The notes beneath the pieces were generated by a model. The model had not been told where the DNA came from. It was given only the letters and a program-made list of their open reading frames with translations, and did no database searches. From Eledone cirrhosa (taxonomy: Eukaryota), in the NCBI GenBank assembly GCA_964016885.1, contig OZ024743.1, positions 221,154,001 to 221,218,000 on the forward strand: a stretch of DNA of 64,000 bases. Reading direction: 5' to 3'. Shown one piece after another: positions 1 to 64,000 of this stretch (the stretch's first letter is position 1; each line of letters opens with the position of its first letter). The position numbers were made by a program, and so were the translations under genes.

Positions 1-14836: not shown

Positions 14837-15081
14837 ATGTTTTCTTTATTAACCACAAGGGTTTACATAAAGTAGACATTAAGGACAGTACAGGACATTA
14901 CAGGACGGTACAAATGGGCATTTCTGCGTGTAAAAAAACAGAGGTTGAAATAAAATAACAAAGAAAAATTCCCCAATAGGGGGGAGACTTCCGAGGGACA
15001 TTTGTGGAGAAAGCCCATTAAAAGACCACAGTGGCCCTGACCACCAGGGCAAGTGCCCTCTCCCAGTTTTCCACCTTTAAT

Positions 15082-18000
15082 TTATAGACACATACTCAGA
15101 GAAGGCCCATTCATTCGGGCCATACTTGCTTCTCTCACATATCTTTCAACAAAATGCTGGGAAGAGAGCACTTCCCTCTCTACCCTGATTTTCCTTTTCA
15201 AATAAAATTTGAAAAAGTTAATCAGGGCATCACCGAAGAGGTAAGTGCTCGTCTTCAGCCCTTTCAAACGTGTCCACCATACTATCTCTTTCGCCATGGC
15301 CACCAGACAGATAAAAACTGCCTGCCCTTCCCGGCTAAAGGAAGGGGGCGGGGCAATCCTCACGATGGACTCAGCTGATAGCTGGATCCGTCCTACACGT
15401 GACAGCAGGTGTTCGACATAAACCCACAAGTCAGCAATGCTCGGACACTGGACGAGTGCGTGCAGGACGGTTTCGTCGCCCTGCGCGCATCTCGGACATG
15501 CCCGGCTGACGGCACCTCCATGCCTGTAGAGTTTATCCCGAACTGGCAAAGCTCCTCGGTAGCACTGCCAGGCCAGGGATTTCTGGAAGTTGTCCATAGG
15601 CCCCGGCCCGAAAGTCCTTCCGAAGAGATTGGCTAGTTGATTTTCGTCGACGCCTAGAGTTTCCCCAAGTACGTCGTCGCTCTTCCCCTCCACTAATCCT
15701 CTATAGAACGCCGAGGTGGAGTTTCCACCGATCACATTGCCCGATTGGTCGAGGGCTGTGAGCGCCTGAAGACATTCCAGTCTCCAGGCGCTCCCTCTCG
15801 GTCTTCGCTTGACCCAGGACTGCAGCTCCGTCAAGGAAATGAGCTGGGGAAAAACGCGTCTAGCAAACGGCGACCACACCTGATCACCGTCGAGGAAGAG
15901 GTGGAGATGTCGTAGCCTGAGCGCGTGCCTGCGCATCATCAGCCACGGCATGCCCAGCCCTCCACGTAGCGGGTGTTGACAACAGATGGACCGCCTGACC
16001 ATCGGAGCACGTCCCTTCCACAAAAAGCGAAAGAGCAAACGCTCCAGCGCAGTCAGACGAGGCTTCGGACAAGGTACGACGGTTAGGCGGTAGCAGATGA
16101 CAGACGCGATGTACGCGTTAGCCACCTCCGCTCGACCTTTCAGGGATAGCTTCCTCTCCGCCCATTTCTGGGTGAGAGAAGCCACCCTGCTCGTCACCTC
16201 GTCCCAGTTTTTGTCCGTCTGGAGGTCCGGACCGAACCAGACCCCTAGCAATTTAACCGGTCCGTCCGTCCAGCGCCCGACGACGCTGTTCGACGGCATG
16301 GACCTGCCTCTCCAGGTGCCGAGCTGCAGGCCCACTGACTTTTCCTGGTTGATCATTGCTCCTGTCACCGCTTCGTATTCTCTTAGTGTAGTGCCGATCG
16401 CCTCGATGTGTTTGGCGTTCGACACCACTACGGTGACATCGTCCGCATATGCTGACACGGATCTTCCGCATCCTAGTTCGCGCGGGACTCCCCTCAACGT
16501 CTCCAGTTTGTGCAGTAATGGCTCGAGAGTCAATACGTACAAGAGGGACGAGAGGGGACATCCTTGGCGGACCGAGCGCATGATGTTGAACGGTTCCGAC
16601 AGGTGACCGTTCACTCTCACTACAGAGCAGATGTCGCTGTGCATGGCAGCGATCCAGCCTCTGAAGACGGGCCCAAAGCCAGCCGCCCTCAGGACTGCCG
16701 CTAGGTAACGATGGTCGACCCTATCGAAAGCTTTCGACTGATCTAAATTGATCAAGGACCCACCCGTGCCAGGTTCCCTAGCTACCCTCTCTACGATGTA
16801 TCGCATGAGGTGGAGGTTGTCGTGGATGGATCTGTCGGGAATGGCGCATGTCTGCGCCTCTCCCACCAGACCACCAACGACAAGCGCCAACCTCTTTGCT
16901 AGCACCTTGGCCAAAATCTTAAACTCTGTGTTTAGCAGAGTTATGGGCCGGAAATTGTCTATGTTATCCCCCTTGTTCGGATCCTTTCTCAGCAGTGCCA
17001 CCGCTCCTCGGCTCACAGAACTGGGAATTCTCCCGTTCTGTTGCCAGTTGCAGTAGACGTCCGCCAAGAGGCCTCCGAACAAGTCTGGCATCTGTACGTA
17101 AAGTTCATAGGGCAGACCATCCAAACCAGGCGATTTACCCCTTGTGCAGCCAGTCATTGCCTCCCGTACTTCAGCGGCTGTTATCGGCTTTTCGCAACAC
17201 TTCGCCTCAGTGGCCGAGAGCCGCGGCAGTCCGTCGAGGTAGACACTAAAGTCCATCCCTCTACCCGGCCCCCCGCTGCCCCCGAACAGCTGAGCGAAGT
17301 GTCGCTGAAAAGCTTCACACATTTGCCCGGGATCGAGTAGCATGCGCCCGTCGTGATCCACCAAAGACCGGATCGTGGCTTTGTTGCCACGACGCGCCTC
17401 CGCCACTCGGGCCCATTGAACGGCTTTCGTCCCCTCGTGTCTGAGAGCACGCACCCTAGCTCTGACAACGCAGCCTTCGTGCTTTGCATTGAAGAATTGG
17501 TCAAGGGCCAATTTCGCCGCAAGCACGTCGGTCGCAATGCCTTTGCTAAGCGCCTCGTCTAATTTTCTAACTAGTTCTCCCTCTGCTCTATTTTTCTCTA
17601 TTGCTAAAGCCTTACTAAACCTAATCGATTCTATTCTAATCGCTCTTTTCAGAGCAAACCACCACTTGTTGTTGACGATGGCCCCCGTCAACGCCCGCTT
17701 AACTAGTTCGCTAATCCGGTCTCTGTAGGCCTTGCGCGCTGGTAAGGACGCGTTTAGCTTCCAGTAGCCGGGTCCTCGTCTATGAAGCCTATCTAAGTCA
17801 AGCACACAGGTCACGAATTTGTGGTCCGTGTAGCTGACTATCTTGAATTGTGGACAGCCTATGCTAGACCTATCTATTTCCCTACAAAATACTCTATCTA
17901 GATATGATCTGGATGACCCTATGCGGTTTGTCCAAGTCCACATTGGCACATTCGGGAAATCCAATCGGTACCTGTCAGACAGTTCAAAACGCCTGAGCAG

Positions 18001-18501
18001 GTTGGTGAGGCTCTTGCACCCTCCACCCCTATCCGCTAATCCCACACAGTCCCAGCGTGCATCTAAGATCCCGTTCCAGTCGCCCACTAACACTAAAGAG
18101 CAGGACGTTCCAAGAAAGGTCTCCAGACGCCGGAAGAAATCAGGCCGCCCTGCTCCTGTCGGGGCATAGACGGCCACTAGCCTGAAAGCTTGCCCGTCTC
18201 CGCTGGTCACATCCAGCACCACCAGCTTACCCTCTGGGTCCAGGAAGATGGCCCGTATGGCGAGATCCAAACCTCTCCGAAAAAGCACAGCAACTCCTCC
18301 ACCCGATCCAAGACGGCTGGGAGATGCGTACACATCGTAGCCGCCGAAGATCGGTGCGAAGGCCCGTGCTTCGGAGATTCTGGTCTCGCTGATGGCCACT
18401 ACATCTATGTTTAGTGACCTGAGGTCGTTGAGCAGGTGACCCTGCTTCCATGACGACCCCAAGCCACGCGCATTTATGCTGCCTATTCTGAGTGAGGTCA
18501 T
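15082..18501 (-). CDS. LINE ORF2: APE endonuclease, reverse transcriptase and C-terminal zinc finger (1139 aa)
   Basis: APE motifs SINARGL, ISET, GDWN, YLDR and TDH. RT motifs KSPGLDG, NFRPITLLN, DQSKAFDRV, QGCPLS and AYADD. Zinc finger CPRCAQGDETVLHALVQC. Confidence 0.96.
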   Translation of the reverse strand: MTSLRIGSINARGLGSSWKQGHLLNDLRSLNIDVVAISETRISEARAFAPIFGGYDVYASPSRLGSGGGVAVLFRRGLDLAIRAIFLDPEGKLVVLDVTSGDGQAFRLVAVYAPTGAGRPDFFRRLETFLGTSCSLVLVGDWNGILDARWDCVGLADRGGGCKSLTNLLRRFELSDRYRLDFPNVPMWTWTNRIGSSRSYLDRVFCREIDRSSIGCPQFKIVSYTDHKFVTCVLDLDRLHRRGPGYWKLNASLPARKAYRDRISELVKRALTGAIVNNKWWFALKRAIRIESIRFSKALAIEKNRAEGELVRKLDEALSKGIATDVLAAKLALDQFFNAKHEGCVVRARVRALRHEGTKAVQWARVAEARRGNKATIRSLVDHDGRMLLDPGQMCEAFQRHFAQLFGGSGGPGRGMDFSVYLDGLPRLSATEAKCCEKPITAAEVREAMTGCTRGKSPGLDGLPYELYVQMPDLFGGLLADVYCNWQQNGRIPSSVSRGAVALLRKDPNKGDNIDNFRPITLLNTEFKILAKVLAKRLALVVGGLVGEAQTCAIPDRSIHDNLHLMRYIVERVAREPGTGGSLINLDQSKAFDRVDHRYLAAVLRAAGFGPVFRGWIAAMHSDICSVVRVNGHLSEPFNIMRSVRQGCPLSSLLYVLTLEPLLHKLETLRGVPRELGCGRSVSAYADDVTVVVSNAKHIEAIGTTLREYEAVTGAMINQEKSVGLQLGTWRGRSMPSNSVVGRWTDGPVKLLGVWFGPDLQTDKNWDEVTSRVASLTQKWAERKLSLKGRAEVANAYIASVICYRLTVVPCPKPRLTALERLLFRFLWKGRAPMVRRSICCQHPLRGGLGMPWLMMRRHALRLRHLHLFLDGDQVWSPFARRVFPQLISLTELQSWVKRRPRGSAWRLECLQALTALDQSGNVIGGNSTSAFYRGLVEGKSDDVLGETLGVDENQLANLFGRTFGPGPMDNFQKSLAWQCYRGALPVRDKLYRHGGAVSRACPRCAQGDETVLHALVQCPSIADLWVYVEHLLSRVGRIQLSAESIVRIAPPPSFSREGQAVFICLVAMAKEIVWWTRLKGLKTSTYLFGDALINFFKFYLKRKIRVEREVLSSQHFVERYVREASMARMNGPSLSMCL

Positions 18502-18536
18502 GTTTAAAATAGAGTGGAAAAGATGGGAAAGACCAC

Positions 18537-20633
18537 TTACCGTACTTTTGGTAGAGGAGGGATGTTTTTTACATCCCTTTTCACTTGATCGTCTGGTGAA
18601 GGGACCGTTGAATCGTCCCTTCGGCTGGTCGTCGGCTCTTCTAAGAGAATGTCTGAATATACTCTTCGATTAATGGTTCCTCCTAGGTCCCTGAAATCAC
18701 CAACTGCGTTGGGGAATTTCGTTTTAATGTTTGTGTATTGTTTCTGTGCTATTTTTAGCAGTCTTATGTTAGTTGGCGTTTTGATTGGTGCTGGTATTAT
18801 GTAGTCCTGTTGTGAAATGTCTGTGTGTTCAATTATGTAAGTCATTAGTTTCTTGTTGTGTGTGTTTATTGCCGTGCATTTGTTTTTCTGGGGGTGGGGT
18901 GTGGTTCTGCTATTTTCTTGTCGTTGTTGCTGGGTGTGTGTGTTTTGTTGTTGTGTTTGCGATGTTGGTGCTTGTGGTGGTGGTGTTGAAGGTGTTGTTG
19001 GCGGTGGGGTTGTCGCCGGTGGTGATGGTGGTGCTGGTGTGGGTGGTGATGGTGTTGGTGGTGTTGCTGCTGTGGGTCTCTTTGCAGTAGACTTTACCCT
19101 TTTCTCATTTCTTTCCTCCCTTTTCAAAGGCGACGATGCGCTGCTTCTGCGTTTGTGCCTTCTTGCGACCTTTTGCCATCCCTCTCCCACCTCACACTCC
19201 ATGTCTGATTCTGTAAGGTCGGGGAGGGGTACCAGCTCCACCCTTTCACTTGTTGTTGTTGGTGATGTTTGCACTGGAGTCTCTGTTGCAGCTGCATTTG
19301 GTATTGCTGTTGTTGTTGTTAATATTTCCACTGCTGCTGCTGTCTTTGATTTCCGTGGAGTGGGTATGGGTGCCACGGACCTATCGTTCCTGGTTGCCGC
19401 TTGTCCTGTTGCTGGTAGCCGTGGAGCCGGATTCGGAAGGAGGGGGGTTTTCTCCTTTCTCAGGGTCTTCTCGTTGCAGAAGGCCCTGAGGTGAGTCTTC
19501 GATCCACAGCGAAAGCATTTCGGGCGTTTGCCCTCAACACTTATGGGCAGTTGAGTGCCGTTATCGAAGTCTATCACATCCGGGATAGCTTCGATGCACT
19601 CCTGGTTGGTTTGGATTAGCATCTCAATGGAGGAGCCGACCCAATCTTCTCTTACTTTTTTCTGTACTTGCAGTACAGTTGTTTTGTCCTCGATTCCGAC
19701 GAGGACAGACGCGGCCAGCCAAGAAGGGGTCATTCCGGGGGGGACGTGGGTCAGTTTGACCCTCACAATTTTTTGCCCGCAGTAGGAGGGCACCAACACC
19801 ATTTCCTCGCTCCTTAGGGTCACTACTGATTGGGCCTTTGCCTCCTGGGGTGTGGCAAAAAGTACGTCTACGGTGGCGTATTTTTTGCCTCGGGTGATGT
19901 GCGTTTTCCTCTGCCACACAGACCCCAAGGCTTTTTGTATTTGGGCCTCTGTGGCTCTTTCCACCCTACGGGATTTTGTACTTACTGTACGGTACGTGAC
20001 CGTACAGTGCTCTTGGGTTTCGAAAAAATTTTTCGCTGCCTTGCAGATTGCTCGGTGTCCGTTCTTTGTCACCATCTTCTTCGCTTCCTCTAATTCCTCA
20101 TTTGTTATGAGGATTGTTTCCAAGTTTTTCGCAATACCTGCAAATGAGATTGGTTTTTCTCTGCTGTTGTTGTTGTCGTTAGAGCTGCTGGTACTTTTGT
20201 TGTTGCTGCAGGTACTACGACTACTGCCTCCGCCGCTGTTGCTGTGGTTGTTGTTGGTGTTGCTGCTGCTAATGCTGTTGTTGTTTATGCTGCTGGTGAT
20301 GCTGTTGCGGCTGCTACTGTTGTTTTCATTGTCACTGTTGCTGTTGTTATTACGGCTGCTACTGCTATTATTCCTGACGTCAGACGAATGAACTGGGTTT
20401 TCGTATTTCCCGCACACCTGTTTCGTCGCTGTCGTCGTCGTCGTGGAGAAACCTTGCACGCTTTGCACGAGACTTTTCTTTTCTTTCGTCACTTGCGAAA
20501 GAGAAGGGAGGGAGAGAGACACATTTAAAGAAGGGAGGGAGAGAGACAATCTTCTCTCTGCTGTAGTGATGATTGAGGAAGAAGAAGACGGAATGAGTGG
20601 GAGTGACGTATGAAATTTCTTTTTCGTAGCCAT
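18537..20633 (-). CDS. LINE ORF1, gag-like nucleic-acid-binding protein with a CCHC knuckle
   Basis: First ATG at 20633 (MATKKK). Has an N/S-rich tract, CFRCGSKTHLRAFC and a P/T-rich tail. Ends 35 nt before ORF2. Confidence 0.9.
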   Translation of the reverse strand: MATKKKFHTSLPLIPSSSSSIITTAERRLSLSLPSLNVSLSLPSLSQVTKEKKSLVQSVQGFSTTTTTATKQVCGKYENPVHSSDVRNNSSSSRNNNSNSDNENNSSSRNSITSSINNNSISSSNTNNNHSNSGGGSSRSTCSNNKSTSSSNDNNNSREKPISFAGIAKNLETILITNEELEEAKKMVTKNGHRAICKAAKNFFETQEHCTVTYRTVSTKSRRVERATEAQIQKALGSVWQRKTHITRGKKYATVDVLFATPQEAKAQSVVTLRSEEMVLVPSYCGQKIVRVKLTHVPPGMTPSWLAASVLVGIEDKTTVLQVQKKVREDWVGSSIEMLIQTNQECIEAIPDVIDFDNGTQLPISVEGKRPKCFRCGSKTHLRAFCNEKTLRKEKTPLLPNPAPRLPATGQAATRNDRSVAPIPTPRKSKTAAAVEILTTTTAIPNAAATETPVQTSPTTTSERVELVPLPDLTESDMECEVGEGWQKVARRHKRRSSASSPLKREERNEKRVKSTAKRPTAATPPTPSPPTPAPPSPPATTPPPTTPSTPPPQAPTSQTQQQNTHTQQQRQENSRTTPHPQKNKCTAINTHNKKLMTYIIEHTDISQQDYIIPAPIKTPTNIRLLKIAQKQYTNIKTKFPNAVGDFRDLGGTINRRVYSDILLEEPTTSRRDDSTVPSPDDQVKRDVKNIPPLPKVR

Positions 20634-21022
20634 GTTGTTTTTTTGTTTAAAATGAAATTTTGGGTACAAAACCCCAATAACTGGTTATTTAACCCCGAAG
20701 GGCCAAATAACGGACAGAAAGACCCCTCTCACGAGGAGGAGGGTGTCTTTATCAACAATTTGGTTCAAGTTTTAAACAATTTACAATTGTTTTAACGGTT
20801 AAAAATTACTATACCTTACAGAGCCGAGCCTCCGTCAACCATGGCATTCAATAATAATAATAATAATAATAACAAGTATGGACGAGGTGTACGAATATCA
20901 TTACATTTATTCAAGTGTTTCGCGATTTCAAGGTCACGGTTCGATCTCTATCGATCGGGCCTGGCTTTTGCATCAAAACCTCATCAGAAATACACACACG
21001 TACACACACACACACACACACA

Positions 21023-22263
<1,241 letters not shown>

Positions 22264-22330
22264 TATGAATTAGAACCCTGTAACCATTAAGCTCTAAGTA
22301 TAAAGTACAAATAAATACTGAGCCGATTAA

Positions 22331-22503
22331 CAATATATAGTAAGAAACACAGTAAACCGTGTGTCTAAAATTACAAGGGTAATATATTTTTATTTTCATT
22401 TTGTCATTCTGTCTGTTTCTTGGTTAAATATTTCAAGCATATGTGGTTTTTCAACCCTTGTAATTTTAGACAAACGGTTTACTGTGTTTCTTACTATATA
22501 TTG
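22331..22503. repeat. 50 bp inverted repeat with a ~73 bp spacer
   Basis: CAATATATAGTAAGAAACACAGTAAACCGTGTGTCTAAAATTACAAGGGT (22331-22380) versus its reverse complement at 22454-22503, one mismatch. Confidence 0.9.
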
Positions 22504-22778
22504 TATATATATATATATATGTGTGTGTGTAAGAGTTTAGATGAAGTGATAATGCAAACACATAAAGGCAAAAAACATTTTAAAGCTCAATGAAATTATA
22601 AAAGAAATGGAATATTCCAGTTACTTTAACCAAACGATCGCCGATCAATTAAATGTTATAATTTATATCTGTTAGCCCTTAAAGGTGTCCCCACAAAAAT
22701 ATATACACACTTTGATTACCTGTTCAGTGAAATTTATTAGAATGCCGTTGAAGTGTGTATACATACATTTGTGAATCC

Positions 22779-22839
<61 letters not shown>

Positions 22840-23242
22840 TATATACAGGTTTCACAAAGTATGTATACATACATGTATTTACGCACTCAGTCACATATAT
22901 ATATATATATAAATGCTTGTGCGTGCATGTGTGTAGGTGTGTGCGTGTGTTTGATGGATCTCTGTCTGCCGTGACGACGTTTGTTCCAACCCACAATCAG
23001 ACTAACAGCCACTCGACATTTGACATATCGATCTGTTCTTTTCAGACATTGTGAATGAGAAATGTTAATAATTCTGTGATGTAAGTTGTTATTACACCTG
23101 CCATTAGTCTCCTGTTTAGAAACTTTAGAGGCTTGATGTAACAGGAAATCCCCATTAAGGAATACATATTAAAAACTCAAACACTCATACTTACACATAC
23201 ACGCACATACACACGAGGCGAGTATTTGTGGGTCTAATATTT

Positions 23243-23283
<41 letters not shown>

Positions 23284-23507
23284 CAGAGAGAGAGAGAGAG
23301 ATAGAGAGGGGGCGGGGGGTAAGTGCCCGACAGCGGCGCCAAGCGGTTTCAGCTTGTGTGTCAGCAAACACAAAGCTGAACACAAAGGCTGACACAGCTT
23401 GGCGCCCCGGTCGAGATGCTACCCCTTACTATACCCACTCAGCATCTCCCCATACATTGAATACTCCCATGATTAGTGTTCTTCCTTCCCGCTCGCAGCA
23501 CCACAGA

Positions 23508-23543
<36 letters not shown>

Positions 23544-23566
23544 GTCTCTCTCTCTCCTTCTCTCGC

Positions 23567-23613
<47 letters not shown>

Positions 23614-24332
23614 ATATATATATATATATATGAGTTCAGACCTAGCTCTCGAAACGGCAGGAGCTCAGCCGTCGGGATCCTGACTATTTATATATATATA
23701 TATATACTAAGCTTCCACATGTATTATTTTCTCCTAGATTTAATAATTAACTGATTAATTTAATGAGACAATTCTGTTGATTGGTTAATTATTTTTTGTT
23801 TGTTTAATAACATCTGGTTGAGAGCTTTTATTCTGAATGTTAGCGAATATTATAATATTTCCTTTGTTAACACTTTGAATCTACCCGCCAAAAATCGGGG
23901 GTTGCTTCCTTTGTTGGAAATAACACGTGACAACTAAGTGTTCGATGGCTGTCTTCTAGCGACCGCATTTTAGCTCGTCCACTCCGATTTGGCAGAACGG
24001 AATCCCTGTTGATGAAATGAATCCTCTGTTCGATCATGGAATAGCACAAGCGTGCCTGTTACGTAAGTTGGATAACTAATTTCGAATTCATAGAAACACT
24101 TTAAACGTACATCGTTTGATTTGTCCAGGTGTATTTTTTTAACATGTTAGTTTTTTCGTTACTTTGGTATTGTATGGTTAGGTTTTGCCTACCACAATGT
24201 TCAATTTGTCAAGCTATTTAAACGTATGTTATTACTCTAAGGACCTACCCTTATTGAGTGCTTTGCTAACTCATTCATATTATAGGTCGACTTTGCTTGC
24301 CCACAGCCATAGCTTCGATTTTACTAAGCTTC

Positions 24333-24417
<85 letters not shown>

Positions 24418-24686
24418 ATATATGATCTCGGCATCCAACCCCGCATATAGGACTACTTGCCTGCCATCCACACCCAATCTAAAAACGTTTTATTTTTTCA
24501 AAGCTTCCAAACATTCAACATACTTTTTCTTTGAATTTTGCTCTTTGCTCATGAAAGACTAACGTCCAATATGTTGAAACATTTATTTATATTCCTTTTC
24601 CAACAAACGTGAAACTAATGACACATTATGATGTTGATTCTTTGTGTTCGTGTTGTTGTATATATGCATATATATATATGTATATA

Positions 24687-24732
<46 letters not shown>

Positions 24733-26714
24733 CGAAGGAAATGTGGTAAGGAACCAGGTGGACCATAGCGCACAAAAGTACTCAATACTTAGGGTAGTAG
24801 AGTGGGTAATAGGAACGAGTAGGACCCCGACGGCTGAGCTCAAGCCGTTTCGACGGCTAATTCTGGACTGAGTCCAGAATTAGCCGTCGAAACGGGGTCC
24901 TACTCGTTCCTATATATATATATATAAGTATTAAGTTGTTAAACAATATTCGATGATTATGTCAAAGAATGAGTTTTACAGTAGATTGGAAGCACTCAAC
25001 TGGTAATAATTTTCATTAAAATATATTAAAATATAAGTATTATTTGTTAACTTTGATCAACACCATCATTTATCTATAATTTAGTACAATACTTAATCCT
25101 TACATATCTATTGTATTTATTTAACTGTGAATTTTTAATACATTTGTAATCTAAAACGAGAAAAAAAGAACCAATAACAACTCGGTTAGCATGAATATAT
25201 AATCAACAGTAAAAGCATCAATGGCCTTTAATATTGCATTATTTTATGGATATCTATAGAAAAAACAACGTTTGAATGAATGACAATATTTCAATTAGCA
25301 TGCTTAAACATTGATACACACAACTTTATTTGTTAACTTTGATCAACACCATCATTTATCTATAATTTAGTACAATACCTAATCCTTACATATTTATTGA
25401 ATTTATTTAACTGTGAATTTTTAATATATTTGTAATCTCTTTTAAATTTTAGTTTTAATACCCAATCCAACATTTTTTACGAAACTTATCTATAACCCCA
25501 AATGTTTAACGACTTTTTGATCTGTTATTATGCATAATATAGTATATATTTCTTTTAAATATACTTACTGCACTATATATAATATCTAAATTTGAGACGA
25601 ATTCAAACTTATATATAAATGTGAATTTTTTCGCTGTACTTTCGATCTCTTATTTATTTATTTATAATATATATGTAGTTATATATTGTATTCTATATAT
25701 TTTTTTATATTTTTAAATATACGTACCATACTTCTATATACATGATTAAAATATAGAGAAAATATCCAAACTAAAAATTATTATAGACATTATTTTGAAC
25801 TTTATACATGCACTCATTGTTCGTTTTTCTTATATGTATATATATATATATTTAAATGTGACATGTTGTTAAGAGTATAACTGTTATCATTTTCCTAAAG
25901 TATACTACATTAATAATACCTAATATATATCTATATATATACATCCCTATATCTAATAATACGTTGATATCTTGGTTGAAGAATAATTATACATATGTAT
26001 AAATGTTATCTGTAACATATTATTTTATTTTATTTTTACCTTATATATACTGACTCATTAATATATACCTATATACATAATAGTTATTCAAATATTTATA
26101 ACAATAAGTACTTCAAAAGATTTACATACCTAATATGTTGAGATATTTGTTAAAGGTAATTAATCAACAGTATAATATTAGGTTAGGTAATATTTAGTTA
26201 GGTAATTAATCAACAGTATAATATTTCATTCTTTACGTGCTAGCTAAATCCTTTAAAATGTTATTTTCACAATTCAGAAGTTTAGAAATGATAACACACT
26301 TATGGAATTTATATAAATAATATATAATTAAATAGCAAATAATCCTGAAATCTGGAGTTTTCACATTAATATTATAAATTAAATATTTCCAAATTCTAAC
26401 CGTTTAACTTTCGCCCCCCCCCCCCCTTCCCACGCACTTTATCTATTCCTCCTTATAAATCTCTTTCCAGTGGCTATCACTGGCTGTTATGATTCATGAG
26501 ACGTTTCCCTAGATATTATTCTATCATACAATTTAAAATTTTAGAACACTTTAAGTATGCAACGTTTTTTCTTACTCACACATTCTCTAATGAATTCATT
26601 ACGTTTTCGCACTCTCACACAGATAGTATATAAGCAAAATTTTCTATCGGGTAATCATTACCTTGATTAAATCTTAACCATTTAACATCTCAGGGTATGT
26701 CATGTATCATTATC

Positions 26715-26765
26715 TTTTGTCTGATGAGGACGTACTGTTGTACATCCGAAATATGTATAATAAAA
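26715..26765 (+). ncRNA. type I hammerhead ribozyme (short helix III, PLE/retrozyme type)
   Basis: UUUUGU-CUGAUGA-GGACGUAC(UGUU)GUACAUCC-GAA-AUA(UG)UAU-A-AUAAAA. Helix I is 6 bp, the core is intact, helix II is 7 bp with one mismatch, helix III is 3 bp and the cleavage triplet is AUA. Confidence 0.8.
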
Positions 26766-26806
26766 TGTAATTGATCAAAAGAACATCTATTTTATTAATA
26801 CTTATA

Positions 26807-26845
<39 letters not shown>

Positions 26846-26955
26846 CGAAGGAAATGTGGTAAGGAACCAGATGGACCATAACGCATCAAAGTACTCAATA
26901 CTTAGGGTAGTAGAGTCGAAACGGCTTGAGCTCAGCCGTCGGGGTCCTACTCGTT

Positions 26956-27029
<74 letters not shown>

Positions 27030-27461
27030 ACCAATCAAATTACATTTATTTTAAAAAAGCCTTCGTGAGCCACCTTTTGTTAAGTAAAAAGAAATTCAAA
27101 CACAAACTGGCGCGAAAGCCCCCCCCCCCCCCCCACACACACACACACACTCTCTCTTCTTTGTTTGAAGGCAAATATAATAAGAACTTTGTAACGCGAA
27201 CTGGCGCGAAATTTATTATACTTATTCACCAACCAACCAAAGTACTTCTATAAAAACCTGACATTTCGAGCCACTTTTTTCCATATAAAACAGAAGCAAC
27301 CAGATGTGAGAAAAGACCAACCAGATGTGAGAAAAACCACAGACCCTCCATCTCAAATCTACTTTTGAAAAGCAGAAGAACTGCGAAACCGGTAAAGGAA
27401 CCAAATAAATATATATTTAAAAAAAAAAGACTCCAGTTGCATTTTCGATTTCATCTTTTTT

Positions 27462-27545
<84 letters not shown>

Positions 27546-27713
27546 ATAATAGTAAATGTGAAGACTAAAATCCAAAGAGGGCTCGATAAGGATAAATATA
27601 TATCAAATATATAATAACCATAGAGTAAATATTTATTAAAGAATCGCTGCTTTCACCCTTAACGGGTGAAAGCAGCGATTCTTGGCTTAAATTTTAATCT
27701 GTTATTTTAATAA

Positions 27714-27752
<39 letters not shown>

Positions 27753-27789
27753 TGTGTATATATGTATTTACGCAATGGTCAATACAGCT

Positions 27790-27914
27790 CATTTCTACTG
27801 CTTGGTGAAACGGAACAACGTGAAATGGACATAAGTCATCACCTGGTCTGAGAATCAGACTCACAACCTCATCATTTCAACTCCGAAGTTCTAACCACTA
27901 ATCCTTGCACCTTC
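27790..27914 (-). mobile_element. decayed tRNA-derived SINE (second family)
   Basis: Resembles 29365-29475. The minus strand reads like a tRNA head (TGAAGGTGCAAGGATTAGTGGTTAGAACTTCGG...GAGTCTGATTCTC). Confidence 0.5.
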
Positions 27915-28801
27915 ATTTTACGTTTCGTCCTACAACCTCTTTATTCACTGCTGCCAGGCTGGAGTTAGTCACCCACTGGTGTTTCTGGTGGTAATGGTGG
28001 GTAATGATGATGGTTCTGGTTGATGATGGTGGTGGTGGAAATGGTGGTGGTAATGTTGGTGGTGGTTTTCCTGGTGAGGGGGACATGCGTAAGTTGGTTA
28101 ATTGTGGGGGATTGTAATGGTGGAGGTAGCTGATGGATGATGATGGGGAGGGTTGTGGTGGTGTTAGTGGTGGTTGTGGATGGTGATGGTGGTGATGGTT
28201 GTTGTTGTGGTGGTGGTATTGGTGGTATTGGTGGTGTTGGTGGTTGTGGATGGTGATAGCGGTTGTGATGGTGGTGGTGGTGGGGCTATTAATGATCAAG
28301 GCCAAGAGAAAAGTGAAAATGAAACTATATATTAAAACAAATTACTAGATGAAATCTTTAAACTGATCAGTGTATGTGTGAGAGAGAGGAAGTGGAAATG
28401 AGAGTCCGACAGAAAAAGAAAGTGAAAATTAGAGAGTGTGGGAGTGAGAGCCTGATAGAGAGAGCCCGAGAGAGCTAGAGAGAGAGATAAAGAGGGAGAG
28501 AAAAACCGACAGATGGACAAACGAACCGGAGAAAGTGAAATTGAGATAAGAGAGTTGGAAAATGGCGAGACAAGAAAAAAAAAAGAATAAAACAAATACA
28601 TGAAAAATTGGAGATTATAGATAAATATTGAATTGTTGATAAGAATAAATTAAACTATTTTGGTGCAGTTTACACTGAGATCGATACAACAGAGTAATGG
28701 GATATATGAGAATGATATAATTCGTTTGTTGAATGATGATCAAACAGTTCGTATCGTATATTAATAAATGAATACATTTTAGATGAAGCAATGATTTATA
28801 G

Positions 28802-29327
28802 CGTGATACTGTACACAGAGATGCTGAGAGTGCGGATGACCTCATCACTGACGTCAAAAGGTGGTACTATACACAGAGCTGCTGATAGTGCAGATGACCT
28901 TTTCATTGACGTCGAAAGGTGTTACTATACACAGAGCTGCTGAGAGTGCCGATGACCTATTCACTCGACATAAAAACGTGGTAGTGTACACAGACCTGCT
29001 GGGAGTGGCGATGACTTATTTACTGGATATCGAAACGTGATACTATATACAAACTTCCTGAGATTGCGGTTGACCTCTTCACTTAACGTCGAAAGGTGGT
29101 ACTATACACAGACTTGCTGAAAGTGGCGATGCCCTATTTACTGGACATCGAAACGTTGTATTGTACACAGACTTCCTGAGAGTGCGTATGGCCTATTCAT
29201 TAAATGTCGAAACGTGGTAATATTCACAAACCTGCTGAGAGCGCCGATGACCTATTGACGTTTTGTCGAAACGTGCCACTATACAAAGACCTGTTGAGAA
29301 TGCTAATGACGTATTTACCGGTCATCA
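28802..29327. repeat. diverged ~59 bp minisatellite, about 9 units
   Basis: Approximate consensus GTGGTACTATACACAGACCTGCTGAGAGTGCCGATGACCTATTCACTGGACRTCGAAAC. Confidence 0.9.
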
Positions 29328-29364
29328 AAGTGAGGGCTAGATGAACTTATTGAACTTATTTGTG

Positions 29365-29475
29365 TCAGTGAAATAAAGTGTCCTACTCAACGATTCAACG
29401 CACCACTGAGAATCGAATTCATGACTATAAGATCGTTAGCTAATTACACTTCACACAAAGCCATGTGCTTTCACA
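29365..29475 (-). mobile_element. decayed tRNA-derived SINE (second family)
   Basis: GTGAAATAAAGTGTCCTACTCAA...GAGAATCGAATTCATGAC. The reverse complement gives a B-box-like GAATTCGATTCTC. Confidence 0.5.
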
Positions 29476-29501
29476 CACAACAAACTATATATGTATATGC
29501 T

Positions 29502-29546
<45 letters not shown>

Positions 29547-30220
29547 CCCCGTAATAAAGCATATACATATATATGTGTATGTATGTATGCATGGAGTCAT
29601 CTTGTACAAGTGTCTTCTTTTACAACAGTCTCGTATCGACTTCAGGCTTTGTGAGTGAAATTGGGAAGATAGAAACGGATACCTTGTGGAATGGAATCCT
29701 ATATGATGGATTGTACCTGTAATTCAGTCTCTTTGTATGTACACATGCAGTTACACAAATACAATTTTCAATTTGCAACCATGTCACTACGGGCTTGATC
29801 TCACAGAATAACATCAGGAGAAATTGGTTTTACCCTAGCCTCGGGTCGACAAAAACCGTGTATGTAAAATTAGGTAGACGCAAACTGTGTGGAACGGAAG
29901 CAGTAAGTCATAGGTCTAGCCTTTTCATATATTGGTTCAAATAGATTCTACTTAAGTGTATAACTGTCTGTAGAATACTCAACTAATTACATGTATCCTC
30001 TTTCAAGTTTTTAGTTGTGTAAATGAATTTGGGAAACATTTGCTTTAGGCACACTACATGAAGATAATTTTTGCTGTAGGGATCCATCAATGCTATGGGT
30101 TATGTGATTGGTCAATGTACACAAAATGCGTAGTAGCAAATACAAAGCTTTACTGCTGTTTCGGTTGCATGTTAAGTCACTATATTCCACACGCTTACAT
30201 TATTTCGAGTAAACACACCC

Positions 30221-30335
30221 CAGAGTTCACCAGCTGCACACATCTTCATCCCAGAGTTCACCAGCTGCATATATCTCCATGAAAAAGTTCACCAGCTACA
30301 CATATTCGTTACAGAGTTCACCAGCTTCACACGTT
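30221..30335. repeat. ~30 bp minisatellite, 4 units
   Basis: AGTTCACCAGCT recurs four times at ~27-34 bp spacing. Confidence 0.85.
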
Positions 30336-30617
30336 TCCTTAATTGATATATCTACGGTTTCTTATCAGAGACTCTTACGAGCTTATAAAGGGACCTAATA
30401 TAAACGACGTAATTATATACCTCCCATGTACTCTCCACATTTTAGCATACCTTTTCCCTCCTGTATACGGTGACATATGTATAATAAGGAGTTCGTTTAT
30501 CAACGACTTCATTTCAGGCTCACTCTTGAAGCGTGGTACCTTGGGCAATTGTTTCCTACTATTGCCACAGGTTGAGTAAAATTAATTTGTTAGATGGAGA
30601 CTGAGAGGATGCAAGCC

Positions 30618-30675
<58 letters not shown>

Positions 30676-30680
30676 CTTCA

Positions 30681-30970
30681 CGAGAACAATTGTTTCACCT
30701 TAGCGGATATTCAGCTCGTCATGGATATGGTTATACGGAACATGAAGGACAACCGTATGAATGCGTATGCGCAGGAAAAGTCACTTCACCCAGACAATAC
30801 AAAACTGCGTGCGAGAGGTGTAAGGGAGATAACCTCTCGCATGCAGTTTTGTATTGCCTGGGTGAAGTGACTGTTCCTGCGCATGCGCGTTCATATGGTT
30901 GTCCTTCCTGTTCCGTATAACCATGTCGATTACGAGCTGAAGATCCGCTAAGGTGAAACAATTGATCTCG
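30681..30970. repeat. ~290 bp fold-back palindrome with a minimal hammerhead motif at each outer end
   Basis: Arms of ~138 bp pair around a ~12 nt loop near 30820-30831. Hammerhead-like motifs lie at 30933-30970 (+) and 30681-30718 (-). Confidence 0.85.
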
Positions 30971-31070
30971 TTATGCTGAACTAACTGTTGTGTTACCACT
31001 TCTACCTAACTCATCCCATGGACTGAGTGCTCTACCACTACGGATATTACCTTCCAGTATTCTATCTCTT

Positions 31071-31208
<138 letters not shown>

Positions 31209-31328
31209 TTCCCGAGAGGTGTCGGGGAAGGGGTTTAAGTACAGTTAATAAGGTACTCAATATGTTGGTAAAGTATACTCATCTTTATTTTATTATTCGT
31301 ATGAAACAGTTCTAATCCTGTAGAATTC

Positions 31329-31439
<111 letters not shown>

Positions 31440-31944
31440 TGCACGCACGCGTATGTGTGTGTGCGTGTGCGTAATTTTCTATAAATATTTGTATGTGTGT
31501 GTATCTGTGTTTAATTTTACCTGTTTGTTTATATTGTGTAATTTAACGATTTGAAAAAAAAAGGGATTGATAAAACCAGTACCAAATTTTAAAAAAAGTA
31601 CAGTGGTTGATATAATCAACTAAACCCCTTTGAGGTTGGAATTTGATGGACAAAAACAATAAATGTTTTAAAAGGTCTGATGATGACAATATCGCTGTAT
31701 AGGGTTATTTCCTGTAAAAGCAATGAAGTATTTTACATTAATTCAATTTTGCCCCCCAAATTCGTATGCAGTAAGATTTGAATTGAGAGCCATCTAAAGA
31801 GACATAACTTCATACAACCAACATGCACTCCACAATTTTAGCATACCTTCATATTTTCTCTCTTGCTAACAATATTTCTTTTGACATTGGAAGAAATCAC
31901 CGAGGAGTGGAAGCTTCCACTCCTCTCTGACTTTCCTCAATCAT

Positions 31945-32915
31945 AATTGTTTCTACTTATGGCACAAGGCCAGCAATTACCCAGTGCATTACTGGTACTT
32001 TATTTTATCGACCCCGTAAGGATGAAAGGCAAAGTTAACATCTGCAGGATTTGAACTCAGATCGTAAGGGGACGTAACTATGCTGGAAAGAATGTCCGAC
32101 CTTCTACCGATACTGCCAATTCACCGCCCTACACTTTCCTCAATCATAATAATAGTTTTTGATTTAGGCACAAGGCTAACAATTTTAGGGGAGGCAAAGT
32201 TAATTAAATCAACCCCACCCCTCGTAAAAGTAATTGTTTCTACTAATGGCACAAGGCCAGGAAAATACCCAGTACATTACTGGTACTTTATTTTATCGAC
32301 CGGGTAAGGATGAAAGGCAAATTTAACCTCGGCGGGATTTGAACTCAGAATGGCAAGTGCCGTAACTCTATGCGTCAAAGCATGGCGTCCGACCCTCTAC
32401 CGATACTGCCAATTCATCGTAAAAATAATAATGGTTTCTTATATAGGCACAGGGCCAGCAATTTTGGGTGAGGCGAAAGTCGATTAAATCGACCCTAGTG
32501 CGTGACTGGTACTTTATTCTATCGACGCCGTAAGGATGAAAGGCAAAGTTAACCTCGGCGGGATTTGTACTAAGACCCTAAAGGACTGTAACTTTATACT
32601 GCAAAGCATGGTGTCCGACTCTCTACCGATACTGCCAATCCGCCACCCTAGTAGTACTATTAATAATAATTGTTTCTACTTTTGGCACAAGGCCAGCAAT
32701 TACCCAGTGCATTACTGATAATAATTGTTTCTACATTAGGCACAAGGCCAGGGATTTGAAGGAGAGGGGAAAGTCGATTAAATTGACCCCAGTGCGTGAT
32801 TGGTACTTTAAATTATCGACCCCGGTGCGATTTGAACTCAGAACATTAAGGAATGTAACAATATACCACGAAGCATCTTGTCTGAAGCTCTACTGATACT
32901 GTCAATCTACCTCCC
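31945..32915 (-). mobile_element. cluster of about 6 full or partial co-oriented Deu/Nin-like SINE copies
   Basis: Repeated GGCACAAGGCCAG, TTTATCGACCCCGTAAGGATGAAAGGCAAAGTTAACCTCGGCGGGATTTGAACTCAG and CTCTACCGATACTGCCAAT, separated by short AAT runs. Confidence 0.9.
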
Positions 32916-33250
32916 TCGTAATAATAGTAATAGTAGTAGTAGTAGTAATGATAATAACACCAATAATAATAGCGACAAAAATAATGGCTTCTGATTTAGT
33001 TATTAAATCATAAAGAAGACGTTTATAGCTTCATTAAACATGTAATTATCTAATATAATTATAGCTGGAGATGTTACTTTCGTCTTGAAAGAAATCATTT
33101 GATTGATCAGAATTAGCGAAGAGATATAGCCAAAGATTTATCAATTTTTCCTATTCATTTACTCTTATAACTATTGATTTATTGCATTGTCACAAGATCA
33201 CAATTTATTTATTGCATTGATATAATTTATTTTTTTATAAAGGAATGAGT

Positions 33251-33761
33251 GGAATTGAATTGACTTCCGTTGGTTTCAACGATGAGTGTTTTAGTTGTAC
33301 GATCAATAGAACGATCTGCTTATAAATTTAACCTGCAAGTGGCTGGCTGAGAGTTTGACACACGTATTTATCCGTTGCGTAATTCTCACAGAGATTCAGC
33401 GTGTCATAGTGAGTGAGTGATAAAGCTAAATCTTGAATTACAAGTACAGTCCATGCACAATATTCCAAGCAGTGGATTTGATACCAGGACCTAAAGAAGA
33501 GTGAGTATAATCGGTTAAATCAATGAGATTATACAAGTTTTGTAAGTGAAATCCGGTTGACGGGAGCTGTTTGAAAACTCGTTACTCGGTATTTGTAATT
33601 CAAGGGACTAGACTAGTCACGTTAAATCTCCTTGAGAATTATATCAAGGGTACCTATATCTGTGGAATATGCACCTACTCCCGCGTTAATTTTAGGAACA
33701 AGTTGCTCCATTTATCGAGCAACTAGACTACTCATCGTCGAAACCGACGTAGGAGAATTCC
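33251..33761. repeat. imperfect inverted pair of a ~190 bp interspersed repeat
   Basis: 33251-33450 (GGTTTCAACGATGAGTG...GAATTACAAGTAC) versus the reverse complement of 33590-33761 (TTTGTAATTCAAGG...CTCATCGTCGAAACCGACG). Confidence 0.6.
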
Positions 33762-34512
33762 ATTTTTGCCACTGCTCTACCGTTCTCGTGAATTTATACG
33801 ATTGTAGGAAACTGTTTGCATATCATTCATAGTTTGCCTGTAAGCAAGACATTTAATTCAAATAATAAGTGCTATTAACTTTAAACAACCGAGAAAACAA
33901 AATGACGCTGGATGTTAACGCTGGAAGCTTATAATGAAATGTAATAATACTTTACACAGCCTTTCATGAATGTTCTTCGTCAGAACCAATTGGATATTAT
34001 TACACGATTCAGTAAGTTTAGATTAATTCGCATGTTTTAGGTTTTATGTTTTTGTTATTTAGTTTTTCTTTCTGTAAATCAGTATAATACAATGGATCTT
34101 CAACTGGAAACAATTAGTTTGACAGTAATATATGACGACTTAAACTTACAGGATAGAGTCGACTAATCTGAGTAAGAGCTAGGTATACATCATCCATACA
34201 ATTTGACGTTTCTAATGTCAATCTCTTATCAAATTACCTATCTGTACACGTACACACACACATAGACACACACAAACACACACTCTCCCTCTCTCTATAT
34301 ATATACACATGCACACACGTAACAGCTCTGATGTTCCAACATGCTCTCACTCTCTCGCAAACTTTCCATTTCCTGAAGAAGCACTTATGTCCGAAGCACA
34401 GAACCCACTTCCTACTTCATCCTAAACATGATACAAATAGGACTTTGTGGGTTTTTGCATAGTTGTGTTTGTGTTGTCATTTCTTTAAACACAGAGAGAG
34501 ATATATATTTAG

Positions 34513-34617
<105 letters not shown>

Positions 34618-34633
34618 CACACATATATAAATA

Positions 34634-34815
34634 ATTGTTTCTACTTTTGGCACAAAGCCAGTAATTATCCCAGTACATTACTGGTACTTTATTTTATCGA
34701 CCCCGTAAGGATGAAAGGCAAAGTTAACCTTGGCGGGATTTGAACTCAGAATGACAAGGGCCGTAACTCTATGCCACAAAGCATGGCGTCTGACCCTCTA
34801 CCGATACTGTCAATC
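34634..34815 (-). mobile_element. Deu/Nin-like SINE copy
   Basis: Highly similar to 2590-2780. Confidence 0.88.
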
Positions 34816-35072
34816 CATAATGACACTGTAAACATGAAAGAGAAACTCCAGAGTAAAGGAACACTGACACGACCGTAATAAAACCAAACATCACTCTCAA
34901 ATAAGATATTGAATACTCACGACCGTCACTAGTAATGTAACAATGTAACAATTATAAAAACATATTCTATCGGATTAAAGGGAAAATATTTAAATACACC
35001 CACTGTCCTTTTACTTTTTACCTACACACATTCATACACGAGCGCACACACACACACACATATATATATATG

Positions 35073-35112
<40 letters not shown>

Positions 35113-35162
35113 AGTATGTATGTATACGTACATACATATATGTATACAGACGTACAGTAGCA

Positions 35163-35236
<74 letters not shown>

Positions 35237-35311
35237 CATACAGGTACACATACATATATGCACGCATGATACTAAGAGTGAGTAATGAAATTTCGTTTTC
35301 ATTTTTTTCAA

Positions 35312-35376
<65 letters not shown>

Positions 35377-35547
35377 ATGTAAATATATATTCGCAATCGT
35401 GTGGTTGTTAGTTCGACACTTTATTTCACGCTGCCCCTTCTACCGGGAGTTGGACCGATAGATAGTATTAGCAACTGGAAAGACCACTGGAAACATTGTT
35501 TCCTCGGTCCAACTTGACGAAAGTCGATCGTTCCTTTATTTCATATA

Positions 35548-35664
<117 letters not shown>

Positions 35665-35912
35665 ATAAACGTAGTTTTGTCTTTGCTTGTAATTGTTTTT
35701 CACCGCTCCAAATAATGACGTATTATATTTGTTTTTTCCCGTTCTTTGCCAGGGAACGTTCCCACGAACCAAAGTATCGTCTTCGCGTCTTCCTCCGGTT
35801 GCAACGTTTTTTTGAAATATTCACTTCTGCGTTCACAGATTGACTTTGTTACTTTCAGAAGATCCCGTTAAGGGTGAAAGCAGCGATTCTTTGCTTAAAC
35901 TTTAATCTGTTA

Positions 35913-35967
<55 letters not shown>

Positions 35968-35976
<9 letters not shown>

Positions 35977-36954
35977 TAAACAAATAATGAACAAACAATT
36001 CCTTATATTAAACAAAAAAAGTTCACTATTTAACGATCGTTTCTAGGGCATATATGTGCTATAATTGGTATGCATATTTAACAGATCTATGTACAAAATT
36101 ATACAAAATTATACAAATTATCAAGATTAAATATACATACCTAACTCATATATACGCCGTCTTCAGAAATAATGAAGTATATTTATTGATAATAACAACA
36201 ATTCAAAATATCAGTTCAAAATTGACCAATGAAAACACAAAGGGTTAAAAAGCAGTTTGGTGTGTGTATATACATGTAAAACCCTACACACATTTTACAA
36301 TAATGTGTGTATAATATGTATGTGCATACTAAAAAGATGGATGCAAATAAAAAATTTCAAGGTTAATATCTCTGTAAGCTTAATGCGCTGATAAGATACG
36401 CAATGATACTTATGTAGTCAAGCATATAAATATATTTTTTTCATACTCACACATATCAGTATAATCACACATACATGTGCGTATATATATAAATATACAC
36501 ATAACCACGAACACACAAACACACACACACACACACACCCCCCACTCACATTTATATATGTGGATATAAAATCATAAGCAAATAGAAATTAAGTCACTCA
36601 CATAAACACACTGGTACACACATTTCAAGATCAAGATACAGAAATTAGGTGGGAGGGGGGGGGGAGGGGTCAGTATTAGGTTGTCAGACCAGACAGCCTA
36701 ATATAAATGTATCTATAAATTATGAAAAATAAAAAAATAAAAACAATAAAATATATTACATATAATATAATGTACATACACATACAGATATACATACACA
36801 TACATACATGTACGCGCACATAGAGATATCTACACATACATACATACACACATACCTATACTGTCATACACACACATACATTTACACGAACATACACATA
36901 CACATATAAAAAGATAAAAATACGGACACACACACGCGCAACACATACACACAT

Positions 36955-36991
<37 letters not shown>

Positions 36992-37112
36992 TATACATAT
37001 ATATACACACACACACATAGACTCATATATATATACATACACATACATATACTTATACATAAACATATATATCCCACACTCATACCACCATGAAAACACA
37101 TACAAACATCCA

Positions 37113-37159
<47 letters not shown>

Positions 37160-37251
37160 ATACACACACGTACACATATATGCATATATACATACATATA
37201 TACACACATACACATATATATATATACACACACACATAAAATACAGACATG

Positions 37252-37282
<31 letters not shown>

Positions 37283-37374
37283 TTCATTACCCTTATATAT
37301 ACACATAGTATATATACATACACAACCTCACTTATACACATATACACATAAGTTATATTACAATAATAATAAAG

Positions 37375-37429
<55 letters not shown>

Positions 37430-37550
37430 TATACATACATACACATACATATACATACATACATACACATACATACATACACCTAAATATAAACATATAT
37501 AAATACACACATACGAATAAAGACATATATTCACACATAGACACCTATAT

Positions 37551-37588
<38 letters not shown>

Positions 37589-37677
37589 ATATACACACAC
37601 ATACACATACATACACATATATATATATATATACACATATATACACACGCACACACATACAGACACACATACACACT

Positions 37678-37718
<41 letters not shown>

Positions 37719-39347
37719 ATGTGAGTGTGCGCAAATACATACATATATATACACACACACATACAAACACACACAAACACATACATATGCATACATGCAC
37801 ACACACACACATATATCACATAGATACGAAGATACAGACACACATACACACTCACATATATATATATATATATATATATATGTGTATGTGAGTGTGCGCA
37901 AATACATACATATATATACACACACACATACAAACACACACAAACACATACATATGCATACATGCACACACACACACATATATCACATAGATACGAAGAT
38001 AAACATATAAATAGATAGACATACAAATATATACAGAACCCATATACACATACATGCAAACACGCATATACATATATACATATATACACACATATATATT
38101 CCTATATACAAGCATACACATACACACACATATATACATATACCTACACATATATATACCACACGTTCACATACACATACATATATAATACATATATATA
38201 CATACATATACATACATATGTATGTACAATCATATATACACACTCAATCTTACATTCATATTTACATGCTCATATATGTATTTTTATATCTAGAAATAAA
38301 TACCAAAAAAAAAAAAAAACTATATAGACACCCATCTACCCATATATTCATACATATACACTTACAAAAACAGATGATAATAGTATGGGGGAAAGGGGGG
38401 GGTTTGGAGAAGGGGATCAAAGTAAATATATGTTTCAAGAAACCTATAATATTTTCCATATCTTAATTCAATGTATGTTCTTACATATTTTCAATGCTAG
38501 GAAATACGAAATCTATGCATCACAAAATAAAAAAGTATACCATTAATCATATGTCAACTAAACCAAAGATAGTCAACATATTGATTTCCAAGGTGTAAAT
38601 TAGTTAGGTTTATAATATTTGAAGCAGAATTATGAAGTCAAACAGTAGTAGATTATAAATTACATTATAACTAAATTAAAGTTAATAATAGGGAAAAGAA
38701 ACCCAAATAAAAATAAAATAAAGTATTACATCGGTAGTAGCATATAAATTATATGTTAACTAAGTTAAAAATTATATATTTATTTCAATAGTATATGTTA
38801 ATTAGTATATGTTAATTAGGTATACAATACATAAAGCAGATATTGTATTTCATCAATAGCATAATATAATTATATGCAAATAAAAATCAAAATTAATACG
38901 CATACACATACATATACATACACATACACATACATATACATATACATACACATATATATATATATATATACATATATATACACACATACATACATATATA
39001 GTCACATAAATATACATACAGATACACATACAATACACACATATACATATACATATAGATATACATATCTTTTTCAAAAAATTTGCACAGAATATATTAA
39101 CTAGGTATATATCCAAAAACACCTCCCATTCTATGATTACATGAAATTCTGCAATTCGTCTGTACAAGGATACTAATTTTAAGCAAATTAAAATTAAAAT
39201 TAAAGTTTTAGGTTGATTAAAGCTAAAACCAAATAATAAATATATTTCCAAAATGTATATTAAATAGGTCAATAATACTAAAAATTCTTTCTCCGTCATA
39301 GGATACATGATATTATTTTGTTATATTTTATCTGTAAAAGAATTATA

Positions 39348-39388
<41 letters not shown>

Positions 39389-42300
39389 TAATAAAAGGTT
39401 AAACTAAATTAAAAAATTATAATAAAAGGTTAAAATAAGTTAAAATTAATCTATAAATTAAATTACTGAATATATATTATTAGTAATATTTAAAGGTTTT
39501 TCAAAATTAATGATTACATAATATTTTCTCATCTGTAATAAAATATTAATTAAATTAAATTTATAGGTTAACTAACATTTAAATTAAATTAAATTCTAGA
39601 ATAATGTTATTAATTAGGTTTATAATATTTAAATGTTTTTTTTAGTTTATGATTACACGATATAATTAATTCCTGTCTTTTATTTAATAAGATATCCCTA
39701 GACTTCATTATTTCAAATAGTTCTTGGGAACATAATCTACATTCCTTTCTATTATTTTGATAAGGGGTGGCTCTTTTGAGCACACTCCAGGTCAAATCAT
39801 ATTTTATATTTTTATTTTTATAACTATTGATTTTTTCTGCTAGAGATGTTGTATTAGCCAGTGCGGCATTTTTAAAGCTATGTTTGTGGGTATTATACCT
39901 TGTCTTAAAATTGTTAGAGGTAGCTCCTATATATGAGCAAATAGAATCTTTAGTTTTAACATTACATTTATAGACTATGTTGTTAACAAGACAATTCCCT
40001 TTTAATGGGCAGTTTGTTTTGTTTCTACAGTTACATCCTTTCGTTAATTCCGTATTTGAGGAGATATTATTGTTAATTTGATGTACTGGTGGTATACTTA
40101 TAGTTTTCTTACATTTATATGCATTATATGCACTTATATTTTGTTTTATGTTATTTGTTGTAGAATATGAGAATTTAACTGTAGACCTATTTAAGATTTG
40201 ATGGTATTTGTGGTTTGGCGGGAAGTTTTTCTCAAGGATATAAAAAAATTTTTTAGCAATATTATCCTTAACTTGTAAATTAAAAGGAGCATTATACCAA
40301 GTAACTCGTCTATTACGGTTTCTATGTTGTTTATTATTTTTATTATTTTTATATGTTGTATCATGATTTTTACTAGGAGGAATAATGTTAATGATCTCAC
40401 CACAACTATTTTTAGTTATATTTGTAGATTTAGGTGTTTTATCTTTTTTATTAGGAGTTTTATTATTAATATTTATTATAGTCTTATGATGAGTAGTTTT
40501 TTGAGGGTTACTATACTTTATATTAGAAGATTTAGTATTTTGGGGTATACTGTGGGTGGCATTTAGGTGTGTACCTTTCATTTGGTGTTTGTTGGTAATA
40601 TTATGCTGTATGTTTTCAGTATTTTTAGTAGAAGTTATATACTCTAATCTATTTTTGTGGCCACTTCTATCTAGAGCTTCATTATAAAAGGTCGCATTTT
40701 TATCAAATACATCTTGGTTAGAAGAAAGGTTAGAAATTCTAAGTGATATATTATATGCAAGGTTTTTAAGGATAGATTTAGGGTGATTAGATTGTGAGTG
40801 TATGTAATGTAAGTTTTGGTTAGGTTTATGGTAAGGTTGGTATATACCCGTAGCTAAATCTAAAGTTATATCTAGGAAATTTACTACTTTACTTGTTTTT
40901 TCAAAAGTAATATTAAGATTATAATAGTCCTTAAGGAAAGTTCTAATATGCTTTTTGTTTTTTTCGATTTCTGAAAGGCTAAGGTTGTTAGAAAGAAGAA
41001 GACAGTCATCACGATATAAACCACCTTTGAGGTGGGGAAAAGAGGCATTTATGTTGAAAAGGAGAAAGAGGCCCACAAGATCAGTAATTTGGGCAGAATC
41101 GCTTGAACCCATAGTAATATCAAAAAGATTACTATAAGTGTTTCTGGTCCAGTATTCATTCTGAAATTCAATAAGTGTTTGTCTAGCATGTGTAATAATG
41201 TTAATGTCATCCGAAGTTAAATTAGATCTATTTTTAGCAAAAATTAATGCTTTGTTCAGGAGTATGGGTGATATAGAAGAATAATAGTTATCTATATCAA
41301 ACTGTAGGAAAGAAGCAGAAGATTTACACCTAATATTTTTAAACCAATTAATTACCTGGGAGGTGTTTTCCCAGAGTGGTAAAATAACGTATTTTCTTAT
41401 TTGTGGGATGACTCTATCTAAAATTTTTTTGCTAATTATTCCAATATCTGATTTGGAGGGACATATAAGTCTAATAGAAGGATTAGAGTTAAAGTTAGAT
41501 TTGTGATCTTTCAGGTTGAAGTGTGGACTTCTCAATGCCAAAGGTTCAGTTCTATCTTCAATATTTAGTTTTTTTACTATGTTGTGTGTTTTGTTGTTGA
41601 TGTTGGTGAGTGACGCATTATTAGATTTTTTATAACTTTTTCTGAGTTCTTTATATATGAACTCATTATAATGTTCAATATCCATATGATACAAGTTACC
41701 AGTTTTGTCCGAGTGGACATGGATTTTTTTAGACTTTTTTAGGTCCAATAGGGTAGAATCAAGGTCCTTTTGAAAGACGGATTTATACTTTTTAAATTTG
41801 AGATGTTTAATTAAATTAAAAAGGTCTTTCTCGAAGTCTTCAAGTAAAAAGTTGTGTGGTGGATTCTTGTAAGTGTTGAAATCATACATATATTTCCGAT
41901 CTGCTTGTTTAGATTTTCTATCAAAGTGGTAGGCTCTCCATCTAACCCTTCTGATAAAATTATTAGTTTTCTGAATCATAAGGAGTAAGAAGTCGTCCTT
42001 AGAAGGTATTGGTATGTTTTTTAAGGAGGTTCCTAAATATTGTTTTTCCATTGTGATATGGATGATGGACAATTGAAAGAGCTCAACTAAATGTATATGG
42101 GTTTACAAAATCATACATATATATATGTATATACATAAATATAAAATTAATACACACATACAGTACAAAAATACGAATATTTCCGTGAAAATAGGAGCAA
42201 AATTATGTAGATAAATCTACCAAGAGTTTACGGTAGTGTCCAATCCGTATGAAGAACTCAATGTATTCCGGATATCATGGAAAGAAGAGATGTAATGAAA

Positions 42301-43328
42301 ATCAAATTTCGGTGAAAGATAAACGGTATACAGAGTCAAGATAAAATATTAAACAAATAATGAACAAACAATTCCTTATATTAAACAAAAAAAGTTCACT
42401 ATTTAACGATCGTTTCTAGGGCATATATGTGCTATAATTGGTATGCATATTTAACAGATCTATGTACAAAATTATACAAAATTATACAAATTATCAAGAT
42501 TAAATATACATACCTAACTCATATATACGCCGTCTTCAGAAATAATGAAGTATATTTATTGATAATAACAACAATTCAAAATATCAGTTCAAAATTGACC
42601 AATGAAAACACAAAGGGTTAAAAAGCAGTTTGGTGTGTGTATATACATGTAAAACCCTACACACATTTTACAATAATGTGTGTATAATATGTATGTGCAT
42701 ACTAAAAAGATGGATGCAAATAAAAAATTTCAAGGTTAATATCTCTGTAAGCTTAATGCGCTGATAAGATACGCAATGATACTTATGTAGTCAAGCATAT
42801 AAATATATTTTTTTCATACTCACACATATCAGTATAATCACACATACATGTGCGTATATATATAAATATACACATAACCACGAACACACAAACACACACA
42901 CACACACACACCCCCCACTCACATTTATATATGTGGATATAAAATCATAAGCAAATAGAAATTAAGTCACTCACATAAACACACTGGTACACACATTTCA
43001 AGATCAAGATACAGAAATTAGGTGGGAGGGGGGGGGGAGGGGTCAGTATTAGGTTGTCAGACCAGACAGCCTAATATAAATGTATCTATAAATTATGAAA
43101 AATAAAAAAATAAAAACAATAAAATATATTACATATAATATAATGTACATACGCATACAGATATACATACACATACATACATGTACGCGCACATAGAGAT
43201 ATCTACACATACATACATACACACATACCTATACTGTCATACACACACATACATTTACACGAACATACACATACACATATAAAAAGATAAAAATACGGAC
43301 ACACACACGCGCAACACATACACACATA

Positions 43329-43362
<34 letters not shown>

Positions 43363-43483
43363 TATACATATATATACACACACACACATAGACTCATATA
43401 TATATACATACACATACATATACTTATACATAAACATATATATCCCACACTCATACCACCATGAAAACACATACAAACATCCA

Positions 43484-43530
<47 letters not shown>

Positions 43531-43622
43531 ATACACACACGTACACATATATGCATATATACATACATATATACACACATACACATATATATATATACAC
43601 ACACACATAAAATACAGACATG

Positions 43623-43653
<31 letters not shown>

Positions 43654-43745
43654 TTCATTACCCTTATATATACACATAGTATATATACATACACAACCTC
43701 ACTTATACACATATACACATAAGTTATATTACAATAATAATAAAG

Positions 43746-43800
<55 letters not shown>

Positions 43801-43921
43801 TATACATACATACACATACATATACATACATACATACACATACATACATACACCTAAATATAAACATATATAAATACACACATACGAATAAAGACATATA
43901 TTCACACATAGACACCTATAT

Positions 43922-43959
<38 letters not shown>

Positions 43960-44048
43960 ATATACACACACATACACATACATACACATATATATATATA
44001 TATACACATATATACACACGCACACACATACAGACACACATACACACT

Positions 44049-44085
<37 letters not shown>

Positions 44086-45663
44086 ATGTGAGTGTGCGCA
44101 AATACATACATATATATACACACACACATACAAACACACACAAACACATACATATGCATACATGCACACACACACACATATATCACATAGATACGAAGAT
44201 ACAGACACACATACACACTCACATATATATATATATATATATATATATGTGTATGTGAGTGTGCGCAAATACATACATATATATACACACACACATACAA
44301 ACACACACAAACACATACATATGCATACATGCACACACACACACATATATCACATAGATACGAAGATAAACATATAAATAGATAGACATACAAATATATA
44401 CAGAACCCATATACACATACATGCAAACACGCATATACATATATACATATATACACACATATATATTCCTATATACAAGCATACACATACACACACATAT
44501 ATACATATACCTACACATATATATACCACACGTTCACATACACATACATATATAATACATATATATACACATACATATACATACATATGTATGTACAATC
44601 ATATATACACACTCAATCTTACATTCATATTTACATGCTCATATATGTATTTTTATATCTAGAAATAAATACCAAAAAAAAAAAAAACTATATAGACACC
44701 CATCTACCCATATATTCATACATATACACTTACAAAAACAGATGATAATAGTATGGGGGAAAGGGGGGGGTTTGGAGAAGGGGATCAAAGTAAATATATG
44801 TTTCAAGAAACCTATAATATTTTCCATATCTTAATTCAATGTATGTTCTTACATATTTTCAATGCTAGGAAATACGAAATCTATGCATCACAAAATAAAA
44901 AAGTATACCATTAATCATATGTCAACTAAACCAAAGATAGTCAACATATTGATTTCCAAGGTGTAAATTAGTTAGGTTTATAATATTTGAAGCAGAATTA
45001 TGAAGTCAAACAGTAGTAGATTATAAATTACATTATAACTAAATTAAAGTTAATAATAGGGAAAAGAAACCCAAATAAAAATAAAATAAAGTATTACATC
45101 GGTAGTAGCATATAAATTATATGTTAACTAAGTTAAAAATTATATATTTATTTCAATAGTATATGTTAATTAGTATATGTTAATTAGGTATACAATACAT
45201 AAAGCAGATATTGTATTTCATCAATAGCATAATATAATTATATGCAAATAAAAATCAAAATTAATACGCATACACATACATATACATACACATACACATA
45301 CATATACATATACATACACATATATATATATATATATATACATATATATACACACATACATACATATATAGTCACATAAATATACATACAGATACACATA
45401 CAATACACACATATACATATACATATAGATATACATATCTTTTTCAAAAAATTTGCACAGAATATATTAACTAGGTATATATCCAAAAACACCTCCCATT
45501 CTATGATTACATGAAATTCTGCAATTCGTCTGTACAAGGATACTAATTTTAAGCAAATTAAAATTAAAATTAAAGTTTTAGGTTGATTAAAGCTAAAACC
45601 AAATAATAAATATATTTCCAAAATGTATATTAAATAGGTCAATAATACTAAAAATTCTTTCTC
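35968..45663 (-). mobile_element. inverted arm of the Naiad-type PLE concatemer (~1.5 units)
   Basis: Reverse complement of the plus-strand units, with an internal period of 6373 bp (36054 versus 42427). Abuts (TA)n on the left. Confidence 0.93.
39610..42051 (-). CDS. Naiad-type PLE RT + GIY-YIG polyprotein, copy 1 (813 aa from ATG)
   Basis: Motifs SLKNIPIPS, FIRRVRWRA, SDKT, LKDHK, RLICPSKSDIG, FDIDNYYSSI, TMGS, LYRDD, NFLD, WYNAPF, CNCR..CPLKGNC, NIVYKC..SYIGAT, CRLC and LNKRQEL. Confidence 0.95.
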   Translation of the reverse strand: MEKQYLGTSLKNIPIPSKDDFLLLMIQKTNNFIRRVRWRAYHFDRKSKQADRKYMYDFNTYKNPPHNFLLEDFEKDLFNLIKHLKFKKYKSVFQKDLDSTLLDLKKSKKIHVHSDKTGNLYHMDIEHYNEFIYKELRKSYKKSNNASLTNINNKTHNIVKKLNIEDRTEPLALRSPHFNLKDHKSNFNSNPSIRLICPSKSDIGIISKKILDRVIPQIRKYVILPLWENTSQVINWFKNIRCKSSASFLQFDIDNYYSSISPILLNKALIFAKNRSNLTSDDINIITHARQTLIEFQNEYWTRNTYSNLFDITMGSSDSAQITDLVGLFLLFNINASFPHLKGGLYRDDCLLLSNNLSLSEIEKNKKHIRTFLKDYYNLNITFEKTSKVVNFLDITLDLATGIYQPYHKPNQNLHYIHSQSNHPKSILKNLAYNISLRISNLSSNQDVFDKNATFYNEALDRSGHKNRLEYITSTKNTENIQHNITNKHQMKGTHLNATHSIPQNTKSSNIKYSNPQKTTHHKTIININNKTPNKKDKTPKSTNITKNSCGEIINIIPPSKNHDTTYKNNKNNKQHRNRNRRVTWYNAPFNLQVKDNIAKKFFYILEKNFPPNHKYHQILNRSTVKFSYSTTNNIKQNISAYNAYKCKKTISIPPVHQINNNISSNTELTKGCNCRNKTNCPLKGNCLVNNIVYKCNVKTKDSICSYIGATSNNFKTRYNTHKHSFKNAALANTTSLAEKINSYKNKNIKYDLTWSVLKRATPYQNNRKECRLCSQELFEIMKSRDILLNKRQELIISCNHKLKKTFKYYKPN

Positions 45664-46493
45664 GTGGTTATGTGTATATTTATATATATACGCACATGTA
45701 TGTGTGATTATACTGATATGTGTGAGTATGAAAAAAATATATTTATATGCTTGACTACATAAGTATCATTGCGTATCTTATCAGCGCATTAAGCTTACAG
45801 AGATATTAACCTTGAAATTTTTTATTTGCATCCATCTTTTTAGTATGCACATACATATTATACACACATTATTGTAAAATGTGTGTAGGGTTTTACATGT
45901 ATATACACACACCAAACTGCTTTTTAACCCTTTGTGTTTTCATTGGTCAATTTTGAACTGATATTTTGAATTGTTGTTATTATCAATAAATATACTTCAT
46001 TATTTCTGAAGACGGCGTATATATGAGTTAGGTATGTATATTTAATCTTGATAATTTGTATAATTTTGTATAATTTTGTACATAGATCTGTTAAATATGC
46101 ATACCAATTATAGCACATATATGCCCTAGAAACGATCGTTAAATAGTGAACTTTTTTTGTTTAATATAAGGAATTGTTTGTTCATTATTTGTTTAATATT
46201 TTATCTTGACTCTGTATACCGTTTATCTTTCACCGAAATTTGATTTTCATTACATCTCTTCTTTCCATGATATCCGGAATACATTGAGTTCTTCATACGG
46301 ATTGGACACTACCGTAAACTCTTGGTAGATTTATCTACATAATTTTGCTCCTATTTTCACGGAAATATTCGTATTTTTGTACTGTATGTGTGTATTAATT
46401 TTATATTTATGTATATACATATATATATGTATGATTTTGTAAACCCATATACATTTAGTTGAGCTCTTTCAATTGTCCATCATCCATATCACA

Positions 46494-48935
46494 ATGGAAA
46501 AACAATATTTAGGAACCTCCTTAAAAAACATACCAATACCTTCTAAGGACGACTTCTTACTCCTTATGATTCAGAAAACTAATAATTTTATCAGAAGGGT
46601 TAGATGGAGAGCCTACCACTTTGATAGAAAATCTAAACAAGCAGATCGGAAATATATGTATGATTTCAACACTTACAAGAATCCACCACACAACTTTTTA
46701 CTTGAAGACTTCGAGAAAGACCTTTTTAATTTAATTAAACATCTCAAATTTAAAAAGTATAAATCCGTCTTTCAAAAGGACCTTGATTCTACCCTATTGG
46801 ACCTAAAAAAGTCTAAAAAAATCCATGTCCACTCGGACAAAACTGGTAACTTGTATCATATGGATATTGAACATTATAATGAGTTCATATATAAAGAACT
46901 CAGAAAAAGTTATAAAAAATCTAATAATGCGTCACTCACCAACATCAACAACAAAACACACAACATAGTAAAAAAACTAAATATTGAAGATAGAACTGAA
47001 CCTTTGGCATTGAGAAGTCCACACTTCAACCTGAAAGATCACAAATCTAACTTTAACTCTAATCCTTCTATTAGACTTATATGTCCCTCCAAATCAGATA
47101 TTGGAATAATTAGCAAAAAAATTTTAGATAGAGTCATCCCACAAATAAGAAAATACGTTATTTTACCACTCTGGGAAAACACCTCCCAGGTAATTAATTG
47201 GTTTAAAAATATTAGGTGTAAATCTTCTGCTTCTTTCCTACAGTTTGATATAGATAACTATTATTCTTCTATATCACCCATACTCCTGAACAAAGCATTA
47301 ATTTTTGCTAAAAATAGATCTAATTTAACTTCGGATGACATTAACATTATTACACATGCTAGACAAACACTTATTGAATTTCAGAATGAATACTGGACCA
47401 GAAACACTTATAGTAATCTTTTTGATATTACTATGGGTTCAAGCGATTCTGCCCAAATTACTGATCTTGTGGGCCTCTTTCTCCTTTTCAACATAAATGC
47501 CTCTTTTCCCCACCTCAAAGGTGGTTTATATCGTGATGACTGTCTTCTTCTTTCTAACAACCTTAGCCTTTCAGAAATCGAAAAAAACAAAAAGCATATT
47601 AGAACTTTCCTTAAGGACTATTATAATCTTAATATTACTTTTGAAAAAACAAGTAAAGTAGTAAATTTCCTAGATATAACTTTAGATTTAGCTACGGGTA
47701 TATACCAACCTTACCATAAACCTAACCAAAACTTACATTACATACACTCACAATCTAATCACCCTAAATCTATCCTTAAAAACCTTGCATATAATATATC
47801 ACTTAGAATTTCTAACCTTTCTTCTAACCAAGATGTATTTGATAAAAATGCGACCTTTTATAATGAAGCTCTAGATAGAAGTGGCCACAAAAATAGATTA
47901 GAGTATATAACTTCTACTAAAAATACTGAAAACATACAGCATAATATTACCAACAAACACCAAATGAAAGGTACACACCTAAATGCCACCCACAGTATAC
48001 CCCAAAATACTAAATCTTCTAATATAAAGTATAGTAACCCTCAAAAAACTACTCATCATAAGACTATAATAAATATTAATAATAAAACTCCTAATAAAAA
48101 AGATAAAACACCTAAATCTACAAATATAACTAAAAATAGTTGTGGTGAGATCATTAACATTATTCCTCCTAGTAAAAATCATGATACAACATATAAAAAT
48201 AATAAAAATAATAAACAACATAGAAACCGTAATAGACGAGTTACTTGGTATAATGCTCCTTTTAATTTACAAGTTAAGGATAATATTGCTAAAAAATTTT
48301 TTTATATCCTTGAGAAAAACTTCCCGCCAAACCACAAATACCATCAAATCTTAAATAGGTCTACAGTTAAATTCTCATATTCTACAACAAATAACATAAA
48401 ACAAAATATAAGTGCATATAATGCATATAAATGTAAGAAAACTATAAGTATACCACCAGTACATCAAATTAACAATAATATCTCCTCAAATACGGAATTA
48501 ACGAAAGGATGTAACTGTAGAAACAAAACAAACTGCCCATTAAAAGGGAATTGTCTTGTTAACAACATAGTCTATAAATGTAATGTTAAAACTAAAGATT
48601 CTATTTGCTCATATATAGGAGCTACCTCTAACAATTTTAAGACAAGGTATAATACCCACAAACATAGCTTTAAAAATGCCGCACTGGCTAATACAACATC
48701 TCTAGCAGAAAAAATCAATAGTTATAAAAATAAAAATATAAAATATGATTTGACCTGGAGTGTGCTCAAAAGAGCCACCCCTTATCAAAATAATAGAAAG
48801 GAATGTAGATTATGTTCCCAAGAACTATTTGAAATAATGAAGTCTAGGGATATCTTATTAAATAAAAGACAGGAATTAATTATATCGTGTAATCATAAAC
48901 TAAAAAAAACATTTAAATATTATAAACCTAATTAA
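46494..48935 (+). CDS. Naiad-type PLE RT + GIY-YIG polyprotein, copy 2
   Basis: Protein identical to copy 1 in the ORF track. First ATG at 46494. Confidence 0.95.
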   Translation: MEKQYLGTSLKNIPIPSKDDFLLLMIQKTNNFIRRVRWRAYHFDRKSKQADRKYMYDFNTYKNPPHNFLLEDFEKDLFNLIKHLKFKKYKSVFQKDLDSTLLDLKKSKKIHVHSDKTGNLYHMDIEHYNEFIYKELRKSYKKSNNASLTNINNKTHNIVKKLNIEDRTEPLALRSPHFNLKDHKSNFNSNPSIRLICPSKSDIGIISKKILDRVIPQIRKYVILPLWENTSQVINWFKNIRCKSSASFLQFDIDNYYSSISPILLNKALIFAKNRSNLTSDDINIITHARQTLIEFQNEYWTRNTYSNLFDITMGSSDSAQITDLVGLFLLFNINASFPHLKGGLYRDDCLLLSNNLSLSEIEKNKKHIRTFLKDYYNLNITFEKTSKVVNFLDITLDLATGIYQPYHKPNQNLHYIHSQSNHPKSILKNLAYNISLRISNLSSNQDVFDKNATFYNEALDRSGHKNRLEYITSTKNTENIQHNITNKHQMKGTHLNATHSIPQNTKSSNIKYSNPQKTTHHKTIININNKTPNKKDKTPKSTNITKNSCGEIINIIPPSKNHDTTYKNNKNNKQHRNRNRRVTWYNAPFNLQVKDNIAKKFFYILEKNFPPNHKYHQILNRSTVKFSYSTTNNIKQNISAYNAYKCKKTISIPPVHQINNNISSNTELTKGCNCRNKTNCPLKGNCLVNNIVYKCNVKTKDSICSYIGATSNNFKTRYNTHKHSFKNAALANTTSLAEKINSYKNKNIKYDLTWSVLKRATPYQNNRKECRLCSQELFEIMKSRDILLNKRQELIISCNHKLKKTFKYYKPN

Positions 48936-50214
48936 TAACATTATTCTAGAATTTAATTTAATTTAAATGTTAGTTAACCTATAAATTTAATTTAATTAAT
49001 ATTTTATTACAGATGAGAAAATATTATGTAATCATTAATTTTGAAAAACCTTTAAATATTACTAATAATATATATTCAGTAATTTAATTTATAGATTAAT
49101 TTTAACTTATTTTAACCTTTTATTATAATTTTTTAATTTAGTTTAACCTTTTATTATAAAATTTTTTTTTTTTTTTTTTTTTTTTTATTATAATTCTTTT
49201 ACAGATAAAATATAACAAAATAATATCATGTATCCTATGACGGAGAAAGAATTTTTAGTATTATTGACCTATTTAATATACATTTTGGAAATATATTTAT
49301 TATTTGGTTTTAGCTTTAATCAACCTAAAACTTTAATTTTAATTTTAATTTGCTTAAAATTAGTATCCTTGTACAGACGAATTGCAGAATTTCATGTAAT
49401 CATAGAATGGGAGGTGTTTTTGGATATATACCTAGTTAATATATTCTGTGCAAATTTTTTGAAAAAGATATGTATATCTATATGTATATGTATATGTGTG
49501 TATTGTATGTGTATCTGTATGTATATTTATGTGACTATATATGTATGTATGTGTGTATATATATGTATATATATATATATATATGTGTATGTATATGTAT
49601 ATGTATGTGTATGTGTATGTATATGTATGTGTATGCGTATTAATTTTGATTTTTATTTGCATATAATTATATTATGCTATTGATGAAATACAATATCTGC
49701 TTTATGTATTGTATACCTAATTAACATATACTAATTAACATATACTATTGAAATAAATATATAATTTTTAACTTAGTTAACATATAATTTATATGCTACT
49801 ACCGATGTAATACTTTATTTTATTTTTATTTGGGTTTCTTTTCCCTATTATTAACTTTAATTTAGTTATAATGTAATTTATAATCTACTACTGTTTGACT
49901 TCATAATTCTGCTTCAAATATTATAAACCTAACTAATTTACACCTTGGAAATCAATATGTTGACTATCTTTGGTTTAGTTGACATATGATTAATGGTATA
50001 CTTTTTTATTTTGTGATGCATAGATTTCGTATTTCCTAGCATTGAAAATATGTAAGAACATACATTGAATTAAGATATGGAAAATATTATAGGTTTCTTG
50101 AAACATATATTTACTTTGATCCCCTTCTCCAAACCCCCCCCTTTCCCCCATACTATTATCATCTGTTTTTGTAAGTGTATATGTATGAATATATGGGTAG
50201 ATGGGTGTCTATAT

Positions 50215-50247
<33 letters not shown>

Positions 50248-50832
50248 GTATTTATTTCTAGATATAAAAATACATATATGAGCATGTAAATATGAATGTA
50301 AGATTGAGTGTGTATATATGATTGTACATACATATGTATGTATATGTATGTATATATATGTATTATATATGTATGTGTATGTGAACGTGTGGTATATATA
50401 TGTGTAGGTATATGTATATATGTGTGTGTATGTGTATGCTTGTATATAGGAATATATATGTGTGTATATATGTATATATGTATATGCGTGTTTGCATGTA
50501 TGTGTATATGGGTTCTGTATATATTTGTATGTCTATCTATTTATATGTTTATCTTCGTATCTATGTGATATATGTGTGTGTGTGTGCATGTATGCATATG
50601 TATGTGTTTGTGTGTGTTTGTATGTGTGTGTGTATATATATGTATGTATTTGCGCACACTCACATACACATATATATATATATATATATATATATGTGAG
50701 TGTGTATGTGTGTCTGTATCTTCGTATCTATGTGATATATGTGTGTGTGTGTGCATGTATGCATATGTATGTGTTTGTGTGTGTTTGTATGTGTGTGTGT
50801 ATATATATGTATGTATTTGCGCACACTCACAT

Positions 50833-50869
<37 letters not shown>

Positions 50870-50958
50870 AGTGTGTATGTGTGTCTGTATGTGTGTGCGT
50901 GTGTATATATGTGTATATATATATATATATGTGTATGTATGTGTATGTGTGTGTATAT

Positions 50959-50996
<38 letters not shown>

Positions 50997-51117
50997 ATAT
51001 AGGTGTCTATGTGTGAATATATGTCTTTATTCGTATGTGTGTATTTATATATGTTTATATTTAGGTGTATGTATGTATGTGTATGTATGTATGTATATGT
51101 ATGTGTATGTATGTATA

Positions 51118-51172
<55 letters not shown>

Positions 51173-51264
51173 CTTTATTATTATTGTAATATAACTTATG
51201 TGTATATGTGTATAAGTGAGGTTGTGTATGTATATATACTATGTGTATATATAAGGGTAATGAA

Positions 51265-51295
<31 letters not shown>

Positions 51296-51387
51296 CATGT
51301 CTGTATTTTATGTGTGTGTGTATATATATATATGTGTATGTGTGTATATATGTATGTATATATGCATATATGTGTACGTGTGTGTAT

Positions 51388-51434
<47 letters not shown>

Positions 51435-51555
51435 TGGATGTTTGTATGTGTTTTCATGGTGGTATGAGTGTGGGATATATATGTTTATGTATAAGTATAT
51501 GTATGTGTATGTATATATATATGAGTCTATGTGTGTGTGTGTATATATATGTATA

Positions 51556-51589
<34 letters not shown>

Positions 51590-52868
51590 TATGTGTGTAT
51601 GTGTTGCGCGTGTGTGTGTCCGTATTTTTATCTTTTTATATGTGTATGTGTATGTTCGTGTAAATGTATGTGTGTGTATGACAGTATAGGTATGTGTGTA
51701 TGTATGTATGTGTAGATATCTCTATGTGCGCGTACATGTATGTATGTGTATGTATATCTGTATGCGTATGTACATTATATTATATGTAATATATTTTATT
51801 GTTTTTATTTTTTTATTTTTCATAATTTATAGATACATTTATATTAGGCTGTCTGGTCTGACAACCTAATACTGACCCCTCCCCCCCCCCCCTCCCACCT
51901 AATTTCTGTATCTTGATCTTGAAATGTGTGTACCAGTGTGTTTATGTGAGTGACTTAATTTCTATTTGCTTATGATTTTATATCCACATATATAAATGTG
52001 AGTGGGGGGTGTGTGTGTGTGTGTGTGTTTGTGTGTTCGTGGTTATGTGTATATTTATATATATACGCACATGTATGTGTGATTATACTGATATGTGTGA
52101 GTATGAAAAAAATATATTTATATGCTTGACTACATAAGTATCATTGCGTATCTTATCAGCGCATTAAGCTTACAGAGATATTAACCTTGAAATTTTTTAT
52201 TTGCATCCATCTTTTTAGTATGCACATACATATTATACACACATTATTGTAAAATGTGTGTAGGGTTTTACATGTATATACACACACCAAACTGCTTTTT
52301 AACCCTTTGTGTTTTCATTGGTCAATTTTGAACTGATATTTTGAATTGTTGTTATTATCAATAAATATACTTCATTATTTCTGAAGACGGCGTATATATG
52401 AGTTAGGTATGTATATTTAATCTTGATAATTTGTATAATTTTGTATAATTTTGTACATAGATCTGTTAAATATGCATACCAATTATAGCACATATATGCC
52501 CTAGAAACGATCGTTAAATAGTGAACTTTTTTTGTTTAATATAAGGAATTGTTTGTTCATTATTTGTTTAATATTTTATCTTGACTCTGTATACCGTTTA
52601 TCTTTCACCGAAATTGGATTTTCATTACATCTCTTCTTTCCATGATATCCGGAATACATTGAGTTCTTCATACGGATTGGACACTACCGTAAACTCTTGG
52701 TAGATTTATCTACATAATTTTGCTCCTATTTTCACGGAAATATTCGTATTTTTGTACTGTATGTGTGTATTAATTTTATATTTATGTATATACATATATA
52801 TATGTATGATTTTGTAAACCCATATACATTTAGTTGAGCTCTTTCAATTGTCCATCATCCATATCACA

Positions 52869-55310
52869 ATGGAAAAACAATATTTAGGAACCTCCTTAAA
52901 AAACATACCAATACCTTCTAAGGACGACTTCTTACTCCTTATGATTCAGAAAACTAATAATTTTATCAGAAGGGTTAGATGGAGAGCCTACCACTTTGAT
53001 AGAAAATCTAAACAAGCAGATCGGAAATATATGTATGATTTCAACACTTACAAGAATCCACCACACAACTTTTTACTTGAAGACTTCGAGAAAGACCTTT
53101 TTAATTTAATTAAACATCTCAAATTTAAAAAGTATAAATCCGTCTTTCAAAAGGACCTTGATTCTACCCTATTGGACCTAAAAAAGTCTAAAAAAATCCA
53201 TGTCCACTCGGACAAAACTGGTAACTTGTATCATATGGATATTGAACATTATAATGAGTTCATATATAAAGAACTCAGAAAAAGTTATAAAAAATCTAAT
53301 AATGCGTCACTCACCAACATCAACAACAAAACACACAACATAGTAAAAAAACTAAATATTGAAGATAGAACTGAACCTTTGGCATTGAGAAGTCCACACT
53401 TCAACCTGAAAGATCACAAATCTAACTTTAACTCTAATCCTTCTATTAGACTTATATGTCCCTCCAAATCAGATATTGGAATAATTAGCAAAAAAATTTT
53501 AGATAGAGTCATCCCACAAATAAGAAAATACGTTATTTTACCACTCTGGGAAAACACCTCCCAGGTAATTAATTGGTTTAAAAATATTAGGTGTAAATCT
53601 TCTGCTTCTTTCCTACAGTTTGATATAGATAACTATTATTCTTCTATATCACCCATACTCCTGAACAAAGCATTAATTTTTGCTAAAAATAGATCTAATT
53701 TAACTTCGGATGACATTAACATTATTACACATGCTAGACAAACACTTATTGAATTTCAGAATGAATACTGGACCAGAAACACTTATAGTAATCTTTTTGA
53801 TATTACTATGGGTTCAAGCGATTCTGCCCAAATTACTGATCTTGTGGGCCTCTTTCTCCTTTTCAACATAAATGCCTCTTTTCCCCACCTCAAAGGTGGT
53901 TTATATCGTGATGACTGTCTTCTTCTTTCTAACAACCTTAGCCTTTCAGAAATCGAAAAAAACAAAAAGCATATTAGAACTTTCCTTAAGGACTATTATA
54001 ATCTTAATATTACTTTTGAAAAAACAAGTAAAGTAGTAAATTTCCTAGATATAACTTTAGATTTAGCTACGGGTATATACCAACCTTACCATAAACCTAA
54101 CCAAAACTTACATTACATACACTCACAATCTAATCACCCTAAATCTATCCTTAAAAACCTTGCATATAATATATCACTTAGAATTTCTAACCTTTCTTCT
54201 AACCAAGATGTATTTGATAAAAATGCGACCTTTTATAATGAAGCTCTAGATAGAAGTGGCCACAAAAATAGATTAGAGTATATAACTTCTACTAAAAATA
54301 CTGAAAACATACAGCATAATATTACCAACAAACACCAAATGAAAGGTACACACCTAAATGCCACCCACAGTATACCCCAAAATACTAAATCTTCTAATAT
54401 AAAGTATAGTAACCCTCAAAAAACTACTCATCATAAGACTATAATAAATATTAATAATAAAACTCCTAATAAAAAAGATAAAACACCTAAATCTACAAAT
54501 ATAACTAAAAATAGTTGTGGTGAGATCATTAACATTATTCCTCCTAGTAAAAATCATGATACAACATATAAAAATAATAAAAATAATAAACAACATAGAA
54601 ACCGTAATAGACGAGTTACTTGGTATAATGCTCCTTTTAATTTACAAGTTAAGGATAATATTGCTAAAAAATTTTTTTATATCCTTGAGAAAAACTTCCC
54701 GCCAAACCACAAATACCATCAAATCTTAAATAGGTCTACAGTTAAATTCTCATATTCTACAACAAATAACATAAAACAAAATATAAGTGCATATAATGCA
54801 TATAAATGTAAGAAAACTATAAGTATACCACCAGTACATCAAATTAACAATAATATCTCCTCAAATACGGAATTAACGAAAGGATGTAACTGTAGAAACA
54901 AAACAAACTGCCCATTAAAAGGGAATTGTCTTGTTAACAACATAGTCTATAAATGTAATGTTAAAACTAAAGATTCTATTTGCTCATATATAGGAGCTAC
55001 CTCTAACAATTTTAAGACAAGGTATAATACCCACAAACATAGCTTTAAAAATGCCGCACTGGCTAATACAACATCTCTAGCAGAAAAAATCAATAGTTAT
55101 AAAAATAAAAATATAAAATATGATTTGACCTGGAGTGTGCTCAAAAGAGCCACCCCTTATCAAAATAATAGAAAGGAATGTAGATTATGTTCCCAAGAAC
55201 TATTTGAAATAATGAAGTCTAGGGATATCTTATTAAATAAAAGACAGGAATTAATTATATCGTGTAATCATAAACTAAAAAAAACATTTAAATATTATAA
55301 ACCTAATTAA
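52869..55310 (+). CDS. Naiad-type PLE RT + GIY-YIG polyprotein, copy 3
   Basis: Protein identical to copies 1 and 2 in the ORF track. Confidence 0.95.
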   Translation: MEKQYLGTSLKNIPIPSKDDFLLLMIQKTNNFIRRVRWRAYHFDRKSKQADRKYMYDFNTYKNPPHNFLLEDFEKDLFNLIKHLKFKKYKSVFQKDLDSTLLDLKKSKKIHVHSDKTGNLYHMDIEHYNEFIYKELRKSYKKSNNASLTNINNKTHNIVKKLNIEDRTEPLALRSPHFNLKDHKSNFNSNPSIRLICPSKSDIGIISKKILDRVIPQIRKYVILPLWENTSQVINWFKNIRCKSSASFLQFDIDNYYSSISPILLNKALIFAKNRSNLTSDDINIITHARQTLIEFQNEYWTRNTYSNLFDITMGSSDSAQITDLVGLFLLFNINASFPHLKGGLYRDDCLLLSNNLSLSEIEKNKKHIRTFLKDYYNLNITFEKTSKVVNFLDITLDLATGIYQPYHKPNQNLHYIHSQSNHPKSILKNLAYNISLRISNLSSNQDVFDKNATFYNEALDRSGHKNRLEYITSTKNTENIQHNITNKHQMKGTHLNATHSIPQNTKSSNIKYSNPQKTTHHKTIININNKTPNKKDKTPKSTNITKNSCGEIINIIPPSKNHDTTYKNNKNNKQHRNRNRRVTWYNAPFNLQVKDNIAKKFFYILEKNFPPNHKYHQILNRSTVKFSYSTTNNIKQNISAYNAYKCKKTISIPPVHQINNNISSNTELTKGCNCRNKTNCPLKGNCLVNNIVYKCNVKTKDSICSYIGATSNNFKTRYNTHKHSFKNAALANTTSLAEKINSYKNKNIKYDLTWSVLKRATPYQNNRKECRLCSQELFEIMKSRDILLNKRQELIISCNHKLKKTFKYYKPN

Positions 55311-57188
55311 TAACATTATTCTAGAATTTAATTTAATTTAAATGTTAGTTAACCTATAAATTTAATTTAATTAATATTTTATTACAGATGAGAAAATATT
55401 ATGTAATCATTAATTTTGAAAAACCTTTAAATATTACTAATAATATATATTCAGTAATTTAATTTATAGATTAATTTTAACTTATTTTAACCTTTTATTA
55501 TAATTTTTTAATTTAGTTTAACCTTTTATTATAAAATTTTTTTTTTTTTTTTTTTTTTATTATAATTCTTTTACAGATAAAATATAACAAAATAATATCA
55601 TGTATCCTATGACGGAGAAAGAATTTTTAGTATTATTGACCTATTTAATATACATTTTGGAAATATATTTATTATTTGGTTTTAGCTTTAATCAACCTAA
55701 AACTTTAATTTTAATTTTAATTTGCTTAAAATTAGTATCCTTGTACAGACGAATTGCAGAATTTCATGTAATCATAGAATGGGAGGTGTTTTTGGATATA
55801 TACCTAGTTAATATATTCTGTGCAAATTTTTTGAAAAAGATATGTATATCTATATGTATATGTATATGTGTGTATTGTATGTGTATCTGTATGTATATTT
55901 ATGTGACTATATATGTATGTATGTGTGTATATATATGTATATATATATATATATATGTGTATGTATATGTATATGTATGTGTATGTGTATGTATATGTAT
56001 GTGTATGCGTATTAATTTTGATTTTTATTTGCATATAATTATATTATGCTATTGATGAAATACAATATCTGCTTTATGTATTGTATACCTAATTAACATA
56101 TACTAATTAACATATACTATTGAAATAAATATATAATTTTTAACTTAGTTAACATATAATTTATATGCTACTACCGATGTAATACTTTATTTTATTTTTA
56201 TTTGGGTTTCTTTTCCCTATTATTAACTTTAATTTAGTTATAATGTAATTTATAATCTACTACTGTTTGACTTCATAATTCTGCTTCAAATATTATAAAC
56301 CTAACTAATTTACACCTTGGAAATCAATATGTTGACTATCTTTGGTTTAGTTGACATATGATTAATGGTATACTTTTTTATTTTGTGATGCATAGATTTC
56401 GTATTTCCTAGCATTGAAAATATGTAAGAACATACATTGAATTAAGATATGGAAAATATTATAGGTTTCTTGAAACATATATTTACTTTGATCCCCTTCT
56501 CCAAACCCCCCCCTTTCCCCCATACTATTATCATCTGTTTTTGTAAGTGTATATGTATGAATATATGGGTAGATGGGTGTCTATATAGTTTTTTTTTTTT
56601 TTGGTATTTATTTCTAGATATAAAAATACATATATGAGCATGTAAATATGAATGTAAGATTGAGTGTGTATATATGATTGTACATACATATGTATGTATA
56701 TGTATGTATATATATGTATTATATATGTATGTGTATGTGAACGTGTGGTATATATATGTGTAGGTATATGTATATATGTGTGTGTATGTGTATGCTTGTA
56801 TATAGGAATATATATGTGTGTATATATGTATATATGTATATGCGTGTTTGCATGTATGTGTATATGGGTTCTGTATATATTTGTATGTCTATCTATTTAT
56901 ATGTTTATCTTCGTATCTATGTGATATATGTGTGTGTGTGTGCATGTATGCATATGTATGTGTTTGTGTGTGTTTGTATGTGTGTGTGTATATATATGTA
57001 TGTATTTGCGCACACTCACATACACATATATATATATATATATATATATATGTGAGTGTGTATGTGTGTCTGTATCTTCGTATCTATGTGATATATGTGT
57101 GTGTGTGTGCATGTATGCATATGTATGTGTTTGTGTGTGTTTGTATGTGTGTGTGTATATATATGTATGTATTTGCGCACACTCACAT

Positions 57189-57225
<37 letters not shown>

Positions 57226-57314
57226 AGTGTGTATGTGTGTCTGTATGTGTGTGCGTGTGTATATATGTGTATATATATATATATATGTGTATGTATGTGT
57301 ATGTGTGTGTATAT

Positions 57315-57352
<38 letters not shown>

Positions 57353-57473
57353 ATATAGGTGTCTATGTGTGAATATATGTCTTTATTCGTATGTGTGTAT
57401 TTATATATGTTTATATTTAGGTGTATGTATGTATGTGTATGTATGTATGTATATGTATGTGTATGTATGTATA

Positions 57474-57528
<55 letters not shown>

Positions 57529-57620
57529 CTTTATTATTATTGTAATATAACTTATGTGTATATGTGTATAAGTGAGGTTGTGTATGTATATATACTATGT
57601 GTATATATAAGGGTAATGAA

Positions 57621-57651
<31 letters not shown>

Positions 57652-57743
57652 CATGTCTGTATTTTATGTGTGTGTGTATATATATATATGTGTATGTGTG
57701 TATATATGTATGTATATATGCATATATGTGTACGTGTGTGTAT

Positions 57744-57790
<47 letters not shown>

Positions 57791-57911
57791 TGGATGTTTG
57801 TATGTGTTTTCATGGTGGTATGAGTGTGGGATATATATGTTTATGTATAAGTATATGTATGTGTATGTATATATATATGAGTCTATGTGTGTGTGTGTAT
57901 ATATATGTATA

Positions 57912-57945
<34 letters not shown>

Positions 57946-59065
57946 TATGTGTGTATGTGTTGCGCGTGTGTGTGTCCGTATTTTTATCTTTTTATATGTG
58001 TATGTGTATGTTCGTGTAAATGTATGTGTGTGTATGACAGTATAGGTATGTGTGTATGTATGTATGTGTAGATATCTCTATGTGCGCGTACATGTATGTA
58101 TGTGTATGTATATCTGTATGCGTATGTACATTATATTATATGTAATATATTTTATTGTTTTTATTTTTTTATTTTTCATAATTTATAGATACATTTATAT
58201 TAGGCTGTCTGGTCTGACAACCTAATACTGACCCCTCCCCCCCCCCCTCCCACCTAATTTCTGTATCTTGATCTTGAAATGTGTGTACCAGTGTGTTTAT
58301 GTGAGTGACTTAATTTCTATTTGCTTATGATTTTATATCCACATATATAAATGTGAGTGGGGGGTGTGTGTGTGTGTGTGTGTTTGTGTGTTCGTGGTTA
58401 TGTGTATATTTATATATATACGCACATGTATGTGTGATTATACTGATATGTGTGAGTATGAAAAAAATATATTTATATGCTTGACTACATAAGTATCATT
58501 GCGTATCTTATCAGCGCATTAAGCTTACAGAGATATTAACCTTGAAATTTTTTATTTGCATCCATCTTTTTAGTATGCACATACATATTATACACACATT
58601 ATTGTAAAATGTGTGTAGGGTTTTACATGTATATACACACACCAAACTGCTTTTTAACCCTTTGTGTTTTCATTGGTCAATTTTGAACTGATATTTTGAA
58701 TTGTTGTTATTATCAATAAATATACTTCATTATTTCTGAAGACGGCGTATATATGAGTTAGGTATGTATATTTAATCTTGATAATTTGTATAATTTTGTA
58801 TAATTTTGTACATAGATCTGTTAAATATGCATACCAATTATAGCACATATATGCCCTAGAAACGATCGTTAAATAGTGAACTTTTTTTGTTTAATATAAG
58901 GAATTGTTTGTTCATTATTTGTTTAATATTTTATCTTGACTCTGTATACCGTTTATCTTTCACCGAAATTGGATTTTCATTACATCTCTTCTTTCCATGA
59001 TATCCGGAATACATTGAGTTCTTCATACGGATTGGACACTACCGTAAACTCTTGGTAGATTTATC

Positions 59066-59109
<44 letters not shown>

Positions 59110-59324
59110 TATGTCATTTATTTTGTCTGACCTGTTTAGCTTGACTTGTTTTTTGGCTTAGGTGGTTTATGGCTTCTTGACCGCCTTCTCAGTTTGTATG
59201 GCCTTTATAACCTATGTTTATTGCTCTGGTCTTTTTTAGCCCATGGAGCGCTTGCCAGCATGACTCGGAATTTGCGCTTCGTTTGGCTTTTTCTACCCGC
59301 TGAAATGCGATTCTCGCTGAATTT

Positions 59325-59367
<43 letters not shown>

Positions 59368-59588
59368 CAACAGAGGTGCGATGTTTCAGCAAACTATTCT
59401 AGCTAACACGTAGCTATACTTCAAAACTCTGGAAACATTTAAATATACTCTGTATGAGGTGTAGTTATATTTAAAGATTACGCGGGGTGGAATTAATAGA
59501 TTTTATTGCTTGGAATGTGACATAAGTTCACCGCATCATTCAGCAATTGGTGTGATAATAGTTGTGATTAAATGTATTAGTAAATAAC

Positions 59589-59722
59589 TGTTTCTACTTT
59601 AGGCACAAGGTAAGCAATTACCCAGTACATTACTGGTACTTTATTTTATCGACCACGTAAGGATGAAAGGCAAAGTCAACCTCGGCGGGATTTGAACTTA
59701 GATCGTAAAGCGACGTAACTAT
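59589..59722 (-). mobile_element. partial Deu/Nin-like SINE copy
   Basis: TGTTTCTACTTTAGGCACAAGG...GGATGAAAGGCAAAGTCAACCTCGGCGGGATTTGAACT. Confidence 0.85.
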
Positions 59723-59831
59723 GTATTAGTAAAAAACGATAAAGGTATATATCCACACAATTAACAGATTCAGAACAACCATGGAACAATCTTTTACACA
59801 CTTAAAACAATCTATCTGTATGTATGTATGT

Positions 59832-60941
59832 TATCTCTTTCTCTTAATTTCGAGTATATTTTTTTTGACCGGTCACCTTCCTGGTGGCAAGGTTGTAAAA
59901 GAAAAGAAATTGTCATCCCTTGAATCGCAAGAACGTTTTGCAAATTTTGAAGGTGCCAGCTATCGCAGCCATTTGTACACTATGAATTAGGGAGCTGCAA
60001 TCTTTGTCCGCAAATCCAAGTTCAGTCATACTTTGGTCCAAGCGGGTTGGTATATAACCTGTAGCTCCAATAATGATGGGTATGAAGCTAAAGGTGTATC
60101 TTGGATACTGGATTTGTAAACTCCTCATCAATGGTCCGTAGATGTCCTCTTTCTACTGTATTTTTCTGACAACGTTTACATCAAGTGGGCAGCTGATCTC
60201 CACAACAGAACACGTTTTCAATGTGTGGTCCCAAACAACAATATCAGCCGGTTGTGCTTTAATTTGGTGGCAGTTTTTATTTTCAGGTTCCACTAGTATT
60301 CCTTAGTGCCATCTGTCTCAATATATTCTTCCTCGTTTGTTGTTAATTTTTTTTGTTTTCCGAAGTGCGTTTCAGATGGTTCTAGCTATCCCATCGTGTC
60401 TCATGGGGAGGTAGTAGCGAGATGACATTCTTTCGCAGCTGGCAACAATGTGACTTACATCCTCGATCTTTGTTTTACATAGCCTACATTTATTGTCAGC
60501 TGATGGCCCTCCCCTTTTGTGCAGCAGATATTTGGTAGGGAGTTCTTCTGCCTGTATTGCATAGAGATATCCATCAAGGTGTGATGTCATAAACCTGTCG
60601 GAACTCCATGCCAGGCTTTGTGAGTGGTTTATCCCCTCTATGGTCTGTGCTTTACGTCTCAGTATCCATGCACAACTTTTTCTGTAAATTGGTCAATTTT
60701 TTCATCTTGTTTGAACATTGAATAGGATCTTCCAATTTCTCTGGGTGAGAGATTTATATCAGGCTTTATTCCATATCTCTCCTCCAGATCAGTCGCTATT
60801 CTAATGATATATTTTTTTTCATGCTCATAAACCTGGGCAAGATGGTTGCCAACCTTTTTCCTCTGTTGAAGGTGCTGCTTCAGTGTTACTATCCGGGTCT
60901 CATATGATGTTAATATGGATTTCAGACCCCGACCACCTTCC
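59832..60941 (-). pseudogene. 5'-truncated, decayed RLE-type (R4-like) LINE in (TATG)n
   Basis: Fragments GGRGL, AIQAEELPTK, CRLCKTKIEDVSHIVASC, RHD, W(stop)WNLKIKT, DIVVWD...VEISCP and IPIIIGATG, with frameshifts. (TATG)n lies at 59815-59830 and 60942-61080. Confidence 0.88.
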
Positions 60942-60977
60942 TATGTATGTATGTATGTATGTATGTATGTATGTATG

Positions 60978-61008
<31 letters not shown>

Positions 61009-61526
61009 GTATGTATGTAAGTATGTATGTATGTATGTATGTATGTATGTATGTATGTATGTATGTATGTATGTATGTATAACGTCTTGAAATGTTCAGG
61101 TGCCTTTTATAGTTTATACTAATATATATATGCTACTGTAAGTAAATGTATATATGTGTATATATGTGTGTGTGTGTATGTGTGTGTATGTGAGAGAGAG
61201 GGAGTGTGTGTTTATGTGTAAGTGTGTATGAATTAATGCACATATAAATATGCAGGTTGAGTAGAAGGAAAATTCATGCATGTGTTTACCCATGTATATT
61301 AATACACACACACACACATACGCAAACACACACACACACACAAATATATGTATATATATATATAATGGAGAAATAAGTATAGAGGTTAAGTAGAAAGAAA
61401 TTGTTGTACATAATGTAATGTCAGATGAAGTAGGCAGCATTAAAATATAATAATATAATATATTTATCAATATTGGGAGTGTAGAATATGATTTAATGCG
61501 TTCGTGACAATATGAGGGAGAGAAAT

Positions 61527-61609
<83 letters not shown>

Positions 61610-61803
61610 CTCTCTCTCTCTATCTATCTATCTCTTTCTCTTTCTCTCCACACACACACACACACACACATATATAGTGAGAGAGCGAGAGAGAAAGAGA
61701 GAAATAAAGTTGATAGGTTGATAGATACATACAAACAATATATATATGCACACCACACATAAATATATACATAGATACACACACAAACATATATATATAT
61801 ATT

Positions 61804-61842
<39 letters not shown>

Positions 61843-61843
61843 G

Positions 61844-61960
<117 letters not shown>

Positions 61961-62996
61961 GTTGTATTGTATTATATATTATATTATATTATATTATATT
62001 ATGATTTTTCTTAAGCTCTATTGTTGTTTGTCTATTCATTTATCTGCTAGCTTTTTTCGTATTATTTTCTCCCACTCCTATTGCAAGTATGGTGTATAGG
62101 GCTCATAGAGAAAAGCGTTAATAGGAAAAGTGCACGGATGAAATTTAAACCGGAAATTGAACAAACCGTCAGTTAGAAAATATAAGAAGGAAACAGAAAG
62201 TATTTCGTGTATGCCATTGCATGATAAATGGCGGCTGAAGGCCAGAATATCACAAACGATCAAAGGTTTCTTTTTTCCGCCAGTGTTACAATGTTACTCG
62301 ACTTGAAGAGCAACACATTTCTTTCACTTCTTTATCTTTCTCTCTCTCTCTAGAATACACATGCTCTCTCTTTTTCTCTCTCGAATACGCATACTCAAAC
62401 ATTTTCTCTCTCTCTCTCTCTCCCTCTTCCCTTCTCCTTTTAGCCCTCTCGCTTACTCTTTCTCGAATGCAAACGCTCTCTCTTTCGCCTTTTCTCTATC
62501 TGTCCCTCTATTTCCCGTACATATACAGACATTTACTCTCTCACGCAAACACACACACACACGCACAAATACACACCCATGTTCTCTCTCATGTCTACAC
62601 ACCTAGTTAGATACATATTCTCCCGCATACACATACACACTTTTCTATCCCGCACACATAGGCACACACACACACATACACACTTTCTCTCTCTCTCACA
62701 CACACTCTCTCTCACTCTCGCTCTTTCTCACTCTCTGCTCTTGTTACTGCCGTGTGTGGCCATCCATGAACAAAGGGAAAATATTTTGTAAGGGCTGATG
62801 ATGATGAAATGAGTCGAAATAAAATGTTGCTTGTTGATATGTTTGCCCTAACAGAACAAACCCCCACCACCCATCTCGTCAGTCTTATAATTATGGTCAT
62901 TGTTATCATCATCATCATCATCATCACTATTATTACTAATTCTATTGATGTTGTTGGTGGTGTTGTTGTGGTTGTGGTTGTTGTTGTTGTTTGTAT

Positions 62997-63061
<65 letters not shown>

Positions 63062-63242
63062 ACACCAACACAACACCAACACTACTAGTGTTACTACTAC
63101 TACTGCTACTACTTTGTTCAGAGGAAATACTGGGAGTTGATACTTCAAAAGCGTTTTGATTGTACTTTTACTGTTGTGTAGTTCGTATTATGCAGTGCTC
63201 TATTTGTCGTTTACGAGTCGCCTTTATTGTCCATGTATCTCT

Positions 63243-64000
63243 TGTTGTAGTTGCTGTTGATGTGATGCTGTTGTAGTTGCTGTGTTGTTGTTGTTACTGT
63301 TGTGTGATGCTGTTGTAGTTGCTGTGTTGTTGTAGTTGCTGTTGATGTGATGCTGTTGTAGTTGCTGTGTTGTTGTTACTGTTGTGTGATGCTGTTGTTG
63401 TTGATGTGTTGTTGTTGTTACTGTTGATGTGATGCTGTTGTAGTTGCTGTGTTGTTGTTGTTACTGTTGTGTGATGCTGTTGTAGTTGCTGTGTTGTTGT
63501 TGTTACTGTTGTGTGATGCTGTTGTAGTTGCTGTGTTGTTGTTGTTACTGTTGTGTGATGCTGTTGTAGTTGCTGTGTTGTTGTTACTGTTGTGTGATGC
63601 TGTTGTTGTTGATGTGTTGTTGTTGTTACTGTTGATGTGATGCTGTTGTAGTTGCTGTGTTGTTGTTGTTACTGTTGTGTGATGCTCTTGTAGTTGCTGT
63701 GTTGTTGTTGTTACTGTTGATGTGATGCTGTTGTAGTTGCTGTGTTGTTGTTGTTACTGTTGTGTGATGCTGTTGTAGTTGCTGTGTTGTTGTTGTTACT
63801 GTTGTTGTGATGTTGTTGTAGTTGCTGTGTTGTTGTTACTGTTGTGTGATGCTGTTGTTGTTGTTACTGTTGATGTGATGTTGTTGTAGTTGCTGTGTTG
63901 TTGTAGTTGCTGTGTTGTTGTTGTTACTGTTGTGTGATGCTGTTGTAGTTGCTGTGTTGTTGTTGTTGTTACTGTTGATGTGATGTTGTTGTAGTTGCTG
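63243..64000. repeat. complex GTT-rich minisatellite, ~39-45 bp unit, runs off the window
   Basis: Unit approximately GCTGTGTTGTTGTTGTTACTGTTGTGTGATGCTGTTGTAGTT. Confidence 0.93.

Follow-up and report, generated by a model that had tools for sequence, protein, structure and literature searches.

The origin of the tandem and inverted structures of Penelope-like elements (PLEs), and the role of the hammerhead ribozyme in them, have been called unresolved (PMC8557442, PMC11167929). Members of the Hydra clade have a single ORF with a C-terminal GIY-YIG nuclease, the motifs RW[K/R], DKT and CxCx5C, and CxxC/CxH around the catalytic E and N; their DKT replaces DKG, and they lack both a CCHH motif and an insertion in the fingers. 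They carry a canonical hammerhead near the 3' end, often CTGAAGA...GTT, target (TA)n and are generally shorter than 3 kb, and one member is listed with a 5'-truncated inverted copy (PMC8557442). In Naiads the nuclease is N-terminal, CxC, DKA and IFD are present, and a canonical hammerhead is lacking (PMC8557442). A circular-RNA model for PLEs, with cleavage, circularisation and more-than-unit reverse transcription (RT), was already proposed in 2014 (Cervera and de la Pena 2014, PMC4209133, accessible text). In the accessible portions of PMC4209133 and PMC7229834, circles are demonstrated for non-coding retrozymes of 170-400 nt and only proposed for autonomous PLEs; the former also describes a hammerhead with palindromic loop 3 as the form requiring two copies to cleave, and PLE ribozymes as cleaving poorly in vitro. 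The accessible portions of PMC9977147, PMC6431247 and PMC12910113 add nothing on multi-unit PLE arms.

Architecture of the insertion and affiliation of its element

The window analysed here is a stretch of 64,000 nt from Eledone cirrhosa (GCA_964016885.1, OZ024743.1, positions 221,154,001 to 221,218,000) without any N. Self-BLAST and unit alignment resolve within it an insertion of 23,103 nt, made of about 3.6 near-identical copies of a ~6.37 kb unit in two head-to-head arms (Table 1; unit positions are counted from U1 = 45664). The minus arm of 9,696 nt is composed of 541 + 6,373 + 2,782 nt and the plus arm of 13,407 nt of 6,375 + 6,355 + 677 nt; the joins between units are seamless in both, and the arms start at different unit positions where they meet. 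By self-BLAST, 35968-42883 and 45662-52579 form an inverted repeat of 99.5% identity. The sequence of the 45663/45664 junction occurs once in the whole assembly.

Table 1. Features of the insertion, in window coordinates.
Feature	Position	Strand	Basis
Left (TA)n target tract	35918..35970	.	TRF, 26.5 copies, 100%
Minus arm, 1.52 units, U3580 at junction, element 3' end U541	35968..45663	-	self-BLAST, unit alignment
Minus-arm terminal piece U1-541	35968..36508	-	unit alignment
Hammerhead motif, type I, predicted cut after 36032	36022..36176	-	motif scan; sequence same as folded copy
Full unit M1, 6,373 nt	36509..42881	-	unit alignment
167 bp duplication, further copies	37689-38001, 43964-44368, 56906-57310		TRF
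ORF 813 aa, RT + C-terminal GIY-YIG, Hydra-clade motifs	39610..42051	-	translation, motif alignment
Hammerhead motif, type I, predicted cut after 42405	42395..42549	-	motif scan
5'-truncated unit M0, U3580-6375	42882..45663	-	unit alignment
Head-to-head (5'-5') junction, 2 nt TC microhomology	45662..45664	.	self-BLAST; single copy in assembly
Plus arm, 2.10 units, begins U1, element 3' end U677	45664..59070	+	self-BLAST, unit alignment
Hammerhead, type I, predicted cut GUU after 46140 (U477)	45996..46150	+	fold; core CUGAAGA at 46006
ORF 813 aa, silent private SNP at 47303 (U1640)	46494..48935	+	translation, alignment
167 bp tandem duplication, private to insertion	50550..50954	+	TRF; 4/4 genome matches inside insertion
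Full unit P2, 6,355 nt	52039..58393	+	unit alignment
Hammerhead motif, type I	52371..52525	+	motif scan
ORF 813 aa	52869..55310	+	translation
Plus-arm terminal piece U1-677	58394..59070	+	unit alignment
Hammerhead motif, type I	58726..58880	+	motif scan
136 nt 'tail' U542-677, one end only	58935..59070	+	self-BLAST; tail seen family-wide
Right (TA)n target tract	59069..59106	.	TRF, 19 copies, 100%

On either side the flank consists of a short, TA-bounded repeat of high copy number; the pre-insertion state is therefore unreadable from paralogues, and a target-site duplication is likewise unreadable within (TA)n. When four sequencing runs were compared with the junction region, no spanning record was listed. 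These runs carry mostly older-subfamily alleles and are therefore probably not from the assembled animal; for a private insertion the comparison is uninformative.

The three ORFs encode the same protein with the same DNA, and no Pfam family was matched at E 0.1. Judging by its motifs, the element is a PLE of the Hydra clade (Craig 2021, PMC8557442), the named families of which were compared by eye only. The GIY-YIG domain is C-terminal (IVYK...SYIG within the last ~130 aa, downstream of RT), RVRWRA and SDKTG are present, with RWK/RWR and DKT in homologues, the linker CNCRNKTNC has the form CxCx5C, and CRLC...E and N...CNH give the CxxC and CxH that flank the catalytic E and N. The fingers have no insertion between motifs A and B relative to 21 homologues, and their spacing equals that of the published Hydra rows by eye. 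A check for a CCHH motif found two Cys at the GIY-YIG core, 8 aa apart, that are not conserved among the 21 homologues. A preference for (TA)n is seen in 1,942 and 3,815 exact end-plus-TA matches in the assembly, and every unit has a type I hammerhead motif, which lies near the 3' end of the element, as in the Hydra clade. The 6.37 kb unit exceeds the Hydra-typical <3 kb, a trait that is typical rather than diagnostic.

The preliminary description had recognised a multi-unit tandem-plus-inverted PLE, and the two arms, the (TA)n on both sides, the 2 nt TC, the identical ORFs and the seamless units bear this out. Its label of 'Naiad-type', in contrast, is wrong, because nuclease position and ribozyme both fail. 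Naiad membership was rejected: the nuclease is C-terminal and not N-terminal, DKT stands in place of DKA, a hammerhead is present, and there is no cysteine in the ~115 aa preceding DKT, hence no CxC domain before the RT. What the element does share with Naiads is the (TA)n preference, partial tandems, a 5'-truncated inverted copy and a tail (PMC8557442). Positions 4254-9183, which had been given as the normal-sized case of a PLE insertion, hold a different, decayed, canonical C-terminal-nuclease element.

Compared by eye with Hydra-1_oBim, the N-terminal and RT motifs agree; since the ribozymes differ, the Eledone element is a different family. It departs from the Hydra clade in its unit of 6.0-7.2 kb with a ~3.1 kb 3' region rich in microsatellites, its ~110 nt stem II, its 136 nt tail, a low-complexity insert of ~100 aa downstream of the RT, and insertions of up to 38.8 kb.

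The hammerhead was spotted by eye and then folded. The copy at 45996..46150 has a 10 bp stem I, a long stem II, GAAA, and a 2 bp stem III with the palindromic CGAUCG; its fold has a z of -4.45, with 0/200 shuffles as stable. Across 12 subfamily variants 97% of cells are paired, while covariation is thin, a single base pair being altered on both sides in the related sequences. The best 150 of 250 Rfam matches include no hammerhead and are nearly all microsatellite-driven miRNA models. The predicted cut site is 64 and 200 nt upstream of the two element ends, 541 and 677. The preliminary description mentioned neither a hammerhead in each unit, nor the fixed asymmetric 541/677 ends, nor the circle model in print (PMC4209133).

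Private alleles and arm ends across the family

Substitutions separate the units at two positions, U578 and U6102, alongside homopolymer and microsatellite length changes. The T at U6102 is found in the minus full unit M1 only, and that at U578 in M1 and the first plus unit, P1, being absent from P2 and P3; one further match to U578T lies on C7. The 167 bp duplication (4/4 genome matches) and the silent U1640T (3/3) are present in all units of both arms. Because they occur only in this insertion, both arms come from one template lineage, through a single-unit bottleneck. No source carrying these markers was found elsewhere in the assembly. The insertion is very recent and likely the product of one event.

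The same holds more widely. After nine pieces of neighbouring insertions were left out, 12/12 multi-unit insertions have full units that differ by 0-6 substitutions per 2.44 kb ORF, against 4-24 to the nearest other insertion, and at least one allele private among those 12, which is on both arms at 9/9 two-arm loci. Nevertheless, six other loci have allele blocks shared among units, like U578T, so the units do not form a perfect star. As U578T is in M1 and P1 only, one monomer circle cannot yield this pattern without a switch or later conversion.

One end at 541 and one at 677 were found in 49/49 two-arm insertions with both ends in view (20 + 13 + 8 + 8, none chosen by 541/677 pairing). Ends printed at U765-794 are alignment overruns into (TA)n and were read as U677, some after a check by exact pattern or piece length. 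In RAD reads of other animals, (TA)n follows U678 in 441 and 347 reads. Ten of 20 sampled 677 ends lack an inverted arm, and a single 541/541 insertion was met, at C1:30.69 Mb. An unusual fold was sought in the U542-677 tail and none was found (z -0.31).

Of the 303 read-through matches, the first 100 include 10 loci that have arms of at least two units, and a few dozen such multi-unit insertions are estimated for the genome. Eleven other multi-unit loci were retrieved, and four of them exceed the window insertion in length, reaching 38.8 kb. The head-to-head layout recurs at eight other multi-unit loci; the insertion at C2:36.29 Mb has 3+3 units. The 541 arm is the longer at C3:330.78 Mb (17.3 vs 5.8 kb) and also at C1:326.78, C1:62.58 and C1:89.59 Mb.

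Insertions of ~545 bp are common. Short insertions have near-palindromic junctions, and in 17 of them 24/34 arms start at U333-347. By comparison, 40 arms run past one full unit, and none of them stops at U332-347; the start lies at U348-678 in 10 and further on in 30. A U333-347 arm is paired with a long arm in 0/32 insertions, where 9.7 were expected and 0/200,000 permutations were as low (a false coordinate pair at C1:30.69 Mb was left out of 33). Hence, both arms use the same RNA class. A run-off pile-up at the ribozyme cut U478 was sought among arm starts, and only a loose cluster at U466-510 appeared, for which pausing at the hairpin is an equally good explanation. Insertions L033, L088, L163 and L200 show jumps out of register from the U332-342 end; thus, jumping is real.

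Candidate mechanisms for two multi-unit arms

We give about even chances to target priming on both strands in one event, from a fixed pair of internal sites on an RNA that is probably a ribozyme-derived circle. A dimeric RT-nuclease would nick both strands of the (TA)n tract, and two cDNAs would be primed on one RNA lineage, at U541 and U677. The template would probably be a unit-length circle, cut by paired hammerheads presumed active as dimers and then ligated, with each RT running more than one turn round it, and the two 5'-truncated cDNA ends would be joined via the 2 nt microhomology. If transcription starts near U336, short RNAs with one ribozyme would remain uncut and give the ~545 bp insertions, both arms running off at U336, while unit-plus RNAs, having two ribozymes, would be cleaved at U477 and form circles from which long arms are copied. 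More tentatively, this may amount to double rolling-circle RT: two subunits, starting 136 nt apart, would travel round a 6.4 kb circle made by the ribozymes and produce multi-unit arms of up to ~25 kb, and whether an RNA has one ribozyme or two would decide if the insertion is non-coding and 0.5 kb long or coding and multi-kb.

In L1 twin priming, two cDNAs are primed from opposite strands and their 5'-truncated ends are joined by microhomology; the second primer lies at variable internal sites and the arms barely overlap. In Eledone, by contrast, both sites are fixed, and the arms overlap fully and exceed one unit. By analogy, the 541/677 rule matches the two RT start sites of Poseidon PAc of Anolis, with its two-strand cleavage and extension and its predicted dimer (PMC11167929). 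PAc likewise has an optional tail from two internal RT starts, both strands cut and extended, an AT-rich target and a ribozyme in the pLTR, although it belongs to another clade, and its tail is 30-40 nt with the RT start sites inside the ORF (PMC11167929), whereas in Eledone the tail is 136 nt and the sites lie upstream of the ORF, one per arm. Against a circle, ribozyme cleavage is unneeded for PAc in vitro and no RNA-seq reads end at its cut site (PMC11167929). The type I hammerhead, palindromic loop and tandem units resemble the PLE circle model and animal non-LTR retrozymes, as far as the accessible text of PMC4209133 and PMC7229834 goes; unlike retrozymes, the Eledone unit measures 6.4 kb and is coding, and the insertion has a second, inverted arm.

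A linear RNA with U336-677 at both ends could also serve two-strand priming, if RT, on arriving at the 5' end, jumped in register to the 3' repeat, either within one RNA or onto a sibling, in the manner of retroviral strand transfer. Jumps from the U332-342 end do occur, allele blocks within arms fit switches between sibling RNAs, and no ribozyme activity is needed, as for PAc in vitro (PMC11167929). We nevertheless consider this rather unlikely, as the observed jumps are out of register and the failed jumps predicted at U336 after a full unit were seen in 0/40 arms. No stop at U336 is expected if twin priming took place on one long, linear RNA read through from a multi-unit source, with the 541 primer one unit upstream of the 677 primer in the last unit. 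That offset accords with a derived allele that the 541 arm has in unit -1 and the 677 arm in unit -2, both here (U578T) and at C2:36.29 Mb (U2211A), but the coincidence involves two cases only, at ~1 in 9 by chance. Read-through cannot lengthen arrays, yet alleles private to each lineage are present in all of its units; moreover, it requires RNAs of >22 kb, and the assembly contains no source that carries the private markers. On balance, we regard it as unlikely.

Later lengthening of a shorter two-arm insertion, by unequal crossover or gene conversion between units, would account for the shared allele blocks, U578T sitting in two units paired by the inverted repeat. It is improbable, however, as it must strike both arms independently before more than two substitutions arose, faces 3+3 units at C2:36.29 Mb, and still needs arms above unit length as its starting point. 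An assembly duplication or chimeric fold-back read seems very improbable: the window has no N, the units differ at microsatellites, the arms have different fixed ends and different starts, unlike a fold-back chimera, and the layout repeats at eight other multi-unit loci. In its favour, none of the records listed, from runs probably not of the assembled animal, covers the junction, and a family member at C3:186.88 Mb has a gap-linked duplicated junction. Scarcely credible is a single cDNA folded back, with its self-primed copy as the inverted arm, as discussed for PLEs (PMC3846280). Near-palindromic junctions in short insertions and the shorter 541 arm in the window would suit this disfavoured reading, but the 541 arm is longer at the four loci named above, and M1 has U578T where its would-be template P2 has G.

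Of the origin given in the preliminary description, rolling-circle copying or repeated jumps still lead, with the second arm arising by second priming, and the simple fold-back also offered there fits badly. The very recent age holds up, as does the common template of both arms, and the rarity of the layout had been overstated.

Since the window copy is one of an estimated few dozen, the value of the finding lies in the family pattern. The Eledone family is young, its ORFs are intact, and a single assembly offers thousands of its ends, so it is suited to testing the old circle idea. Its predictions are exact to the base (for RT, starts at U541 and U677; for the RNA, a 5' end near U336; and cut and ligation at U477/478), and circle, jump and read-through are therefore separable. 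Single PLE events can lay down 20-39 kb with multi-kb inverted repeats, which bears on genome size, stability and assembly.

Architecture and clade of the window insertion

Self-comparison bears out the two-arm geometry given in the preliminary description. In unit coordinates (U1 = window 45664), the plus arm covers 13,407 nt, or 2.10 units, from U1 to U677, and the minus arm 9,696 nt, or 1.52 units, from U3580 to U541; the element 3′ end of each arm points outward into (TA)n, while the 5′-truncated ends are joined centrally with a 2 nt overlap. This inversion junction is single-copy in the assembly (3.0 Gb, 1,796 contigs; window on contig C4). The three ORFs, already described as protein-identical, are also identical in DNA, and the units differ by two substitutions only, plus slippage-type length changes.

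The Naiad label of the same description names the wrong clade: the ORF carries its RT motifs first and its GIY-YIG nuclease last, and every unit holds a type I hammerhead at U333-487 (predicted fold, z -4.45 versus shuffles), whereas Naiads are defined by an N-terminal nuclease and the absence of a canonical hammerhead (Craig et al., PMC8557442). The ORF motifs RWR, DKT, CxCx5C, CxxC and CxH, conserved across 21 aligned homologues (out of 117), are those by which the same paper defines the Hydra clade. Because of these motifs and the hammerhead, the element is assigned from its sequence to the Hydra-clade Penelope-like elements (PLEs), although its unit is 6.37 kb long and Hydra units are generally under 3 kb. 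A low-complexity insert in the ORF, missing in most aligned homologues, resembles the N-rich inserts of rotifer Penelope described in PMC3846280.

In a scan that used the hammerhead core as its selection criterion, this core is retained in 48 distinct variants, down to ~75% identity. Across 12 chosen variants, 97% of the stem I-III positions pair, and a single two-sided change is seen. The exact ribozyme pattern has 384 matches in the assembly, and divergent pairs are frequent among the first 100.

Features of the window and of related loci
Feature	Position	Observation
Separate decayed PLE	4250-9150	Inverted ends ~700 bp (92%); ORF frameshifted; GLKF, DKG, CxxxxCxxC linker, C-terminal GIY-YIG; Neptune-like by motifs listed in PMC8557442, a different family from the 35968-59070 insertion
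RT element	11335-14725 (+)	zf-RVT; frameshifted
Non-LTR element	15082-20633 (-)	Two ORFs, apparently intact: 698 aa ORF1, 1,139 aa AP endonuclease-RT-zf-RVT
Compact hammerhead-like motifs	26721-26759, 30937-30967 (+)	Probably ends of other PLE families
Minisatellite	28802-29315	59 bp, 8.7 copies
Flanking short repeats	35663-35917, 59107-59323	High-copy, TA-bounded; 2,182 and 3,360 candidates, ~96% identity; left repeat has hammerhead-like motif, CAGAAGA replacing CTGAAGA (6/6 copies viewed)
ORF insert	46494-48935, about aa 480-580	N/T/K-rich, ~100 aa, between RT and linker
Minisatellite	63242-64000	42 bp, 18 copies; extends past window edge
Two-arm insertion (L093-L097)	C2:36290961-36329726	38.8 kb, 3+3 units; directly adjoins older two-arm insertion of different subfamily
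Doubled inversion junction (L068-L070)	C3:186882300-186912299	Either side of N gap; likely assembly duplication within family
Palindromic insertions	L032, L034-L036, L038, L039, L041-L043, L187-L189, L193, L194, L196, L197, L201	~545 bp, non-coding; U541-336 / U336-678

Fixed asymmetric ends and insertion size

Exact end-plus-TA patterns match the assembly 1,942 times for U541 and 3,815 times for U677. Of 45 U541 ends on the first 104 Mb of contig C1, 33 are accompanied by a divergent U677 end no more than 40 kb away (one of these pairs is false); 17 of the pairs are shorter than 800 nt, and the other 16 measure 4-14.5 kb. Among sets assembled without regard to this pairing, every two-arm insertion whose two ends are both visible (49 of 49) has one U541 and one U677 end; one 541/541 insertion lies outside these sets. 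Of 20 unpaired U677 ends sampled, 10 belong to insertions with a single arm. U541 and U677 lie 136 nt apart, and this interval is the PLE tail, for which 30-40 nt is reported elsewhere. Frangieh et al. (PMC11167929) showed such a tail to result from two internal RT start sites, and the enzyme to cleave and extend both strands.

A read-through pattern marking arms that exceed one unit has 303 matches, and among the first 100 of them 10 loci have arms of two or more units. Eight of the 11 multi-unit loci fetched share the two-arm layout, and the remaining three are one-armed within the stretch fetched; the six computed sizes are 38.8, 28.5, 24.0, 23.2, 21.8 and 20.6 kb. The 23 kb window insertion thus falls in the upper tail of sizes and is not unique; it is the known PLE architecture at larger scale. 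A search of freely accessible literature, which lacks the older Penelope reviews, found no description of PLE insertions that combine two multi-unit arms with fixed asymmetric ends, nor any allele evidence for a monomer bottleneck.

Templates of multi-unit and short insertions

Comparison of 12 multi-unit insertions shows the units of one insertion to be closer, without exception, to each other than to the units of other insertions; alleles private among these 12 occur on both arms in 9/9 two-arm loci. All four copies of a 167 bp duplication junction in the assembly lie in the window insertion, and a silent SNP is found in its three ORFs and nowhere else. Both of its arms are accordingly read as products of one template lineage. 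A variant that originates in a single unit and is later present in every unit requires a monomer-to-multimer step.

Short insertions begin differently: most of their arms (24 of 34) start within U333-347, at the ribozyme 5′ edge and beyond the predicted U477 cut site. Such an arm is paired with a long arm in 0/32 insertions (9.7 expected; arm classes read by hand), and stops at U333-347 are found in 0/40 arms past one complete unit. An opposite-strand joint also occurs at U335/336 in RAD reads, with 3 starts, in one of the two runs of raw reads. We infer that the RNA starts near U336. A short RNA has one ribozyme and would remain uncut, and RT would run off at its end; unit-plus RNAs, with two, could cut as dimers and circularise, so that the 5′-end barrier to RT would be removed.

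A circular template for the window insertion has about an even chance of being correct. Cervera and de la Pena (PMC4209133) have already proposed this route for PLE tandems, circles are demonstrated for small animal retrozymes (PMC7229834), and a 2026 preprint (10.64898/2026.07.22.740005) links the latter to PLEs. Derived alleles common to some units only, in the window (U578T in the full minus-arm unit and the first plus-arm unit) and at six other loci, count against a pure single circle. In-register jumps between templates are rather unlikely. Linear read-through is slightly less probable than such jumps, and growth at the DNA level is improbable. We take the insertion to be real, an artefact being very improbable. 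Fold-back or self-priming, favoured for PLE head-to-head junctions by Arkhipova et al. (PMC3846280), fits the observed arm lengths poorly and is the least credible reading. At four other insertions (L033, L088, L163 and L200), arms reach U332-342 and resume at another position (U490, U516, U426 and U504), marks left by template jumping or by re-priming.

The ~545 bp palindromic insertions are abundant, and were formed independently, because each has its own junction. To a repeat finder, they would resemble MITEs.

Follow-up and report, generated by a model that had tools for sequence, protein, structure and literature searches.

How Penelope-like elements (PLEs), the sister group of telomerase, choose the site at which reverse transcription starts, and why the tail at their ends is optional, are questions on which one biochemical study has shown two internal start sites but no general signal. 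That study was carried out on PAc, which is found in the green anole and belongs to the Poseidon elements (Frangieh et al., 2024; PMC11167929). Its reverse transcriptase (RT) begins synthesis inside the RNA, at two positions between which the tail lies, and an AT-rich target is cut and extended on both of its DNA strands. The reaction requires RNA 3' of these positions and no hammerhead cleavage, and the protein is predicted to form a dimer. The start sites of PAc are found in an AC-rich stem-loop within the ORF. Elements of another clade, Hydra, insert into (TA)n, have units of less than 3 kb in tandem and inverted arrangement, carry a sense-strand hammerhead in the pLTR, and encode an RT followed by an endonuclease with the diagnostic motifs RW[K/R], DKT, CxCX5C, CxxC, and CxH (Craig et al., 2021; PMC8557442, section 11). 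Naiads are described in the same paper as having an N-terminal endonuclease, a DKA motif, and no canonical hammerhead. The type I hammerheads of PLEs combine a CUGANGA/GAAA core and an open helix I with a short palindromic helix III that is predicted to need dimer formation, and minimal forms cleave weakly, as dimers (Cervera and De la Pena, 2014; PMC4209133).

The window analyzed here, a stretch of 64,000 nucleotides from the genome of Eledone cirrhosa, contains a complex PLE insertion that had been attributed to a Naiad element. Self-alignment and junction sequences show an inverted arm (35968-45663, minus strand, equivalent to 49243-58934) that is fused, in head-to-head orientation, with a direct arm (45662-59071), which consists of tandem units; (TA)n is found on both flanks of the insertion. 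Each unit has about 6.36 kb, including a long simple-repeat 3' UTR, and thus differs from the shorter published Hydra units. The main coding features are:

35968..59071: complex insertion in (TA)n, Penelope-like element of the Hydra clade
46494..48935 (+): 813-aa ORF, RT followed by a C-terminal GIY-YIG-type endonuclease
52869..55310 (+): 813-aa ORF of the direct arm, with motif positions read from the protein
39610..42051 (-): 813-aa ORF of the inverted arm

The order of the protein motifs does not agree with the Naiad label. The RT motifs come first (KNIP at 11, RWR at 37, SDKTG at 114, LYRDD at 345), followed by CNCRNKTNC at 673, VY..YIG at about 693-709, and CRLC..E..N..CNH at 771-801, with the VY..YIG..R..H endonuclease motif lying within the last 130 residues. 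RWR, which recurs in the closest homologs, takes the place of the RWK of Hydra elements, SDKTG contains the DKT, CNCRNKTNC is the CxCX5C linker, and the CxxC and CxH that flank the conserved E and N are present as well. A CCHH finger is absent, as there is no CxxC between VY and YIG; the two isolated cysteines in this interval are not kept in the homologs printed. Of 40 aligned relatives, 8 had a weak Pfam match to GIY-YIG (best E 0.0037), Pfam gave neither this match nor any other annotation for the window protein itself, positions 194-373 of the 707 in the family profile weakly match a solved RT (E 0.022), and the viral contigs searched contained no relatives of the element. With Naiads, the element shares the (TA)n targets, the pLTR, the tail, and the inverted arm, but its endonuclease motifs (673-801) follow the RT motifs (114, 345) instead of preceding them, it has SDKTG in place of DKA, and a hammerhead is present. 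Naiad membership was therefore rejected. Based on these motifs, together with (TA)n insertion and the pLTR hammerhead, we assign the element to the Hydra clade with its C-terminal endonuclease, of which it is a new member. In the E. cirrhosa genome, one hammerhead pattern has 9,255 exact matches and a tail pattern 7,733, and 40 of the copies listed are 100% identical to the last 172 nt of the window, which indicates that the family of the 813-aa ORF is recently active.

The original prediction let the insertion end right behind a GC-richer island, and the island (GC 0.37 vs 0.26 for the unit) as well as the end in (TA)n at 59071 are real, but this is only one of two ends, and the other, at 58934, is as common:

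58934 (+): short 3' end, followed after 4 nt by the ACUC of a stem termed M1; its counterpart at the left edge of the insertion is 35968
59071 (+): long 3' end, equivalent to 52716, 46341, and 42204, 5 nt before the GCUC of a stem termed M2 in tandem units
58935..59071 (+): optional 137-nt tail between both ends
58729 (+): 5'-end hot spot of the short copies, preceding the hammerhead core by 7 nt, with AATAAA at 58715-58720

These positions were compared in 93 copies, the first places listed for the hammerhead pattern among its 9,255 matches, all on one contig and chosen irrespective of their ends. The equivalent of 58934 is the end in 44 copies and that of 59071 in 35, whereas 3 copies are continued by a tandem unit, 4 are truncated within the tail, and 7 are unclassified; several of the latter look short by eye, and about four of the "short" calls have no TA thereafter. 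Head-to-head neighbors within 12 kb (27 pairs from these 93 listed copies) are long+short in 16 cases and never long+long, with 5 long+unclassified, 3 short+short, 2 long+tandem, and 1 short+partial among the others. When 30 copies were anchored at the tail, 27 ended in a TA/TC repeat, two ran into a tandem unit, and one behaved differently. The tail itself, with its 137 nt, exceeds the 30-40 bp that are given for PLEs (Craig et al., 2021).

The region 58990-59070 at the long end had been proposed to fold into two hairpins with kissing loops that act as an undescribed processing ribozyme, as an RT-binding signal, or as a conformational switch with a competing fold. All motifs on which this was based are in place, and the copies in the tandem units start at 46264, 52639, and 58994 on the plus strand and at 42281 on the minus strand. 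The two hairpins are also the minimum-energy fold of the isolated region, but with -14.7 kcal/mol (z -0.75) they are no better than shuffled sequences, 42 of 200 of which fold as well, and a 5-nt Watson-Crick complement between loops arises in 12-14% of shuffled loops of the same size and composition. Pattern searches yielded diverged subfamilies of the same genome, and from 60 distinct tails we selected 27 that represent the subfamilies and aligned them. The AACUC of the second loop is present in 5 of the 27, all from the subfamily of the window, pairing is kept by wobbles in 2 more, and the motif is replaced or deleted in the remaining 20, which belong to subfamilies C and B. In subfamily B, two pairs in the inner part of helix 1 are broken, and the "competing" UACGG/CCGUA helix loses two pairs as well; none of the 19 pairs of the kissing fold has a two-sided change in the 27 tails. 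Once the 60 nt upstream were included and the whole tail was folded, the pair probability of helix 1 was 0.0 in all eight copies, and an Rfam search, which the original prediction had suggested, gave no relevant match in 51900-59300 or 58650-59075. The kissing loop, helix 1, and the competing fold, and with the latter the conformational switch, thus had to be rejected on the basis of the subfamily comparison and the folding in context. What RNAalifold retains is the second hairpin and a pairing of GACUC (58938-58942) with GAGUU (59016-59020):

59039..59058 (+): spacer hairpin CUACCG/UGGUAG, the second helix of the proposed fold, retained by RNAalifold

In this spacer hairpin, 99% of the alignment cells are paired in all subfamilies, with one-sided changes only, and the loop varies in length and sequence. 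The GAGUU that had been placed in a kissing loop pairs instead with the GACUC 70 nt upstream, and the resulting structure recurs just past the long end. The idea of an RT-binding signal that defines the end is therefore supported in spirit, but the signal is a different structure, formed as follows:

58938..59020 (+): stem M1, also from 46208 and 52583 (+) and from 42337 (-)
58938-58942 with 59016-59020 (+): M1 arms GACUC and GAGUU, with a UU bulge at 59014-59015
58943-58946 with 59010-59013 (+): M1 inner pairs, UGUA with UACA, enclosing an inner span of 71 nt
52722..52839 (+): stem M2, located in the 5' UTR of the unit that follows, also from 46347 (+) and from 42198 (-)
52722-52725 with 52836-52839 (+): M2 arms GCUC and GAGC, with a UU bulge at 52834-52835
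52831-52833 (+): UAG of M2, forming the inner pairs with CUA and enclosing an inner span of 108 nt

M2 is confined to tandem junctions and lacking in terminal copies; its arms are kept in subfamilies A, B, and C, with inner spans of 36-108 nt. The pair probability of M1 was 0.75-0.99 in 7 of 8 copies folded, whereas that of M2 was 0.07 in the full fold from the cut to the ATG and reached 0.82-1.0 only when the sequence was trimmed to the arms. Within its own family, M1 lacks two-sided changes, and 16 of the 27 copies cannot form one inner pair.

The same stem is found throughout the relatives of the element. From metagenomes, we obtained 77 loci with 34-43% protein identity, which form 63 clusters, and 39 of these have enough DNA upstream of the ORF. 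A pattern defined by sequence only, GCUC-N6..20-NN-GAGCnC, has 64 instances upstream of the ORF in 37 of the 39 families and none in 63,987 nt of ORF bodies. In 63 of the 64 stems, the first inner pair forms only with the 2-nt bulge (C-G in 41, U-A in 20), and it is a Watson-Crick pair in 61 of the 64, as compared with a mean of 33.8 and a maximum of 49 in 20,000 shuffles. Inner pairs 2 and 3, which lie outside the search requirement, form in 38 of 58 and 27 of 36 cases, with shuffle means of 23 and 15, and inner pair 4 shows no excess. The four outer pairs hardly vary, and the changes in the covarying pair mostly follow the difference between M1 and M2, so that its covariation may rest on few events. 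At least two matches to a looser descriptor occur in 27 of the 39 families, with a spacing of 57-83 nt from M1 to M2; a reverse-complement control of this descriptor scores 31/49 because the arms are an inverted repeat, and hence it is no test of the strand. TAT or ATA is found within 10 nt upstream in 50 of the 64 stems, as a raw count. A covariance model built from the clade, R1, gave 124 matches; the 71 loci concerned are for the most part those on which it was trained, and we did not rely on the pair counts of the R1-fitted alignment, as these lean towards the model.

The position relative to the ends is also maintained. Of 13 mapped ends in the metagenome families, 9 precede a stem by 0-4 nt (M1 in 5 cases, M2 in 4) and 4 do not fit, and in a sister family of the same genome with about 47% protein identity, 17 ends lie just before M1 and 19 just before M2, the latter counted apart from 17 tandem junctions at the M2 site. 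By eye, the stem can also be recognized in Hydra consensi from the literature: Hydra-1_Ajap has two at its start, Hydra-2_Ajap and Hydra-2_Amil have one each, and Hydra-1_Crog and Hydra-1_Obim have variants (Craig et al., 2021). The window stems deviate in one respect: their inner spans of 71 and 108 nt exceed the 6-17 nt of the clade and thus the short span by which the other stems are defined, and model R1 misses both. They agree with the clade in their RCUC/GAGY arms, the 2-nt 3' bulge, the paired first inner base, and a start 0-5 nt after an end, and the first inner pair is U-A in M1 and C-G in M2, as in 19 of 29 and 32 of 34 clade stems, respectively. The spacer between the end of M1 and M2 measures 57 nt, compared with 36-59 nt in the clade. 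We therefore assign M1 and M2 of the window to the clade stem by arm sequence and position. The clade, the tail, and the two start sites were already known, but the text of Craig et al. (2021) mentions no hairpin and does not describe twin stems, Rfam had no twin-stem match with a gathering score or a significant E-value in eight metagenome loci, and our literature searches, with subscription papers and Repbase notes outside their scope, found no account of such a stem. The twin stem is thus apparently an undescribed cis-element of a known clade.

The kissing-loop structure had been proposed to stand where other PLEs have hammerheads, and it had been stated that the sense strand contains no CUGANGA...GAAA hammerhead. 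A descriptor search now identified such a motif, which covaries:

58726..58880 (+): type I hammerhead motif (descriptor search)
58726-58735 with 58871-58880 (+): helix I, 10 bp
58736-58742 (+): core CUGAAGA
58743-58858 (+): helix II, 116 nt, with C·A at its base
58859-58862 (+): GAAA
58863-58868 (+): palindromic CGAUCG, with the predicted cut after U58870
46006 and 52381 (+), 42539 and 36166 (-): other hammerhead cores

The complete type I motif is present in all five pLTR copies of the window, and four copies from different subfamilies fold with z values of -4.2 to -6.5. In an alignment of 23 copies, 91% of the cells pair, the core letters are invariant or nearly so, and 6 of 19 pairs show two-sided changes, four of them in helix II, so that helices I and II covary; none of 500 shuffles reaches the observed covariation score, a result that is inflated by the kinship of the sequences. 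With its CUGANGA/GAAA core, an NUH site, and helices I-III, the region 58726-58880 is a predicted type I hammerhead ribozyme, and a new processing ribozyme in its place is not supported. The motif was overlooked because helix II is 116 nt long. It shares the open helix I and the short palindromic helix III of other type I PLE hammerheads, but helix II is a roughly 45-bp interrupted hairpin, with C·A at the base instead of G-C (Cervera and De la Pena, 2014). Published Hydra hammerheads have about 9-26 nt between CUGA.. and GAAA and likewise contain mismatches at the helix II base (supplement file S2 of Craig et al., 2021), and the core search in that study allowed a spacer of up to 17 nt. Standard descriptors of this kind miss real PLE hammerheads with a long helix II.

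Helix II contains, at 58761-58816, a sequence GTATGT...TGAT...TTTACATAG that is kept in all subfamilies. GTATGT...TTTACATAG resembles an intron of 42-54 nt, although such an intron is probably too short. We set the intron (GTATGT..CATAG) aside, as GUAUG also pairs in the stem, and the sequence may have a structural or promoter role instead.

Although a hammerhead is present, it does not appear to generate the ends. Among 82 copies with an intact core, a count that includes both arms of a pair, 45 stop within about 9 nt of the core, and 22 of them exactly 7 nt upstream of it, at the equivalent of 58729. In the 30 tail-anchored copies, seven 5' ends coincide with this hot spot and none with the predicted cut, and hammerhead cleavage was therefore rejected as the source of the 5' ends. 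The location of the 5' ends 7 nt upstream of the core, together with their absence at the cut, suggests a run-off from the 5' end of an uncleaved RNA, for which 58729 is a candidate transcript start; the templates appear to be uncleaved. At five loci (L103, L112, L115, L116, and L163), this 5' end of a short copy is joined to the 3' end of another repeat, which suggests template switching.

We consider it likely that the stems, RCUC…YY-GAGY, position the RT for internal starts, each stem lying 4-5 nt downstream of an end, and thus are putative start-site signals. A transcript from the pLTR would carry the hammerhead, M1, the spacer, M2, and the ORF, and the RT-endonuclease, probably as a dimer, would bind M1 and M2. 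According to the PLE literature and the target sequence found here, the endonuclease would nick (TA)n on both strands, and the nicked ends could then pair with the AU-rich bases just 5' of the stems to prime cDNA synthesis there. The expected product is what is seen as a pattern: two arms inserted head-to-head, one with a short and the other with a long end, the tail corresponding to the interval from M1 to M2. Synthesis of cDNAs primed at the 5' copy of the stems would end by run-off where the RNA begins, at about 58729, which would account for the many copies of 200-340 nt. More tentative, and in our opinion a serious possibility, is the further proposal that the RNA stem is duplicated to serve each subunit of a dimeric RT-endonuclease, so that two internal priming sites are fixed and both (TA)n strands prime on one RNA. 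One stem per subunit would account for the optional tail and for the inverted long+short doublets, and, with M2 existing only at tandem junctions, also for the need for tandem copies. The Eledone element would resemble PAc in its two internal start sites bounding the tail, in the cutting and extension of both strands of an AT-rich target, in the dispensable hammerhead, and in the requirement for 3' RNA. PAc differs in that it belongs to another clade, and no conserved or duplicated stem is described in the published account, whereas the Eledone ends each have their own stem just 3' of them, in the 5' UTR; in the printed PAc template no such stem was seen, and a text search of the supplement was also empty (Frangieh et al., 2024). 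If the proposal is true, the twin stem is a portable tag of 25 nt for an internal, telomerase-like template selection. A small, duplicated stem that dozens of families share and that keeps a fixed distance to both ends is a precise target for mutations, and for annotation, twin stems predict ends and tails.

The stems could also act as DNA, forming hairpins in single-stranded cDNA or donor DNA that the endonuclease recognizes and cuts beside, thereby resolving an intermediate at two sites. The tail has been ascribed to endonuclease-mediated resolution (Craig et al., 2021) and is needed for the recognition of plasmid DNA by the Penelope endonuclease, as cited by Frangieh et al. (2024), and the pairing itself does not distinguish RNA from single-stranded DNA: GCTC/GAGC is an inverted repeat on both strands, and with 10 G·U vs 8 A·C at inner pairs 2-4, RNA is not favored. 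However, arm spacings of 6 to 108 nt exclude a double-stranded site, M2 is absent from terminal copies, and the ends of PAc match RT start sites on RNA (Frangieh et al., 2024), and we regard this explanation as unlikely. Alternatively, the stems could mark sites of RNA processing, with a host or element nuclease cutting just 5' of them and end-primed reverse transcription from the new 3' ends. Precise ends at a fixed distance from the stem would be expected in this case, and RNA-seq reads do end at both PAc sites, but PAc initiates internally on an uncut template in vitro (Frangieh et al., 2024), and processing by itself does not produce one long and one short end, as seen in 16 long+short pairs and no long+long pair. 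We find it improbable. Very improbable is the assumption that the stems function in expression of the ORF, be it at the level of transcription, splicing, or translation, and that AU-rich microhomology to (TA)n alone sets the ends. It would agree with the position of both stems in the 5' UTR, where the internal promoter of Penelope is located (Craig et al., 2021), and with the AU-rich bases before them, but the pLTR has many other TA-rich stretches, and yet 79 of the 93 listed copies end at two sites, and the offset between end and stem holds across unrelated families. We give almost no credence to a kissing-loop ribozyme or switch at 58994-59058 that makes the 3' end in place of a hammerhead, as the minimum-energy fold of the isolated 81 nt and the complementary loops of the window's subfamily are outweighed by the shuffle comparisons, the subfamily alignment, the folding in context, the hammerhead, and the missing Rfam match described above.

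Further PLE ends and repeats were noted. The (TA)n that hosts the 35968-59071 insertion flanks the 3' end of a sister Hydra-clade family (713-aa ORF, loci L031-L060) at 35660-35920 (+), which has a hammerhead-like core CAGAAGA..GAAA. A third Hydra-clade family of E. cirrhosa (L201-L230) encodes 758 aa and has a compact hammerhead and an ACUC/GAGU stem, and three of four terminal copies seen end 5 nt before this stem. Tandem arrays at L085-L089 consist of a unit of about 283 bp derived from subfamily B, with M1, the spacer, M2, and the ORF start, and without the hammerhead. The window contains a second type I hammerhead at 26711-26816 (+), a compact one with CUGAUGA at 26721, which belongs to another family and ends in (TA)n. 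We take 6200-7587 to be a broken PLE with a CxxxxCxxC linker, 11335-14725 a broken RT-encoding non-LTR element, and 15082-20633 on the minus strand an apparently intact two-ORF LINE. Model R1 detected bulged ACUC/GAGU stems at 24228-24265 (+, E 2.7), 24774-24809 (-, E 0.008), and 26887-26922 (-, E 0.1), and these stems, in short islands that end in (TA)n, are probably the ends of other Hydra-clade families.
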